The notes under the pieces: model-generated | Told to the model about the DNA's origin: nothing | The model's database searches: none | The model's input: the letters and a program-made list of their open reading frames with translations, nothing else | Source of the DNA: an uncultured Acidobacteriota bacterium | GTDB lineage: Bacteria; Acidobacteriota; Polarisedimenticolia; Polarisedimenticolales; DASRJG01 | Assembly (NCBI GenBank): GCA_964383585.1 | Contig: CAYLHQ010000001.1 | Span: 69,530-133,529, forward strand | Reading direction: 5' to 3' | Length of the DNA stretch: 64,000 nt | Shown here: positions 1-64,000 of the stretch, piece by piece | Layout of the letters: each line of letters begins with the position of its first letter | Numbering within the stretch: the stretch's first letter is position 1 | Translations under genes and position numbers: made by a program

Positions 1-1316
1 TCCGTCGCCCCGCGTAGGAGGTGTTCGTTCAGGAGCGCCTCGTTGAACGTGGAGGCGACCTCGGCGACGAAGATCGCGTAGTCCGAGGAGGGATACGGTT
101 GCCGCGCGTTCGAGTAAAACGAGTGCATCGCGTGGCCGGCCTCGTGGGCGAGGGTCGAGACGGCGTCGTAATCGCCGCTGAAGTTCAGGAGCATGTACGG
201 GTGCACGTCGTAGGCGGCCCCGGTGGCGTAGGCTCCGGATCGCTTTCCCGGGGTCGGATGCCAGTCGATCCATCGCTCGCGGAATGCCCGCGAGAGGTCG
301 GCGACGTAGCCGGGGGAAAGGGGGGCCATCGAGTCGAGGATCGCCTGTGACGCTTCCGCGACGGAGTATCTCCGGTTCGATCCCTCGACGATCGGACAGT
401 GGAGGTCGTGGTAACGGAGGGGTTCCACGCCGAGCGCCGACGCACGGAGGCGAAAGTAGCGGTGAAGGAGGGGGAGGTTCGCGCGTACCTGGTCGATCAG
501 GTTTCGGTAGACCGTCGCGGGGACGTTGTCGGGGGCGAGCGCCGCCTCGAGCGCCGAAGGATACCGGCGCACACGCGCGTGGAAAACGTGCGTCTTCAGA
601 CCTTGGAACAGGTTAGCCGCGAGGGTCTCCCGGTACGGTTCGTACGCGCGGAAGAAATCGGGGAAGATCCGTTCCCGAAAGGGACGGTCGCCCGAGACCC
701 GGAGCCTCCCGAACTCGGCGGGGGTCAAGGTCGCCTTCCCACCGTCGGGGAGATCGACCTCGGGCCGCGGCATCTCCGCGTTGTGGAAGATGCCGAAGAG
801 GTGCGACGGACCCCCCGACAGGAGCGAGGTCTCGGCGATGATCCGTTCTTCCGCCGGTTCGAGCACGTGCGCTCGCAGACGCATGAGGTCGCGTAGGAAC
901 TGGGCGTAAGGGGCGAGGCCCGGCTCCGTCCGGAGATACTCCAGGATCCGGTCGTCGGACAGGGCGAGGATCTCGGGGCGGAGCCACGAGATCCGGCGCC
1001 CGAACTCGGTTCCGATCAGCTCGACCTCCTGCCGGAGACGCTGTCTCCCCGCGATCCGGGTGTCCTGGTCCGACCGCATCTGCGCCCAAGCGTGGAGGCG
1101 TGCGAGCGATTTTTTCTGCTCCCAAACGGCGTCGAGAGCCGCGAGGCAGGCGGCGGGCCCCTGCGCGAGGGTCCCGCGATGGGATTCGAGGGTCCCGAGG
1201 CTGTCGCGAAGACGATCCCGTTCGGCGGCGAAGGCTTGTTCGTCGGGGAAGATCGGGGTCAGGTCCCAGATTTCGGCCTCGTCGCGGCCGATCGCGCTCC
1301 CCGGTGTGGTTGCCAT
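1..1316 (-). CDS. pepF: Oligoendopeptidase F (M3B metallopeptidase), C-terminus runs off the window
   Basis: Reverse translation from the ATG at 1316-1314 gives MATTPGSAIGRDEAEIWDLTPIFPDEQAF... The HEAGHAMH zinc motif lies at nt 123-146 (minus strand). The ORF is open to nt 1 and is missing from the ORF track because it is truncated. Confidence 0.8.
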   Translation of the reverse strand, partial: MATTPGSAIGRDEAEIWDLTPIFPDEQAFAAERDRLRDSLGTLESHRGTLAQGPAACLAALDAVWEQKKSLARLHAWAQMRSDQDTRIAGRQRLRQEVELIGTEFGRRISWLRPEILALSDDRILEYLRTEPGLAPYAQFLRDLMRLRAHVLEPAEERIIAETSLLSGGPSHLFGIFHNAEMPRPEVDLPDGGKATLTPAEFGRLRVSGDRPFRERIFPDFFRAYEPYRETLAANLFQGLKTHVFHARVRRYPSALEAALAPDNVPATVYRNLIDQVRANLPLLHRYFRLRASALGVEPLRYHDLHCPIVEGSNRRYSVAEASQAILDSMAPLSPGYVADLSRAFRERWIDWHPTPGKRSGAYATGAAYDVHPYMLLNFSGDYDAVSTLAHEAGHAMHSFYSNARQPYPSSDYAIFVAEVASTFNEALLNEHLLRGAT

Positions 1317-1327
1317 CGCTTGCCCCC

Positions 1328-1414
1328 TGGTGCCGGAGGTGGGGGTCGAACCCACACGAGACTGGGTCTCGGGGGATTTTGAGTCCCCTGCGTCTGCCAT
1401 TCCGCCACTCCGGC
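1328..1414 (-). tRNA. tRNA-Leu (anticodon CAA), 87 nt with encoded CCA
   Basis: The minus strand reads GCCGGAGTGGCGGAATGGCAGACGCAGGGGACTCAAAATCCCCCGAGACCCAGTCTCGTGTGGGTTCGACCCCCACCTCCGGCACCA. It has a 7-bp acceptor stem, anticodon loop CTCAAAA, a long variable arm (CGAGAC/GTCTCG) and a GTGGG-TTCGACC-CCCAC T-arm. Confidence 0.9.
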
Positions 1415-1474
1415 CGGAACGGGCGAGAGTAGCGAGGGCCCGGCCGGAGTGTCAAGGCAGTGTCCCCCGAGGAG

Positions 1475-1503
1475 TTGAAAATTGCGCCCAATTTTGCTAA
1501 CGT
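1475..1503 (+). promoter_or_regulatory. Candidate sigma70 promoter for carD (TTGAAA-17-TAACGT)
   Basis: An AT-rich island sits in a 70% GC background: TTGAAA at 1475-1480, a 17-nt spacer, then TAACGT at 1498-1503. Confidence 0.3.
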
Positions 1504-1552
1504 ACCGAGGGCCTGCAGCGCGGAACCAGCGCGTGGCGCCAGGGAGGATTCC

Positions 1553-2068
1553 TTGGATTTCAAGGTCGGAGACAAGGTCGTCTATCCGAACCACGGCGTC
1601 GGGGTCATCGAGCAGGTCGCCACCAAGGCGATCGGCGGAACCGAGTCCTCGTTCTACTGCCTCCGGATCCTCTCCACCGACAGCACCGTCATGGTCCCCG
1701 TGGGGAACACCTCCGCGGTGGGCTTGCGTAAGGTGTTGACGCGAAGGGAGATCAATCGGGTTCTCGAGGTCCTGAAAAACGGGGACGTCGCAACCTACGA
1801 CGACTGGAAGGGCCGTTTCCAGGCGAACTCGGAGAAGATGCGCACGGGGGATATCCGGGCCGTCGCCGAGGTCCTGAAGAGCTTGACCGTGCTCAGCGAG
1901 ATCAAGCCCTTGTCGTACCGGGAGCGCAAGATGCTCGACCGAGCGCGGTTCCTCCTCATCTCGGAGGTCGCCGAAGCCTCGAACAAGGCTCCGGATAAGG
2001 TCGAGTCCGAGATCGACACAGCCCTGACCGAGTCGATGAAGGGCATCAAGGTCAAGACCGAGCACTGA
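1553..2068 (+). CDS. carD: CarD/CdnL family RNA-polymerase-binding transcription regulator
   Basis: ORF 1460..2068. The conserved N-terminus FKVGDKVVYPNHGVGVIE matches the CarD/TRCF RNAP-interaction domain. The likely start is TTG at 1553, preceded by GGAGGA at 1544-1549. The longest ORF start (GTG 1460) is the alternative. Confidence 0.8.
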   Translation: MDFKVGDKVVYPNHGVGVIEQVATKAIGGTESSFYCLRILSTDSTVMVPVGNTSAVGLRKVLTRREINRVLEVLKNGDVATYDDWKGRFQANSEKMRTGDIRAVAEVLKSLTVLSEIKPLSYRERKMLDRARFLLISEVAEASNKAPDKVESEIDTALTESMKGIKVKTEH

Positions 2069-2093
2069 GCCGGGCGGGGCGCCCCGAGCCGCG

Positions 2094-3821
2094 GTGGAAC
2101 TCCTGGTCATCCCGAGGGTGGCGCGGGCGCTCGACGAAGGGCTCGCGGGCGCGATTGTGCGGTCGTTCCGCCAGGAGTCGGACCATCGTTACCGGCTGGT
2201 CGTCGAGGCGACCGCCGGATCCCGATCTCTCGTCGTCTCCCTCGCGCCGGATTCGCCGTGGGTGGCCCGGCCGGCCGGCGCCTGGCCAGGGCCGCACTGG
2301 AGCCCCGGCCCGCTCGCGTCGGCGGTCGCCCCCGTCCTCGCGGGGGAACTCGTCGATGGGATCGACGCACCGTTCGATGACCGGATTCTGCGCATCCGAT
2401 TCCGGGACGGGAGCGCGCTCGTCGCCGAACTTGCCCGGCATCGGGCCTCGCTCGCGTGGGTCGACCGGGACGGAGTCGTCGCTCGGGCGCACGCGAGTCC
2501 TCGGACCCTTGCGGAGCGGCTCCACCCAGGGGAGACCTACCGGCCGCCCGAACCTCCCCGAGGGCGTCTCCATCCCCTGAGGTCGAGGCCGGAACGGATC
2601 GACGAGGCGGTTGAACGGGGGTGCCGGAAGGGACTCCCCGTGCCCGAGGCGATCCGCCGGGCGGTCTTCGGGGTGGGTCCCGACCTCGCTCGTTTCCTCG
2701 CGGCCGAGGCCGAGGCGGGCCGGGGAACGGTCGGGCGGGTGCTCGCCGCGCGCGCCCGAGAGATCCTCGAGGGCGGGGTCGAACCGGTCGTCGTCGGGCC
2801 GGAGGATCTCCGCACCGCGCTCGACGAGGGGCGGTTCGACCCCTCCGCCTTCCATCTGCTTCCGTGGGATCCCGGGGAGGCGATCGCTCCGGGAGTCCGC
2901 TTCCGAAGGGAGGACGCCGCCGCGACCGCGGGAGCATGGCACGAGGCGGTCGACCGGTCGGCGCTCGCGCGGTTGCGTCACGACGGTCTTCGAGCGATCC
3001 TGCGAAGAGAACTCGACCGGGTGATCGAAGCGGAGAGGCGGGCCGATTCGGACGCCCGCCGGTTCGACGATCCGGCCCTCCACCGGAAGAGGGGGGAGGC
3101 GCTTCTCGCCGGACTTTCCAACGTTCGGCGCGAGGGAGACCACTTCGTCGTCCCTGACCCCCAAAACCCGGAAGGGGCGCCCGTGCGCATCCCCGCGCTC
3201 GCCGGAAGGCCCCCCCATGAGGCGGCGGCCGAGGAGTTCCGGAAGGCGAAACGCGCCGAGCGCGGGATCGAGGCCGCTCGTTCCCGCGCAGAGGCGCTCG
3301 CGCGCCGCCGTGCCCGGCTCGAAGCGCTCGATCCCGACAATCCTGACGCCCTCCTTCGCGCGATGCTCCTCCTGGGGATCCCCGTCGATCTGGGGGCCGC
3401 CTCGGCACAGCAACGGCGCGCCGCTCGGGTCTCCCCTCCGCGTCTGGAAGGGGTGCGGATGCGGACGAGCCGGGACGGCTACGCGATCCTCGTCGGGAAG
3501 TCGGGGAAAGAGAACGATCGCCTGACCTTCAAGATCGCCTCGCCCGACGACTTCTGGCTCCATGCGAAGGGGGTTCCCGGCGCCCACGTCGTGATCCGGA
3601 ACCCCGACCGGCGGACCGCGCCCCCGAAGGCAACCCTCGAAGAGGCCGCGGCGCTCGCGGCGTGGTACAGCGACGCCCGCCACGAATCCTCGGTCGACGT
3701 CCAGTGGACGCGGCGGAAGTTCGTACGCCGCGCGCGCGGGGCGCCCGGCGGGACGGTGCTCATCAAACGATTCGAAACGCTCCGCGTCCGGCCGGCGGCG
3801 CCGGAGGAGGGGGACCTGTGA
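2094..3821 (+). CDS. rqcH: NFACT/FbpA-family protein (RqcH-like ribosome quality control factor) with C-terminal DUF814
   Basis: 575 aa. The N-terminal NFACT-N-like region contains FDDRILRIRF. The central region is a charged coiled coil. The C-terminus GYAILVGKSGKENDRLTFKIASPDDFWLHAKGVPGAHVVI is typical of DUF814/NFACT-R. Confidence 0.7.
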   Translation: MELLVIPRVARALDEGLAGAIVRSFRQESDHRYRLVVEATAGSRSLVVSLAPDSPWVARPAGAWPGPHWSPGPLASAVAPVLAGELVDGIDAPFDDRILRIRFRDGSALVAELARHRASLAWVDRDGVVARAHASPRTLAERLHPGETYRPPEPPRGRLHPLRSRPERIDEAVERGCRKGLPVPEAIRRAVFGVGPDLARFLAAEAEAGRGTVGRVLAARAREILEGGVEPVVVGPEDLRTALDEGRFDPSAFHLLPWDPGEAIAPGVRFRREDAAATAGAWHEAVDRSALARLRHDGLRAILRRELDRVIEAERRADSDARRFDDPALHRKRGEALLAGLSNVRREGDHFVVPDPQNPEGAPVRIPALAGRPPHEAAAEEFRKAKRAERGIEAARSRAEALARRRARLEALDPDNPDALLRAMLLLGIPVDLGAASAQQRRAARVSPPRLEGVRMRTSRDGYAILVGKSGKENDRLTFKIASPDDFWLHAKGVPGAHVVIRNPDRRTAPPKATLEEAAALAAWYSDARHESSVDVQWTRRKFVRRARGAPGGTVLIKRFETLRVRPAAPEEGDL

Positions 3822-4477
3822 ACGGGGATCTTGCCGCGCGGATCGACCACGCGACCCTCGATCCGAAAGCGACTGCAAGGCAGATCGTCGAGGATGCGCG
3901 CGCCTGTGCCCGTCTCCGCGTTCGCGGGTTTTGCGTGGCCCCGCGCCATGTTTCTGTCGCGGTCGATGCGCTCGGCGACGCGGACGTGATCCTGGTCTCG
4001 GTCGCGGGCTTTCCGGCGGCTTCGTCCCGGGACGACATCGTCCTTCGCGAAATTGCCGCCGCCGTGCAGGACGGGGCGGCCGAGATCGACTGGGTCCTCC
4101 CGCTCGGCCCCGTCCTCGAGGGAAGGTTCGTCGAAGCGCGCGCCTGCGCCCGGGCCGTCGTCGCCGAGGCATCGGGAAGGCCGGTCAAGGGGATCGTCGA
4201 GTCGGCGTTCCTCGACGATGACGACGTCGACCGGGTCGTCGAGGAGGTGCTGATCCCCGCGGGTGTCGCGTTTCTGAAGACGGGAACGGGCGTCTACGGG
4301 CCGGGGGTCGCGCTCCCCCCTCCGCGCGTCGCGCGATTCGCCGCGCGCCTCGCGGGGCGCGCCCGTCTCAAGGTGTCGGGGGCGATCCGTGACGCCCAGA
4401 CGGCGCGGTCGATCCTCGCCGCGGGAGCCGATCTTCTCGGCACGAGCCGCACCTTCGCGCTCGTCGACGGCGGTTGA
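3818..4477 (+). CDS. deoC: Deoxyribose-phosphate aldolase
   Basis: A GTG start overlaps the upstream stop (GTGA). Motifs IDHATLDP, VAGFP and FLKTGTG (Schiff-base Lys region) are present. Confidence 0.8.
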   Translation: MNGDLAARIDHATLDPKATARQIVEDARACARLRVRGFCVAPRHVSVAVDALGDADVILVSVAGFPAASSRDDIVLREIAAAVQDGAAEIDWVLPLGPVLEGRFVEARACARAVVAEASGRPVKGIVESAFLDDDDVDRVVEEVLIPAGVAFLKTGTGVYGPGVALPPPRVARFAARLAGRARLKVSGAIRDAQTARSILAAGADLLGTSRTFALVDGG

Positions 4478-4511
4478 CCGCCTCCGCGCGACTGACCTAG
4501 ATTGCGCGGCG

Positions 4512-5543
4512 ATGAAGCAGGCGGCGAAGTTCGCAGCGGGGGGGCTTCTCGCGGTCGTCCTCCTTGCGTGGGTCCTCGAGGACGTCGAACGAGACGCCCT
4601 CTTCGGCGCGCTCGCGACGGCCTCCTTCGCCGGTGTCGTCCTCGGGGGGGCGCTCAATTTCGCGCACAACGTCCCGAGAGTGTGGCGGTGGAGACACCTG
4701 CTCGCTCCGGTTCGCGCGCCGATCCCTTTCCGGCCGATGTTCGCGGCGGTGATCCTGGGCTACATGACGACTTGGCTCGTGCCGGGCAGGGTGGGTGAGG
4801 TCGTGCGTCCCTTACTCCTCGCCGGGCGGGAGAAACTCCCCCTGGGGCCCTGCCTCGGCTCGGTCGTCGCCGACCGACTCCTCGACGGCGCGGCGATCGT
4901 CGTCCTCTTCGGAGCCTCCCTTCCGTTCGTGTCGTTCGAAGGGGCCGCGGCCGGACACGCCGATGCGATCCGCACGACCGCCATCGTCGCGGCGGCGGCA
5001 GCGCTCGCGCTCCTGGCCGGTCTCGTCGCCGCCTCCGCCGCCTCGGGGCCGGTTTCCCGGTGGCTCGAGCCGCGTCCGCGGGCGGTCCGCTGGATCGGAA
5101 ACGCCGCGCTCGCGGTCGCGAAGGGGTCGGAGGCGCTCCGCCGCCCGGGCCTTCTCCTCCCGGTTCTCGCGCACAGTCTCCTAGCATGGATCTTCATCGG
5201 AGCCGGGACCTGGATCGCGATCCGCGCCTCCGGCGCCTCCGTGAGCTTCCCGTCGGTCTTCGTGATGATGCCGCTCCTCGCCCTCGGGGTCGCCGTGCCG
5301 ACCCCCGGCGGAACGGGGGGCTACCACGCGGCGATGGCGTGGGGGCTCGAGAAGCTCTTCGGAGTGCCGCTCGAGGTGGCGGTCGGCGCGGGAATCCTCA
5401 TGCACCTCGCGATCGTGATGCCGGTGCTCGCGGTGGGGCCGGTGCTCCTTCGGACGGAAAAGGTCTCCTGGCACGACCTCGTCGCCGCGGCGCGGCAGGT
5501 GCGCGGGCTCGGGACCCCCGCCGGCGCGGAGGGGACATCGTGA
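4512..5543 (+). CDS. Flippase-like / LPG-synthase-TM (UPF0104) family integral membrane protein
   Basis: ATG at 4512 ([13 protein letters not shown]...). Multi-pass membrane protein with the WRWRHLL...[13 protein letters not shown] pattern seen in the lysylphosphatidylglycerol synthase TM-region family. Confidence 0.55.
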
Positions 5544-5998
5544 GGTGCCCCTTCTGCGGCCATCTGCGGGACAAGGTGGTCGACTCGCGCGAGACGGGGG
5601 CCGGGGACGCGATCCGCCGGCGCCGCGAGTGCATCGAGTGCGGGCGGCGATTCACGTCGTACGAGCGCGTCGAGGAGATCCCGTACTTCGTCGTGAAGAA
5701 GGACGGTCGGCGCGAGCCGTTCGACCGGACGAAACTGCTTCAAGGACTCCACCGCGCGTGCGAGAAGCGACCGGTCCCCGCCAAGGCCCTCGAGACGATC
5801 GTCGAGGAAGTCGAGCAACTGGTTGCGGAGAGCGCCGATCGCGAGATCGAGGCGCGCGCCATCGGGGAGAAGGTCATGGAGCGCCTCCGCGAGCTGGACA
5901 AGGTCGCCTACGTCCGGTTCGCGTCGGTCTATCGGCAGTTCGAGGACGTCCAGGAGTTCATGTCGGAGCTTCGGGACCTTCTCGAGACGCGCAAGTAG
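5540..5998 (+). CDS. nrdR: Transcriptional repressor NrdR (zinc ribbon plus ATP-cone)
   Basis: GTG start overlapping the upstream stop. MRCPFCGH...VVDSR...[17 protein letters not shown], followed by an ATP-cone region. Confidence 0.9.
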
Positions 5999-6006
5999 GG
6001 GGGGCC

Positions 6007-6450
6007 GTGTCGAAGAGCCTGGGACCGTTCCTCGAGGTCGCCCGCATCCAGAGCGAGATCAACCGCCTCTTCGACAACCTCCTCCACCTCGACGCTCCCG
6101 GCCGCGAGGCGGGCTCGTGGATCCCGAACGCGGACGTTCTGGAGACCGAGCACGACGTCGTCGTCAAAGTGGAACTGCCGGGTGTTTCCGCCGCCGACCT
6201 CGAGGTCTCCGTCCACGGAGGGAACGTGATCCTGCGCGGGGACAAGGCCCGCGCGGAGGTTCCGGACGAGGCGCGGTACCACCTCGCGGAGCGGGCGTTC
6301 GGACGGTTCCGGCGCGTGATCCCCCTCGGGGTCCCGGTGAACACCCATCGGGCGGAGGCGGTCTTCGCCGACGGCTGCCTCAAGATCCGTTTCCCGAAGG
6401 TCCCCAACCGACGGGGCGAGGAAGTGCGGATCGAGGTGAAGTCGTCGTGA
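6007..6450 (+). CDS. Hsp20/alpha-crystallin small heat shock protein
   Basis: WIPNADVLETEHDVVVKVELPGV...AERAFGRFRRVIPLPV...A.F.DGCLKIRFPK is the canonical alpha-crystallin domain pattern. GTG start at 6007. Confidence 0.85.
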   Translation: MSKSLGPFLEVARIQSEINRLFDNLLHLDAPGREAGSWIPNADVLETEHDVVVKVELPGVSAADLEVSVHGGNVILRGDKARAEVPDEARYHLAERAFGRFRRVIPLGVPVNTHRAEAVFADGCLKIRFPKVPNRRGEEVRIEVKSS

Positions 6451-8873
6451 GCCGCGCCCCGCGGGACCCCCAGCCGGACGAATCGCTCCGCATCCCGCCG
6501 GAGCTTCCGGTGTTGCCGCTCCGGGACATGGTCGTCTATCCGTTCATCATCGCGCCGCTGTCCGTCGCGCGGGAACTCTCCGTACGGGCCGTCGATCAGG
6601 CGCTCGCCGAACAGAGGATGATCCTGCTCGCGGCACAACGCGACAAGGACGTGGAGGACCCCTCGGGAGCCGACCTCTTCGACGTGGGCACCGTGGCGGT
6701 CGTGATGCGGATGCTCAAGCTCCCGGACGAGCGGATCCGCGTCTTGGTCCAGGGCGTGTGCCGCGCCCGGGTCCGGGAGATCGCCTCGCTCTCCCCGTAC
6801 ATGACGGCGCGGGTGCAGAAGCTCGAGGACATGCCGTACGACCCCGAGTCGATCGAGAAGGAAGCGCTCCTCCGCTCCGTGAAGCGGGCCCTCGAACGTG
6901 CCGCGGGGCTCGGGAAGAACCTCCCGTCGGAAGTCACCGTCATCGCGGGAAACCTCGAGGATCCGGGGCGGCTCGCCGATCTCGCGGCGTCGAACCTCGA
7001 GCTGCGCGTGGAGGAGGCGCAGCAGATCCTCGAGACGCTCGATCCCGTGGCGCGGCTCCGCCGGGTGAACGAGTTCCTGAACCGGGAGATGAGCCTGCTC
7101 TCCATGCAGCGCGAGATCGACTCGATGGCGAAGGACGAGATGGATCGCTCGCAGCGCGAGTTCTACCTCCGCCATCAGATGAAGGCGATCCTCGCGGAGC
7201 TCGGCGAGGGGAACGAGCTCGCGGAGGAGATCGAGCGGTACCGCGAGAAGGCCGCCGATCTGGGCCTCCCCGAGGCGGCGCAGGCGGAACTCGACCGGCA
7301 GCTCAAGCGGCTCGAGCGGATGCACCCCGACTCGGCCGAGACCGCCACGGTCCGCAACTACCTCGACTGGATCGTCGGCCTTCCCTGGGCGAAGCGCGTC
7401 AAGGACTCGCTCGACCTCGAAAAGGCGCGGCGCATCCTCGACGAGGATCACACCGGCCTCGAGCCGGTGAAGGACCGGATCCTCGAGTACCTCGCGGTCC
7501 GGAAACTCAGGAAGGCGAGCAAGGGGCCGATCCTCTGCTTCGTGGGGCCGCCGGGGGTCGGCAAGACCTCCCTCGGGCGCTCGATCGCCCGAGCCCTCGG
7601 ACGCCCCTTCGTCCGCCTGTCGCTCGGGGGGGTCAAGGACGAGGCCGAGATCCGCGGGCACCGGCGAACCTACGTCGGTGCGATGCCGGGCCGGATCATC
7701 CAGGGGATCCACCAGGCCGGCGCGTCGAACCCCGTCTTCATGCTCGACGAGGTCGACAAGATCGGGGCCGACGGCAGGGGAGACCCTTCCGCGGCGCTCC
7801 TCGAGGTGCTCGACCCGGAGCAGAACTCGACCTTCCGGGACCACTACCTCGGACTTTCGTACGACCTTTCCGACGTGATGTTCATCACGACGGCGAACCT
7901 CCTCGACCCGATCCAGCCCGCCTTCCGCGACCGGATGGAAGTCATCCGGCTCTCGGGGTACTCGGAGGAGGAAAAACTCGTCATCTGCACCAAGCACGTC
8001 CTGCCGAAGCAGATCGAGGAGAACGGCCTCGACCCCGCCCGGATCGAGTTTTCCCCGAACGCCCTCCGCGCGCTGATCTCCGGGTACACCCGGGAGGCGG
8101 GGCTCCGGAACCTCGAGCGCCGCGTGGCGTCGATTTGCAGGAAGGTGGCGCGGCAGGTCGCCGAGGGACGCAAAGGGAAGGCCCGCATCACCGCCTCGTC
8201 GCTCGAATCGTTTCTCGGACCCGCCCCCGCGACCCCGGAGGAGGCTCTTTCCGCCGACCAAGTCGGCGTGGCGACCGGCCTTGCCTGGACCGAGGCGGGA
8301 GGCGACGTCCTCTTCGTCGAGGCGACCACGATGCGGGGCAAGGGGAACCTGATCCTCACCGGCCAGCTCGGCGAGGTGATGCGGGAGTCGGCGCAGGCGG
8401 CGCTCTCCTACGCGCGCGCCCATGCCCTCGATCTCGGCATTCCGGAGGAGTACTTCGAGGGGCGGGACGTCCACGTGCACGTGCCGGAGGGGGCGATCCC
8501 GAAGGACGGGCCGTCGGCCGGGGTCACGATGGCGACCGCGATGATCTCGGCGTTCACCGAACGGCCGGTGCGCCACGGGGTGGCGATGACCGGCGAGATC
8601 ACCCTGCGCGGGAACGTCCTCCCCGTCGGGGGGATCAAGGAGAAGGTGCTCGCCGCGCGCCGCTCCGGGAACCGCGTCGTCGTTCTGCCGGAAGCGAACC
8701 GGAAGAACCTCGACGAGGTTCCCAAGCACCTTCGCCGCGATCTCGAATTCGTCTTCGCGAAGGACGTGCGCGAGGTGTTCGCCGTCGCGATCGTCGACGA
8801 GAGCGCCCCGCGTCCCGCGGAAGCCGCGGCGCGTTCCAAGGCGAAGCGACCGCCCGTCCCGACCGCACACTGA
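6447..8873 (+). CDS. lon: ATP-dependent Lon protease (LonA)
   Basis: LON N-domain ([14 protein letters not shown]), Walker [16 protein letters not shown], and the catalytic Ser region [12 protein letters not shown]. The GTG start overlaps the hsp20 stop. Confidence 0.95.
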
Positions 8874-8898
8874 CGAAGGACCGGACCGGCCGGCTTCC

Positions 8899-8928
8899 TT
8901 GACCCCCCCTCCCGCCCGCCCGTAGACT
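8899..8928 (+). promoter_or_regulatory. Candidate sigma70 promoter for the ECF-sigma/type IV filament operon (TTGACC-18-TAGACT)
   Basis: TTGACC at 8899-8904, an 18-nt GC-rich spacer, then TAGACT at 8923-8928. A small GCCGG-TTTT-CCGGC hairpin follows immediately. Confidence 0.3.
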
Positions 8929-8981
8929 GCCGGTTTTCCGGCCCGGACTAGACGCGGCACGGGGGGCCTTCGTACCTACCC

Positions 8982-9581
8982 ATGCACGATGACGGTGCGA
9001 TCGGGGACTGGATCCGGGCTGCCGCCGGGGGGGACCGCGAAGCCTTCGCGGAGTTGGTCCGGGCGAAGCGGGCGCAGGTCGTCCGCACCGCGTTCCAGAT
9101 CACCGGCGACAGGGAGGACGCGCAGGATGTCGCCCAGGCGGTCTTTCTCCGGCTCTGGAAGGTTCTCCGCCGGTACGACCCCGGCCGCCGCTTCGACACC
9201 TGGCTTTACAGGATCACCGTGAACGCCGCGATCGACCATCTCCGCGAGCGCGGGCCGAGAGGGATCCTGCAGCCTCTGCCCGACGATCCGGCCCTCCTCG
9301 GCCGGACCGAGGGGACCGGACCGGAGCGCTCCCTCGATCTCGAAGCGCTCGAGCGCGCGTTCCTCCGCCTCGCGGCGGCGCTCGCCCCCAAGCAGCGCGC
9401 CGTCTTCGTCCTCCGAGAGATCGAGGGGAGGGAGACGGCCGAGATCGCGGAGGCCCTCGGGGTGACGGAGTCGACCGTCCGGAACCATCTCCATCAGGCC
9501 CGTCGGATCCTCCGCGAGGGACTCGAACGCGACTACCCGGGACTGCTCCCGGGCGGTCGGAAGGAAAAGGGGCGGTCGTGA
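8982..9581 (+). CDS. ECF (group 4) RNA polymerase sigma factor
   Basis: Region 2 (DAQDVAQAVFLRLW...RFDTWLYRITVNAAIDHLR) and region 4 (LAPKQRAVFVLREIEGRETAEIAEALGVTESTVRNHLHQARR). Confidence 0.9.
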   Translation: MHDDGAIGDWIRAAAGGDREAFAELVRAKRAQVVRTAFQITGDREDAQDVAQAVFLRLWKVLRRYDPGRRFDTWLYRITVNAAIDHLRERGPRGILQPLPDDPALLGRTEGTGPERSLDLEALERAFLRLAAALAPKQRAVFVLREIEGRETAEIAEALGVTESTVRNHLHQARRILREGLERDYPGLLPGGRKEKGRS

Positions 9582-10051
9582 GCATCCACCCGGACATCCG
9601 CGCCGCGCGCTCCGCGTTCGCACGCCGCGAGTGCCTCCGCCACATGGCGACCTGCGCGGAGTGCCGCGCGTCCGCCGCCTCCGGCGATCCGTCGGCCTTG
9701 TTCGCCCTCCTCGTGCTCCGCGAACCGGACGACGAAGCGCTCGAGGAGGTCTCGCGATCGGTCGCGGCCCGGGTCGCCGTCGAGCGCCGCTCCGTCCTCG
9801 ACGCGTGGAGCGAGAGAGGATTGCCGCGGTTCCTTCCTGCGGCGATCGCCGCCTCCGCCGGGCTGGCCTTCCTCCTCGCGGGGCTCCTCGGCCCCGTTCC
9901 CCCGGGACCCCACGCACCGGAGTTCGCGAGCGCGGACGTGCGCCGCGCCGACGTCCGCCTGACCGAGACCGTCGGGCCGGCCCAAGTCGTCGACCTGACC
10001 GTCGGAAACACCCAGGTCGTGATGATCTTCGCCGCGGAGATCGACCTGTGA
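9578..10051 (+). CDS. Anti-sigma factor, zf-HC2 (ZAS-like), single-pass membrane protein
   Basis: The start overlaps the sigma gene stop (GTGA). H-x3-C-x2-C motif (HMATCAEC), one TM segment (FLPAAIAASAGLAFLLAGLL) and a predicted outside domain of about 50 aa. Confidence 0.65.
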   Translation: MSIHPDIRAARSAFARRECLRHMATCAECRASAASGDPSALFALLVLREPDDEALEEVSRSVAARVAVERRSVLDAWSERGLPRFLPAAIAASAGLAFLLAGLLGPVPPGPHAPEFASADVRRADVRLTETVGPAQVVDLTVGNTQVVMIFAAEIDL

Positions 10052-10758
10052 GCCGGGCGGTGGCGATCGCGACCGCGCTCGCCCTCTGCGGGTCCGCGCT
10101 CGCGAGGGAACCGGCCGACCCCGTCGAGGCACGCGCCTTCGAGATCCAGTTCCGCTCCCTCGCGGAGGCGTCGGATCTCGTGACCCCGCTCCTTTCGGCC
10201 GACGGGAGCGTCACCCTTCAGCCGCGCCTCGGCATCCTCACGGTTCAGGACCGGCGGAGCGTCCTCGAACGGATCGACGCGGTGCTCGACGATTTCGACG
10301 TCGCCCCGCGGAATGTCGAGGTCACCGTTGGCCTCTTCCTGGGCACCGACCGGCGCGACGCCGAGGCGGGGCGGGGCGCGGCGGAGGCGGTTCCATCGCG
10401 GGAGGTCCGCGGCGTGAGCGAGACGCTCGGCGACTTCACGAAGTGGAACGCCTACAGCCCCCTCGGCAGCCGCTCCGTCACCGCGGCGGAGGGGAGCCGC
10501 GTCGAGGTGCCCATCGGGGACGACTACCGCATCGCCTACGGGATCGAGGCGGTTCAGGAGCGGGGCGGAGGAACCAACGCGATGCTCCGGGGATTCACCT
10601 TGGAGCGTAGGACCGGCCCGCCGGACGCCCCGGTGTGGAGGCTCGTGTACCGGGCCGACATCCTCCTCCCTTCGGGGCGGATGCTCGTCGTGGGAGCCGC
10701 CCAGAACCCGGAGTCGAAGAAGGCGCTATTCGTGACGCTGAAGGCGGAGGCGAGGTAG
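10048..10758 (+). CDS. Secreted protein with a secretin N-domain (NolW-like) fold signature, a 'mini-secretin'
   Basis: GTG at 10048 overlaps the anti-sigma stop. Signal peptide AIATALALCGSALA. FEIQFRSLAEASDLVTPLLSADGSVTLQPRLGILTVQDRRSVLERIDAVLDDFD resembles a GspD/PilQ N1 domain. About 150 aa of beta-rich sequence follow, ending in ALFVTLKAE. Confidence 0.4.
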   Translation: MSRAVAIATALALCGSALAREPADPVEARAFEIQFRSLAEASDLVTPLLSADGSVTLQPRLGILTVQDRRSVLERIDAVLDDFDVAPRNVEVTVGLFLGTDRRDAEAGRGAAEAVPSREVRGVSETLGDFTKWNAYSPLGSRSVTAAEGSRVEVPIGDDYRIAYGIEAVQERGGGTNAMLRGFTLERRTGPPDAPVWRLVYRADILLPSGRMLVVGAAQNPESKKALFVTLKAEAR

Positions 10759-10760
10759 GA

Positions 10761-11978
10761 ATGCCGGAGTTCTGGTGCAAGATGGCCCTGCCGACCGGCG
10801 AAATCGTCGAGCGGGTCATGAACGCAGCGGACGAGTCGGTTCTCCGCAGGGACCTCGATTCGAAGGATTGCCTACTCCTGGACGTCAGGCGGCGAAACCC
10901 CCTCGTCGTCGCGCTGGGCGAGACCTTCCGGATCCGGCCGCGCGTCCACGCGCGGGAGTTCCTTTTCTTCAACCAGGAGTTCTCCGCCCTCATTCGCGCC
11001 GGCCTCCCGATCCTCGCGAGCCTCGACATCCTGATCGAGCGCCGCACGAACCCGACGTTCAAGCGGGCGCTCCTCGACATCCGCGACCGGGTGAAGGGGG
11101 GGGAGGCGTTGTCGGAGGCCTTCGCCGCCCAGGGAGGGCTCTTCCCGCCGCTTTACGCGTCGAGCCTCGCCTCCGGGGAGCGCTCGGGGGAGCTGCCGAC
11201 GGTCCTCAAGCGCTACATCGCCTACACGAGGAACATCCTCGCCATCCGGAAGAAGGTCACGTCCGCGCTCGTCTACCCGGCCATCCTCATGGCGCTCTCG
11301 GTCGTGCTGATCGCGATCATGGTCTTTTACGTGATCCCGAACTTCAGCGGGTTCCTGAGCGAGTTGGGGGTCGACCTCCCGGTGATCACGCAGATCATCA
11401 TGGCGGCCTCCCTCGCCCTCCGGGACAACCTCCCGCTCATCGCGGTGTCGCTCGTCGCGGCGGTCGTCGGGCTCCTCGTCTGGCGGCGCGCCGGCGCCGG
11501 CAGGGTCGCCGTCGACCGCTTCAAGCTGAGGCTCCCGCTCCTGGGGAGCGTGGCGCACGACTACGCGCAAAACCGGTTCACGCGGACGCTCGCGACCCTC
11601 GTCTCGGGCGGGATTCCCCTCGTCGTGTCGATCGAGCTCGCCGCCCGGGCCGTCGGGAACGCCTTCTACGAGCAGGAAATGCTCAAAGTCTCCGGTAAGG
11701 TCCGCGAGGGGCAGGCGCTCTGGGAGTCGCTCGAGCAGTCGGGGCTCGTCTCCGACATCGCGGTCGAGATGGTCAAGGTCGGCGAGTCGACCGGCGCACT
11801 CGTCGAAATGCTCGACAATACGTCGGAATTCGCCGAGGAGGAGATCGACTACCGGCTCAACAAGCTCGTGACCCTGATCGAGCCGCTCATGCTGATCTTC
11901 ATGGCGCTCGTCGTGACGGGGATGCTCCTGGCCTTCTACCTCCCGCTCATCCGGGCGGCCGCCGGTTCCCGGTTCTAG
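10761..11978 (+). CDS. pilC: Type IV pilus / T2SS inner-membrane platform protein (PilC/GspF family)
   Basis: Two GspF repeats (FFNQEFSALIRAGLPILASLDIL... and FTRTLATLVSGGIPLVVSIELA...) with three TM segments. Confidence 0.9.
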   Translation: MPEFWCKMALPTGEIVERVMNAADESVLRRDLDSKDCLLLDVRRRNPLVVALGETFRIRPRVHAREFLFFNQEFSALIRAGLPILASLDILIERRTNPTFKRALLDIRDRVKGGEALSEAFAAQGGLFPPLYASSLASGERSGELPTVLKRYIAYTRNILAIRKKVTSALVYPAILMALSVVLIAIMVFYVIPNFSGFLSELGVDLPVITQIIMAASLALRDNLPLIAVSLVAAVVGLLVWRRAGAGRVAVDRFKLRLPLLGSVAHDYAQNRFTRTLATLVSGGIPLVVSIELAARAVGNAFYEQEMLKVSGKVREGQALWESLEQSGLVSDIAVEMVKVGESTGALVEMLDNTSEFAEEEIDYRLNKLVTLIEPLMLIFMALVVTGMLLAFYLPLIRAAAGSRF

Positions 11979-11992
11979 GAAGGACGGACGCC

Positions 11993-13636
<1,644 letters not shown>

Positions 13637-13646
13637 CGGAGACACG

Positions 13647-14669
13647 TTGCGATTTCTCGACCCCATCCTCGCCCCCGTCCGGCGGCTCGGCCTCGAACGC
13701 CTGGTGGAGCTGCGGCCGGCATGGCCTCCGGTCGCGCTCGAGCTCGACCGGGGCGAGCTCGCGTGCGTGCGGGTCCGCCGGAAGGGCGGGAAGGCCGCCC
13801 TGGAGTCCCACGCGGTGCGGACCCTTCGTTCCCGTGCGGTCGGCGCTTCGATCTTCCGCCCGAACATGGGAGACCCGGAAGAGCTGGCGTCGAAGATCCG
13901 CGAGCTCCTCGAGGCGACCGGCACGAAACCGGGGAGAGTGTCCCTGGTCCTCCCGGACAACCTCGCGAAGGTCTCCATGGTCACTCTTCCCGAGCGGCCC
14001 GCGTCGAGGAAGCAATTGGACGAGGTGCTCCGCTTCAAGCTGCGGCGCTCGGTCCCGTTCCGCTTGGAGGACGCGGTCTTCTCGTGGCAAGTGATCCCCG
14101 ACGCGGCGCGCGAGACGACGGTCCTCGTCGCCGTGATGCTCCGGAGCGTCGTGGAGCAGTACGAGTCGGTCGTCGAATCGTTGGGGGCGAAGCCGGGTCT
14201 CGTCGACCTCTGCACGCCCGCGCTCTTCAACCTCTGCCGCGGAGACATGCTCGCGGCCTCCGCCGACGGCCAGGATGTCGCCCTCTTCAACGGCGCGCGA
14301 ACCTACTTCTCGCTTTTCATCGTGAGGCAGGGCAAACCCGTCTTTTTCCGCTGCAAGACCCTCCTCGCGAGGGACGACGACGAGACGCCGGCGGGGTTCT
14401 CCCATTCCGCCCTCTCGCGGGAACTCGTGACGTCGCTTTCCTACTACCAGGAGAAGCTGGGCGGCCAGGGAATCGGGACGACCTTCGTGCGCACCGTCTC
14501 CGAGCCGCTGGCGCGTCTGACGGAGATCCTGGAGCGCTCGGGGTTCGGGCGGGCGCTTCCGGTCGACCCCGCGGCGGCGCTCTCGCTCGGCGAGGGGCTC
14601 CGGCTCGACCCGGAGATGGCCCAGCGGATCGCGCCCGCGGTCGGCGCGGCCGCGGGGAGGGCGGCATGA
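13647..14669 (+). CDS. pilM: PilM-like actin-fold pilus assembly protein
   Basis: 340 aa cytoplasmic protein located immediately after PilB and before PilN/PilO. It shows the PilM-type pattern (LVLPDNLAKVSMVTLP...LRFKLRRSVPF). Confidence 0.6.
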   Translation: MRFLDPILAPVRRLGLERLVELRPAWPPVALELDRGELACVRVRRKGGKAALESHAVRTLRSRAVGASIFRPNMGDPEELASKIRELLEATGTKPGRVSLVLPDNLAKVSMVTLPERPASRKQLDEVLRFKLRRSVPFRLEDAVFSWQVIPDAARETTVLVAVMLRSVVEQYESVVESLGAKPGLVDLCTPALFNLCRGDMLAASADGQDVALFNGARTYFSLFIVRQGKPVFFRCKTLLARDDDETPAGFSHSALSRELVTSLSYYQEKLGGQGIGTTFVRTVSEPLARLTEILERSGFGRALPVDPAAALSLGEGLRLDPEMAQRIAPAVGAAAGRAA

Positions 14670-15373
14670 TCCCGGCGCTCGAGCTCAACCTCGCGACGCG
14701 GCCCTTCCGAAACAACGTTCCGCTCTGGATCGCGTACGGGGTCGGCGCGGCGTTCGTCCTCGGGTTCTCCGCATGGAACCTGTGGACCGCGATCGACCAG
14801 GCGCGCCGGCTCGCGGATCTCCGCGAGAGCATGTCCGTGATCGAGGCGAAGCTCGCCGATCTCGATGCGCGCGAGGCGAAGGCCCTCGCCGAGATCGCGA
14901 AGATCGACGTCGAGGCGCTCGCGATCCGGGCCGAGCGCGCGAACGACGTGATCGACCGGCGCGCCCTGTCTTGGACCCGGCTGTTCAACCGGATGGAGGA
15001 AGTGCAGCCCTACGAGGTTCGAATGGTCTCGATCCGGCCGGTCTACGCGGGGGGAGCACCGCAGCCGGGTCGCGACGCCGCCCCCGACGGCACCGTCCCG
15101 GTCGCGGTCGAGGGCGCCGCGCAAAGCCTCGAGGCGTTTCTCGAGTTCGAAAGGGAACTCGTGATGGACCCGCACTTCGCCCAGGTCGAGCCGGAGCGGA
15201 CGCAGATCGTGGAGGGCGGCGAGGTCCTTTTCACGCTGAACTTCCTGTACGACCCGGAGGGGAGGCTCGGAAGCGCCGGCCCGATCAAGCTCCCTCCGGT
15301 CCTTCCGGCCGTCGCGGAACTGGAGGCCGAGGAGGCCGCCGAGCGTGGCGGCGCCCCGGGGAAGGCGCCGTGA
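14666..15373 (+). CDS. pilN: PilN-like bitopic pilus alignment protein
   Basis: ATGA overlap with pilM. N-terminal LNLATRPFRN motif, one TM segment, a coiled coil and a C-terminal ferredoxin-like region. Confidence 0.6.
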   Translation: MIPALELNLATRPFRNNVPLWIAYGVGAAFVLGFSAWNLWTAIDQARRLADLRESMSVIEAKLADLDAREAKALAEIAKIDVEALAIRAERANDVIDRRALSWTRLFNRMEEVQPYEVRMVSIRPVYAGGAPQPGRDAAPDGTVPVAVEGAAQSLEAFLEFERELVMDPHFAQVEPERTQIVEGGEVLFTLNFLYDPEGRLGSAGPIKLPPVLPAVAELEAEEAAERGGAPGKAP

Positions 15374-15996
15374 CCCCCCGCCGCGCGCGCTTCGACATCC
15401 GGGAATCGGGACGGGCGATCGGCGCGTTCCTCGGGATCGGTCTCCTCGCGAATCTCCTGATCTTCACGCTGTGGATCCGGCCCCGGGAGAGGCACTTCGA
15501 TGCCCTCGATGCGGACGGCCGGCCTCGACTCGAGACCCTCAAGCGGCGGGAGGCCGCGGTCGAGGCCCGCGAGGCGTACCTCCAGGCGCTCCGGGACGCC
15601 GAGGCGAGCCTCGAGACGCTCCGGACGGACGTCCTCGCGACACGCGACCGCAGGATGATCGCGACCCAGCTCGAGATCGCGAGACTCGCGCGCGAGTTCG
15701 GGGTCGCCCTCGAGAGGATCCAGTACGAGAACGACATCCTCTCGGCGGAGGCGATCGAGCGGTTCGGCATGGTCGTGCCTCTCGAGGGGGGGTACGCGAA
15801 CCTCCGGAAGTTCATCCAGGCCGTCGAGGGATCCGACCGGTTCTTCGTGGTCGAACGCGTCGCCCTCGCGCAGGGGGAGGAAGGGGGCAGCGTCCTCCAG
15901 CTGAACATCACCCTCGCCACCTATTTCGATCATCCGCCGTCGCGCGAGGCGCGCGAGCGGGAGGAGCGGCGGCCGGTCCGGAGGAGATCCCGCTGA
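15370..15996 (+). CDS. pilO: PilO-like bitopic pilus alignment protein
   Basis: GTGA overlap with pilN. One TM segment, a long coiled coil, and a C-terminal region (VPLEGGYANLRKFIQAVEGSDRFFVVERVAL) typical of PilO/GspM. Confidence 0.55.
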   Translation: MTPRRARFDIRESGRAIGAFLGIGLLANLLIFTLWIRPRERHFDALDADGRPRLETLKRREAAVEAREAYLQALRDAEASLETLRTDVLATRDRRMIATQLEIARLAREFGVALERIQYENDILSAEAIERFGMVVPLEGGYANLRKFIQAVEGSDRFFVVERVALAQGEEGGSVLQLNITLATYFDHPPSREAREREERRPVRRRSR

Positions 15997-16628
15997 TGGC
16001 GAGGACCCTGAGCGGTCGCGAGAAGCGCCTCCTCGGCGCCCTTGCCGCGGCGACGGCGCTCTTCGTGTGGTGGCAGTGGTCGGGTGACGCCCCGGTCTCC
16101 CCGCAGGGCTCCGGCGCGGCGGTGGCGGACGCCGGAGCGCTCGACGCGCCTCCCCGAGTGAGGATGGACCTCCTCGCGCGGCAAGCGGAGGTCTACGACG
16201 GCAAGGGGCGCGACCTCTTCAAGTACGCGCCGCGGCCCCCGAGTCCAGCCGAGCTGCGCCGGCTCCGCGCGGAGGCGGAAGCCGCCCGCCGCGCCGAGGA
16301 GGAGGCCCGGAAGCGCGCGGAAGAAGAAGCGCGCCGCCGCGCGGAGGAAGAGGCGAGGCGCCAGGAGGAGTACGCGCGGAATCCGCCGCCTCCTCCCAAG
16401 CCGCAGCCGCCGGCGATCACCTTTCGCTACATCGGGAACTTCGGGCCGAAGGAGGAGCGGATCGTGGCGTTCGACGACGGCAAGGGGGTGTTCGTCGCCC
16501 GCGTCGGCGAGATCGTCCGGGAGCAGTTCCGCGTCGTGGACGTCAAGCACAACGCGGTCGTCATGGGGTACACGCGGCCGGAGTTCCAATCACAGGTCAA
16601 GGAGCTCCCTCTCTCGGGGGGGCGCTGA
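15996..16628 (+). CDS. PilP/GspC-HR-like protein with a charged repeat and a proline-rich linker
   Basis: N-terminal TM segment, a (RAEEEARR)n repeat, PPPPPKPQPP, and a C-terminal beta domain ITFRYIGNFGPKEERIVAFDDGKGVFVARVGEIVREQFRVVDV. Confidence 0.5.
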   Translation: MARTLSGREKRLLGALAAATALFVWWQWSGDAPVSPQGSGAAVADAGALDAPPRVRMDLLARQAEVYDGKGRDLFKYAPRPPSPAELRRLRAEAEAARRAEEEARKRAEEEARRRAEEEARRQEEYARNPPPPPKPQPPAITFRYIGNFGPKEERIVAFDDGKGVFVARVGEIVREQFRVVDVKHNAVVMGYTRPEFQSQVKELPLSGGR

Positions 16629-16638
16629 GGGCTCGGGG

Positions 16639-19056
16639 ATGAACTTGCACGCGATGCGGTGGACGAAGGCGGGGGCGGTGCTGATCGCGCTGGCGCTGGC
16701 GGCGGGTTGCGCCGCCCAGAAAGCGTATCAGCGCGCGGAAAAGGACGCCGGGCGCCAGAACTGGGACGCGGCGGTGCTCGGGTACAGCAAGGCGCTCGCC
16801 CTCGATCCCGGAAACACCCGGTACGGCGTCGCCCTCGAGCGAGCGAAGCTCAAGGCGTCGGCCGTGCACTTCCAGAAGGGGAAGCGCTACGCCCAGGGAC
16901 AGCAGTGGGAACTCGCGGCGGCGGAGTACCAACAGACCGTCCTCTTGAACCCGGGGAACCAGCACGCCCAGAACGAGCTCGAGAAGGCGCTCGTCGAGAT
17001 CGCGCGCCGCACCGACGGTCCCTCCGAGCTCGACCGGCTCAAGGAGAAGGCCCGGCGGGAAGCCCTCGCGCCGCCCAAGCTCTCGCCCAAGAGCAACATC
17101 CCGATCCTGCTCCAGTTCCGTGACCAGCCGCTCGGGAAGATCCTGGAGGGGATCAGCAAGGCCTCGCAGATCAACTTCATCTTCGACGACAAGGTCGACC
17201 TGAACAAGCCGATGACGATCGACATCGGGAACGTCACGATGGAGAAGGCGCTCGACATCCTGATGCTGCAGACGAAGAACTTCTACAAGGTGATCGACGA
17301 GAACACGCTGCTCATCGCCCCCGACCAGCGCCAGAAGAGGCAGGAACTGGACGACCAGGTGATCCGGACCTTCTACCTCTCGAACGGAGAGACGAAACAG
17401 GTGGTTTCGGTCCTCCGCACCCTCCTCAACGCGAGGCAGGTGGCCGAGAACGACACTCTGAACGCGGTCACGATCAAAGACACGCCCGACAAGGTCGCGA
17501 TCGCGGAACGGATCGTCGCCGCGAACGACAAGTCGAAGGGGGAAGTGATCGTCGACGTCGAGCTCCTCGAGATCAACCGGGCGACCGCGCAGAACCTCGG
17601 GATCGACCTCACGACGAAGACCTTGGTGCTCCGCTTCCAGGACGGCGACCGGCGCGTGGAGCTCAACAACCTCGATCAGCTCCGTCAGCAGGGGAACTGG
17701 TCGATCGGCCCGATCCCGTCGGTCGTCATCAACTTCCTCAAGACCGACTCGGACAGCAAGACGATCGCGAAGCCGCAGCTCCGCGTGACCGAAGGCGAAA
17801 AGGCGGAAGTCCTCATCGGGAACCGGGTCCCGATCCCGACCACCTCGTTCAACACCTCTCAGACCGTCGGCGGGAACATCGTGCCGATCACCTCCTTCAC
17901 GTACCAGAACGTCGGAATCACCCTCGGGATCGAGCCGCGCGTCCACCACAACAAGGAGATCACGCTCAAGGTCAAGACCGAGGTGAGCCAGATCGCGGGC
18001 TACGTCGAGGTCGAGAACAGCGCCGCCCAGCCGATCATCGGCACCCGGCAGATCGAAACGACGATCCGGCTCCGGGACGGCGAGACGAACCTCCTCGCCG
18101 GGCTCATCCGTCGCGAGGACCAGGACTCCCGAAGCGGGGTCGTCGGGCTGATCGACACCCCGGGGCTCGGGAGGATCTTCAGCAACAACCAGACGAACCT
18201 CCAAGAAACCGACATCATCTTGACGCTCACCCCGTACATCGTCCGGATCCCCGATATCACCGAGGAGGACTTGACGACCCTGTGGGTCGGGACCGAGGAG
18301 AACATGCGGCTCCGAGGTCCGGTCCGCGGCGTCCTCGGCGTTTCTCCGTTCGCGCCGGACGAGACCCCCGCCGAGGCTCCCGCCGCCGACGCGGCGCCCC
18401 GATCCACGGGTGCGGCGCTGCCCCCGCTGCCCGAGGAGACGACCGGCGGCGGGATCGTCGCGTCGACGCGTGCCCCGGGCGAGCCGCCGCCGCCGGCGCC
18501 GGAGATCGAGGAACCTCCTCCGTCCGCCCCCCCGGGGGAGTTCCCGGGGGAGGACGACGAGGGTCTCGAGATCCCCTCCGCCCCTCCCGGCGAGACGCCT
18601 TCCGAGCGGGAAGACGCCGGGGCCGTTCCGACGGGCCCGGCGACGGTCCGCATGATCCCGGGAGCCCCGTCCTATCGCGTCGGCGACCTCGTGACCGTCG
18701 AGGTGCGGATCGAGAACGCGAGCAACGTCGGGTCGGTGCCGTTCCACCTCCAGTTCAACCGGCAGGTGCTCGAATACGTCGGCCCCGCGGTCGAGGGGCC
18801 ATTTCTTTCCTCGGACGGGGCGAGCACGGTCTTCCTCGCGAATCCGTCCCAAGGAGGGACGAGCGTCGTCGTCGGGGCGTCGCGTCTCGGCGCGGGGGAA
18901 GGGGTCTCCGGGGCGGGGTCCCTCGCGACCTTCCAGTTCCAGGCCGTGAACCCCGGCGACGCCGGATTCGCGTTCACGGGGGCGAGCGTGAAGGACCCGC
19001 AGGCGAGAAACCTGCCCGCCAACTTCGTGGCGGCCCCCGTGAGGGTGGAGCCGTGA
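16639..19056 (+). CDS. pilQ: Secretin (PilQ/GspD family) lipoprotein with N-terminal TPRs and a C-terminal Pro-rich linker plus cohesin-like domain
   Basis: Lipobox LALAAGC. TPR-like repeats at roughly 16700-17000. N0/N1 domains. Secretin core ending GLGRIFSNNQTNLQETDIILTLTPYIVR. P/A/E-rich linker at roughly 18300-18640. Cohesin-like module from about 18643 (VGDLVTVEVRIENASNVGSVPFHLQFNRQVLEYVG...GSLATFQFQAVNPGDAGFAF). Confidence 0.9.
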   Translation: MNLHAMRWTKAGAVLIALALAAGCAAQKAYQRAEKDAGRQNWDAAVLGYSKALALDPGNTRYGVALERAKLKASAVHFQKGKRYAQGQQWELAAAEYQQTVLLNPGNQHAQNELEKALVEIARRTDGPSELDRLKEKARREALAPPKLSPKSNIPILLQFRDQPLGKILEGISKASQINFIFDDKVDLNKPMTIDIGNVTMEKALDILMLQTKNFYKVIDENTLLIAPDQRQKRQELDDQVIRTFYLSNGETKQVVSVLRTLLNARQVAENDTLNAVTIKDTPDKVAIAERIVAANDKSKGEVIVDVELLEINRATAQNLGIDLTTKTLVLRFQDGDRRVELNNLDQLRQQGNWSIGPIPSVVINFLKTDSDSKTIAKPQLRVTEGEKAEVLIGNRVPIPTTSFNTSQTVGGNIVPITSFTYQNVGITLGIEPRVHHNKEITLKVKTEVSQIAGYVEVENSAAQPIIGTRQIETTIRLRDGETNLLAGLIRREDQDSRSGVVGLIDTPGLGRIFSNNQTNLQETDIILTLTPYIVRIPDITEEDLTTLWVGTEENMRLRGPVRGVLGVSPFAPDETPAEAPAADAAPRSTGAALPPLPEETTGGGIVASTRAPGEPPPPAPEIEEPPPSAPPGEFPGEDDEGLEIPSAPPGETPSEREDAGAVPTGPATVRMIPGAPSYRVGDLVTVEVRIENASNVGSVPFHLQFNRQVLEYVGPAVEGPFLSSDGASTVFLANPSQGGTSVVVGASRLGAGEGVSGAGSLATFQFQAVNPGDAGFAFTGASVKDPQARNLPANFVAAPVRVEP

Positions 19057-19544
19057 CCTCGAAACCGCGTTCGCTCGCGCGATCGTCGCGGGGGCTCACC
19101 CTCGTCGAGCTCGTCGCCGCCTCGGCGGTCATGGCGATCCTGGCCGCGATCACTCTCCCGGTCGCGGCGACGATGGTGAAGCGGCAGAAGGAACTCGAGC
19201 TGCGCCGGAACCTCCGGACGATCCGGGAAGCGATCAACCGGTTTCACGACGACGTGGAGCGCTACCCGGGAATGCGCCAGAAGCTGAACGCGGTCAACGA
19301 GGACGGGTATCCGGAAGAGCTGGAGCACCTGTACGAAGGGTTCGACATCGGCGACGCGAAGGGGACCAAGCTCAAGTACTTGAGGCGCCTTCCCCGCGAT
19401 CCGATCACGGGGAAGGCGGAGTGGGGAACGCGCTCGAGCCGCGACCGGCCGGGCTCCGCGTTCTCGGACGGGATCAACGTGTTCGACGTATATTCGAAGA
19501 GCGACAAGACCGCTCTGGACGGGACCCCGTATGCGACGTGGTGA
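19053..19544 (+). CDS. Prepilin-type pseudopilin (GspG-like)
   Basis: GTGA overlap with the secretin gene. Class III signal ...SSRG/LTLVELVAASAVMAILAAI with Glu at +5. Contains YLRRLPRDPITG, a GspG-like motif. Confidence 0.8.
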   Translation: MTSKPRSLARSSRGLTLVELVAASAVMAILAAITLPVAATMVKRQKELELRRNLRTIREAINRFHDDVERYPGMRQKLNAVNEDGYPEELEHLYEGFDIGDAKGTKLKYLRRLPRDPITGKAEWGTRSSRDRPGSAFSDGINVFDVYSKSDKTALDGTPYATW

Positions 19545-19935
19545 GCGTGGAGGGGAACGCGGATTCACCCTCATCGAGCTCCTGGTCGTCGTGGCGATCA
19601 TCGGGATCCTCGCGACGGTGGCGGTGGGGAACTACCGCAGGAGCATCCGGAAGGCGCAGGAGGCGGCGCTCGCGCAGAACCTCTACGTCATGAGGACCCA
19701 GATCAACAACTACTTCGCCGACAAGCAGCGGTATCCGTCCGACCTGCAGGCGCTCGTCGACGACCGGTACCTCCGCGACGTACCGGTCGACCCGATCACG
19801 GGGAGCCGGGATACCTGGATCACCGAACCGGCCGACATGGGAGAGGAAGACATCTCCACCGAGCCGGGGATTTCGGACGTCCGGAGCGGCGCGGAGGGGA
19901 CGTCGCTCGACGGGCGTCCGTACGCCGAATTTTGA
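19531..19935 (+). CDS. Prepilin-type major pseudopilin (GspG-like)
   Basis: MRRGERGGERG/FTLIELLVVVAIIGILATVAV is a canonical N-methylation site with Glu at +5. Contains YLRDVPVDPITG. Confidence 0.85.
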   Translation: MRRGERGGERGFTLIELLVVVAIIGILATVAVGNYRRSIRKAQEAALAQNLYVMRTQINNYFADKQRYPSDLQALVDDRYLRDVPVDPITGSRDTWITEPADMGEEDISTEPGISDVRSGAEGTSLDGRPYAEF

Positions 19936-19946
19936 AGGAGGTTTCG

Positions 19947-21119
19947 ATGCGACACCCCATTCGACGGGGATGGCCGACCGCGGCCCTCGTCCTCGCCGTT
20001 CTCGTCTCGGCGACGTCCTGCGAGGACTCCGACCTGACCGCCCCCGGGGACGGCTCGCTCACGCTCAAGGCGAACCCGTCCACGGTCGTCATCGACTCGA
20101 ACCGGCTCGTCGAGGACCCCCCCGGCTCGGGAATCTTCGTGCCGCAGACGAAGGGCTCGACGACGCTGATCGCGCAGGTCTTCGACGCCGAGGGGAGGGC
20201 CCTTCCGAACATCGCGGTCCTCTTCACGACGTCGGCCGGAACGCTCAGCACCGGGGGGCAGGGGGGAGATCCGGTTTCGCCGGTGGAGACCGACCAAAAC
20301 GGGATCGCGCAGGCGGTTCTCACGATCGCCTCGACCGACCCCGCGGACATCTTGGTACGGGCCACGTCGTCCGCCCTGACGACCGAGATCACCGTGAAGA
20401 GGAGCCTCGTCGCGGCCAACCAGCCGCCGACCGCGGTCGTGATCGCGGCTCCGCAAAACAAGCAGGCGATCGGCGAGCCCGTCGTCTTCGACGGGACCTC
20501 GTCGCTCGATCCGGACGACGACCTGATCACCATGTACCGCTGGACGATCACCTCCACGAACCCCGACCCGGGAAGGGGGAACCCTTACGTGGTGGAAGAC
20601 CCGGCCGCGTCGGGGCTCGACCTCGTCTTCACGAACGTCCAGAACCTCGTCGTGACCCTCCAGGTCACGGACGATCCGGACGCGCAGCGCCTCAAGCAGC
20701 AAGGGTTCCCGATCCCATACAGTCCGAACCAGGACACGCTCCTCTACGAGATCCAGCGGTGCGCCGTGAACGAGGCGCCGATCGCTTCGATCGAGGGGAC
20801 CGACCCGATCCAGGCCTCCGCGGCCGCGGGACAGAACGTGACCGTCCCCCTCAACGGGTCGAACTCCCGCGACCCGGAGCAATTCCCTCTCGAGACGTAC
20901 ACCTGGACCTGCGGGAACAACTCCCTTCCCCAGGTTCAGGGGCAGCCGATCGTCGCATGCACGTACCGGGTGCAGAGCGTGGCGGTGGAGTACGAGGCGA
21001 CCCTCGTCGTGACCGACCGCGGTTCGACCGGGCAGATCGACCCCGTGCTCGGGACCTACTGCGACCAGAAGTCGTCGACGCCCGCGGTCCGGAAGATCCG
21101 GATCTCGCCGCTGCAATGA
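19947..21119 (+). CDS. Lipoprotein with a Big_1-like Ig domain and two PKD-like domains
   Basis: ATG at 19947 preceded by GGAGG. Lipobox LVSATSC. Ig-like segment (TLIAQVFDAEGRALPNIAVLFTTSAGTL...DQNGIAQAVLT). Two PKD-like segments (VVFDGTSSLDPDDDLITMYRWTI and VPLNGSNSRDPEQFPLETYTWTC). Confidence 0.65.
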   Translation: MRHPIRRGWPTAALVLAVLVSATSCEDSDLTAPGDGSLTLKANPSTVVIDSNRLVEDPPGSGIFVPQTKGSTTLIAQVFDAEGRALPNIAVLFTTSAGTLSTGGQGGDPVSPVETDQNGIAQAVLTIASTDPADILVRATSSALTTEITVKRSLVAANQPPTAVVIAAPQNKQAIGEPVVFDGTSSLDPDDDLITMYRWTITSTNPDPGRGNPYVVEDPAASGLDLVFTNVQNLVVTLQVTDDPDAQRLKQQGFPIPYSPNQDTLLYEIQRCAVNEAPIASIEGTDPIQASAAAGQNVTVPLNGSNSRDPEQFPLETYTWTCGNNSLPQVQGQPIVACTYRVQSVAVEYEATLVVTDRGSTGQIDPVLGTYCDQKSSTPAVRKIRISPLQ

Positions 21120-21796
21120 AGCGGCGGGGTGAGCGCGGCGGCGTCCTCGCGGCCCTCATGGTCGCGATCGCCGTGATGGGGATCCTGACGGCGGTCGCGG
21201 CGCAGTGGTGGTCCGACGTCAAGCGGCGGGACGACGAGGCGGAGATGATCTTCCGGGCGCGCGAGATCGCGCGCGGGATTCTCGCTTACCGGAAAGACCG
21301 GGGCGCGCTCCCCACCAAGCTCGAGCAGCTCCTGGAGCCGGGGAACAAGGGGCAGTACTTCTTGCGGAGGGAGTACAAGGATCCGCTCGTCAAGGACGGG
21401 AAGTGGGGCCTTCTCTTCGCCGGTCCGGCGGGAAACGTGTTCGACCCCAACTCCTCGACGCCGCTCGACCCGGGACAGCTCCCCATGGGCGAAGCGCCGG
21501 CGCAGGACAATCCCGGCGGGCTCGGGACGCTCCAGCGGAGCGCGGGATCGGGCCAGGAAGTCGGGGGCCTCCCGATCGTGGGCGTGAAGTCACTCTGCAA
21601 GGACGAGCCCTTCCGGATCCTCGACGAGAAGACGAAGTACGCCGACTGGCAGTTCCACATCTTCCAGCTCGAGGGGACCGCGGGACAGCCGGGAGCGCCG
21701 GGTCAGCCCGGAAGGCCCGGGAGGCCGGGCGGGGGCCGGCCCGGTTCCCCCGCGGGGGTGCGGCCGGGCGGCGGCGTTCCGGGAAGCGGGAACTGA
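21116..21796 (+). CDS. Pseudopilin-like protein (no Glu+5) with a collagen-like Gly-X-Y / Gly-Pro-rich tail
   Basis: ATGA overlap with the upstream gene. MKRRGERGG/VLAALMVAIAVMGILTAV is a pilin-like hydrophobic N-terminus. The C-terminus reads GQPGAPGQPGRPGRPGGGRPGSPAGVRPGGGVPGSGN. Confidence 0.45.
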   Translation: MKRRGERGGVLAALMVAIAVMGILTAVAAQWWSDVKRRDDEAEMIFRAREIARGILAYRKDRGALPTKLEQLLEPGNKGQYFLRREYKDPLVKDGKWGLLFAGPAGNVFDPNSSTPLDPGQLPMGEAPAQDNPGGLGTLQRSAGSGQEVGGLPIVGVKSLCKDEPFRILDEKTKYADWQFHIFQLEGTAGQPGAPGQPGRPGRPGGGRPGSPAGVRPGGGVPGSGN

Positions 21797-21819
21797 CGCG
21801 GGGGGGCCGCCGCACCGGG

Positions 21820-21828
21820 TGCTATACT
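21820..21828 (+). promoter_or_regulatory. Candidate extended -10 promoter element (TGcTATACT) upstream of the M16 peptidase gene
   Basis: TGCTATACT at 21820-21828 lies in the 65-nt gap before the GTG at 21862. I found no convincing -35 element. Confidence 0.3.
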
Positions 21829-21861
21829 CGCGCTCCTTCGAACTCCGGCTGCTTCCCGAAG

Positions 21862-23148
21862 GTGATTCAAACGCACGACCGCACACGGATCCGGAAGGAC
21901 CGTCTCGCCAACGGCATCACGGTCCTCACGGAGCGCATCCCCCACGTGCGCTCCGTCTCGCTCGGGGTGTGGCTCCGTTCGGGGAGCCGGCACGAGCCGG
22001 CACCGATGAACGGGATCTCCCACTTCATCGAGCACCTCGTCTTCAAGGGTACGGCGACCCGCACCGCCCGCGACATCGCGCTCGCCGTCGACTCGATCGG
22101 GGGGCAAATCGACGCCTTCACGACGAAGGAGTACACCTGCTTTTACGCGAAGGTCCTCGACACCCATCTCTCCGACGCGGTCGAACTCCTCGCCGACATC
22201 GTCCGCAACCCGAAGTTCGATCCGGAGGAAATGGAGCGGGAGCGCGGGGTGATCCTCGAGGAGATCCGCATGGTCGAGGACAGCCCGGAGGAGCTCGTCT
22301 ACGACCTCTTCGCGGAGCGCTTCTACCCGCGGCACCCGCTCGGACGTCCGATCCAGGGAACGGAGCGGACGGTCTCCGCCCTGACCCGGGCGCGGGTTTC
22401 CGGGTACTTCCGCCGAGCGTACCTCCCCGCGAACATGCTCGTCGTCGCCGCGGGGAACGTCCGCCATGGCCGCCTGCTCCGCCTCCTCGACCGCCGCCTC
22501 GGAGCGGTTCCGAGGGGGAGGAACGCCTACGGGATCGGGCCGCCCGCGACGGGACGGCCCGCGATCGTGAAACGGGAGAAACGGGACCTCGAGCAGGTGC
22601 ACCTTCTGATGGGGTGGAACGCCTTCCCCGAGCACGCTCGGGAGCGTTACCCGCTGTACGTCCTCAACACGATCCTCGGGGGGGCGATGTCCTCCCGCCT
22701 CTTCCAAAAGGTCCGGGAGGAGCGGGGGCTCGCCTACAGCGTCTACTCGGCACTCCACACGTTCCACGACACCGGGGCGCTCCTGGTCTACGCCGCGACG
22801 AGCCCGGAGCGGGGGGACGAGGTGATCGATCTCGTCGGCTCGGAGCTCCGGGATCTCTCCGAGCGCGGGCCCGACCCGAGGGAAGTCGAGGTGGCGCGTG
22901 AGCACCTCAAGGGGAGCGTTATGCTCTCCCTCGAATCGACCTCGTCCCGCATGTCCCACCTCGCCCGGCAGGAGATCTACGAGGGGCGCCAGTACGGGCT
23001 CGAGGAGGTCCTCCGCGGGATCGACGGCGTGACGCCGGGTCGGGTCCACGGAGCGGCCCGGAAGATCCTCGCGCGGGGGCAGGGGGCGCTCGCCGCCGTG
23101 GGACGGGTGCGCGCGCTCCGGAAGGCGGGAAGGGGGCTCGCCCCGTGA
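21862..23148 (+). CDS. M16 family (insulinase/pitrilysin-like) zinc peptidase
   Basis: Inverted zinc motif HFIEHLVFKG, plus EEIRMVEDSP and typical M16 N- and C-terminal halves. GTG start at 21862. Confidence 0.85.
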   Translation: MIQTHDRTRIRKDRLANGITVLTERIPHVRSVSLGVWLRSGSRHEPAPMNGISHFIEHLVFKGTATRTARDIALAVDSIGGQIDAFTTKEYTCFYAKVLDTHLSDAVELLADIVRNPKFDPEEMERERGVILEEIRMVEDSPEELVYDLFAERFYPRHPLGRPIQGTERTVSALTRARVSGYFRRAYLPANMLVVAAGNVRHGRLLRLLDRRLGAVPRGRNAYGIGPPATGRPAIVKREKRDLEQVHLLMGWNAFPEHARERYPLYVLNTILGGAMSSRLFQKVREERGLAYSVYSALHTFHDTGALLVYAATSPERGDEVIDLVGSELRDLSERGPDPREVEVAREHLKGSVMLSLESTSSRMSHLARQEIYEGRQYGLEEVLRGIDGVTPGRVHGAARKILARGQGALAAVGRVRALRKAGRGLAP

Positions 23149-23606
23149 GCGGAAAGGAGCCCGTCCGGGTCCGGGTCCGTCGACTCGGCGGACGGAGCGG
23201 CGCTTCGCTCCCGGAGCGGGCGACCGCGCACGCGGCCGGGTTCGATCTCCGGGCCGACGTGCCCGGGGACCTCGTCGTCCCGCCCGGCGGACGGGTCGCC
23301 GTTCCGACCGGTCTCGCGCTCGAGATTCCGGAGGGGTACGAAGGGCAGGTCCGGCCGCGGAGCGGGCTCGCCATCCGTCACGGGCTCACGCTTGCGAACG
23401 CCCCGGGGACGATCGACGCCGACTACCGCGGGGAGGTGAAGGTCCTGCTCGTGAACCTCGGATCGGAGGCGGTCACGATCCGCCCGGGAGACCGGATCGC
23501 GCAGCTCGTCGTCCACCGCCTGCCGGAGGTCGTGCTCGTCGAGGCCGATGCGCTCCGGGAGACCGGGCGGGGAAGCGGCGGCTTCGGCCATACCGGAGAG
23601 CGGTGA
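23145..23606 (+). CDS. dut: dUTP diphosphatase
   Basis: AAGFDLRA, RSGLA, GTIDADYRGEV and C-terminal GGFGHTG motifs. Confidence 0.95.
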   Translation: MSGKEPVRVRVRRLGGRSGASLPERATAHAAGFDLRADVPGDLVVPPGGRVAVPTGLALEIPEGYEGQVRPRSGLAIRHGLTLANAPGTIDADYRGEVKVLLVNLGSEAVTIRPGDRIAQLVVHRLPEVVLVEADALRETGRGSGGFGHTGER

Positions 23607-23607
23607 G

Positions 23608-24387
23608 ATGGGGGTGCGCCTCGTTCCTCTGGGAAGCGGCTCCGCGGGGAACGCCACGCTCGTCGAGTTCGGCGAGGTCCGGCTCCTCGTCGATGCGGGC
23701 CTCTCCGCGCGGACGCTGGCGGCGCGCCTCGAGGCCGTCGGGGTCGCCCCCGGAGGCGTGCGCGCGGTCCTCCTCTCGCACGAGCACCGGGACCACGCGC
23801 AGGGAGCCTCCCGGTATTCGCTCCGGCACCGGGTTCCCGTCGCCTCGACCGTCGAGGCGCTCGAGGCGCTCGACCTCCCGCCGACGGAATTCGCCCGGTG
23901 GGTTCCCTTCGAGCCGGGACGCCCGTTCGAGGTTGCCGGGGTTCGGGTGCATCCCTTTCCGGTCCCCCACGACGCCGCGAACCCGGTGGGGTTCGTCCTC
24001 GAGTCGAACGGGGCCCGCATCGGCGTCGTCACCGACCTCGGCCACGCCACGACCCTCGTCGCCGAGCGGCTGCGCGGGTGCCACGTCGTCATGGTCGAGG
24101 CGAACCACGACGACCGCCTCCTCCGGGATGGCCCGTACCCCTGGCACCTGAAGCAGCGGATCGGGGGGCGGATGGGCCACCTCTCGAACGACGAGGCGGC
24201 GGCTCTGCTCGTGGAAGCGGTCGGGGACGACTGCCGCGCGGTCGTCCTCGCCCACCTGTCGGAGAAGAACAACGATGCCCGGATCGCCCGCAGCGCCGTG
24301 GCCGAACGGCTCGCCCGGGCGGGCCACCGCCGCTTCGCGATGCGGGTCGCGGAGCGGGCCCGGCCCACGCCTCCCGTGGAGATCTAG
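23608..24387 (+). CDS. MBL-fold metallo-hydrolase (YycJ/WalJ-like)
   Basis: LGSGSAGNATLVE...LLVDAGLS...LLSHEHRDH (HxHxDH motif) and C-terminal AHLSEKNN. Confidence 0.75.
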   Translation: MGVRLVPLGSGSAGNATLVEFGEVRLLVDAGLSARTLAARLEAVGVAPGGVRAVLLSHEHRDHAQGASRYSLRHRVPVASTVEALEALDLPPTEFARWVPFEPGRPFEVAGVRVHPFPVPHDAANPVGFVLESNGARIGVVTDLGHATTLVAERLRGCHVVMVEANHDDRLLRDGPYPWHLKQRIGGRMGHLSNDEAAALLVEAVGDDCRAVVLAHLSEKNNDARIARSAVAERLARAGHRRFAMRVAERARPTPPVEI

Positions 24388-24396
24388 GAGAACGAC

Positions 24397-25695
24397 GTGA
24401 TTCCGCGTTACACGCGACCCGAGATGGCCGAACTCTGGAGCGACCGGAGCCGGTGGTCCGCGTGGCTCGAGGTGGAACTCGCCGTCTGCGAGGCGCTCGC
24501 CGCGAGGGGGATGGTTCCCGCGGAGGATCTCGCGACGATCCGGGAGCGTGCCGGTTTCGACCCGGCCCGCATCGAGGCGATCGAGGCCGAAGTCAAGCAC
24601 GACGTCATCGCCTTCCTCACGAGCGTCGCCGAGACCGTGGGGCCGGCGTCGCGGCACATCCACTACGGGCTCACCTCCTCGGACGTGGTCGACACGGCGC
24701 AGGCCCTCCTCCTCGTGCGCGCGGCCGACCGGATCCTCGACGGGGTGGGGAGGCTCCTCGAGGTCCTCGAGCGCCAGGCGCGCGCCCACCGCGCGACGGT
24801 GCTGGTCGGCCGGACGCACGGGATCCACGCCGAGCCGTACACCCTCGGGCTCAAGTTCGCCGGCTGGTTCGCGGAGATGGCCCGGAACCGCGGACGGATC
24901 CGGGCAGCGCGGGAGGAGATCCGCGTCGGGAAGATCTCCGGGGCGGTGGGGACCTACGCCCATCTCGGCCCCGACGTCGAGGTCGAGGTCCTCCACCGCC
25001 TCGGGCTCGAGCCCGAGACGGTGTCGACGCAGGTCGTCGCCCGCGACCGGCACGCGGTCTTCGTGTCGGCGCTCGGGGTGCTCGCCTCATCGATCGACCG
25101 GATCGCGACCGAGATCCGCCACCTGCAGAGGACCGACGTCCGCGAGGTCGAGGAGCCGTTCTCCGCGGGGCAGAAGGGTTCCTCCGCCATGCCGCACAAG
25201 CGGAACCCGATCGGGTGCGAGAACCTCTCGGGGCTCGCGCGCATCGTCCGATCGTACGTGCAAGCCGCTCTCGAGAACGTTCCGCTCTGGCACGAGCGGG
25301 ACATCTCCCACTCGTCGGTCGAACGCGTCATCCTCCCCGACGCGACGATCCTGTGCGACACGATGCTCGCGAGGCTCACCGGGATCCTCGACGGACTCCT
25401 CGTCTACCCCGAGGCGATGCGGGCGAACCTCGAGAAGACGCGGGGGCTGGTCTTCTCGCAAGCCGTCCTCCTCGCGCTGGCGAGGGCGGGGATGACGCGG
25501 GAGGACGCCTACCGGATCGTCCAGACGCACGCGATGGCGGTCTGGAGGGGCGAAGGAAGCTTCCGGGAGCGCCTCGCGGCGGACCCGGAGGTACGACGCG
25601 TGCTTTCCGACGCGGAGCTCGCCGGATGTTTCGACCCCGAACGGTCTTTGCGGCACGTCGACGTCATCTACGAAAGGGTCTTCGGCCGAGTCTAG
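24397..25695 (+). CDS. purB: Adenylosuccinate lyase
   Basis: MIPRYTRPEM...W N-terminus and the GSSAMPHKRNP signature loop. Confidence 0.95.
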   Translation: MIPRYTRPEMAELWSDRSRWSAWLEVELAVCEALAARGMVPAEDLATIRERAGFDPARIEAIEAEVKHDVIAFLTSVAETVGPASRHIHYGLTSSDVVDTAQALLLVRAADRILDGVGRLLEVLERQARAHRATVLVGRTHGIHAEPYTLGLKFAGWFAEMARNRGRIRAAREEIRVGKISGAVGTYAHLGPDVEVEVLHRLGLEPETVSTQVVARDRHAVFVSALGVLASSIDRIATEIRHLQRTDVREVEEPFSAGQKGSSAMPHKRNPIGCENLSGLARIVRSYVQAALENVPLWHERDISHSSVERVILPDATILCDTMLARLTGILDGLLVYPEAMRANLEKTRGLVFSQAVLLALARAGMTREDAYRIVQTHAMAVWRGEGSFRERLAADPEVRRVLSDAELAGCFDPERSLRHVDVIYERVFGRV

Positions 25696-25743
25696 AATGG
25701 AGGGCGCCCCGAACGGCGTCCCGGGGAAGCGGAGGGGAACGGC

Positions 25744-27129
25744 GTGTGCGGCATCGTCGGTGTGTTCGGCCACCCCGAAGCCTCGAACCTGGCCTACCTC
25801 GGCCTCTACGCGCTGCAGCACCGAGGGCAGGAGAGCGCGGGGATCGTCAGCGCCGACCACGACGTCTTCTACCGGCGGGCCGGGATGGGGCAGGTCGCGG
25901 ACACGTTCTCGAGGTCGGTTCTCGACGAGCTTCCCGGCCGGGCGGCGATCGGGCACGTGCGGTACTCGACGGCCGGGGATTCCGAGCCGGCGAACGCGCA
26001 GCCGTTCCTCCTGCGCCATCACCGGGGGCCGATCGCGGTCGGCCACAACGGCAACCTGGTGGATGCCGCGATCGTGAGGGCCGACCTCGAGGGGGAAGGG
26101 GCGATCTTCCAGACGACGACCGACACGGAGGTTCTCCTCCATCTCGTCGCCCGGTCCCGCGAAAGCGACGTCGTCGACGCGATCGTGCAGGCGCTCCGCC
26201 AGGTGCGCGGCGCCTACTCCCTCCTGTTCCTCGTGCCGGGGCGCCTCATCGCCGTGCGGGACCCCCACGGCTTCCGTCCCCTCCTTCTCGGAAAACTCGG
26301 AGCCGCCTGGGTCCTCGCGAGCGAAACCTGCGCCTTCGACTTGCTGGGGGCCCAGGTCGTCCGCGAGCTCGAGCGGGGGGAGGTCCTGGTCGTCGACGTC
26401 GCGGGGGCGCACAGCTTCCGTCCGCTCGAGCCGGCGCGCCCTGCCCCTTGCGCCTTCGAGCACGTTTATTTCTCGAGGCCCGACAGCCGGGTTTTCGGTC
26501 GATCGGTCCACGCCGTGCGCAGGCGCCTCGGTGCCCAACTCTGGCGGGAGCAGCCGGCCGACGTCGACCTCGTCGTCCCCGTTCCGGACTCGGGGATGTT
26601 CGCCGCGATGGGGTACGCGTCGGAAGGGGGGAAGCCGTTCGAGATGGGCCTCGTCCGCAACCACTACGTCGGCAGGACGTTCATCCAGCCGTCCCAGGCG
26701 ATCCGGAACTTCGGGGTCCGGGTGAAGCTCAACCCGGTGCGGGAGGCCCTCCGGGGAAAGCGGATCGCCCTGATCGACGACTCGATCGTCCGAGGGACGA
26801 CGAGCCGGAAAATCGTCCAGATGTGCCGGGACGCGGGAGCGACGCAGGTCCACCTCCGCATCTCCTGCCCGCCGACCGTCGGTCCCTGCTTCTACGGGAT
26901 CGACACGCCGAAGCGGGAGGAGCTGATCGCCTCCCGGCATCCGGTCGAAGAGATCCGGATCTTCACGGGGGCGGATTCCCTCGGCTACCTCAGCCTCGAG
27001 GGCCTCTTGCGATCGCTCGAGGCCGGGCCCGACGACGTCTGCACCGCCTGCTGGACCGACCGGCACCCGGTCGCGCTTCCGCGCGCGGAGGCGGAGCAGC
27101 TGCGGCTTTTCGAGAAGGGGAGGCGCTGA
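25744..27129 (+). CDS. purF: Amidophosphoribosyltransferase
   Basis: N-terminal nucleophile MCGIVG, YALQHRGQESAGI, and the PRTase motif ALIDDSIVRGTT. Confidence 0.95.
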   Translation: MCGIVGVFGHPEASNLAYLGLYALQHRGQESAGIVSADHDVFYRRAGMGQVADTFSRSVLDELPGRAAIGHVRYSTAGDSEPANAQPFLLRHHRGPIAVGHNGNLVDAAIVRADLEGEGAIFQTTTDTEVLLHLVARSRESDVVDAIVQALRQVRGAYSLLFLVPGRLIAVRDPHGFRPLLLGKLGAAWVLASETCAFDLLGAQVVRELERGEVLVVDVAGAHSFRPLEPARPAPCAFEHVYFSRPDSRVFGRSVHAVRRRLGAQLWREQPADVDLVVPVPDSGMFAAMGYASEGGKPFEMGLVRNHYVGRTFIQPSQAIRNFGVRVKLNPVREALRGKRIALIDDSIVRGTTSRKIVQMCRDAGATQVHLRISCPPTVGPCFYGIDTPKREELIASRHPVEEIRIFTGADSLGYLSLEGLLRSLEAGPDDVCTACWTDRHPVALPRAEAEQLRLFEKGRR

Positions 27130-27199
27130 GGTTGCACGGACGAAACGGGGTTCGGCCGGGAGCGTGCCCGGCCCCTCCCCGAGAACCTAGGATGACCCC

Positions 27200-28249
27200 A
27201 TGAACTCCGCGGACGAATCCCGAGGCTTCACCTACCGCGACGCGGGCGTCGACATCGACGCGCAGGACGAAGCGCTCCGCCGGATCGGGAAGATGCTTCG
27301 CGCCACCCGCACGCCGGGGGTGCTGACCGACCTCGGGTCGTTCGGGGGGATGTTCGCCCCCGACCTGCGCGGCTTCGAGAGGCCGGTTCTCGTGGCCTCC
27401 GCGGACGGAGTGGGAACGAAGCTCAAGGTCGCCTTCCTGACGGGGGTCCACCACACGGTCGGCCGCGACCTCGTGAACCACTGCGTCAACGACATTCTCG
27501 TGCAGGGGGCCCGGCCCCTCTTCTTCCTCGATTACGTCGCGACGGGACGGCTCGAGCCGGCGGTGCTCGCCTCGATCGTCGAGGGGATCGCCTCGGGGTG
27601 CCGCGAGAACGGTTGCGCTCTCCTCGGGGGCGAGACCGCGGAGATGCCGGGGTTTTACCGCGAAGGGGAGTACGACGTCGCGGGGTTCGTCGTCGGCCTC
27701 GTCGACCGGGGGAAGATCCTCGACGGGAGCGCGATCCGTCCGGGAGACCTCCTCGTCGGCCTTCCGTCCGCGGGGCTCCACACGAACGGCTACTCGCTCG
27801 CGCGGAAGATCGTCTTCGACACGCTCGGGCTCGGCGCGGGGGATCGCGTCGAGGAACTCGGCGGAACGATCGGCGAGGTCCTCCTCGCCGAGCACCGATC
27901 CTACCTCCGCGCCCTCTCCCCGGCGCTCGACGCCGGCCTCGTCAAGGGTCTCGCCCACGTCACCGGAGGGGGGATCACGGACAACCTCCCGCGGATTCTC
28001 CCGGCCGGCACTTGCGCCGAGGTCCGGCGCGGCTCGTGGCCGGTCCTCCCCGTCTTCGAGTGGCTCGCGCGTCACGGGCGCGTGGCTCCCGACGAGATGG
28101 CCCGGACGTTCAACATGGGGATCGGCATGGTCTGCGTGACCGGCCCCGGGGAGATCGACGCCCTGGAGCGCGCGCTCACGGAGGCGGGGGAGACTCCGCA
28201 CCGGATCGGCCGGATCGTCGCGGGAACCCCGTCGGTCGTTTATGTCTGA
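27200..28249 (+). CDS. purM: Phosphoribosylformylglycinamidine cyclo-ligase (AIR synthetase)
   Basis: YRDAGVDID, DGVGTKL, DLVNHCVNDILVQGA and LAHVTGGG. Confidence 0.95.
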   Translation: MNSADESRGFTYRDAGVDIDAQDEALRRIGKMLRATRTPGVLTDLGSFGGMFAPDLRGFERPVLVASADGVGTKLKVAFLTGVHHTVGRDLVNHCVNDILVQGARPLFFLDYVATGRLEPAVLASIVEGIASGCRENGCALLGGETAEMPGFYREGEYDVAGFVVGLVDRGKILDGSAIRPGDLLVGLPSAGLHTNGYSLARKIVFDTLGLGAGDRVEELGGTIGEVLLAEHRSYLRALSPALDAGLVKGLAHVTGGGITDNLPRILPAGTCAEVRRGSWPVLPVFEWLARHGRVAPDEMARTFNMGIGMVCVTGPGEIDALERALTEAGETPHRIGRIVAGTPSVVYV

Positions 28250-28856
28250 AGGGCGCGTCGGCATCCTCGTGTCGGGGCGCGGGTCGAACATGGTCGCGCT
28301 CGTCGAGGCGGCGCGCGCCGGGTCGATCGCCGCCGTCCCCGCGATCGTCCTCGCGAACGTACCGGGCGCCCCCGCGCTCGCGCGGGCGACGGCCTGGGGA
28401 GTCCCCACCGCCGTCGTCGACCACCGGTCGTTCGAGTCCCGCCGAGCCCACGAGGAGGCCGTGGCCGCGATCCTCGAGGAGCACCGCGTCGATCTCGTCT
28501 GCCTCGCGGGGTACATGCGACTCCTCTCGCCGTGGCTCGTCGGAAGGTTCCGGGGGCGGCTGCTCAACGTCCATCCCGCGCTCCTCCCGGCCTTTCCAGG
28601 CCTCGACGCCCAGGCGCAAGCTCTCGAACACGGGGTCAAGGTCTCGGGGTGCACCGTCCACTTCGTCGACGAGGAGTGCGACCACGGACCGATCGTCCTC
28701 CAAGCCGCGGTTCCGGTGCGGGAAGACGACACGGTCGATTCTCTCTCCGCGCGGATCCTCGAGGAAGAGCACCGGATCTACCCCGAGGCGGTGCGGCTCT
28801 ACTTCGACGGCCGTCTGAAGATCGAGGGGAGGCGCGTCCGCATCCTTCCCGGCTGA
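28242..28856 (+). CDS. purN: Phosphoribosylglycinamide formyltransferase
   Basis: GILVSGRGSN, LLNVHPALLPAFPG and SGCTVHFVDEECDHGPI. Confidence 0.95.
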   Translation: MSEGRVGILVSGRGSNMVALVEAARAGSIAAVPAIVLANVPGAPALARATAWGVPTAVVDHRSFESRRAHEEAVAAILEEHRVDLVCLAGYMRLLSPWLVGRFRGRLLNVHPALLPAFPGLDAQAQALEHGVKVSGCTVHFVDEECDHGPIVLQAAVPVREDDTVDSLSARILEEEHRIYPEAVRLYFDGRLKIEGRRVRILPG

Positions 28857-29021
28857 GACGCTCGGTCCCGTCCCGCCTCCTCCGGAATCGCCTCGATGAT
28901 CGTCCTCGACGAGGAACTCCTCTCCGACCCGGCATCGTCGTCCGTGCGTCTCGACCCCCTCGGTCCGTCCGCCGACGCCACCCTCCCTCTCCCGCGGGCG
29001 CCCGACGCGCTCCTCCGGGCG

Positions 29022-29663
29022 ATGCGGCCCCGGGAGAAGCTCCTCGCGCGCGGGGCGGCGCATCTGAGCCGGGTCGAGCTCCTCGCGCTCCTCGTCGGGA
29101 GCGGCGCGCGGGGGGAGCCGGCGGCGAAGACGGCCGACCGTCTCCTCCGGCGACACGGGCTCCGCGCCCTCGCCGCCCTCGATCCCGAGCGGCTCGCGGC
29201 CGAGCGGGGGATCGGCTCGGCGACCGCCGCCCGGCTCGCCGCGGCGTTCGAGTTGGGCCGGAGGGTCCACTGCGGCGGGGGTCCCGAGCGCCCGAGGCTC
29301 GGCCGCCCGAACGACGTCTTCCGCCAGGTCGCCGACCTTGGCCGGGCGAAGAAGGAACACCTCGTCGGGCTCTACCTCGACGCCCAGAACGGGCTCATCG
29401 TCCGCGAGACGATCTCCGTCGGATCCCTGAACACCACGCGCACCCATCCCCGCGAGATCCTCTACCCGGCGATCGAGCATCTCGCCCTCGGCTTCATCCT
29501 GGTCCACAACCACCCCTCGGGGTGTCTCGAGCCGTCGGAGGAGGACGTCTCCTTCACGCGTGCGGTCCAGCGTGCGGGGGAAATCATGGGAATCGAGCTG
29601 TACGACCACTTGATCGTCGCCCGACACGGCTTCGTGAGCCTTAGGGAGCGGGGCGTTCTTTGA
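29022..29663 (+). CDS. radC: RadC-family JAMM-motif protein
   Basis: MRPREKLLARGAAHLSRVELLALLVGSG is the family-typical N-terminus. An HhH region and HNHPSG...PSEED (JAMM) are present. The longest ORF starts at 28896; the 42 extra residues have no family counterpart. Confidence 0.8.
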   Translation: MRPREKLLARGAAHLSRVELLALLVGSGARGEPAAKTADRLLRRHGLRALAALDPERLAAERGIGSATAARLAAAFELGRRVHCGGGPERPRLGRPNDVFRQVADLGRAKKEHLVGLYLDAQNGLIVRETISVGSLNTTRTHPREILYPAIEHLALGFILVHNHPSGCLEPSEEDVSFTRAVQRAGEIMGIELYDHLIVARHGFVSLRERGVL

Positions 29664-29689
29664 CGGAGACCGCCCCCACTCCCTACAAT
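29660..29689 (+). promoter_or_regulatory. Candidate sigma70 promoter for tyrS (TTGACG-18-TACAAT); predicts a leaderless or near-leaderless mRNA
   Basis: TTGACG at 29660-29665 overlaps the radC stop. TACAAT lies at 29684-29689. Only 8 nt (CCCGCGCC, no Shine-Dalgarno) separate it from the ATG at 29698. Confidence 0.45.
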
Positions 29690-29697
29690 CCCGCGCC

Positions 29698-30936
29698 ATG
29701 AGCGAGACGAAAAGCCCGTGCTCGGCGGCCGAGCAGTTCGAGATCCTGATTCGCGGTGCCGTCGACGTCGTCACCGGGGACGAGTTCCGGAGGAAACTCG
29801 ATCGCTCGTGCTCGACCGGAAAGCCCCTCACGGTGAAGGTCGGCTTCGACCCCACCGCCCCCGACATCCACCTCGGACACACGGTCCTGCTCCGCAAGAT
29901 GCGTCAGTTCCAGGACCTCGGGCACCGGGTCGTCTTCGTGATCGGCGATTTCACCGGGATGATCGGCGATCCCACCGGACGGTCGAAGACGCGTCCGCCT
30001 CTCACCCGCGAACAAATCGAAGAAAACGCCGAGACGTACCGGCGGCAGTGCTTCAAGGTCCTCGACCCGGAGAAGACCGAGATCCGCTTCAACAGCGAGT
30101 GGCTGCGTCCGCTCGGCGCCGAAGGGTTGATCCGACTCGCGGCCCGGTACAACGTCGCGAGGATGCTCGAACGGAAGGACTTCAAACAGCGCTACCAGGC
30201 CGGGCAGTCGATCGCCGTCCACGAGTTCCTCTACCCCCTCGCGCAGGCGTACGACTCGGTCGCCCTCGAGGCCGACGTCGAGCTCGGGGGTTCGGACCAG
30301 CTCTTCAATCTCAACGTCGGCCGCGACATCATGCCGGAGTACGGACTCGAGCCGCAGGTCCTCCTGACGATGCCGCTCTTGGAAGGCCTCGACGGCGTCG
30401 AGAAGATGTCGAAGTCGCTCGGCAACTACGTGGGGGTCGACGAGGACCCGAAGGAGATCTACGGGAAGATCCTGTCGATCTCCGACGGACTCATGTGGCG
30501 CTACTACGAACTCTGCACCGGTCTTTCCGCGGAGGGGCTCGAGCAGATGAAAGCGCTGGTCCGCGAAAAGGCGCTCCACCCGAAGAAGGCGAAGGAGGGC
30601 CTCGCGATGCGGATCGTCGCCGACTTCCACGGGGAGGCGGCGGCCCGGGCGGCGCGGGAGCAGTTCGAGCGGGTCTTCAAGGACCGCGAGGCCCCGTCGG
30701 ACGTCCCGGAGTTCCGCCGCCCGGCGGGAGACGGGAAGGTCTTTCTCGCGAGGTTGCTGGTGGATTGCGGTCTCGCGAAGTCGAGCAGCGAAGGGATGCG
30801 GTTGATCGCGCAACGGGGGGTCCACGTCGACGGCGCCGCCGTCGAACCGGGAACCCGGGAGATCGAGATCTCCCCCGGCCGCGAGGTTCTCCTCAAGGTC
30901 GGCAAGCGCCATTTCGCGCGGGTGCGCTTCGAGTGA
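29698..30936 (+). CDS. tyrS: Tyrosine--tRNA ligase
   Basis: HIGH motif (DIHLGH), KMSKS, and a C-terminal S4-like domain. Confidence 0.95.
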   Translation: MSETKSPCSAAEQFEILIRGAVDVVTGDEFRRKLDRSCSTGKPLTVKVGFDPTAPDIHLGHTVLLRKMRQFQDLGHRVVFVIGDFTGMIGDPTGRSKTRPPLTREQIEENAETYRRQCFKVLDPEKTEIRFNSEWLRPLGAEGLIRLAARYNVARMLERKDFKQRYQAGQSIAVHEFLYPLAQAYDSVALEADVELGGSDQLFNLNVGRDIMPEYGLEPQVLLTMPLLEGLDGVEKMSKSLGNYVGVDEDPKEIYGKILSISDGLMWRYYELCTGLSAEGLEQMKALVREKALHPKKAKEGLAMRIVADFHGEAAARAAREQFERVFKDREAPSDVPEFRRPAGDGKVFLARLLVDCGLAKSSSEGMRLIAQRGVHVDGAAVEPGTREIEISPGREVLLKVGKRHFARVRFE

Positions 30937-30968
30937 GGCGGCCGGCCCGCGCCGGAGGAGGGAAGCCC

Positions 30969-31457
30969 ATGGGCAAGGCCAAGAAGAAGACGAAGAGGGA
31001 GTCGACCGGGAACGCCGACATCGTCCGCGAACTCGCCGTCGCCTACGCGATGGAGCTGGAGACCGTGCAGAACTACATCGCCAACTCGGTCCACCTCGAC
31101 GGCGTCCGCTCGGAGGTGATCAAGAAGGCGCTTTCGGCCGACGTCGCGACCGAAGTCCAGCACGCGCAGCAGCTCGCCCAGAGGATCAAGACGATCGGCG
31201 GCCGCGTTCCGGGATCGCTCGAAAACCCGAGGAGCCAGAAGTACCTGCAGCCTCCGGACGATCCGACGGACGTCGTTTCGGTCATCCGGGGCGTGATCGA
31301 GGCGGAGGAGGCGGCGATCGCCCAGTACAACAAGATCATCCGCCTCTCCGACGGCCGCGACTACGTGACCCAGGACCTCTGCATCGAGATCCTCGCGGGG
31401 GAGGAGGACCACCGCCGGGAGTTCATGGGGTTCCTGCGGGAGTACGCGAAGGCCTGA
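30969..31457 (+). CDS. Ferritin-like (Dps/bacterioferritin-like four-helix bundle) protein
   Basis: ATG at 30969. It shows an ELETVQNY...EVQHAQQLAQRI...EAEEAAIAQY...GEEDHRREF spacing of E/H residues, typical of ferritin-like di-iron sites. Confidence 0.5.
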   Translation: MGKAKKKTKRESTGNADIVRELAVAYAMELETVQNYIANSVHLDGVRSEVIKKALSADVATEVQHAQQLAQRIKTIGGRVPGSLENPRSQKYLQPPDDPTDVVSVIRGVIEAEEAAIAQYNKIIRLSDGRDYVTQDLCIEILAGEEDHRREFMGFLREYAKA

Positions 31458-31458
31458 G

Positions 31459-31505
31459 CTGCCGCCACTCCATCGATTGCAGGAGTTTCCGCGCGATGGA
31501 GGCAG
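31459..31505. terminator. Inverted repeat / hairpin between convergent genes
   Basis: CTGCC(gcca)CTCCATCG, an 18-nt loop, then CGATGGAGGCAG. No U-tract. Confidence 0.3.
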
Positions 31506-31529
31506 AGGGCCCACAGGAAGCTCTCGCGG

Positions 31530-31552
31530 TCGATCCGGACTTCACGGATCGA
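31530..31552. terminator. Perfect 8-bp inverted repeat hairpin between convergent genes
   Basis: TCGATCCG-gacttca-CGGATCGA. Confidence 0.3.
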
Positions 31553-31594
31553 GGGTCTCGAGTCGTTCCCAGGCAGTGAGCGTCCGTCGATCCG

Positions 31595-33013
31595 TCACCA
31601 ACGCACGTTCACGCGGTAGGTCAGTTCGACCTCCTCCCCTTTCCGGAGCGGCACGTCGAACTCGATCGTCCCGGCGTCGAGCCGCTTCGCCGGGTGGGAG
31701 GAGGAGATCACCTTCCACTCCCCTCCGACCGGCTCGCGGACGGTCACCCGGACCGGCTCCTCCTTCCGGTTCCGGATCGAGATCCGGTACGAGGACTCGC
31801 TCTCGCGGGGACTCAACGCCCTCCAGTCGGTCTGGACGCGGTCGGCGACGACGTCGAACGCTTCGCCCACGAAGAGGGTGACGCGCTCGTCCCTCGGGGT
31901 GTGGTCGATGGCGTCTTCCCCCGCGAACTGCTCGAAGCCCGCCGCGTCCTTCTTGTAGACGCGGACCGTTCCCTTCGGGAGGGGCATCCCGAGTCCCGAC
32001 GCGGCGTCGTTCCGGAACTCGAGGAAGACCTTGCACTTCTCGTTTTCGGTCAGCGTTCCCGCCTTGTTCCGGTAGGCCCAGGGGATTCCGGTGAGGACGA
32101 GCTTCTTGTCGAGGGGAATCCCCGACCCCGCGAGGAGTCGAATCTGCTTCGTCTGGTTCTGCTTGAGGGTCGTCGGCCGCTCGAGGGTGTACAGGTGGTA
32201 CTCGAAGAACGACTCCTCGCGGAACGCATCGGCCTCGGGCGCGGCCATCGCGATTTCGGCGCGCATCGTCTTCGTCGTCTCGAACCGAGGCGGGGTGATC
32301 CGCCGCACGTCTCCGGCGACGAGTTTCAGGGTGGCGTTCTCGAAGGTCGCCCCGGAGCGATTCTCGACCGTGACCCATCCGGTGAGGTCGGCGCGCGTGT
32401 CGTCGGAGTTCACGACCGCGACGTAGTCGGCCGACCAGTTCATCCCGTCGGTCAGGTAGGAGACCTCGACCTCCTGTTTTCCCGCGCGCGGCGCGCGCAG
32501 CGTCCAGACGAGCGTGGGACGCGCGACGAGGTCGTCCGGCAGGTCGGGGAGGGTGATGCGGCCGGGCTGTCCGAGGACGATCCGCTCCCCGATCCGGAAC
32601 ACGGGGCCGCCGGCGGTCGCGAGGAGCGTCGCCCGTTGGGTTCGGGTGCTGAGGTCGTCCGCCTGCTCGACGACTTCGACCTCCTTCCCCACGTACTTCT
32701 CGAGGAGCGCCTCCGGCGAGATCAGGTCGTACTCGTAGTTCTGCTCGAGGACCGACACGCCGGACCCGCCGATCCCCTGGAGGTGGACCGTCCGCGGGTT
32801 GATGGCGGAGGGGACGTCCATGAACCGCATCGTGCCCTCTCCCGCGCGGTCGAGGTCGAGGATTCGCCTCTCGCGGACGAGGGCGAGGTTCACGTTGTAG
32901 ACCGTCACAGCGGCCGAGCCGCGGTCGGCGGCGGTCGAGTCGGCGAACTCCACGGATCGGGCGGTCATGGCCGAAACGAGGGCGATGGCGAACAGGACCG
33001 CGGCGGTGCGCAT
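31595..33013 (-). CDS. Secreted DUF4139-like protein
   Basis: Signal peptide MRTAAVLFAIALVSAMTA. Pattern TVYNVNLALVRE...VSYLTDGMNWSADY...TGWVTVENRSGATFENATLKLVAGDV... matches my memory of the DUF4139/DUF4140 family. Confidence 0.6.
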   Translation of the reverse strand: MRTAAVLFAIALVSAMTARSVEFADSTAADRGSAAVTVYNVNLALVRERRILDLDRAGEGTMRFMDVPSAINPRTVHLQGIGGSGVSVLEQNYEYDLISPEALLEKYVGKEVEVVEQADDLSTRTQRATLLATAGGPVFRIGERIVLGQPGRITLPDLPDDLVARPTLVWTLRAPRAGKQEVEVSYLTDGMNWSADYVAVVNSDDTRADLTGWVTVENRSGATFENATLKLVAGDVRRITPPRFETTKTMRAEIAMAAPEADAFREESFFEYHLYTLERPTTLKQNQTKQIRLLAGSGIPLDKKLVLTGIPWAYRNKAGTLTENEKCKVFLEFRNDAASGLGMPLPKGTVRVYKKDAAGFEQFAGEDAIDHTPRDERVTLFVGEAFDVVADRVQTDWRALSPRESESSYRISIRNRKEEPVRVTVREPVGGEWKVISSSHPAKRLDAGTIEFDVPLRKGEEVELTYRVNVRW

Positions 33014-33049
33014 GGGGAGACCTCCTTCCGGGCGGTTCCACGCCGCCCG

Positions 33050-33078
33050 ATTCTAGGAGACCCGCCGGGCGGGGCCAA
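33050..33078 (-). promoter_or_regulatory. Candidate sigma70 promoter for the DUF4139 gene (TTGGCC-17-TAGAAT on the minus strand)
   Basis: The minus strand reads TTGGCC (33078-33073), a 17-nt spacer, then TAGAAT (33055-33050). A 36-nt leader with GGAAGGAGG precedes the ATG at 33013. Confidence 0.3.
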
Positions 33079-33090
33079 GTTCCCGCGAGA

Positions 33091-35103
33091 TCACGGACAG
33101 CCGGCTGTTTCCCGCGGGGCGCAGGCGAGCGGCGAGGCCGGGCGGGGTCCCCACGAGGAGCGGCCGAGAAGCCCCTCGTTCCCCCCTGCGACGGGAGCGG
33201 CGAGGAAGTAACGATCGCCGGGGGCCGGGACGAAGGTGTGCGCGCGATCGGCCCCCGCGGCGCAGGTGACCGGGGCGTGCTCCCACTTCATCGCGCGGAG
33301 CGATTCGAGGCTCCCCTCGTACACGGCGAAGTCGGTCGCCTCCGTCGAGCAGGACGGTCCCCAGGCGAGGACGACTGCTCCGCCCTCACCCCGCTCCACG
33401 CTCAGCGCTCCCCCACCTCCCTCGGGAAGCGCTCCGGCCAACGCCGGAGCGGCGAGGATTTCGAACGAGGCGTCCGACGCGTCCCCCGAGCAGGACGAGG
33501 GGTACGGCGCCGGGGTGGGAACGACGCGGTTCGGCCGGATCACGCGCAGTCGGTTCTGCGTTCCGGGAACGTTCGGAACGATCCAGTCGTGGCTCCCGTC
33601 GTTGGCGATCCCCGAGGCGACCGGGGTCCACGCGACCCCGCCGTTCGAGGACCACTCGAGGCCCACCGTGCCCTTGTCCGGTCCGGTTTCGAGGGAAGAC
33701 GTCCACGCGACCGTCCGCGTCTCTCCCGCGCGCCAGGTCTCCCCGCCGTTCGGAGCGGTCAGAGCGAGGAGGTGGGGGTAGTGGCAGTGCGCGCCGTCCC
33801 GGTCGTCCTCTCCGAGGCGGGCCCCACGGCCGCCGCCGTAGGCGTAAGACCGCATCGTCGCGTCGGCGACCGAGGAGTGCCCGAAACCGAGGCCGTGCCC
33901 GAGTTCGTGGGTCGCGACCTCGGCGAGGTTCTCGGCGTTCCCGAGGAAGCACTCGAAACGGTCATTGAAGATGACGTAGAGGCGAAGCGCCGGGTAGAAC
34001 GTGACGTTGTTGACCGTTCCCGAAAGGGTCCCCGACCGCCAGTAGCCGCCGATCGCGAGGGTCCCGGAACAGCCCGAGGGGTCGGTGATGTCCCCGTAGG
34101 GGTCGCCGAAGAGGACGACGTTCGACGGGGGATACGCCTTCGCGGGGCTCTGGGCGCCGCTTCCCGTGAAGTCGGCGTTCTCGTTGCCGGGGGAGACGAG
34201 AAGACGCGACTCCGGGACGTCGGACCATGCCGCCATGGCCCGGCGGATCTGGAGCACCGCCGCCGCGTCGTCCGCAAGCGGGTTCCGGTCGGGCTCGACG
34301 TTCACGATCACCGCCTGGCCCGTGTCGATCGAGGTCCATCGCACCGGCGCGCCGGAGTGGAGAGGCGCGAACGCCGGATCGGAAGACGACAAGGGGCGGG
34401 CTCCGTCGAGAGTTCGGATCCGTTCGCCCGTGCGGAGCGGCGGAGGAGCCTCGCCTCGGTCGTCCCAGAGAAGCCGGTCGTACTCCGGCGGGACGAGTCT
34501 GCCTTCCTCCGGCGAGCGACCGGAGTTTTCGGGTCCGCCGGAATCCGATCGCGGGAATGCCGCCGCACGCGTTCGTTGCCGCGAGGAGGCGGCGATCAGG
34601 TCCCGTACGCGGAACGATTCGAAATCCCGCTCCGTGGGTCTTCCGAAGATCGTCCCCTGGCCGCCGAGGTCGCGCACCGCGCGATCGGGGCGGGCGTCCC
34701 CGACCGGATCGAGCGAGAACTTGCCGAAGAACTCGAAGGCGGTCCGCGGCGCGCCGTCGGGGCCGAGCGTCACGAACACGAAGACGCGCTCTCCGGGGCG
34801 ATAGGAAGGGACGGCGTCGGTTTCGTGGACGATCTCGCCGAAGCGTCCCCCCCGCTCCCGGAGGACGATTCTCGTAATCCCCGCCGGACCCTTGTGCGAA
34901 CGCTCGACGTCGAGGGTGACGTAGGTCGACACCGAGCCGGTTTCCGGATCGTAACCCGAGGCGACGGCGCCGACCGTCGCCTCCACGGCGATCGGGGCGC
35001 GCTCGGCGAGGCGCTCGACCGGGACGTAGATCGAAACGGCGGCCCCGGCCGGAATCGCGGCGAAAAGGACACCGATCCAGCCGGTCGTCGTGAGGCGCGG
35101 CAC
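33091..35103 (-). CDS. Secreted metzincin (M10 matrixin-like) zinc metalloprotease with C-terminal beta-sandwich domains
   Basis: HELGHGLGFGH (HExxHxxGxxH). Likely GTG start at 35103 preceded by GGAGG, followed by a signal-like segment WIGVLFAAIPAGAAVS. The longest ORF start is 35172. Confidence 0.8.
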   Translation of the reverse strand: MPRLTTTGWIGVLFAAIPAGAAVSIYVPVERLAERAPIAVEATVGAVASGYDPETGSVSTYVTLDVERSHKGPAGITRIVLRERGGRFGEIVHETDAVPSYRPGERVFVFVTLGPDGAPRTAFEFFGKFSLDPVGDARPDRAVRDLGGQGTIFGRPTERDFESFRVRDLIAASSRQRTRAAAFPRSDSGGPENSGRSPEEGRLVPPEYDRLLWDDRGEAPPPLRTGERIRTLDGARPLSSSDPAFAPLHSGAPVRWTSIDTGQAVIVNVEPDRNPLADDAAAVLQIRRAMAAWSDVPESRLLVSPGNENADFTGSGAQSPAKAYPPSNVVLFGDPYGDITDPSGCSGTLAIGGYWRSGTLSGTVNNVTFYPALRLYVIFNDRFECFLGNAENLAEVATHELGHGLGFGHSSVADATMRSYAYGGGRGARLGEDDRDGAHCHYPHLLALTAPNGGETWRAGETRTVAWTSSLETGPDKGTVGLEWSSNGGVAWTPVASGIANDGSHDWIVPNVPGTQNRLRVIRPNRVVPTPAPYPSSCSGDASDASFEILAAPALAGALPEGGGGALSVERGEGGAVVLAWGPSCSTEATDFAVYEGSLESLRAMKWEHAPVTCAAGADRAHTFVPAPGDRYFLAAPVAGGNEGLLGRSSWGPRPASPLACAPRETAGCP

Positions 35104-35181
35104 GCGTTCACCTCCGTCGCGGGTCCGCTCTCCGCGGACCGTTCCGGGGGGATGGTGCAAGCGCCGGACCACGGACCCCCG

Positions 35182-36357
35182 TCACCGCGCCAGGGAGCCC
35201 TCGAGGTAGTGCGCGATGCGGTCGAGCGTCTCCCGGGAGCGGCGGGAGTTGTGGCCCTCCCCCGCGAGGGGAACGAAGGTCACCGGTCCCCGCGCGGCGC
35301 CGACGAGCCGCCGGGCGTGCTCGATCGGGACGAGACCGTCCGAGTCGCCGTGTAGGAGGAGGGCGGGGACGGCAACCTCGGCGATCGCCCGCTCGGGCAC
35401 GAGCGAACCGGGGTCGAACGCCGCCCGCCAGCCGGCGACGCGGAAGATCACGGGGCGCAGGAGCGAGGCCGGGAGATGACGCCGCGTCACGGCGCGATCG
35501 ACGACGTCGGCGAGATCCGCGAACGGGCTGTCGAGCACGAGGACGCGGATCTTGGGCTCCCGGGACGCCGCGACGATCGCCGCGACCGCCCCCATGCTCT
35601 TCCCGACGACTCCGATGCGGTCCGGGTCGACCTCCTCGCGCCCCGCGAGCCAGTCGATCCCCGCGAGGAGGTCTCCCGCCTCCCTTGCGCCGAGGGTGAT
35701 GACGTCGCCGTCGCTGTCCCCGCGGCCGGCGAAGTCGAGAAAGAGCTGGGCAATCCCCGCTTCGTGAACGCGTCGGGCGAGGGGGAGCCACTGCCTTCGA
35801 TCGGAGCCGTTGCCATGCCCGTAGACCACCGCCGGCGCGCGCCCGCCTCCGGTCCCGGGAGGGGGAACGTACCAGCCCCGGAGCGTGAGCCCCGCCGGGT
35901 TCGGAAAGGCGACCGTCTCGAACGGGACCCCTTCCTCTTCGGGCGAGATCGCCCGCGCCTCGGATCGGACGTTCACGAGAATCGCCGACTCGGTTCCTCC
36001 GGGACCCGGCCGCCTCGCCTCGATCGTGAACGCGGCTCCGGCGGGGGCAGCCGACACGGCATTCGAAAACGCCTCGATCGAGGGAGCCTCCATGGCGTCG
36101 AGGCGGACGATGCGGTCTCCCGCCCGGAGGCCGGCCCGCTCGGCCGGTCCGAACGCCCGCTCGACGTGAAGACCTCCCTCCGGGGCTTCGCGGAGAGCGA
36201 GGCCGAGCACGGGGCGCGCCGAGGTCGAGATGCGCGGTCGCGGAGGGGCGACCATGAGATTCGACATCCCGACGAGAAAGGCGCACAGGACGACGACGAG
36301 CACGCCGAGAAGCGCGAGCCCCAGGTCGAACCTCGTGAAACCGACCTTTCTCCTCAA
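35182..36357 (-). CDS. Membrane-anchored PDZ domain plus alpha/beta-hydrolase (S9/DLH-like) protein
   Basis: N-terminal TM segment. PDZ-like GPAERAGLRAGDRIVRLD. Nucleophile elbow GKSMG. C-terminal LLLHGDSDGLVP...GEGH. Confidence 0.7.
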   Translation of the reverse strand: MRRKVGFTRFDLGLALLGVLVVVLCAFLVGMSNLMVAPPRPRISTSARPVLGLALREAPEGGLHVERAFGPAERAGLRAGDRIVRLDAMEAPSIEAFSNAVSAAPAGAAFTIEARRPGPGGTESAILVNVRSEARAISPEEEGVPFETVAFPNPAGLTLRGWYVPPPGTGGGRAPAVVYGHGNGSDRRQWLPLARRVHEAGIAQLFLDFAGRGDSDGDVITLGAREAGDLLAGIDWLAGREEVDPDRIGVVGKSMGAVAAIVAASREPKIRVLVLDSPFADLADVVDRAVTRRHLPASLLRPVIFRVAGWRAAFDPGSLVPERAIAEVAVPALLLHGDSDGLVPIEHARRLVGAARGPVTFVPLAGEGHNSRRSRETLDRIAHYLEGSLAR

Positions 36358-36406
36358 CCGGGACTCCCGCCTCGGCTTGCCCGGGGTGCGACGACTCGGC
36401 TACCTT

Positions 36407-36454
36407 GCCGCCCGATCGCCCGCCGCGCAACCCTCGGCGCGCGATCGGCGGAGG
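36407..36454 (+). promoter_or_regulatory. Imperfect long hairpin in the thrC 5' leader, overlapping the Shine-Dalgarno region
   Basis: GCCGCCCGATCGC pairs with GCGATCGGCGG (one bulge). An inner CGCGC/GCGCG extension is present. The right arm runs into GGAGGAAC, 6-10 nt before the ATG at 36464. Confidence 0.3.
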
Positions 36455-36463
36455 AACCCCGGG

Positions 36464-37648
36464 ATGGGCCGGATCGCCTCGACCCTCGAGTGGCTCGAGT
36501 GTACGCGGTGCCGCGAGGCCTTTCGACCGGACGTCCCGCGGGCCCTCTGCCGGTGCGGGGGCATTCTCTTCGCCCGGTACCGCCTCGAGGAGGCGGCCCG
36601 CACCCTCCGTCCGGAACGGATGGCCGGCCGCTCGTCGAGCATGTGGCGCTACACCGAGGTCCTTCCGGGGTCGGACGAGCCGGTCACGCTCGGAGAGGGG
36701 ATGACCCCCCTTCTCCCGCTCCGCTTCGTCGGCGCAGCGAACGGGATTCCGGACCTCTGGTGCAAGGACGAGTCGCTCAACCCGACCGGTTCGTTCAAGG
36801 CACGTGGGATGAGCGCGGCGATCACGATGGCGCGCCGGCACGGGGTGCGGCGCGTCGGTCTGCCCTCGGCGGGAAACGCCGGGAGCGCCGCCGCCGCCTA
36901 CGGGGCTCTCGCAGGTCTCGCGGTGGAGCTCTTCCTGCCGCGGGACACCCCCGCGCCGTTCCGCCTCGAAGCGGCCGTCTTCGGGGCGGTTGTCCGTCTC
37001 GTCGACGGAGACATCGCGACCTGCGGACGCGTGATGCGGGAGTCGGGAGGGGGCGAGGACCGGCTCGATCTCTCCACGATGCGGGAGCCCTACCGTGTCG
37101 AGGGGAAAAAGACGATGGGGTACGAGATCGCCGAGCAACTCGGATGGGTGCTGCCCCAGGTGATCGTCTACCCGACCGGGGGGGGCACCGGCATCGTCGG
37201 GATGTGGAAGGCGTTCGAGGAGATGGAGAACCTCGGTCTCGTCGAGCGGGGCCGCCGCCCGCGCATGGTCGCGGTCCAGGCGGCGGGCTGCGCACCGATC
37301 GTCGCCGCGTTCGAGCGCGGGGCGGCGACGGCCGAGCCGGTGGAGTCGCCGCGAACCTACGCGAGCGGGCTCCGCGTCCCGGCCCCCTTCGCGGACCGCC
37401 TAATCTTGGAGGCGATCCGGGAATCGGGGGGGACGGCCATCGCGGTGCGCGACGAGGAGATGGCCGTTGCCCAAATCGAACTTGCGAGGGGGGAGGGGAT
37501 CTTCGCGGCGCCGGAGGGAGGAGCCGCCTTCCATGCGGCGCGCGCGCTCGCCGCGAGCGGCTTCCTCCGCCCCGAGGACCGGGTCGTCGTGTTCAACACG
37601 GGGACCGGTCTCAAGTACCCCGAGATTCCGGGTCTGCGGGTGCCGTGA
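36464..37648 (+). CDS. thrC: Threonine synthase (PLP-dependent, with N-terminal zinc-ribbon)
   Basis: CTRC...CRCGG ribbon, PLP-lysine motif NPTGSFKARGM, and the glycine loop PTGGGTG. Confidence 0.75.
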   Translation: MGRIASTLEWLECTRCREAFRPDVPRALCRCGGILFARYRLEEAARTLRPERMAGRSSSMWRYTEVLPGSDEPVTLGEGMTPLLPLRFVGAANGIPDLWCKDESLNPTGSFKARGMSAAITMARRHGVRRVGLPSAGNAGSAAAAYGALAGLAVELFLPRDTPAPFRLEAAVFGAVVRLVDGDIATCGRVMRESGGGEDRLDLSTMREPYRVEGKKTMGYEIAEQLGWVLPQVIVYPTGGGTGIVGMWKAFEEMENLGLVERGRRPRMVAVQAAGCAPIVAAFERGAATAEPVESPRTYASGLRVPAPFADRLILEAIRESGGTAIAVRDEEMAVAQIELARGEGIFAAPEGGAAFHAARALAASGFLRPEDRVVVFNTGTGLKYPEIPGLRVP

Positions 37649-39180
37649 TCGGGAGCGCCACCCGCGTCTTCGTCGCGCGGCGGATCCGCACCATGGATCT
37701 CGCGCGTCCGTACGCGCGCGCGCTGGCCGTTTCGGGGGGGCTCGTCGTCGCGGTCGGAACGGAGGATGAGGCTTCGTCGAGCGTTCCGGCCGGGACTCCA
37801 CGGATCGACCTCGACCTGTGCGAGGTGATTCCCGGGTTCCACGACGCCCACACCCATCTCTCCGGCGGGGCGGAGGCCCTCGCCGGTCTCGACCTGCGGA
37901 ACGCTCCGGACTCCGCCGCGGTCGTCGAGGCGGTGCGGAAGGAAGCCTTGCGGCTCGAGCCGTCCGCGTGGGTCCGGGGGTTCGGTTGGGACGAGACCCG
38001 CTGGCCTCCGCACGACCGGCCGACGCGCGACGCCCTTGACGCCGCCGCCCCGGGACGCCCGGTGCTCCTTTCGAGGGTCGACGGCCACACGACGTGGGGA
38101 AACGCGCGCGCGCTGCGGGCGTCGGGTTTCGATCCCGAGGAGCCGACGGGGATCCTCCGCGAGGCGGACGCGGCGGCGGCGCGGCGGAGCGTCCCCCTCC
38201 CCCCACCGGCGGTCCTCGCCGACCGCGTCGCCGGAAGGCTCGAGGAGGCGGCGAGATTCGGGATCACGTCGCTCGAGGACATCGTGGAGGACTGGTCGCT
38301 TCCGATCTATCGTCGACTCCTCGCGGACGGGAGGCTCCGACTCCGCGTCGGAGCATGGCTCCCGGTCGAGACGGGCGACGAAGAAGCGGAGGAGTGGCTC
38401 CGGCTCCAACCTCCGCAGCACCCGCACCTCTCCTGCGGCGTCCGCAAGGGATTCCTCGACGGATCGCTCGGATCGCGGACCGCTGCTCTCCGGTCCCCGT
38501 ACGCCGATGCCCCGTACACGCGGGGGGGCTCGAGAGCGGACCTCGCGGCCCTCGAGGAGCGCCTTTCGGGGCTCGCGGCGCGTGGGTGGGCGGTGGCGCT
38601 CCACGCCGTGGGGGACCGGGCCGTCGCCGCGGCGATCGACCTTCTTCGGGGGTTGCCCCTCCCCGGCGCTGGACGGCGCCACCGGATCGAGCATGCGCAG
38701 GTCGTCGCCCCCGCCGATCTCGAGCGTCTTGCCGCTTCGGAGGCCGTCGTTTCGGTCCAGCCCGCGCAGTGGGCCGCGGACCGCGGGTGGCTTTCCTTGC
38801 GCCTCGGGAGACGACGGGACTCCTGGGTGCATCCCTGGCGCCGCCTCGTCCGTGCCGGGGCGGTCGTGGCGTTCGGAAGCGACTGGCCCGTCGGACCGCT
38901 CGACCCTCGCGAAGCCCTCTCCGCCGCGGTGCGGGGCGGTCCGGGTCGCGACGGCGAGACCCTCGACCTCGAGACCGCCCTCGCCGCGCACACGGTGGGG
39001 CCGGCGCGGGCCTGGGGGGATGCGCGCCGTGGCGTGTTGAGGGAGGGGGCGCGCGCCGACTTCACGGTTCTCACCGATCGGGGGCCGGTGGGAAGCCGGG
39101 ATCCGCGGCGGTTCGAGGTGTGCGCGACCTACGTCGACGGACGATGCGTGTGGCCCGATCGCGAGGATCCCTGGGTTTGA
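37645..39180 (+). CDS. Amidohydrolase family (Amidohydro_3 / YtcJ-like) metal-dependent hydrolase
   Basis: GTGA overlap with thrC. Motifs PGFHDAHTHL, HAVGDRA, IEHAQ and FGSDWPV. Confidence 0.75.
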   Translation: MIGSATRVFVARRIRTMDLARPYARALAVSGGLVVAVGTEDEASSSVPAGTPRIDLDLCEVIPGFHDAHTHLSGGAEALAGLDLRNAPDSAAVVEAVRKEALRLEPSAWVRGFGWDETRWPPHDRPTRDALDAAAPGRPVLLSRVDGHTTWGNARALRASGFDPEEPTGILREADAAAARRSVPLPPPAVLADRVAGRLEEAARFGITSLEDIVEDWSLPIYRRLLADGRLRLRVGAWLPVETGDEEAEEWLRLQPPQHPHLSCGVRKGFLDGSLGSRTAALRSPYADAPYTRGGSRADLAALEERLSGLAARGWAVALHAVGDRAVAAAIDLLRGLPLPGAGRRHRIEHAQVVAPADLERLAASEAVVSVQPAQWAADRGWLSLRLGRRRDSWVHPWRRLVRAGAVVAFGSDWPVGPLDPREALSAAVRGGPGRDGETLDLETALAAHTVGPARAWGDARRGVLREGARADFTVLTDRGPVGSRDPRRFEVCATYVDGRCVWPDREDPWV

Positions 39181-39206
39181 CACCCCTTTCCGGCGGCCGC
39201 TACACT
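39177..39206 (+). promoter_or_regulatory. Candidate sigma70 promoter for folB-queD-folE (TTGACA-18-TACACT)
   Basis: A perfect -35 TTGACA at 39177-39182 overlaps the upstream TGA stop. TACACT lies at 39201-39206, 20 nt before the TTG start. Confidence 0.45.
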
Positions 39207-39226
39207 CGCCGCGCCGCGAGCGAACG

Positions 39227-39604
39227 TTGACCGATCGCATCTTCATCGAAGGGATCAAGTTCCACGGCTTCCACGGCCTCACGCGCCTGGAGCGGCAGGT
39301 CGGGGTGCGCCTGTCGGTCGACGTCTCGCTCGACCACGATCTCGAAAAATCGGGACGCTCGGACCGCATGGGGGATACCCTCGACTACGCCAAGGTCCAT
39401 CGGAAGGTGATCGAGGTCGGGCGCGGGCCTTCCCACAAGCTCCTCGAGAGCTTCGCGCTGACGCTGATCGAGGCCCTCCTCGCCGATTTCCCCGCCGATC
39501 GCGTCAGCGTGACGGTCCGGAAGGAAACGCCGGTGCTCGACGGGATCGTCAGCTGCGTCGGTGTCGAGATGTCCCGGGGCCGGAAGAAGGGGAAGCGGGC
39601 GTGA
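39227..39604 (+). CDS. folB: Dihydroneopterin aldolase
   Basis: IFIEGIKFHGFHGLTRLERQVG...DYAKV pattern. TTG start. Confidence 0.8.
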   Translation: MTDRIFIEGIKFHGFHGLTRLERQVGVRLSVDVSLDHDLEKSGRSDRMGDTLDYAKVHRKVIEVGRGPSHKLLESFALTLIEALLADFPADRVSVTVRKETPVLDGIVSCVGVEMSRGRKKGKRA

Positions 39605-39948
39605 GGGTGCGGCGGCGATTCGACTTCGAGGCGGCCCACGTCCTCCCGAACCACCCCGGGAAGTGCAGCCGTCTCCACGGCCACTCGTACGTGCTGGTCG
39701 TCACGGTGGACCGGCCGGTCGATCCGCAGACGGGGCTCGCGATCGACTTCTCGGATCTCAAGGCGATCGTCCGCGAGGCGGCGGTCGACCGCCTCGACCA
39801 CCTCTATGTGAACGACCTCATCGACAACCCCTCCGCGGAACGCATGGCCGTCTGGATCTGGAACCGTCTCGCGCCGGTCCTCCCCGGACTCGAGGAGATC
39901 GAGCTTCACGAGACCAAGAATTGCTCGGTGCTCTACCGGGGGGAGTGA
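39601..39948 (+). CDS. queD: 6-carboxytetrahydropterin / 6-pyruvoyltetrahydropterin synthase family
   Basis: FDFEAAHVLP...KCSRLHGHSY...DHLYVND motifs. GTGA overlap with folB. Confidence 0.85.
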   Translation: MRVRRRFDFEAAHVLPNHPGKCSRLHGHSYVLVVTVDRPVDPQTGLAIDFSDLKAIVREAAVDRLDHLYVNDLIDNPSAERMAVWIWNRLAPVLPGLEEIELHETKNCSVLYRGE

Positions 39949-39952
39949 TTCG

Positions 39953-40528
39953 ATGGATGCGTCGAAGATGGAGGCGGGGATCCGCGCCTTTCTCGAGGGG
40001 ATCGGCGAACGTTTCGCCGGGGACGACCTGGAGAAGACGCCGGCTCGTGTCGCGAGGGCCTGGGTCGACGATCTGGTTTCGGGGTACGGGATCGACCCGG
40101 TGGCGGAGCTGACCGGGACCGAAGCGACCCAGGAATCGGGCCTCGTCGCGATTCGGGACGTGCGGTTCGCCTCCGTCTGCGTCCACCATCTCCTTCCGTT
40201 CTCCGGACGCGCCCACGTCGCCTACCTCCCCGGTGCCCGTCTCGCCGGCCTGAGCAAGATCGGCAGGGTGGTCGATGCTTTCTCCCGACGGCTGCAGATC
40301 CAGGAGCGTCTGACGGCGCAGATCGTCGACGCCCTGTGGCGAGGGCTCGAACCGCGGGGGGTGCTGGTCGTCCTCGAGGCGGAACACACCTGTATGACCC
40401 TTCGGGGAGTCCGGAAGGAGGGGAGCCGCCTCGTGACCGAGGGGGCGCGGGGGGTCTTCCGGGACGAGCCCGAGGCCCGGCGCGAGGTCCTCGCGGTTCT
40501 CGGCGCCTCCGGCGGAACGGCCGGGTGA
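39953..40528 (+). CDS. folE: GTP cyclohydrolase I (FolE type 1)
   Basis: TPARVARAW, SVCVHHLLPF, QIQERLT and EAEHTCMTLRGV. Confidence 0.9.
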   Translation: MDASKMEAGIRAFLEGIGERFAGDDLEKTPARVARAWVDDLVSGYGIDPVAELTGTEATQESGLVAIRDVRFASVCVHHLLPFSGRAHVAYLPGARLAGLSKIGRVVDAFSRRLQIQERLTAQIVDALWRGLEPRGVLVVLEAEHTCMTLRGVRKEGSRLVTEGARGVFRDEPEARREVLAVLGASGGTAG

Positions 40529-42762
40529 GTCCGCGTTCGCGTGCCTCGGCCGCCGCGATCCTCCTCGTGGTCGCGCCCGCCGGAGCGGACACGCCGGACG
40601 TGGAGGAGCGGCTTCGTGCGCTCGCCGCGGAGGCCGATCGCGCGGGGACGATCGTCCGGATCGCCGTGGCCTCGGGCACCTCGATCCGCCTCGGGTCGAC
40701 GGGGCCGTTCCGGATCGTCGATCCGTCGCGCGGAGTCGACGCGTGGCGCCCCTCGTACCGAGGTGAGGTCGCCGTCGTCGTCGAGGGGGCGCCTCCCGAG
40801 GCGATTCCCGATGTCTGGCGGGTCCAGACCGGCTCCTACGCGAGCGAGGAGGCGGCGCGGGCGGAGCTCGACCGCCTCCGGTCCGCCTTCGGCGCGCCGG
40901 GCGTCGTCCGCCGCGACCCGGACCGGGGGGTCTGGCGCGTGCGGATCGGCGAGTCCCCCGACCGGGCGGGGCTCGCGGGACTCCTCGCCGCCGCCCGGGA
41001 CTCCGGGATCGGCGGGGCCTTTCTCGTCTCGGAGCCGGCCCGCACGGTGGAGGGGATCACGCTGCGCCTCGTGGACGCCGAGTGGAACTCGCGACCGACC
41101 GCGCTTGCCCGCCTCGCCGCGATCCCGACGGCGGGGGGGATCCTCTCGGTCGACGGGAAGCGCTACCGGGGAGTCGTCGAGATTCGCGCCGGCCGGGACG
41201 GGCGCGCGCTCGCCGTGAATTGGCTCGATGCGGAGTCGTACCTCCGCGGCGTCGTCCCCTCCGAACTGGGCCCGGAGATCTTCCCGCGGTTGGACGCGCA
41301 GAAGGCGCAGGCGGTCGCCGCTCGAACGTATCTGCGCGCCAACCTCGGTCAGTTCGCCGAGGACGGATACGACCTTTGTTCCACCCCTCGCTGCCAGGTG
41401 TACGGCGGCGCCGACGCGGAGCATCCGCTGTCCGACCGAGCGGTGCTCGAGACGCGCGGTCAGATCCTGACCTACGACGGGAAGCCGATCACCGCCCTCT
41501 ACACTTCGACCTGCGGCGGTCACACGGAGGACGTGTCGAACGTCTTCCCCGAGGAGGACGCCCCGTACCTGCGCGGCGTGCCGTGCCGGAGCGAGGAGCC
41601 GGGTGTCTCGGGCTACCCGATCTGGGGGGCGAGGATCGCGCCGGTCGTCTCGGAGTCCGGGGAGGACGTCACGCGGCACGCGGCGCTCCTCGTGGCGATG
41701 GGAATCTTCGATACGATCGATCCGGCGCGGCTCCGGGAACCGCTCGACGGGCCGCGTCTCCGGACACTCACGGTCCGCCTCGCGCGCGCCACCGGCCGAC
41801 CGGTTCCCGGGCGGCCCGTCCCGCAGGTCACCGACCTCGCCTCGGCCTGCCGGATGGTGGTGGATGACCTCGGTTGGAGCGACCGAGCCGACGTCATTCT
41901 CGAGGCGGAGGACGTCCCCGCGATCCTCCGCGATCGGGAGGCTCTCGCGGCGGGCGAGAATTTGGCGCGGGGGCTCGCAGCGCTCGTCGCGTGGACCGAT
42001 CTCCGCCCCCGGCGGGACGGACGCTTCGGCGCGCGGGAACCGGTCAGTACGGCGCGGCTCGCTCCCGCCTTCGCGCGGATCGCCGAAGGGTACGCGGCTG
42101 CGGGGCTCGTCGAGGGGACCGTTCGGGACGTGCGCGGCGAAACGCTCCGTCTCTCCCGCGGGAGCGGGGAGAGCGCGCTCTCTCTCGTCCGGCGCCCCTA
42201 TCTCTTCTCCGCGGCGGGCTCGGAGCCGACCCCGGTCGCGCGACTCGATCTCTGGCCCGGCGACCGCGTCGCCGTTCGCACCGCGACGAACGGCGAGATC
42301 GACTTCCTCGAGCTCCGACCTCCCCTCCGGGGAGTTTCGGACGACCGGAGTTCCTCGGTCCATTCCTGGACCGTGCGGCGGGATCGCGGGGAACTCCAAG
42401 CGGCGGTCGAGGGCCGGCTCGGGATCGGAGCGCTCGTCGATCTCGAAGTGGTGCGCCGCGGGGTTTCCGGGAGGATCGCCGAACTGCGCGTCGTCGGAAC
42501 GTCGGGGTCGGCGACGGTGCGCGGCCACGACGTGCGGACCCTCTTCGGCCTCCGGGAGAGCCTGACCTCGGTCGAGGTCCAGCGGGACCCCGAAGGAGGC
42601 GTGCGCGGCGCGGTCTTCGCCGGGAGGGGCTGGGGGCACGGGGTGGGGCTCTGCCAGGTGGGTGCGTACGGGATGGCCCTCCGCGGGGCCGATTACGTGG
42701 AAATCCTCGACCATTACTACCCCGGTGCGGTACTCGAGCCGGCCCGCCCCGCGACCCCGTGA
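40525..42762 (+). CDS. SpoIID/LytB-domain protein with a SPOR-like domain and a large internal insertion
   Basis: Signal peptide. SPOR-like segment (WRVQTGSYASEEAARAELDRLR...VWRVRIG). SpoIID motifs ESYLRGVVPSE, KAQAVAARTY, LYTSTCGGHTED, and much later GWGHGVGLCQVGAYGMA...ILDHYYPG. Confidence 0.75.
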   Translation: MSPRSRASAAAILLVVAPAGADTPDVEERLRALAAEADRAGTIVRIAVASGTSIRLGSTGPFRIVDPSRGVDAWRPSYRGEVAVVVEGAPPEAIPDVWRVQTGSYASEEAARAELDRLRSAFGAPGVVRRDPDRGVWRVRIGESPDRAGLAGLLAAARDSGIGGAFLVSEPARTVEGITLRLVDAEWNSRPTALARLAAIPTAGGILSVDGKRYRGVVEIRAGRDGRALAVNWLDAESYLRGVVPSELGPEIFPRLDAQKAQAVAARTYLRANLGQFAEDGYDLCSTPRCQVYGGADAEHPLSDRAVLETRGQILTYDGKPITALYTSTCGGHTEDVSNVFPEEDAPYLRGVPCRSEEPGVSGYPIWGARIAPVVSESGEDVTRHAALLVAMGIFDTIDPARLREPLDGPRLRTLTVRLARATGRPVPGRPVPQVTDLASACRMVVDDLGWSDRADVILEAEDVPAILRDREALAAGENLARGLAALVAWTDLRPRRDGRFGAREPVSTARLAPAFARIAEGYAAAGLVEGTVRDVRGETLRLSRGSGESALSLVRRPYLFSAAGSEPTPVARLDLWPGDRVAVRTATNGEIDFLELRPPLRGVSDDRSSSVHSWTVRRDRGELQAAVEGRLGIGALVDLEVVRRGVSGRIAELRVVGTSGSATVRGHDVRTLFGLRESLTSVEVQRDPEGGVRGAVFAGRGWGHGVGLCQVGAYGMALRGADYVEILDHYYPGAVLEPARPATP

Positions 42763-42840
42763 GCGGGTCCCCGTGGTTCCCCGGCCCGGAGGGCCTATAT
42801 TCGGATCGGCTTTCCCCGGGTACCGGGAGACGGGACGATC

Positions 42841-43176
42841 ATGGGCAGGACCCTTCGATTCCTCGGGCTCGCGCTGCTCGCCGGCGCGGTCTGGTCGAGC
42901 CTCGCGGAGGCGATGGGGTGGATCACCCCCGCGCTCGCTTCGGAGTGGGGAGGGCTCGTGCTCAAGTCGGGTCTCCTCTGCCTCGCGGCGGGTGTGCTTC
43001 TGCGTGCACTCTCCCCGGTGGGCCGGGAACTCCGAAGGGGCCGCTGCGTCCGCTGCGGGGCGCCGATCGAGCGGGGGCAGACCTACTGCATCGACCACCT
43101 CGTGGAGACGGTGAACGAGTACCGCGATCGGGCACGCGCGCGGGCGCAGGGCCGCCGGGCGGACACGAAGAACTGA
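42841..43176 (+). CDS. Small two-TM membrane protein with a C-terminal CxxC...CxxH zinc-ribbon-like tail
   Basis: GC3 is very high in this frame. Two hydrophobic helices. CVRCGAPIERGQTYCIDH. I recognise no family. Confidence 0.5.
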   Translation: MGRTLRFLGLALLAGAVWSSLAEAMGWITPALASEWGGLVLKSGLLCLAAGVLLRALSPVGRELRRGRCVRCGAPIERGQTYCIDHLVETVNEYRDRARARAQGRRADTKN

Positions 43177-44111
43177 TCCGCATCCTCGTCATCGCCGGTC
43201 CGACGGGAACCGGGAAGTCGCGGATCGCGATCCCGGTCGCGGAGATGCTCGGCGGAGAGATCGTCGGCTGCGACGCGTTTCAGGTGTATCGCGGCTTCGA
43301 CGCGGCGACGGCCAAGCCTTCGCCCGCCGACCGCGCGCGCGTGCCGCACCATCTCGTCGACCACGTCGATCCCCGGATCGACTACCAACTCGGCGCGTTC
43401 GTGGCTGACGCCGATCGCGCCATCGCCGCGATCGTCGCCGCCGGCCGCGTGCCGCTCGTCGTCGGGGGGACCGGGATGTACCTGCGCGGGCTGCTGCGCG
43501 GCGTGGTCGAAGCTCCGAAACGGGACCCGGACCTCCGCCGGCGGCTCCTGCGGATCGCCGCGGTGAGGGGGCCCGCCGCCCTCCACCGGATGCTGCGCCG
43601 GGCGGACGCCCCGGCCGCCGCCCGGATTTCCGAGGGGGACACCCATCGCCTGGTCCGCGCACTCGAACTCGCGGCTGCGGGAGGTCCGACCTGGAGCGAG
43701 CGCCTTGCCGCGGAGGGGACATGGGCCTCCGGAAGGGAGCGCTACGACGCGCTCGAGGTCGTCCTCGACCTCGAGCGGGAGGCACTCGCCCGGAGGCTCG
43801 ACCGGCGGGTCGCCGCGTTTTTCGAGGCGGGGCTCGTCGAGGAGGTCCGGGAGCTTCTCGCCTCGGGCGTCCCTCCCGGCGCGAACGCGTTCCGCGCGAT
43901 CGGCTACCGCGAGGTGCTCGGGGCGCTCCTCGCGGGGACGGATCCGTCGGCGGTGGTCGAGGAGGTGCGGAGGAATACCCGGCGGCTCGCAAAGCGTCAG
44001 CGCACGTGGTTCCGCTCCGAGAAACGTGCGGTGTGGCTCGACGCCGCGGAAGAGGAGGAGGCGCTCGTCCTGCGCATCGCCGGAATGTGGCATGCCCGAG
44101 CCGGAGAGTGA
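43173..44111 (+). CDS. miaA: tRNA dimethylallyltransferase
   Basis: P-loop ILVIAGPTGTGKS directly at the N-terminus, plus DAFQVYRGFD..., HHL.D and RQRTWFR. The start codon is uncertain: the only nearby in-frame candidates are CTG 43173 and ATC 43176. Confidence 0.85.
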   Translation: MIRILVIAGPTGTGKSRIAIPVAEMLGGEIVGCDAFQVYRGFDAATAKPSPADRARVPHHLVDHVDPRIDYQLGAFVADADRAIAAIVAAGRVPLVVGGTGMYLRGLLRGVVEAPKRDPDLRRRLLRIAAVRGPAALHRMLRRADAPAAARISEGDTHRLVRALELAAAGGPTWSERLAAEGTWASGRERYDALEVVLDLEREALARRLDRRVAAFFEAGLVEEVRELLASGVPPGANAFRAIGYREVLGALLAGTDPSAVVEEVRRNTRRLAKRQRTWFRSEKRAVWLDAAEEEEALVLRIAGMWHARAGE

Positions 44112-44145
44112 GATATACTCCGCACCTCGCGCGGAGGGGATCTTC

Positions 44146-44430
44146 ATGGACCGGGACGACGCGAACCTGCAGAACGAGTTCTTCAATGCGCTCCGCAAGA
44201 ATCGCACCGTCGTGGCGGTCTACCTCGCCAACGGGAAGCGCCTGGTCGGACGGGTTCGGTCGTTTGACCGCTTCACGCTCCTCCTCGACGGCGGTCACGG
44301 TGAGCAGATGGTGTTCAAGCACGCGATTTCGACCGTGTGTACCGTGCGGAACCCGGCCGCGCTCGCGAACGATGCGGACGCGCCGAACGCGGATCGCGCC
44401 CCCGCGTACCCTTCGGCCTCGGAGGACTGA
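44146..44430 (+). CDS. hfq: RNA chaperone Hfq
   Basis: LQNEFFNALRKNRTVVAVYLANGKRLVGRVRSFDRFTLLL...QMVFKHAISTV (Sm1/Sm2 motifs). Conserved miaA-hfq synteny. GGAGGGG Shine-Dalgarno. Confidence 0.95.
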   Translation: MDRDDANLQNEFFNALRKNRTVVAVYLANGKRLVGRVRSFDRFTLLLDGGHGEQMVFKHAISTVCTVRNPAALANDADAPNADRAPAYPSASED

Positions 44431-44444
44431 AGGGAAGGACCCGG

Positions 44445-45947
44445 TTATCTCCGGAAGAACCCACCCTTTCGATCGGGCTCGTGGGGGGCGCCCGCCGCGA
44501 CCGGGCCGCTCGCGGTGAGTTCCTTGACGCGCGCGTTCACCCGCTCGAGGCGCGCTTCGTACTCCTGCCGGATCATCTGGATCTGCCGGTTGAGCCGATC
44601 GACCTCGGCGCGGAGCTGCTCGACCTGCGCTCCGGCCCCCGCGCTCGTGTCGCTGCGGGCGCGCAATTCCTCGCGGAGCCGGGCGATTTCCTGGTCCTTC
44701 TCCCGGAACTCGCGTCCGGTTCGCTCCTGCATCTCGTCGTAGAGCTTCCGGATCTCCTGAAGCTCGACGATCTTGGAAAAATCCCCGAGGGGTTCCGCCA
44801 TCGCCTCTCCCTCCGGCTCGGCGCCGTGCTCGGCGGCGTAGAGCATCTTCCGCAACATCAGGTCAAGGTCTCCGGGGCGGCTGCTCGCCGCCTGGGCGGC
44901 CTCCTTCGTGATCGCGCCGTGGATCACGAGCGCCGCGAGGGACTGGTTCATCGACTGCATCCGGTAGTAGGAGACCGAGTTCTCGATCTCTTCCTCGAGG
45001 GCTTCGAGGTTTCCCTCGTGGATCAGCTTCGCGACGCGCGGTGAGTGCCTCAGGATCTCGACCGCGGCGATCAAACCTTGGCCGTCGGCGCGCTCGACGA
45101 GGCGCATCGAGACCACCCCCTGGAGGACCGTCGCGAGTTGTTGGCGGACCTGTCGGTGCATCCCTTCGGGGAAGAGGTCGACGATCCGGTCCACCGTCTG
45201 CGCGGCGCTGTTCGTGTGGAGCGTGGAGAAGACGAGGTGCCCCGTCTCCGCGGCCGTCAGCACCGTCTGCATCGTCTCGAGGTCGCGCATCTCGCCGACC
45301 ATGATCACGTCGGGGTCCTGGCGCATGGCGTTCCGCAACGCCTCGGAGAAGCTCGGGGTGTCGGTACCGACCTCGCGCTGCGTGACGGCGCCGAGGTTGT
45401 CGCGGAGCAGGAATTCGATCGGGTCCTCGATCGTGACGACGTGGCACAGTCTCGTGTTCACGATCAAGCGCATCAGGGCGGCGAGGGTCGACGATTTCCC
45501 GGAGCCGGTCGGCCCCGTCAGGATCACGAGCCCCTGTCCGAGCTTGGCGAATTCCGCGATGACCGGCGGCAAACCCCAGTCTTCGAGAGAGGGGAACTCG
45601 AACGGAACCCGCCGGAAGACGGCGGAAAGCGTCCCTCGCTGGTGGAAGACGGTCGCGCGGAATCGCGACACCCCGGGGACGCTGTGGCCGAAATCGACCG
45701 AGAACCGGTCGGCGAGGGAGTCCTTCATCCGCTCGTTGAGGAGGGAGGAGAGCATCTCCCGCAGAAGGTCGGGGTGGAGCGGGTCTCCCTTCAGCGGAAG
45801 GAGTTTCCCGTGAACCCGGAGGAGGGGCGGGCGCATCGGTTTCAGGTGGAGGTCCGACGCTCCCTGCCTGACCATGAACCGCAGAAGGTCGTCGATGCTC
45901 ATCGTGTCGCTCGCCTCGATCTGCGGAAGTTCCTCGAGCCCTGCCAA
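44445..45947 (-). CDS. pilT: PilT-family retraction ATPase with a roughly 130-aa C-terminal coiled-coil extension
   Basis: ASDLHL, Walker A GPTGSGKSST, GEMRD, GHLVFSTLHT and AAVEILRHSPRVAKLI. The extra tail EIARLREELRAR...QVEQLRAEVDRLNRQIQMIRQEYEARLERVNARVKEL follows. TTG start preceded by GGAGGAGG. Confidence 0.85.
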   Translation of the reverse strand: MAGLEELPQIEASDTMSIDDLLRFMVRQGASDLHLKPMRPPLLRVHGKLLPLKGDPLHPDLLREMLSSLLNERMKDSLADRFSVDFGHSVPGVSRFRATVFHQRGTLSAVFRRVPFEFPSLEDWGLPPVIAEFAKLGQGLVILTGPTGSGKSSTLAALMRLIVNTRLCHVVTIEDPIEFLLRDNLGAVTQREVGTDTPSFSEALRNAMRQDPDVIMVGEMRDLETMQTVLTAAETGHLVFSTLHTNSAAQTVDRIVDLFPEGMHRQVRQQLATVLQGVVSMRLVERADGQGLIAAVEILRHSPRVAKLIHEGNLEALEEEIENSVSYYRMQSMNQSLAALVIHGAITKEAAQAASSRPGDLDLMLRKMLYAAEHGAEPEGEAMAEPLGDFSKIVELQEIRKLYDEMQERTGREFREKDQEIARLREELRARSDTSAGAGAQVEQLRAEVDRLNRQIQMIRQEYEARLERVNARVKELTASGPVAAGAPHEPDRKGGFFRR

Positions 45948-46010
45948 GTGGTCCCCTCCTCCGGGGGAACATAGGGACGGCGTCCACGCGAGTCAAACGG
46001 TCCCGCCGGT

Positions 46011-46040
46011 TTGACGGCGGGAGCGGGGGTGGGGTATACG
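46011..46040 (+). promoter_or_regulatory. Candidate sigma70 promoter for pgsA-mutS2 (TTGACG-18-TATACG)
   Basis: TTGACG at 46011-46016 and TATACG at 46035-46040. Only 9 nt without a Shine-Dalgarno separate it from the ATG at 46050. Confidence 0.35.
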
Positions 46041-46049
46041 ACACCGCCG

Positions 46050-46673
46050 ATGGGCGAACCCGTTCTCCGGAAGAAATTGGGCAATCTCACCCTCGCGAAC
46101 CAGCTCACCTTCCTCCGGCTGATCGCGGTGCCGTTCTTCATCCTGTCGGTCCTGCAGGCCCGCTTCGACTGGGCCCTCGCGATTTTCGTCGCCGCGGGCA
46201 TCACCGACCTTCTGGACGGGCTGATCGCGCGCCTGTTCCGGCAGCGGACCGCTCTCGGGGCCTATCTCGACCCCGCGGCCGACAAGATCCTCCTCGTCGC
46301 CGCCTTCGTCCTGTTGACCCAGTACCCCGCCCTGTTCCAGGCGATTCCGATGCCGAACCGCCTGCCCATCTGGCTTACCGTGCTCATGATCAGCAGGGAC
46401 GTTTTCATCGTCTCGGTCGCCCTGATGCTCTATCTGGCGTACGGGGCGACCCGTTTCGAACCGACGATCTGGGGGAAGATCACGACGGTCGTCGAGGTGG
46501 TCACGATCGGGGTCTTTCTCCTGTTCAACCACCTGCGGACGTGGCATCCCGTGGTCGACGTCATGGTCTGGCTCGCCCTGGTCTGCGTGCTCGGGTCGGG
46601 GCTGCACTACCTCTGGCGGACGGTGCGGAGGGTTCGCGCGGAGGGGGTCGACCGCCATCCCGGCGGGGCCTGA
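46050..46673 (+). CDS. pgsA: CDP-alcohol phosphatidyltransferase (PgsA-like)
   Basis: DLLDGLIARLFRQRTALGAYLDPAADKIL matches D-x2-DG-x2-AR...G-x3-D-x3-D. Multi-pass membrane protein. The longest ORF start is TTG 46011. Confidence 0.8.
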   Translation: MGEPVLRKKLGNLTLANQLTFLRLIAVPFFILSVLQARFDWALAIFVAAGITDLLDGLIARLFRQRTALGAYLDPAADKILLVAAFVLLTQYPALFQAIPMPNRLPIWLTVLMISRDVFIVSVALMLYLAYGATRFEPTIWGKITTVVEVVTIGVFLLFNHLRTWHPVVDVMVWLALVCVLGSGLHYLWRTVRRVRAEGVDRHPGGA

Positions 46674-46678
46674 GCCGC

Positions 46679-49081
46679 TTGGAATCCCCTCCCCGGATTC
46701 CGCTCGACCTCGATCCGGCGACGCGGGCCGCCCTCGAGCTCGACGCCGTCCTCGAGTCGGTCGCCGCCCACGCGTCGACCCTTCCGGGCGCGCGGATGCT
46801 GAGGGAGGCCTGCCCCGTCTCGAGCCTCGACGCGATCCGGAGCGAGCTGTCCGGCGTCGAGGAGGCCCGCGAGGCGCTCCGCACCGACGGGAGGCTCCTT
46901 CCGGCCCGCCTTCCCGATCCGCGCCCGGCGCTCGCGAACCTGGCGGTCCCGGGGTGCGCCGTCGAGCCCCTCGCGCTCCGCGACCTCGCGAGCGTTCTCG
47001 TCGTCGCGGCCGACCTGCGCCGGTTGCCCGCCGAGGGGGGACCTCCGCGGCGTCCGGTGCTCGACGCGATCCGCAGGCGGATCCCCGACCTCGCGGAGCT
47101 CGCGCGTCCGGTGGTGCGCCATGTGGAGGCCGACGGGACGCTCGGGGAAGGCGCGAGCGCCGAGCTCGACCGGCTTCGAAGGGCGATCGCGCGAACGGGG
47201 GAGAAGCTCAGGAGGCAGATGGAGTCGTTCCTGCACGACCCTTCGGCGGGGGCGGTCGTCCGCGACGACTTCGTGACCCGAAGGAACGGTCGCTTCGTGA
47301 TCCCGATCCGCGCCGACGCGCCGAAGCAGGTGCGCGGGATCGTGCACGGTGCCTCCTCGTCGGGTGCGACCCTGTTCGTCGAGCCCTTGGAAGCGGTCGA
47401 GTGGAACAACGAGCTCGTCCGGCTGGCGGAAGCGGAGGCGGCGGAGGGGGAGCGCGTGATCCACCGCTGGAGCGAGCGCTTCCGGGACCGCCTCGAGGAG
47501 GTCGAGGTCGCCGTCGACGCCCTCGTTCGGATCGACACGCTGCAGGCACGAGCCCTCTGGGCGAACGAGGAGGGGGCCGTCCGGCCGGCCGTCGAGGAGG
47601 ACGGACCGTTCGACCTGGTGGGGCTCAAGCATCCGCTCCTCGATCGCCGCCTCCGCGAGACGGGGGCGGGGGGATGCGTTCCGATCCGGCTCGTCCTCGA
47701 CCCGGGATCGAGGGTCCTCGTCCTCTCGGGTCCGAACGCCGGGGGGAAAACCGTCGCGCTCAAGGCGACGGGCCTCGCCTTCGCCCTCGCCCACTGCGGC
47801 ATCCCGGTGCCGGCCTCCGAGGCATCGTTGCCGCGCCTCGCGCAACTCCGGGCCGACATCGGGGACCACCAGTCGATCGACGCCGATCTCTCGACGTTCT
47901 CCGCACACCTTCGAGCGGTCGGCGAGTGGCTCGCGACGGTCCGTCGTCCGGCCCTCTTCCTCTTCGACGAAATCGGGACCGGAACGGAGCCGGCCGAGGG
48001 GGCGGCCCTCGCCCAGTCCGTCCTCGAGCGGCTCCGCGATCTCGGGGTGACCGTGGTCGCGACCACCCACCAGGCACCGCTCAAGAGTTGGGCGATGACC
48101 GCCCGGGGGGTTTCGAGCGCGGCGCTCGAGTTCGACGAGGTGCGCCTTCGCCCGACCTACCGGGTGGTTCCCGGCGTCGCCGGGACCTCGGCCGGAATCG
48201 AGATCGCGGCTCGGCTCGGCCTTCCTGCGGAACTCGTCGATCGCGCGAAGGAAATCCTCGGAACGGGCGGGCGTGAAGCCGAAACCCTCCTCGCCCGGCT
48301 GCGCGGGCTGACCGCATCCCTCGAGGAGCGATCCTCCGCCCTCGCGACGGCGGAGGCCGACCTCGCGCTCGAGAGGGCGCGGTTCGAGGAGCGCTCCCGC
48401 CGCGAGGCGGAGAAACGCCGCGAGGAGGCGGCGCGCGTCCTGGAGGGGCTCGTTGCCGACTTCCGGAGGGAGGCGGAGAGGGAGATCGCCGGACTGACGG
48501 ATCGGAAGCTCCGGGCGAAGCTCGAAAAGGAACGGATCCGTGCCGAGTCGCGCCTCCGGTCGAAGGCGGCCGAGGCGCAGGCTCGGGTCGCGCCGGAGGA
48601 GGTTCGCGTCCCCACGCGGCCGGAATCGTTCGCTCCGCGCGCGGGGGAGCGGGTCCGCGTCGTCTCCCTCGAGCGGGATGGCGTGGTGGCCGCCCTGCGC
48701 GGAGACCGGGTCGAGGTTCTCCTCGGAAGCGTCGGGATGACGGTCCGCGCGGCCGATCTCGCTCCGGCCGGGGGGGACAACGCCGCTCCGGAGGGCGCGG
48801 CGGCCCGGCCCGCGGTGACCGAGCGCGATCTCGAGGGGCCGGGCGCCGAGTTGCACCTGCTCGGGATGACGGTGGAGGAGGCCCTTCCCGCGGTCGACCG
48901 CTATCTCGATCGGGCGTCGAGGGGGGGGATCGGCGAGGTTCGATTGATCCATGGCCACGGGACCGGCCGCCTCCGCGCGGCCGTCCGGTCTCACGTGAAA
49001 GGGCATCCCCTCGCCGTGTCGTTCCGGCCCGGAGGGCCGGGGGAAGGGGGGGACGGCGTGACCGTCGTCCGGCTCCGCTGA
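46679..49081 (+). CDS. mutS2: Endonuclease MutS2 (MutS domain V ATPase plus C-terminal Smr)
   Basis: Walker A GPNAGGKTV, DEIGTGTEP, a long coiled coil, and the Smr domain LHLLGMTVEEALPAVDRYLD...IHGHGTGRLR. Start assigned to TTG 46679, just after the pgsA stop. Confidence 0.85.
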   Translation: MESPPRIPLDLDPATRAALELDAVLESVAAHASTLPGARMLREACPVSSLDAIRSELSGVEEAREALRTDGRLLPARLPDPRPALANLAVPGCAVEPLALRDLASVLVVAADLRRLPAEGGPPRRPVLDAIRRRIPDLAELARPVVRHVEADGTLGEGASAELDRLRRAIARTGEKLRRQMESFLHDPSAGAVVRDDFVTRRNGRFVIPIRADAPKQVRGIVHGASSSGATLFVEPLEAVEWNNELVRLAEAEAAEGERVIHRWSERFRDRLEEVEVAVDALVRIDTLQARALWANEEGAVRPAVEEDGPFDLVGLKHPLLDRRLRETGAGGCVPIRLVLDPGSRVLVLSGPNAGGKTVALKATGLAFALAHCGIPVPASEASLPRLAQLRADIGDHQSIDADLSTFSAHLRAVGEWLATVRRPALFLFDEIGTGTEPAEGAALAQSVLERLRDLGVTVVATTHQAPLKSWAMTARGVSSAALEFDEVRLRPTYRVVPGVAGTSAGIEIAARLGLPAELVDRAKEILGTGGREAETLLARLRGLTASLEERSSALATAEADLALERARFEERSRREAEKRREEAARVLEGLVADFRREAEREIAGLTDRKLRAKLEKERIRAESRLRSKAAEAQARVAPEEVRVPTRPESFAPRAGERVRVVSLERDGVVAALRGDRVEVLLGSVGMTVRAADLAPAGGDNAAPEGAAARPAVTERDLEGPGAELHLLGMTVEEALPAVDRYLDRASRGGIGEVRLIHGHGTGRLRAAVRSHVKGHPLAVSFRPGGPGEGGDGVTVVRLR

Positions 49082-49495
49082 TCACTCTCCGGAGAAGATC
49101 GACGTCCAGTATTCGAGATCTTCCCGTTCCCGCGGCTTTTCTTCCCCGACGTCCGGCTCGTCGATCTCCCGCCGGAAGACGGCGCATCGCACGACCCGGG
49201 CGCCCGCCGTGCGACACCGGTCCCCGAGGGGCCGGTCGTCGGTGACGACGGTCCACCCCTTGGGATCGGTCGAGCGGAGGACGCGCGCGCGAATGACGTC
49301 GTCCGCGCGCGCGCCGGGCCCCGACCAGATCACCTCTCCCGGGAAGGGTACTCCCGGATCGGGCCCGTCGAAGACGAGGAGGATCGGCCGTCCGAGACGC
49401 CGGCTCAGCGAGGCGACGGCGGAGGCGAGGCGTCGCTTCCGCACGTCGTCGCGTCGCGAGCCGAGCACGTTGTCCCCGTCGACGATCCAGGGCAT
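49082..49495 (-). CDS. NYN/PIN-like YacP (Rae1-like) family protein
   Basis: MPWIVDGDNVLG...ILLVFDG...ADDVI...VVTDDRPLGD parallels the LLVDGYN...VVFDA...ADE.I...VATSD pattern of B. subtilis YacP. The ATG at 49495 is preferred over the longest ORF start (49555). Confidence 0.55.
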   Translation of the reverse strand: MPWIVDGDNVLGSRRDDVRKRRLASAVASLSRRLGRPILLVFDGPDPGVPFPGEVIWSGPGARADDVIRARVLRSTDPKGWTVVTDDRPLGDRCRTAGARVVRCAVFRREIDEPDVGEEKPREREDLEYWTSIFSGE

Positions 49496-49505
49496 GGCGG
49501 TTTCC

Positions 49506-50981
49506 TCACTCGGCGAGGCGGGTGCGGAGGAGGGGGCCGGGCTCGTCGGGAACACGCCCTCCCGCTTCCGCCTCCTCGAGGAGACGAACCGTCTCCGCGT
49601 CGTCGGGGTCCCAACGGCGGGCCTCCCGGAGGAGGCGGCAGCCGGCCGCCCGCATCTCCGCGCGGAGGTAGATCTCCCCGAGGCCGCGATACGCGGGGGC
49701 GAGGCTCGGCGCGAGGTCCGCCGCGCGAAGGAGATGTTCCTCCGCCTCCCTCCGCCGTCGCGGGTTCCTCGCGAGGAGAAGGCCGAGCTCGAGGCGGTAC
49801 TCCGGCCGGTTCGGGTCCTGCTGCACCGCGCTTTCGAGGAAACCCGCCGCTTCGTTGAATCTCCGCTGCGTGGCGAGAGCCCTCCCCTTGAGGAAGTTCT
49901 GACGGGCGACCTGCGCCGTGTCGGTTCGCTGCGTTTCCTGCGTCGCGGAGGCTCCGGCCCGGTCGTATTCCGCGCGCTGCTGGGGATCGCCGAGAACGTT
50001 GTGGGCCTCCGTCACGAACGCGAAGAACGCCTCGAACTTCGGCAGGAGATCCTGGAGCTCGCCGGAGCGGAAGCGGTCGGGGTGGTACCTGCGGGCGACG
50101 GCGTAGTACGCCGAGCGGACCGTGTCGGGCGAGGCGTCGCGGGAGATGCCGAGCACCGCATAGTGGTCGCCCGAGGCGGCCGACGCAAGACGCGCGAGGC
50201 ACTCCTCGCGCGTAAGCGGGGCGTCGGAGGCCGCACGCACCTTGGGACGGGCGGCCTCGACCACCCCGGCGAGCATCAAGGCGTAGAGCGAACGGAGGGT
50301 TCGGTTGCGGTCGGGGGCGCCGTCCGCGAGGACGGGAAGCGGCGTGGCGCCGTCGCAGCGCGCGAGGATCTCTCGGAGGTGGGGATCGAGGTCGAGGCCC
50401 GCGAGGATCCGGTCGGCGTCGTCCGTCCGCGCCGGCCGGACGTCGGGGGGGCCGAGCCGCATGCGCACGGCGTCGGAGGAGACGGGGAATCGGCGGCAGT
50501 GCGCGAGGATCATCTCGAACGGGGAAAGACGGAAGATGATCTCGCCGTCGAGGTCCGGCTTTCCGCGCTCGAACCGCGCGGTTCCATCCGGCCATTCGAG
50601 GGTCGAGGAGAGGAGTTCCCGGGCAAGATCTTCCGCCGCTCCGACGAGCAGGGCGCGATCGATCCCGCCTTCTTCGCGCAGGATCTCCCCGAGCTTCCGC
50701 CGTTCTCCCGTCGCGCGCACGACGAGTGCCGCGCGGGAGGCCGGGGAAAGGAGCCGCCTCCTCACCAGGTACTCCCCGAACTGTTCTTCGAGGAGGTTCG
50801 AGGCGACGAAGACGAGGGCGCCCGTGTCGAGGCAGAAGAGGCGGCGGAGCTTTCCGCGCTCGGCGCGGACGATCCCCGACTCGCCCCTCGCGGCGTGGAT
50901 GGAGAGGAGGCGGGCGACGCTCCGGTCGGGGCGCTCCGCGCCGCTCAACGCCCCCCCCCGCGCCCGAGGGACTCCGCCCAT
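49506..50981 (-). CDS. J-domain protein with an N-terminal DUF4388-like domain and C-terminal TPRs
   Basis: DHYAVLGISRDASPDTVRSAYYAVARRYHPDRF (HPD motif). N-terminal GKLRRLFCLDTGALVFVASN pattern. TPR-like C-terminus. Confidence 0.7.
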   Translation of the reverse strand: MGGVPRARGGALSGAERPDRSVARLLSIHAARGESGIVRAERGKLRRLFCLDTGALVFVASNLLEEQFGEYLVRRRLLSPASRAALVVRATGERRKLGEILREEGGIDRALLVGAAEDLARELLSSTLEWPDGTARFERGKPDLDGEIIFRLSPFEMILAHCRRFPVSSDAVRMRLGPPDVRPARTDDADRILAGLDLDPHLREILARCDGATPLPVLADGAPDRNRTLRSLYALMLAGVVEAARPKVRAASDAPLTREECLARLASAASGDHYAVLGISRDASPDTVRSAYYAVARRYHPDRFRSGELQDLLPKFEAFFAFVTEAHNVLGDPQQRAEYDRAGASATQETQRTDTAQVARQNFLKGRALATQRRFNEAAGFLESAVQQDPNRPEYRLELGLLLARNPRRRREAEEHLLRAADLAPSLAPAYRGLGEIYLRAEMRAAGCRLLREARRWDPDDAETVRLLEEAEAGGRVPDEPGPLLRTRLAE

Positions 50982-52222
50982 CTCCGGCAGAGGTCCGCGT
51001 ATCCCTGGCCGTAGACCGCGGAGAACGCCTCATCCTCGGGAACCCCCTCCCCGAGCCGGTCGAGGAGCGACACCAGCGTCGAGAAGCCGCGTTCGGCCTC
51101 GATCCAGCGCACGAGAGAGAGGGCGGCGGGATAGGAGAAGGCGCGCCGATCCCAGTCGGCCGGATCGCCGTTTCGAACCCGATCCCACACCTCCGCGGTC
51201 TGGACGGAGGTGAGCGGGCGTGGCTCCGCCCACTGCGCGAGCCCCTCATGGAGCCAGCGCGGGGCCTTTCCGCGGGTCTTCGAGTGGACGATCGCGTGGG
51301 TCAGCTCGTGGGAGAGGACCCTCGCGAGCGCGGGGTCGAGCCGCGTCACCCCGCCGAGGGGAACGCGGACCTTCCCGTCGTACACCCCCCCCACCTCGTC
51401 GGGAGCCTGCGTGACGTCCCGGAACGCCCGTTCGGGATACAGGATCACGGTCACGGGCTGAGACGGGGCGTGGCGGAACGCGGAGGTGAGGTCGCCCCAG
51501 CGTTCCTCCAAGAAATCGAGGATCGCCCCCGCGAACTCGGTCTCGAGGTCCCCCTCGTGGCGCACGGTGAAATGGGCGGTCGCGGCGAACGCGTAGTCAC
51601 GCCCGGCGGCGAGCTCCCGCTCCGCTTTCGCGATCTTCTCCGCGAGTCGCGCGTCCGGCGCGCGCTCCCCGGCCTCGCGCCAAGCTCGTAGGGCGTCGTC
51701 GACCCGCTCCTCCCGGTCACGCAGATCGCCGAGGATCTCGAGCAACCTGGGATCGTGCGGGTGGAGGGCGAGGCCGTCGAGCACCGCCGCGAGGGCCACC
51801 GGGTCGCGACCTCTCGCGATCTCGGCGAGAGCGTATCCGACCCGCACGTCGAGCTTCTCGGGGCGTTCGGCGAGGGCGCGGTGGAACAGGGTCGCCGCGC
51901 GGTCGGCGTCGCCCGCTCGAAGGGCGTGGGCCGCTTCCACCAGCGGCGATGACTCGTCCGCGACGGAGGAAGGAGCCGGGGACGGAGCTCGAGAGGCCAC
52001 CGCATTCGCAGCGGGCCGGTCGACGCTCTCCACCCGCACCACGAGGTCGAGCGGGATCCCGATACTGCCGGTCTCCGTCTCGAGGATCAGGTTTCCCCCC
52101 TCGGCCCAGGCCCGGTCGGCGTTCATGGTTCCGCCGGCGACGAAATGGACACGCACGGCCGCCGCGGACACGCCGAGCGAGGCGAGCCATGTCGCGAAGA
52201 GGATCGCGGCCTTCCGCGTCAC
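50945..52222 (-). CDS. Secreted peptidase MA-like (gluzincin HExxH...E) protein with TPR-like region
   Basis: HELTHAIVH followed by WLHEGLAQW. GTG start at 52222 with GGAG upstream. Signal-like segment AAILFATWLASLGVSA. Confidence 0.6.
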   Translation of the reverse strand: MTRKAAILFATWLASLGVSAAAVRVHFVAGGTMNADRAWAEGGNLILETETGSIGIPLDLVVRVESVDRPAANAVASRAPSPAPSSVADESSPLVEAAHALRAGDADRAATLFHRALAERPEKLDVRVGYALAEIARGRDPVALAAVLDGLALHPHDPRLLEILGDLRDREERVDDALRAWREAGERAPDARLAEKIAKAERELAAGRDYAFAATAHFTVRHEGDLETEFAGAILDFLEERWGDLTSAFRHAPSQPVTVILYPERAFRDVTQAPDEVGGVYDGKVRVPLGGVTRLDPALARVLSHELTHAIVHSKTRGKAPRWLHEGLAQWAEPRPLTSVQTAEVWDRVRNGDPADWDRRAFSYPAALSLVRWIEAERGFSTLVSLLDRLGEGVPEDEAFSAVYGQGYADLCRRWAESLGRGGGR

Positions 52223-52761
52223 GGAACGATCTCCGCCACCCGGCGCGGCGCGGGCTTCGCTCCGTCCCGGAGGCCCCACGGGATCTCCGCCGAGCGCGCT
52301 TCGGACTCGGTCGAGAACCGCCCCCAGCAGACCCGGAAGCACGCACGGTCGCCGAGTTCGGCGGGGAGCACGTAGACGCGGGGATCGTCACCGGCGCGCA
52401 CGACGAAGGCTTCCGCTCCCGCGGGCTCGCACAGGACCGCGAGTTGGGCCGTCCAGTCCCCCCCGCCGGACGAAAGCCGCCTCGCGTCTCTCATCGCCCG
52501 CTCCGCCATGCGGGACGCGGGGCCGGAAGGGATCGGCGGGGGGGTGGGGGGAGGGGGCGGCCCGACCTCGATCGCGGCTCTCGGTGCCGGTTCGGGTGGG
52601 GGAGGAACGATCTCCACGGGCGGGCCGGTCCGGAGGGCGAAGCCGAGGAGGAGAGTGCCGACGACGGCGGCGACCCAGAGCATCGATCCGGCCAGACGCC
52701 CGTCTCCCTCCGGGGCTCCCTCGCGGCGACCCCTGCCCGTTCCCGATCGTGATTCGGCCAT
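52219..52761 (-). CDS. Membrane-anchored proline-rich protein with a C-terminal SPOR-like domain
   Basis: One TM segment (MLWVAAVVGTLLLGFAL), a PPPPEP...PPPPPTPPPIP linker, and a C-terminus WTAQLAVL...FRVCWGRFSTESEARSA. Confidence 0.45.
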   Translation of the reverse strand: MAESRSGTGRGRREGAPEGDGRLAGSMLWVAAVVGTLLLGFALRTGPPVEIVPPPPEPAPRAAIEVGPPPPPTPPPIPSGPASRMAERAMRDARRLSSGGGDWTAQLAVLCEPAGAEAFVVRAGDDPRVYVLPAELGDRACFRVCWGRFSTESEARSAEIPWGLRDGAKPAPRRVAEIVP

Positions 52762-52810
52762 GGCGACCCAGCCAATATAGGCGAAGGTCCCCGCCGAGGC
52801 TTCCGAAGCC

Positions 52811-53512
52811 TCAGCGGATGACGGTGAAGAGGCGCCCCCAACGGATCATCGCGGGGGCCGTCAGGATCGCGCGGAGCGCGCGACGGAGGCGGTCGTGCCC
52901 CGCGGCGGGCGTTCCGCCCCCGTCGTTGTTCACGGAAAGCCAGATCAGGAGCGCCCGGCCCTTGATCAGCTCCCTCGGAAGCTGCCCCCAGACGCGGCTG
53001 TCCGCGCTGCTCGCGCGGTTGTCCCCCATGACGTAGTAGTGCCCTGGCTTCACCCGGATCGGGGCCATCACCTCGCGGCTGTTGACGTGTTCCGGGATGA
53101 CGTAGGGCTCGTCGAGGGGTTCGCCGTTGATGAGCACGACGCCGCGTCGGATTTCGAGGAGGTCGCCGGGGAGGCCGATCACCCGTTTGATGTAATCGGT
53201 CTCGGGCTGCTGCGGGAACTTGAAGACGACGATGTCCCCGCGCCGGATGTCGCGCATCGGAAGGAGCGAGCGCTCGAGATCCGACGACGCCGGGGCGTAG
53301 ACGAACCGGTTGACCATGATGTAGTCGCCGATCAAGAGGGTGTCGAGCATCGAGCCGCTCGGGATCTTCGACTGCTGGAAGACGAACGCCCGCGTGAAGA
53401 GAACGAAGATCACGCAGACGAGGATCGTGTCGACGTAGTCGCGGACCACCCCCTTGGGGTGGATCTCGGCGGCGACGTCCCTCTGGTCGGCGTACCCGCT
53501 CCGGCTACCCAA
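52811..53512 (-). CDS. lepB: Signal peptidase I
   Basis: Catalytic SGSMLDTL, YIKRVIGLPGD and GDNRASSADSR. Confidence 0.95.
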   Translation of the reverse strand: MGSRSGYADQRDVAAEIHPKGVVRDYVDTILVCVIFVLFTRAFVFQQSKIPSGSMLDTLLIGDYIMVNRFVYAPASSDLERSLLPMRDIRRGDIVVFKFPQQPETDYIKRVIGLPGDLLEIRRGVVLINGEPLDEPYVIPEHVNSREVMAPIRVKPGHYYVMGDNRASSADSRVWGQLPRELIKGRALLIWLSVNNDGGGTPAAGHDRLRRALRAILTAPAMIRWGRLFTVIR

Positions 53513-54065
53513 CGTCCCCTCTCTGCGCGGCGACCGCCGCGTCGGCCTCCGCGGCGGCCTCCTCCGCGCTCGCCGCCGCCTTCGTCATCCGCAACTGCTC
53601 GGGCTCGATCCACCCGTCGCACACGAGATGGCGCAGGAGTCCGACCCAAGCGTCCCCCAACAGTACCACGCGACGGCCCACGAGGGCTCCGGCGCGGTGG
53701 AGCGCCCAGACGAGGGAGAGTTCGGCGAGTGTCCCCGACTTTCCCCTGAGGACGACGTAGGCGTCGGCCCTCTCGACGAGGGTGCGGGTCCGCTCGAAGA
53801 GATCGAGGGCACGGATTTCCTCCCGGAGGTAGGCGTTCGGAACGCGCGACGGGAAGATCGCGCAGGTGACCCCGATGGTTTTCCCCCCCGCCTCGAACGC
53901 CCCCCGGCTCGCCGCCTCCATGACCCCCCCGTACCCGCCCGTGATCACGCCGTGTCCCGAGGCGGCGAGAAGGCTGCCGAGGCGCCTGGCCTCCTCGTAG
54001 AGCGGATCTCCCTCCCCGGCTTCCGAAGAGCCGAAAACCGCCACCCAGGTGCCGTCCGCCCGCAT
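53505..54065 (-). CDS. LOG/TIGR00725-family Rossmann-fold nucleotide-binding protein
   Basis: VITGGYGGVMEAASRGA and LRGKSGTLAELS motifs. The ATG at 54065 overlaps the ggt stop (TGATG). Confidence 0.7.
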   Translation of the reverse strand: MRADGTWVAVFGSSEAGEGDPLYEEARRLGSLLAASGHGVITGGYGGVMEAASRGAFEAGGKTIGVTCAIFPSRVPNAYLREEIRALDLFERTRTLVERADAYVVLRGKSGTLAELSLVWALHRAGALVGRRVVLLGDAWVGLLRHLVCDGWIEPEQLRMTKAAASAEEAAAEADAAVAAQRGDVG

Positions 54066-55762
54066 CAATACCCCCGCGCCGCCCCGTCCCGGCGGGGGTC
54101 GGCCGCTCCTTCCCACTCGTTGCGGGAGGGGTTCCAAGCGAGCGCTTGCACGCTCCCGATCGGCTCCCGCTCCCGGAGGAGATGCCCGAGGCGGAGGAGA
54201 GCCTCCGCGGTGTCCTTCGAAAACGCGTTCTTTTCGTGATCGATCCGGTCGGGGATCCCCTGATGGTGGAATCGGGGGGAGTCGACCGCTTCTTGCAGCG
54301 ACATCCCGTGATCCACGACCCGGGATACGACCTGCGCGACCGACGTGATGATCGTGGGCCCGCCGGGGGAACCGAGGGCGAGGCGGGGACGTGGGGTGTT
54401 CCCCGGGGCGAGCACAAGGGTGGGGGTCATCGAGGAGACAGGCCGCTTCCCTCCAGCCACCGCGTTCGCGTCCCCTCCGACGAGTCCGTACGGGTCGGGG
54501 ACGCCTCGAGCGAGGGAGAAATCGGCGATCTGGTTGTTCAGGAGAACTCCGGTGCCCGGCACCACGATCCCCGATCCGAACCAGAGGTTGAGGGAGATCG
54601 TCGCCGCAACGACGTTGCTGCGGGCGTCGGCCACGGTGAAGTGGAGCGTTTCTCCGCCCCCCGTACCGGAGAAGCCGGAGAGGGAGGCGGACGGCGTCGC
54701 CCGCGCGTCGTCGATCCCCCGCGCGAGTTCCGCGATTCGGGCCGGATCGAGCAATCGATCGACCGGGACCTCGACGAAAGCCGGGTCTCCGAGGGCTCGT
54801 GCGCGATCCGCGAAGGCCCTTCGCTCCGCTTCGACCATGCGGTGGACCGTCGCGGAGGAGTACGGACCGGAGCTCGCGAGATCGAAGCGATCGAGCATGC
54901 CGAGGATCGCGAGGAGCGCGATCCCTCCGCCGCTCGGCGGGGGAAAGGTCTCGACCGTGTGCCCTCGGTAGGATCCGGCGAGGGGGGCGCGCGCCACGGG
55001 ACGGTACCCGCGGAGGTCGTCCTGGGTCAGGACCCCGCCCTCCTCGCGGACGGTCCGCGCGATCCGCTCCGCGAGCTGTCCCTCGTAGAAAGCGCGGGGA
55101 CCTTCGGCGGCGATCCGTCGGAGCGTCCTCGCAAGGTCGCGCTGGACGAGACGATCTCCCTCGCGGAGCGGCGTCCCGTCCGGCCGGAAGAAAAGCCCCC
55201 GCGAGGCGTCCCGGCGTCGCAGCCGATCCGCGGCGGATGCAAGCGCCTCGGCCTGGAAGCGGGGGAGGGGAAACCCTTCTTCCGCGAGGCGGATCGCGGG
55301 GGCGAGGAGTCCGGACCAGGGCAGGCTCCCGTGTTCGCGGTGCAGCGCCCAGAGACCGGCGACGAGACCGGGGACCCCCACCGACAGACCGGAATCGGTG
55401 GCGCGCGCGGGAACGGGGCGCCCTTCGGAGTCGAGGAAGTGCTCCGGCATCAGCGCGGCGGGGGCGGTTTCCCGGAAATCGAGGGCGACGGTCGCTCCGG
55501 CGCCGCTCCGAACGAGCGCGAACCCCCCTCCGCCGAGCGAGCCCGCCATCGGATCGGTCACCGAAAGGGCAAAGGCGATCGCGACCGCAGCGTCGGCCGC
55601 GCGGCCACCCCGCCTCAGAACGTCCCGTCCGACCTCGGCCGCGACCGGGTCGGGAGCGACCGCCATCCCGCGCGGGCCGCGGGCCGGAGGGGGAGACGCT
55701 CCGATCGTCGCGAGAAGCGCGGCAACGGCGAGAACGGAGAGGAGAAGTGGACGCGCCCGCAT
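54065..55762 (-). CDS. ggt: Gamma-glutamyltranspeptidase
   Basis: Signal peptide. GGGGF, autoprocessing site region GGETLHFTVAD, GVLLNNQ and KRPVSSMTPT. Confidence 0.9.
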   Translation of the reverse strand: MRARPLLLSVLAVAALLATIGASPPPARGPRGMAVAPDPVAAEVGRDVLRRGGRAADAAVAIAFALSVTDPMAGSLGGGGFALVRSGAGATVALDFRETAPAALMPEHFLDSEGRPVPARATDSGLSVGVPGLVAGLWALHREHGSLPWSGLLAPAIRLAEEGFPLPRFQAEALASAADRLRRRDASRGLFFRPDGTPLREGDRLVQRDLARTLRRIAAEGPRAFYEGQLAERIARTVREEGGVLTQDDLRGYRPVARAPLAGSYRGHTVETFPPPSGGGIALLAILGMLDRFDLASSGPYSSATVHRMVEAERRAFADRARALGDPAFVEVPVDRLLDPARIAELARGIDDARATPSASLSGFSGTGGGETLHFTVADARSNVVAATISLNLWFGSGIVVPGTGVLLNNQIADFSLARGVPDPYGLVGGDANAVAGGKRPVSSMTPTLVLAPGNTPRPRLALGSPGGPTIITSVAQVVSRVVDHGMSLQEAVDSPRFHHQGIPDRIDHEKNAFSKDTAEALLRLGHLLREREPIGSVQALAWNPSRNEWEGAADPRRDGAARGY

Positions 55763-55770
55763 GGGGGAGC

Positions 55771-55799
55771 ATTATGCGCGACGCTCCGGCCCGTCCCAA
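55771..55799 (-). promoter_or_regulatory. Candidate sigma70 promoter for ggt (TTGGGA-17-CATAAT on the minus strand); predicts a leaderless mRNA
   Basis: The minus strand reads TTGGGA (55799-55794), a 17-nt spacer, then CATAAT (55776-55771). Eight nt (GCTCCCCC, no Shine-Dalgarno) separate it from the ATG at 55762. Confidence 0.4.
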
Positions 55800-55808
55800 G
55801 CGGCGCGC

Positions 55809-55817
55809 TGCTACAAT
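55809..55817 (+). promoter_or_regulatory. Candidate extended -10 promoter (TGcTACAAT) for the thioredoxin-like lipoprotein gene
   Basis: TGCTACAAT at 55809-55817. A 27-nt leader containing GAGGAGGAAG precedes the ATG at 55845. Confidence 0.4.
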
Positions 55818-55844
55818 GCATCGCTCTCGCGAGGAGGAAGCCTG

Positions 55845-56360
55845 ATGGGGACCCGATCGATCGCTCCGGCGCTCGCGGCCATGGTGGCTTTTCTGTGGAC
55901 TGCCGGCTGCGGGGGAACCCCGCCGGGACCGCCCAAGGGCGTCGGTGGGACGCTCCCCGACCTCGAGCTCGCCTCGCTCGACGGATCGAAGATCCGTCTC
56001 GCCGACGGAAGCGGCCGTGTGAAACTGGTGAACTTCTGGGCGACCTGGTGCGCCCCCTGCCGGGAAGAAATCCCGCACTTCAACGCGATCTACGCGGAGT
56101 ACCGCGAGGAGGGGCTCGACATCGTCGCGATCTCGATGGACGAGGAGGGCGAGGAGGTCGTCCGCCCGTTCGTCGCCGACAACGGGATGACCTACCCGGT
56201 CGTCCTCGGAAGCGAGGAGGTGGCGGAAGCGTTCGGCGGGGTGATCGGGTTCCCGACGACCTTCCTCGTCGATCGTGAGGGGGCGGTGGTCGACAGCTGG
56301 GTCGGGGTGATCCCGCGCCGGGTTCTCGAGGAGAAGGTCCGCACGCTCGTGGCGGGCTGA
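55845..56360 (+). CDS. TlpA/ResA/CcmG-like thiol:disulfide oxidoreductase lipoprotein
   Basis: Lipobox LWTAGCG. Thioredoxin motif NFWATWCAPCREE. GFPTTFLVD. Confidence 0.85.
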   Translation: MGTRSIAPALAAMVAFLWTAGCGGTPPGPPKGVGGTLPDLELASLDGSKIRLADGSGRVKLVNFWATWCAPCREEIPHFNAIYAEYREEGLDIVAISMDEEGEEVVRPFVADNGMTYPVVLGSEEVAEAFGGVIGFPTTFLVDREGAVVDSWVGVIPRRVLEEKVRTLVAG

Positions 56361-56373
56361 GGAGAAACACCCG

Positions 56374-56979
56374 GTGCCGTCGAGACTTCGAACGATCCTG
56401 ATCTTGGCGGCGGTCGCGATCGCCGGTTTCGTCGCACTCGCGGCAATGGCGGAGCGGTACCGACGCATGACGCCGCAGCGGTCGGTCCTCGAACTCTCCT
56501 CGGAGACCGAACCGAGCGCGGCGACGGCGGCTCCGGGAGTCGTCGAGGCTCCTGCGCCCCCGGAGGAGCCCGCTCCATCCCCGCTGGCACGTCCCGAGGA
56601 GTCCGCGGCCCCCGCAGACGCCGACGTGGCCGCGGTGGAGAGGTTCCTCGAGGTTCGCGGTGCGATCCGGGAGTACCTCGAGGGGAATCGGAGGGCGGCG
56701 CGAACGGTCGCCGCGATCGTCGAGGAAGGGCAGACGACCTCGAAGACCCGCCCCGCCGATCCGCGGTTCCTCGCCGGGTATCGGGGGGTGCGAGCGGACG
56801 CGCTCGCGCGTGCCGGCACGAGTGCGGAGGAGTACGCGCGAGTCCGCGCGTCCTTTACCGCGTGGAGAAAGGGGGAGGGGAAGGACGGCCTCGGCGCGGC
56901 CTTCGCCGCGAGGGGCGAGGCGGCCGCGCTCGCCGATCTCGGGGCGCTCGAGACGGTCGACTACGAGGTTTCCTTCTGA
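56374..56979 (+). CDS. Hypothetical membrane-anchored protein
   Basis: High GC3 in this frame. N-terminal TM segment ILILAAVAIAGFVALAA, a P/A/E-rich linker and a helical C-terminal domain. I recognise no family. Confidence 0.45.
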   Translation: MPSRLRTILILAAVAIAGFVALAAMAERYRRMTPQRSVLELSSETEPSAATAAPGVVEAPAPPEEPAPSPLARPEESAAPADADVAAVERFLEVRGAIREYLEGNRRAARTVAAIVEEGQTTSKTRPADPRFLAGYRGVRADALARAGTSAEEYARVRASFTAWRKGEGKDGLGAAFAARGEAAALADLGALETVDYEVSF

Positions 56980-57119
56980 CTCGCCTTCATCGCGGTGCGC
57001 TCGAGCCTTTCGAGGCGCCCGCGCACGCGGCGCAGCCGGATCCCGAGGAAGGCCTGGTAGGCGACGATGCCGGCCCAGACGACCGCGGTGCCCCAGAACA
57101 GGAAGTCGTAGCTTCGCAT
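56961..57119 (-). CDS. ccmD: Heme exporter protein CcmD (small single-TM protein)
   Basis: 52 aa, MRSYDFLFWGTAVVWAGIVAYQAFLGIRLRRVR... It lies directly after ccmC with a TGATG overlap. Confidence 0.5.
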   Translation of the reverse strand: MRSYDFLFWGTAVVWAGIVAYQAFLGIRLRRVRGRLERLERTAMKASQKETS

Positions 57120-57826
57120 CAGCCTTGCCCCACCGCGTGCTCCGCGAGGAGGTCGGTGCGCTCCTCGAGGGCAGCGAGTCTCGTGCGCATCCACAGAAGA
57201 ACCGCGTACAGCAGGAAGAAGGCGAGCGTGGAAGCACCGAGCGCGTCCCGCATCGCGGGGGCCAGGGCGTCTTCCTTCCCCGGTCCGAAGACCTGCGGGT
57301 GCTGCCCTCGCCACCACTCGACCGCCTTGTAGATGATCGGGACGTCGAGGGCCGCCACGATCCCGAGCACGGCCGCGAGCCGCGCGGCCTGGTCCCGATT
57401 CTCCGCGTATCCTCGAACCAGGAGGCACGAGGCGAGGAGAAGCCACAGCACGAGGGTGGTGGTCAGCCTCGCCTCCCAGGTCCACCACACGCCCCAGGCC
57501 GGCTTCGCCCAGATCGGTCCCGAAACGAGGACGATCGTGCAGAAGACGAGACCGACTTCGGCCGCCGCGCGGGCGACGCGGTCCCATGCTCCCTCGCGGG
57601 TCCACAGGTACGCGATCGACGCAGCCATCAGCACGAAGACCGAGGCGAAGCAGACCATCGCCGACGGGACGTGAAAGTAGAAGATCTTCTGCACGGCCCC
57701 CATGACCCGTTCTTCGGGGGCGACGACGAAGACCTTCCAAAGCGCCCGGATCATCGCGGCCGCCGAGAGGGCGACGAGAAGGGCGAGGAGGACGTCGGAG
57801 CGGAGGGTCGAACCGGTGCGTGCCAT
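57119..57826 (-). CDS. ccmC: Heme exporter protein CcmC
   Basis: FYFHVPSA and the tryptophan-rich WWD-type motif WAKPAWGVWWTWEARL. Six TM segments. Confidence 0.9.
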   Translation of the reverse strand: MARTGSTLRSDVLLALLVALSAAAMIRALWKVFVVAPEERVMGAVQKIFYFHVPSAMVCFASVFVLMAASIAYLWTREGAWDRVARAAAEVGLVFCTIVLVSGPIWAKPAWGVWWTWEARLTTTLVLWLLLASCLLVRGYAENRDQAARLAAVLGIVAALDVPIIYKAVEWWRGQHPQVFGPGKEDALAPAMRDALGASTLAFFLLYAVLLWMRTRLAALEERTDLLAEHAVGQG

Positions 57827-58536
57827 CAATCCTCCAGGATGAACTCGAAGGTCAGGAGGGCGACGAGGAAGTAGAGCACGGTCAGTCCCGCGGTCACCAG
57901 GAGCCAGTGGCGTACGGGGGCGAGTCCCGACCCCGCCACCGCACTCGCGGTGCACTCGACGGCGGAGATGAAGACTGGGGTCGCGGCCGGGAAGAGGAGG
58001 GTCGAGAGAAGGGCTTCGCCCCGTCCGAGGCGACTCGTGACCGCGCCGAAGAGGGTCCCGAGTTGGGCGATCGCCGCCGTGTGCAGGAGGACGACGAGTC
58101 CCGCAGGGGCGGCGGCGGCCACGAGATCCCAGTCGAAGAGGACCGCCGACAGGGGAAGCAGAACCGCCTCGAGGGCGAGGAGGAGGGCGAGGTTCGCGAG
58201 CGCCTTCCCGGCGAAGAGCGCGCCGCGGTCGACCGGGGCGAGCCAGAGGGCGGTCAGCGCGTCCCCGCGTTTTTCGATCTCGAACGAGCGGGCGAAGGAG
58301 ACCACGCCGGCGAACGCGATCGTCGTCCAGACGACGCCGGGGACGATCGATTCGGCCCCGACCTTTCGGACGGTTCCGAGGTCGAAGGCGAAGCTGAAAA
58401 CGACGAGCACGATGAGGGAGAAGAGGACGGTCGCGGACAGGGTCTCGCGCGTCCTTCCCTCGATTCGGAGGTCCTTCGCCGCGAGCAGGAGGGCCGCGCG
58501 CAGGAAGCCGGGGGGGCGGGGCGGGGGCGCCGTCAC
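57826..58536 (-). CDS. ccmB: Heme exporter permease CcmB
   Basis: Multi-pass protein LLLAAKDLRIEGRTRE...LFSLIVLVVFSFAF..., placed between ccmA and ccmC. The GTG start overlaps the ccmA stop. Confidence 0.8.
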   Translation of the reverse strand: MTAPPPRPPGFLRAALLLAAKDLRIEGRTRETLSATVLFSLIVLVVFSFAFDLGTVRKVGAESIVPGVVWTTIAFAGVVSFARSFEIEKRGDALTALWLAPVDRGALFAGKALANLALLLALEAVLLPLSAVLFDWDLVAAAAPAGLVVLLHTAAIAQLGTLFGAVTSRLGRGEALLSTLLFPAATPVFISAVECTASAVAGSGLAPVRHWLLVTAGLTVLYFLVALLTFEFILED

Positions 58537-59246
58537 GATCCGGGCCGTCCGTAGGCGGCGAGGAGGCGTTCGCGGTCGGAAGGGTGAGACGTCCCGCCGT
58601 CCGCCACCCTGCCCGCGGCGAGGAAGATCCAACGGGAGCAGAAGGCGAGCCCCTCGTCCACGTCGTGCGTCGTCAGGACGATCGTTCCGCCTCGCGCGAG
58701 AAAGCGTCCGAGCGATTCCCGGATCGCCTCGGCCGCCGACGGATCGAGCCCGGAAAACGGCTCGTCGAGGAAGAGGAGGGCGGGCTCGTGGACGAGGGCG
58801 CGCGCGAGCGCGAGCCGTTGCTGCATCCCTCGCGAGAAGGTCCGCACGCGATCGGCCGCGCGCGCGCCGAGCCCCACCTCGTGGAGGAGGGCGTCGGACC
58901 TCCCCGCGGCGTCGGCGACCCCATGGAGGCGCGCGAAGAAGACCAGGTTTTCTTCCGCCGAGAGGTCGTCGTACAGGAACGTCCGGTGCGAGAGGACCCC
59001 GATCCGTGCGCGTCGCGCGGCGTCGCCGCCGCGGACCGCGCGGCCTTCGATGCGGACCGAGCCCGACGAGGGTTCGAGGCCGGACGACAGGAGCCGGAGG
59101 AGGGTCGTCTTTCCCGCTCCGTTCGGTCCGAAGATCGCGACCGATTCCCCGCGGTCGACCCGGAGATCGACCCCGTCGAGGGCGACCCGGGAGCCGAAAC
59201 GCCGGTTCAGCCCCTCCGCAAGGAGGATCGGCTCCGCGCCTTCCAA
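58533..59246 (-). CDS. ccmA: Heme exporter ABC ATPase CcmA
   Basis: Walker A GPNGAGKTT, signature FSRGMQQR and Walker B LLFLDEP. Confidence 0.9.
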   Translation of the reverse strand: MEGAEPILLAEGLNRRFGSRVALDGVDLRVDRGESVAIFGPNGAGKTTLLRLLSSGLEPSSGSVRIEGRAVRGGDAARRARIGVLSHRTFLYDDLSAEENLVFFARLHGVADAAGRSDALLHEVGLGARAADRVRTFSRGMQQRLALARALVHEPALLFLDEPFSGLDPSAAEAIRESLGRFLARGGTIVLTTHDVDEGLAFCSRWIFLAAGRVADGGTSHPSDRERLLAAYGRPGS

Positions 59247-59250
59247 CGGT

Positions 59251-59556
59251 TCAGCCCCGCCGGTCCTCGGAAGGGGTGGGGAGCGCGTCGATCCGCTTCA
59301 GGATCTCGACGGCGCGGGCCGTGAGCCTCGACCGCAGATCCTCGTAGTCGGCGTCTCCGATCTTCCCGGTCGCGCGGTCGTCCTCGAGGTCTCGGAGGGC
59401 GGCGAGCGCCATCTCGCGTCGGGATTCGAGGTCCTGCGCCTCGCTCAACTCCGAGGCGACCCGTTCGGCGGCCGCCGCGTCCTCACGGAAGAGCGGTGCG
59501 AGCACCCACACCGCCGCGGCGGCCGCGAGGAGGGCGACGAAGAGCCATGCGATCAT
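59251..59556 (-). CDS. CcmI N-terminal-module-like small membrane protein (no TPR part)
   Basis: MIAWLFVALLAAAAAVWVLAPLFR then ALAALRDLEDDRATGKIGDADYEDLRSRL resembles the CcmI/CycH N-terminal segment. ATGA overlap with the ccmH-like gene. Confidence 0.5.
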   Translation of the reverse strand: MIAWLFVALLAAAAAVWVLAPLFREDAAAAERVASELSEAQDLESRREMALAALRDLEDDRATGKIGDADYEDLRSRLTARAVEILKRIDALPTPSEDRRG

Positions 59557-59975
59557 CGGTCGTACTCCCGGAGCGCGTCGTCGAGTCGCTCCTTCCAGTC
59601 GGCGTCGAGAGGGGGCGCTCCGGCGGGGGCGGGCGTCCGGGAGCGCCGCCAACGCCTGAGGACGAGGGTCAGGCCGAGCGCGGCGCCCACGAGCAACACC
59701 CCGGGACCGAGCCAGGCGACGAGGTTGAACCCGACGGCGGGGGGAGCGACCAGGATCTTCTCGCCGTGGCGCGCGACGTACGCCTCGATCACCTGGGCGC
59801 CGGTCTTTCCCGAGGCGATCTCGCCCGCGATTTCCCCGCGCATTTCCTCGGCGCGCCCACACGCGCAATCGTGGACCGACTGGGGATGGCACCCGCAGTC
59901 GCAGAGGATCGTCCGGGCCGCCTGGTCGTACTCGGCGGCCTGGGCGGGCGTGAGCGTTTCGGGGGAGGCGAACAT
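59553..59975 (-). CDS. ccmH: CcmH/NrfF-family protein with a non-canonical cysteine motif
   Basis: ILCDCGCHPQSVHDCACGRAEEMRGEIAGEIASGKTGAQVIEAYVARHGEKILVAPP aligns with the CcmH pattern LRCxxC...DS...A.DMR...G.sd.eI..y...rYGe.vl..Pp. It has one TM segment then RRWRRSR, and no N-terminal signal peptide. Confidence 0.7.
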   Translation of the reverse strand: MFASPETLTPAQAAEYDQAARTILCDCGCHPQSVHDCACGRAEEMRGEIAGEIASGKTGAQVIEAYVARHGEKILVAPPAVGFNLVAWLGPGVLLVGAALGLTLVLRRWRRSRTPAPAGAPPLDADWKERLDDALREYDR

Positions 59976-59988
59976 CCCGGGCTCCCGC

Positions 59989-62213
<2,225 letters not shown>

Positions 62214-62217
<4 letters not shown>

Positions 62218-62636
62218 CGGCTCGCCTCTTCGGCGCCTTCCGCCGCCTCGTACTTCGACGGACACTTGGCGAGCAGGGTCGACGCCTCGAAGACGCCGTC
62301 GGCGCGGAGCCCCCCCTCCACCACGACGTCGGCCCCGTCGACGAAGGTGTCGGGGATGATGCCGTGGTAGGCCACACGGATCTCGGCGCCGCCGCCCGCC
62401 ATGGTGAACGTGACATCCTGCCCGGTCGGGAGGCGCTCGATCGAGCCCGAGACGACCTTGCCGTTGACGCGGACGTTCGAGGCCGTCGAGCCTCCCCGGG
62501 CCAGGAACTCCGGCACCGTCACGTAGTAGACGAGCCCCCCCGACCCGGAGCGCGAGACGGCGACCCCCACGAGAAAGGCCATCGTGGCGGCCACACCGAC
62601 ACCGAGAGCGACGAACTTTCCCCGACGCGCATCCAC
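62214..62636 (-). CDS. ccmE: Heme chaperone CcmE, CxxxY variant
   Basis: N-terminal anchor RRGKFVALGVGVAATMAFLV. OB-fold region VRVNGKVVSGSI...F. Heme-binding region LLAKCPSKYE, where canonical CcmE has LAKHDEKY. GTG 62636 is preceded by GGAGGG. Confidence 0.85.
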
Positions 62637-62776
62637 CGCTTCCGTCCCTCCTGCCGCACTGGAGATGGTACGGAGCCTCCCCGGGGGTGTCAACGAAGGC
62701 GCGCGGCGCTTGGAGGGGAGGGGCGACCGGTGTTACCGTGGGCGGGTTTTACCGCCCGGAAGGGGGAAGCGAGGGG

Positions 62777-63253
62777 ATGCGGGAGATCAAGGCGCGGCTC
62801 GAACAGGAGCTCCGGGGCCTGGAGCGGGAGCTGACGGTCGAGTTGCCGCGGGAGATCAAGACCGCGGTCGCGATGGGAGACCTCCGCGAGAACGCCGAGT
62901 ACCAGGCGGCCCTCGAGCGCCAGCGTTACGTCAAGGCCCGGATCGGGCAACTCCGGACCCGGCTGTCCGAGTTGGGGACGATGAATCTCGACCGGATCCC
63001 GAAGGACCGGGTGGGGCTCGGCACGCGCGTCTCCCTGCTCGATCTCGACACCGACACCGAGGTGACCTTCGAGCTCGTGATCCCCGAGATGGCCGACCTC
63101 GAGCGCGGTCTCGTCTCGATCGCGTCCCCGGTGGGGAAGGGCCTGATGGGACGACGGGGAGGGGACGAGGTGACCATCGCGGTCCCCTCGGGCACGAAAC
63201 GGTACGAGATTCTCGAACTGATCACGATCCACGCTCGCGAGACGAACGAGTGA
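62777..63253 (+). CDS. greA: Transcription elongation factor GreA
   Basis: GDLRENAEYQAALERQ, coiled-coil N-domain, and C-domain ISIASPVGKGLMG...G. ATG at 62777. Confidence 0.9.
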   Translation: MREIKARLEQELRGLERELTVELPREIKTAVAMGDLRENAEYQAALERQRYVKARIGQLRTRLSELGTMNLDRIPKDRVGLGTRVSLLDLDTDTEVTFELVIPEMADLERGLVSIASPVGKGLMGRRGGDEVTIAVPSGTKRYEILELITIHARETNE

Positions 63254-64000
63254 CCATCGCGAGCGCTCGCGCGGTCTGGCTCGCCCTCCGCCCGAAGCAC
63301 TGGATCAAGAACACCTTCGTCCTCGCCCCGCTCGTCTTCGCGGGGCGGTTGTCCGATCCCGCCTCCGTCGAGCGCGCCGCCGCCGCCCTCGCCGTGTTCT
63401 GTGCCCTGTCGTCGTCCGTCTACTTGCTGAACGATGTGGCGGACCGGGAGGCGGACCGCCTCCACCCGAAGAAGCGGTTCCGTCCGATCGCGGCGGGAGA
63501 CCTGGGAGCGACCCCCGCCGTCCTCCTCGCCTCCGCACTCGCCGTCGGATCGCTCGCCGCGGCGATCGTTCTCTCGCCGAAGCTCGCCGCGGTGTCGGCC
63601 CTCTACCTCGCCCAGAACCTCGCGTACTCCTTCGCCCTCAAGAGGGTCGTCATCCTCGACGTCATGCTCGTCGCATCCGGCTTCCTGCTGCGCGCCTGGG
63701 CGGGGGCGGTCGCGGTCGGGGTGGCGATCTCGGAATGGCTGGTTCTGTGCACCGGGTTGCTCGCGCTTTTCCTCGGGTTCGTCAAACGGAGGCAGGAGAT
63801 CGCTTCGGCTCCGGTCGCGACCGAGCAGCGTCCCATCCTGAGGGAATACTCCCTCCCGTTCCTCGATCAGATGATCGCGGTCGTGACGGGATCGGTCGTG
63901 ACGGCGTACGCGCTCTACGCCTTCTCGGACGAGGTCGCGACGAAGCTGGGGACACGCCACCTGGGGCTCACGATCCCGTTCGTCCTCTTCGGGATCTTCC
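63250..64000 (+). CDS. UbiA-family prenyltransferase, decaprenyl-phosphate phosphoribosyltransferase-like (partial, runs off the window)
   Basis: The GTG start overlaps the greA stop. KHWIKNTFVLAPLVF...YLLNDVADREADRLHPKKRFRPIAAG. Multi-pass membrane protein. The ORF is open to nt 64000. Confidence 0.65.
   Translation, partial: MTIASARAVWLALRPKHWIKNTFVLAPLVFAGRLSDPASVERAAAALAVFCALSSSVYLLNDVADREADRLHPKKRFRPIAAGDLGATPAVLLASALAVGSLAAAIVLSPKLAAVSALYLAQNLAYSFALKRVVILDVMLVASGFLLRAWAGAVAVGVAISEWLVLCTGLLALFLGFVKRRQEIASAPVATEQRPILREYSLPFLDQMIAVVTGSVVTAYALYAFSDEVATKLGTRHLGLTIPFVLFGIF

Follow-up and report, generated by a model that had tools for sequence, protein, structure and literature searches.

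A lipoprotein secretin with a tethered C-terminal cohesin module in Polarisedimenticolia

How machines of the T2SS type recognise folded substrates is largely unsettled, and the same holds for the question of which parts secretins can bear besides a short S-domain. The open reading frame at 16639..19056 (+) of the 64-kb window (the whole stretch of DNA analysed here, to which all coordinates refer) codes for an 805-aa lipoprotein precursor in which a lipobox, TPR-like repeats, N0, N1 and a secretin barrel are followed by a tether and a cohesin. The locus thereby raises the question of whether a secretin can really end in a cohesin and, if so, what such a module would do there.

Architecture and integrity of the 805-aa secretin

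The ATG of the gene is preceded by an SD-like GGGGA. The precursor starts with a signal peptide and lipobox (residues 1-24, 16639..16710, +), in which Cys24, the predicted lipidation site, ends the motif LAAGC and is followed by AAQKA; this residue is nearly invariant among 40 aligned homologues, some of them just 30% identical. The TPR-like helical domain that comes next (residues 25-126, 16711..17016, +), a candidate built-in pilotin with a column conservation of 0.80, folds as helix pairs with pLDDT above 90 in the full-length AlphaFold2 model. Residues 25-150 matched consensus-TPR proteins in the PDB (E 2.8e-7); single TPR repeats of this protein, including TPR_2, were sub-threshold in Pfam. 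The N0 (STN-type) domain (residues 156-228, 17104..17322, +) was delimited with Pfam and AlphaFold2. STN at residues 178-228 scored 26.5 bits, slightly under the Pfam cut-off of 28.4, yet the region folds as N0 in the model, with a mixed helix/strand beta-alpha pattern. The N1 ring-building domain (residues 241-299, 17359..17535, +) was placed by Pfam and by AlphaFold2 secondary structure, Secretin_N reaching 32.1 bits at residues 243-299 against a cut-off of 28.2. N0 and a single ring domain, N1, are all that comes before the barrel after the TPR-like part, both in Pfam and in the model. The beta-barrel and gate region (residues 302-536, 17542..18246, +) contains the Pfam Secretin domain PF00263 at residues 367-536 (E 5e-37, 127.5 bits against a cut-off of 27.5) and resembles the structures of PilQ, BfpB, InvG and GspD in Foldseek searches (E 1e-19 to 1e-15).

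Immediately after the barrel, the segment IPDITEEDLTTLWVGTEENMRLRG (residues 537-562, 18247..18324, +) occupies the S-domain position, forms short helices at 542-555 in the AlphaFold2 model and shows the top column conservation among all regions (0.89). It leads into a P/A/E/G-rich tether of ~105 aa (residues 563-666, 18325..18636, +; composition P26 A16 E15 G13), modelled as disordered with pLDDT 29-48 in the full-length model. The protein ends with a module of ~138 aa (residues ~667-805, 18637..19056 including the stop codon, +), in which Pfam found Cohesin PF00963 at residues 676-769 (E 3.5e-7, 31.0 bits against a gathering cut-off of 24.1). AlphaFold2 modelled this module with pLDDT 92 and pTM 0.83 as the nine-stranded beta-sandwich (jelly-roll) of cohesins. 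All of its best 50 PDB matches in Foldseek were cohesins, with TM-scores of about 0.6-0.8, the best being 2xdh (E 1.7e-9, TM 0.69-0.77), and a profile of the module compared with PDB sequences also retrieved cohesins (best E 4e-9). No transmembrane or beta-barrel element was found downstream of the secretin domain in the AlphaFold2 model. These results confirm that the C-terminus of the secretin is a genuine cohesin-fold module on a disordered tether. The initial annotation had recognised the lipobox, the TPR repeats, N0/N1 and the secretin core correctly, and had described the extension as a P/A/E-rich linker of about 110 aa and a cohesin-like module of about 135 aa; both identifications stood, with the lengths slightly corrected. 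Its caveat that the module might lack a cohesin match or fold was dispelled by the Pfam score and the model.

It had also considered that the extension could result from a frameshift or misassembly. That such an error, or read-through, has merged a secretin gene with a separate cohesin gene is exceedingly improbable. Stand-alone cohesin genes do occur, and frameshifts or an in-frame stop interrupt some long- or short-read homologue assemblies (L022, L030, L033 and L040). However, third-position GC is high in one constant frame from 16500 to 18900, tether included, so that frame and codon bias run on uninterrupted; the exact 805-aa protein was called on five contigs from different assemblies, one of them 657 kb long; and more than 100 homologues, 26 genome-scan loci and secretins of ~30-40% identity all have the fusion. 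Frameshift and misassembly were rejected on these grounds. The secretin gene ends in a stop codon that shares bases with the GTG start codon downstream (GTGA), and the two genes appear to be translationally coupled.

The operon and its conservation

The cluster, all on the + strand, starts with a gene for a small secreted Secretin_N-like protein (10048..10758; Pfam Secretin_N E 5e-5, sub-cut-off) that is syntenic in more than 20 loci. Next come a GspF/PilC-type platform protein (10761..11978; Pfam T2SSF E 5e-56; NCBIfam GspF E 5e-86, under the equivalog cut-off) and a GspE/PilB-type assembly ATPase with an N-terminal MshEN domain (11993..13636; T2SSE E 3e-132, MshEN E 5e-20), for which the PilB and GspE models of NCBIfam score alike. 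Between these and the secretin lie genes coding for PilM-like (13647-14669; Pfam PilM_2, NCBIfam pilM), PilN-like (14666-15373) and PilO/GspM-like proteins (15370-15996; Pfam PilO/T2SSM_b, NCBIfam GspM) and for a Pro/Glu-rich protein that takes the PilP/GspC position (15996-16628); gene calls and the frame plot back this set of genes. Downstream of the secretin are two pseudopilin/pilin genes (19053-19544 and 19531-19935; Pfam N_methyl, weak GspG and PilA matches), a lipoprotein gene with Big_1 and PKD domains (19947..21119; Pfam PKD_4, K319L-like_PKD and Big_1) and a gene for a pilin-like protein (21116..21796) with an N-terminal hydrophobic helix, a Gly/Pro-rich tail and no family match. The last is syntenic, and so, in most loci, is the Big_1/PKD lipoprotein, a possible cargo or partner of the machine. 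Pfam and NCBIfam revealed no small pilotin-like gene in the operon. The machine genes and the secretin scored under every NCBIfam equivalog cut-off. For the secretin the best match was GspD TIGR02517, at 147.5 bits against 351, and the PilQ model TIGR02515 gave 111.8 bits against 284. Fold comparison with Foldseek was equally undiscriminating between T2SS and T4P, PilQ, BfpB, InvG and GspD matching similarly.

More than 100 homologues at 60-95% identity have the same domains, and 100 of the best 120 homologues carry a precomputed Cohesin match. Species-representative genomes yielded 31 loci, with a secretin core in 26; the remainder comprise a cut fragment, frameshifted assemblies, one free cohesin and one weak Chloroflexota match. 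Nearly all loci come from MAGs of Polarisedimenticolia or of other Acidobacteriota (three have no label beyond 'bacterium', and one is labelled Chloroflexota), and the gene order from sigECF to purB is mostly kept in about 20 of them. Judging from these sequences, the secretin-cohesin architecture and the whole operon are conserved across the class Polarisedimenticolia (Acidobacteriota). The initial annotation had left open how widespread such fusions are; across the class they turned out to be the normal form, not a peculiarity of one genome.

The same plan of lipobox, TPR, secretin, tether and cohesin recurs in secretins of ~30-40% identity (L032, P0345, P0354 and P0330). These distant fusions are found in 'orphan' contexts, with genes for an ECF sigma factor, an anti-sigma factor and a TPR/LptD_N protein and without nearby pilins or ATPase, suggesting that a conserved ligand, if any, is not encoded beside the gene. 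TPR-secretins without a cohesin also exist among the relatives, which argues that the cohesin is dispensable for channel function as such. Among the 40 aligned homologues, column conservation is 0.81 in the cohesin, equal to that of the barrel (0.81), but 0.41 in the tether, and tether length in homologues ranges from 47 to 139 aa. Such a pattern, with the cohesin conserved and the tether variable, is typical of a functional domain on a leash. The alignment indicates that the cohesin is under purifying selection as strong as that on the barrel, with the tether free to vary.

What the cohesin may do

We propose that the gene codes for the outer-membrane secretin of a type IV filament machine (T2SS/T4aP-like) of a Polarisedimenticolia acidobacterium, and that this secretin pilots itself and carries leashed periplasmic cohesins that dock exported proteins. 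Taken whole, this is the best explanation, and it stands about an even chance of being right. Working in cis, the lipid anchor and TPR would do a pilotin's job and take the secretin to the outer membrane, thereby merging the lipid-anchor role of HxcQ with the role of the separate TPR lipoproteins PilF, Tgl and TadD. Secretin assembly depends on a TPR lipoprotein pilotin seated in the outer membrane's inner leaflet (PMC10499894), and according to work cited in PMC12475490 the N-terminal lipid anchor of HxcQ self-pilots that secretin to the outer membrane. We counted both precedents, the TPR lipoprotein pilotins PilF and TadD and self-piloting HxcQ, in favour of a built-in pilotin. Every secretin structure solved has its C-terminus or S-domain on the periplasmic side of the barrel, and secretin stoichiometries have been reported (PMC10499894). 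By analogy, the C-terminus of the secretin-cohesin would be periplasmic, and since secretin C-termini lie at the outer wall of the barrel, the cohesins would ring the periplasmic entrance of the channel. Each of roughly 12-16 subunits would hold one cohesin on a leash there, as a protein-docking site that concentrates its ligand at the channel. The best candidate for this ligand would be a dockerin-type module on exported proteins, for instance the large secreted peptidases of these bacteria, and docking would either feed these proteins to the machine or retain them at the envelope. Cohesin folds can also bind non-dockerin ligands.

The initial annotation had suggested a genome search for dockerin-like or other cohesin ligands. 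A six-frame regex scan of the 64-kb window found no dockerin; a second search, with a dockerin HMM made from relatives, covered the window and all fetched loci and matched only at L029 and nowhere among the ~30 syntenic loci. No other ligand was recognised in the window or in the syntenic loci either. At L029, from an Acidobacteriota MAG, the gene for a free homologous cohesin with 42% identity lies immediately upstream of that for a 2,756-aa Peptidase_S8 subtilase that has Dockerin_1 at its C-terminus. This pair belongs to a different acidobacterial lineage, and its cohesin departs from the most conserved loop of the family (SVKDPQARN). The nearest non-secretin relatives include multi-cohesin proteins with Dockerin_1 in the same chain, and some scaffoldin-like multi-cohesin relatives end in T9SS sorting tails. 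In a preprint on Omnitrophota giant genes, T2SS-like loci adjoin dockerin-rich giant genes, and no secretin-cohesin fusion is described there.

A word-index homology search with the module only returned just short C-terminal fragments and lipoproteins. The 64-kb window holds no second cohesin copy. In some lineages, an operon-embedded cohesin lipoprotein is encoded after the second pilin gene and before that of the PKD lipoprotein; at L038 and L041 the extra copy is directly upstream of the PKD lipoprotein homologue. At L040 the secretin retains its own cohesin besides this lipoprotein, which is thus an extra paralogue and not a split, and gene fission ('Rosetta stone') as the origin of the stand-alone cohesin lipoproteins was rejected for this reason. 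Other stand-alone copies are found in unrelated gene contexts. The operon-embedded copies begin with CGSN and have no acidic patch; 12 of 29 stand-alone cohesin lipoproteins have an acidic patch right after the lipidated Cys, which presumably resembles surface-lipoprotein export signals. Homologues of ~350 aa have an N-terminal membrane anchor, and in a diderm their module would therefore be periplasmic.

We counted the conservation of the cohesin, the Dockerin_1-bearing relatives and the cohesin-subtilase neighbourhood at L029 for docking, and the second, lipid-anchored cohesin copy inside the operon of some lineages for a link with the machine. Indirect evidence favours a docking role for the cohesin and a built-in pilotin role for the lipid anchor and TPR. 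All structural claims of the initial annotation held, but its suggestions that the cohesin might dock an adhesin or a pilotin substitute found no support. A more specific version of docking makes the cohesin-dockerin pairing a modular address tag of a T2SS-like machine. Folded exoenzymes with a dockerin tag, such as giant subtilases, would be caught in the periplasm by the ring of leashed cohesins and then passed to the channel or held at its mouth. We regard this version as unlikely.

It is conceivable, if somewhat unlikely, that the cohesin is instead a structural or assembly element bracing or aligning the channel, as AMIN domains anchor PilQ, with the PKD/Big_1 lipoprotein, the PilP-position protein, the Secretin_N-like protein, a pilin, the secretin's own TPR or peptidoglycan as possible binding partners. 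The module does accompany a strictly syntenic set of machine genes throughout the class, the extra cohesin lipoprotein of the operon adjoins the PKD lipoprotein gene, and the window holds no dockerin. Moreover, the secretin consists of N0 and N1 without AMIN domains, so that another anchoring device would make sense. However, the distant fusions in orphan contexts have no such neighbours, stand-alone homologues occur in unrelated contexts, a variable leash of ~105 aa would be a poor brace, and the nearest relatives are cohesin-dockerin proteins. Alternatively, the tether could reach outside and display the cohesin on the cell surface, where it would keep secreted dockerin-bearing enzymes beside their exit like a cellulosome-anchoring scaffoldin. 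This arrangement, which we consider quite improbable, is suggested by the cohesins characterised to date, which work extracellularly (PDB matches), by the scaffoldin-like multi-cohesin relatives, some with T9SS sorting tails, and by the acidic patch of 12 of the 29 stand-alone lipoproteins. Yet the C-terminus or S-domain is periplasmic in every solved secretin (PMC10499894), the AlphaFold2 model has no transmembrane or beta-barrel element after the secretin domain, the CGSN start of the operon lipoprotein copies lacks the acidic patch, and the membrane anchor of the ~350-aa homologues implies a periplasmic module.

Relation to known secretins and cohesins

As a secretin made as a lipoprotein, with the lipobox Cys present, the protein resembles HxcQ (the P. 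aeruginosa 'liposecretin'), BfpB and TcpC, and BfpB is among its best fold matches in Foldseek. To our knowledge, none of these three has a TPR after the lipidated Cys, nor a C-terminal tether or cohesin. A lipoprotein with a TPR fold is shared with the pairs formed by PilQ with PilF/PilW/Tgl and by RcpA with TadD. The secretin is further PilQ-like in its extra N-terminal domain, N0, single ring domain and barrel, and in the PilM/N/O-like genes of its operon. Unlike PilF/PilW/Tgl/TadD, its TPR lipoprotein part is fused in cis to the secretin N-terminus, and unlike PilQ it has a TPR instead of AMIN domains, for which Pfam gave no match. Neither Pfam nor NCBIfam gave a PilF/TadD family match in the secretin, the likeness being one of functional analogy only. 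As in GspD/PulD, whose S-domain is bound by PulS or AspS, the post-barrel C-terminus would serve as a periplasmic protein-interaction site. However, the GspD/PulD S-domain is a short helical peptide bound by the pilotin, in contrast to a leash of ~105 aa with a folded module of 138 aa, and GspD has the plan N0-N1-N2-N3 where this secretin has N0 and N1 only.

The cohesin shares its fold and PF00963 membership with non-cellulosomal cohesins (the A. fulgidus cohesin 2xdh and C. perfringens cohesin-like modules) and with cellulosome-anchoring scaffoldins, and it follows the same logic, one cohesin being held at the envelope through a flexible linker rich in Pro. Unlike non-cellulosomal cohesins and scaffoldins, it is anchored on a diderm secretin channel, not by an SLH domain or a sortase signal or as a free protein, and its compartment is likely the periplasm. 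With one cohesin and neither SLH, sortase or CBM modules nor a CAZyme context, the protein falls outside the cellulosomal scaffoldins.

Since the design is class-wide and reappears in distant relatives, it gives experiments something definite to aim at, namely the binding partner of the cohesin. A docking secretin would bear about a dozen leashed modules of a high-affinity type. If dockerins on exported hydrolases were that partner, the secretin and cohesin-dockerin toolkits would be linked in a new way that could help to engineer secretion or surface display in Gram-negative hosts, and address tagging would give a secretin-based secretion system an explicit signal for substrate recognition that could be transplanted. 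A cohesin that merely braces the machine would be a modest extension of the list of secretin accessory domains. A lipid anchor and TPR acting in cis would be a natural pilotin-secretin fusion, helpful for studies of secretin targeting. We found no published description of a secretin-cohesin fusion, including in the Polarisedimenticola papers and their supplements; the homologues are already automatically annotated in databases, with the JGI name 'general secretion pathway protein D'.

Domain layout of the secretin and identity of its C-terminal module

The ORF at 16639-19056 (+) is uninterrupted and encodes 805 residues. The initial annotation had read in it a lipoprotein signal, TPR-like repeats, N0/N1 and secretin core regions, a linker and a cohesin-like C-terminal domain, all of which were borne out. 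The N-terminus reads ...LIALALAAGC/AAQKAY, and the lipobox Cys of LAAGC is near-invariant across an alignment of 40 homologues, even at ~30% identity. Residues 25-150 matched consensus TPR proteins of the PDB (E 2.8e-7), and the full-length AlphaFold2 model contains paired helices at residues 25-126 (pLDDT >90), followed by N0 (156-228), N1 (241-296), the barrel (302-536), two short helices (542-555), a disordered stretch corresponding to the linker (556-666, pLDDT 29-48) and a well-folded beta domain (668-805). Pfam Secretin (residues 367-536, E 5e-37) and Secretin_N (residues 243-299) scored above their cut-offs; STN/N0 and single TPR repeats scored slightly below theirs, N0 being placed by the model. 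The NCBIfam models nearest to the core were GspD and then PilQ, with scores far below every equivalog cut-off.

Pfam Cohesin (PF00963) matched residues 676-769 with 31.0 bits, above the gathering score of 24.1. A stand-alone model of the module built with 46 homologues reached a pLDDT of 92 and a pTM of 0.83, and its best 50 PDB fold matches were all cohesins, led by 2xdh, a non-cellulosomal cohesin of Archaeoglobus fulgidus (E 1.7e-9, TM 0.69-0.77). Cohesins also scored highest in PDB sequence searches, with the single module sequence as well as with a profile (best profile E 4e-9). Two of the checks initially proposed, the Pfam search and the C-terminal structure prediction, returned the same answer: the C-terminal module of the secretin is a cohesin.

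Authenticity and distribution of the fusion

Four observations rule out that a frameshift or misassembly fused two genes. Third-position GC in the secretin frame stays at 0.87-0.97 over 16500-18900, linker and cohesin included; the identical 805-aa protein recurs on five contigs, which come from separate assemblies and include one of 657 kb; the stop codon TGA of the secretin shares bases with the GTG start codon of the next pilin gene (GTGA), which embeds the cohesin-coding end in the operon; and a precomputed Cohesin match is found in 100 of the 120 best full-length homologues (60-95% identity, 771-960 aa, mostly ~780-850 aa). Frameshifts occur in the long-read MAGs L022, L030 and L033, and the secretin-cohesin gene of a farmland-soil contig (L040:354-2786) is split into gene calls of 300 aa and 505 aa by a single in-frame stop (...AND*SRGE...), due either to an error in sequencing or to the gene being a pseudogene.

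The initial annotation had also asked how widespread such fusions are. A scan with the module, in which each species was represented by a single genome, returned 31 loci, nearly all from MAGs of Acidobacteriota (three carry just the label 'bacterium' and one the label Chloroflexota); many are labelled Candidatus Polarisedimenticolaceae or Polarisedimenticolia (gp22), and Ca. Polarisedimenticola svalbardensis is among them. The secretin core lies in the same open frame in 26 loci, the others being a cut C-terminal fragment (L013), two frameshifted assemblies (L022 and L030), a free cohesin (L029) and the weak Chloroflexota match. The gene order from sigma factor to purB is mostly kept in ~20 of the 31. 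Among family members the tether is 47-139 residues long and its column conservation is 0.41; the cohesin is as conserved as the barrel (0.81 each).

The plan of lipobox, TPR, secretin, low-complexity tether and cohesin recurs in far more distant secretins. P0330 (41% identical) has an acidic tether, and P0354 (30%, locus L036) lies in the order GspG, GspF, GspE, four small genes, secretin, pilins. Two others, P0345 (31%, L035:7402-12370) and the secretin of L032:5609-10351 (29%), are orphans: their vicinity lacks genes for an ATPase, a platform protein or pilins, and upstream of each lie genes for an ECF sigma factor, a zf-HC2 anti-sigma factor and a TPR/LptD_N (OstA-like) protein. Relatives devoid of cohesin also exist among TPR-secretins, such as P0363 (L042/L043:1-11055) of Terriglobia-type Acidobacteria, which lacks the lipobox and ends in a Pro-rich tail of ~130 aa; it stands by itself, beside a pair of multicopper oxidases and a protein of 2,977 aa without Pfam match.

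The fusion can already be seen in databases, where public pipelines name homologues either 'cohesin domain-containing protein' or 'general secretion pathway protein D'. No paper describing or discussing a secretin-cohesin fusion came up in full-text searches, the nearest item being T2SS-like loci adjoining dockerin-rich giant genes in Omnitrophota. The protein represents a variant of known secretins whose head is a TPR lipoprotein in cis and whose tail is a cohesin on a leash.

The surrounding machine and possible roles of the cohesin

From the frame plot and family searches, the + strand cluster starts, as do both orphan loci, with an ECF sigma factor (8952-9581), followed by a small ORF, a secreted Secretin_N-like protein, GspF/PilC, GspE/PilB with MshEN, PilM-like, PilN-like and PilO/GspM-like proteins, a Pro/Glu-rich protein in the PilP/GspC position and the secretin. 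Two pilin/pseudopilin genes, a Big_1/PKD lipoprotein and a third pilin-like protein come next, then M16 peptidase, dut, MBL-fold protein, purB and purF. The cluster is a type IV filament machine claimed by no curated T2SS or T4aP model. The small secreted protein (10048-10758 (+)), conserved just upstream of GspF, consists mostly of an N1-type domain; a free-standing secretin N-domain is unusual. The third pilin-like protein (21116-21796 (+)), syntenic across the class and without match in family searches, combines an N-terminal hydrophobic helix with a collagen-like Gly/Pro-rich tail (GQPGAPGQPGRPGRPGGGRPG...). Elsewhere, 33091-36357 (-) and 44445-45947 (-) encode a 693-aa matrixin (M10) protein, an adjoining PDZ + S9/S15-type peptidase and a second T2SSE-family ATPase (500 aa).

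Secretins assemble as 13-16-mers, are piloted by TPR lipoproteins such as PilF and TadD, and can carry C-terminal S-domains at the periplasmic outer wall of the barrel (PMC10499894); according to a reference cited in PMC12475490, HxcQ pilots itself through its lipid anchor. The lipid anchor and TPRs of our secretin could be a pilotin fused in cis, a counterpart of PilF and TadD that would act in the manner of HxcQ. Each subunit C-terminus would release into the periplasm a leash of ~105 residues bearing a cohesin, forming a fringe of docking sites round the channel entrance. Their most plausible ligand would be a dockerin-type module borne by exported enzymes, and recognition of dockerin-tagged cargo, if true, would sharply raise the significance of the fusion. 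Alternatively, the cohesin may have a structural role, binding another envelope component or peptidoglycan, or may be displayed on the cell surface.

A dockerin HMM built from cohesin relatives detected none in the 64-kb window or syntenic loci. Its sole match lies in L029, a non-syntenic locus of an Acidobacteriota MAG, where three adjoining genes (9146-18714) encode a weakly cohesin-like lipoprotein, a free secreted cohesin 42% identical to the module and, directly downstream, a 2,756-aa protein that combines Peptidase_S8, fn3 and InhA-like MAM domains and ends in a Dockerin_1 (Pfam E 7e-10). This looks like a natural non-cellulosomal cohesin-dockerin gene pair around a giant protease, with a cohesin closely related to the module.

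Cohesin relatives outside the secretin

In three loci the secretin operon itself also encodes a cohesin lipoprotein, whose gene separates the second pilin gene from that of the PKD protein: P0191 (L040:3698-4246), P0189 (L038:921-1466) and P0178 (L041:527-1084), each ~180 aa and 54-56% identical to the module. Because the upstream secretin of L040 retains its own cohesin, the lipoprotein is an added paralogue and not a split-off secretin domain. It ties the module to the machine.

A cohesin profile search of 1.84 billion representative proteins returned 11,301 at E ≤ 1e-3, of which 212 reached E ≤ 1e-30. Secretin fusions aside, the top-scoring matches comprised multi-cohesin scaffoldin-like proteins (several with Dockerin_1 in the same chain, some with T9SS sorting tails), ~170-190-aa lipoproteins made of signal peptide, lipobox, short linker and single cohesin, and ~340-390-aa proteins with an N-terminal membrane anchor, long low-complexity linker and single cohesin. 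A single membrane-tethered cohesin is the recurring theme. The anchored proteins (P0263-P0347, e.g. L044:722-1801) are abundant, with a linker of ~200 aa and a C-terminal cohesin of the same subfamily; the one in L044 is preceded by a lipoprotein homologous to that upstream of the L029 cohesin. At least two Asp/Glu directly follow the lipidated Cys (C-DDDD, C-DHDD, C-EDDG) in 12 of 29 stand-alone cohesin lipoproteins, which include P0241, P0256, P0197 and P0180, and are absent from the secretin (C-AAQK) and the operon-embedded lipoproteins (C-GSN); this difference may point to a different sorting route, either inner-membrane retention or surface export.
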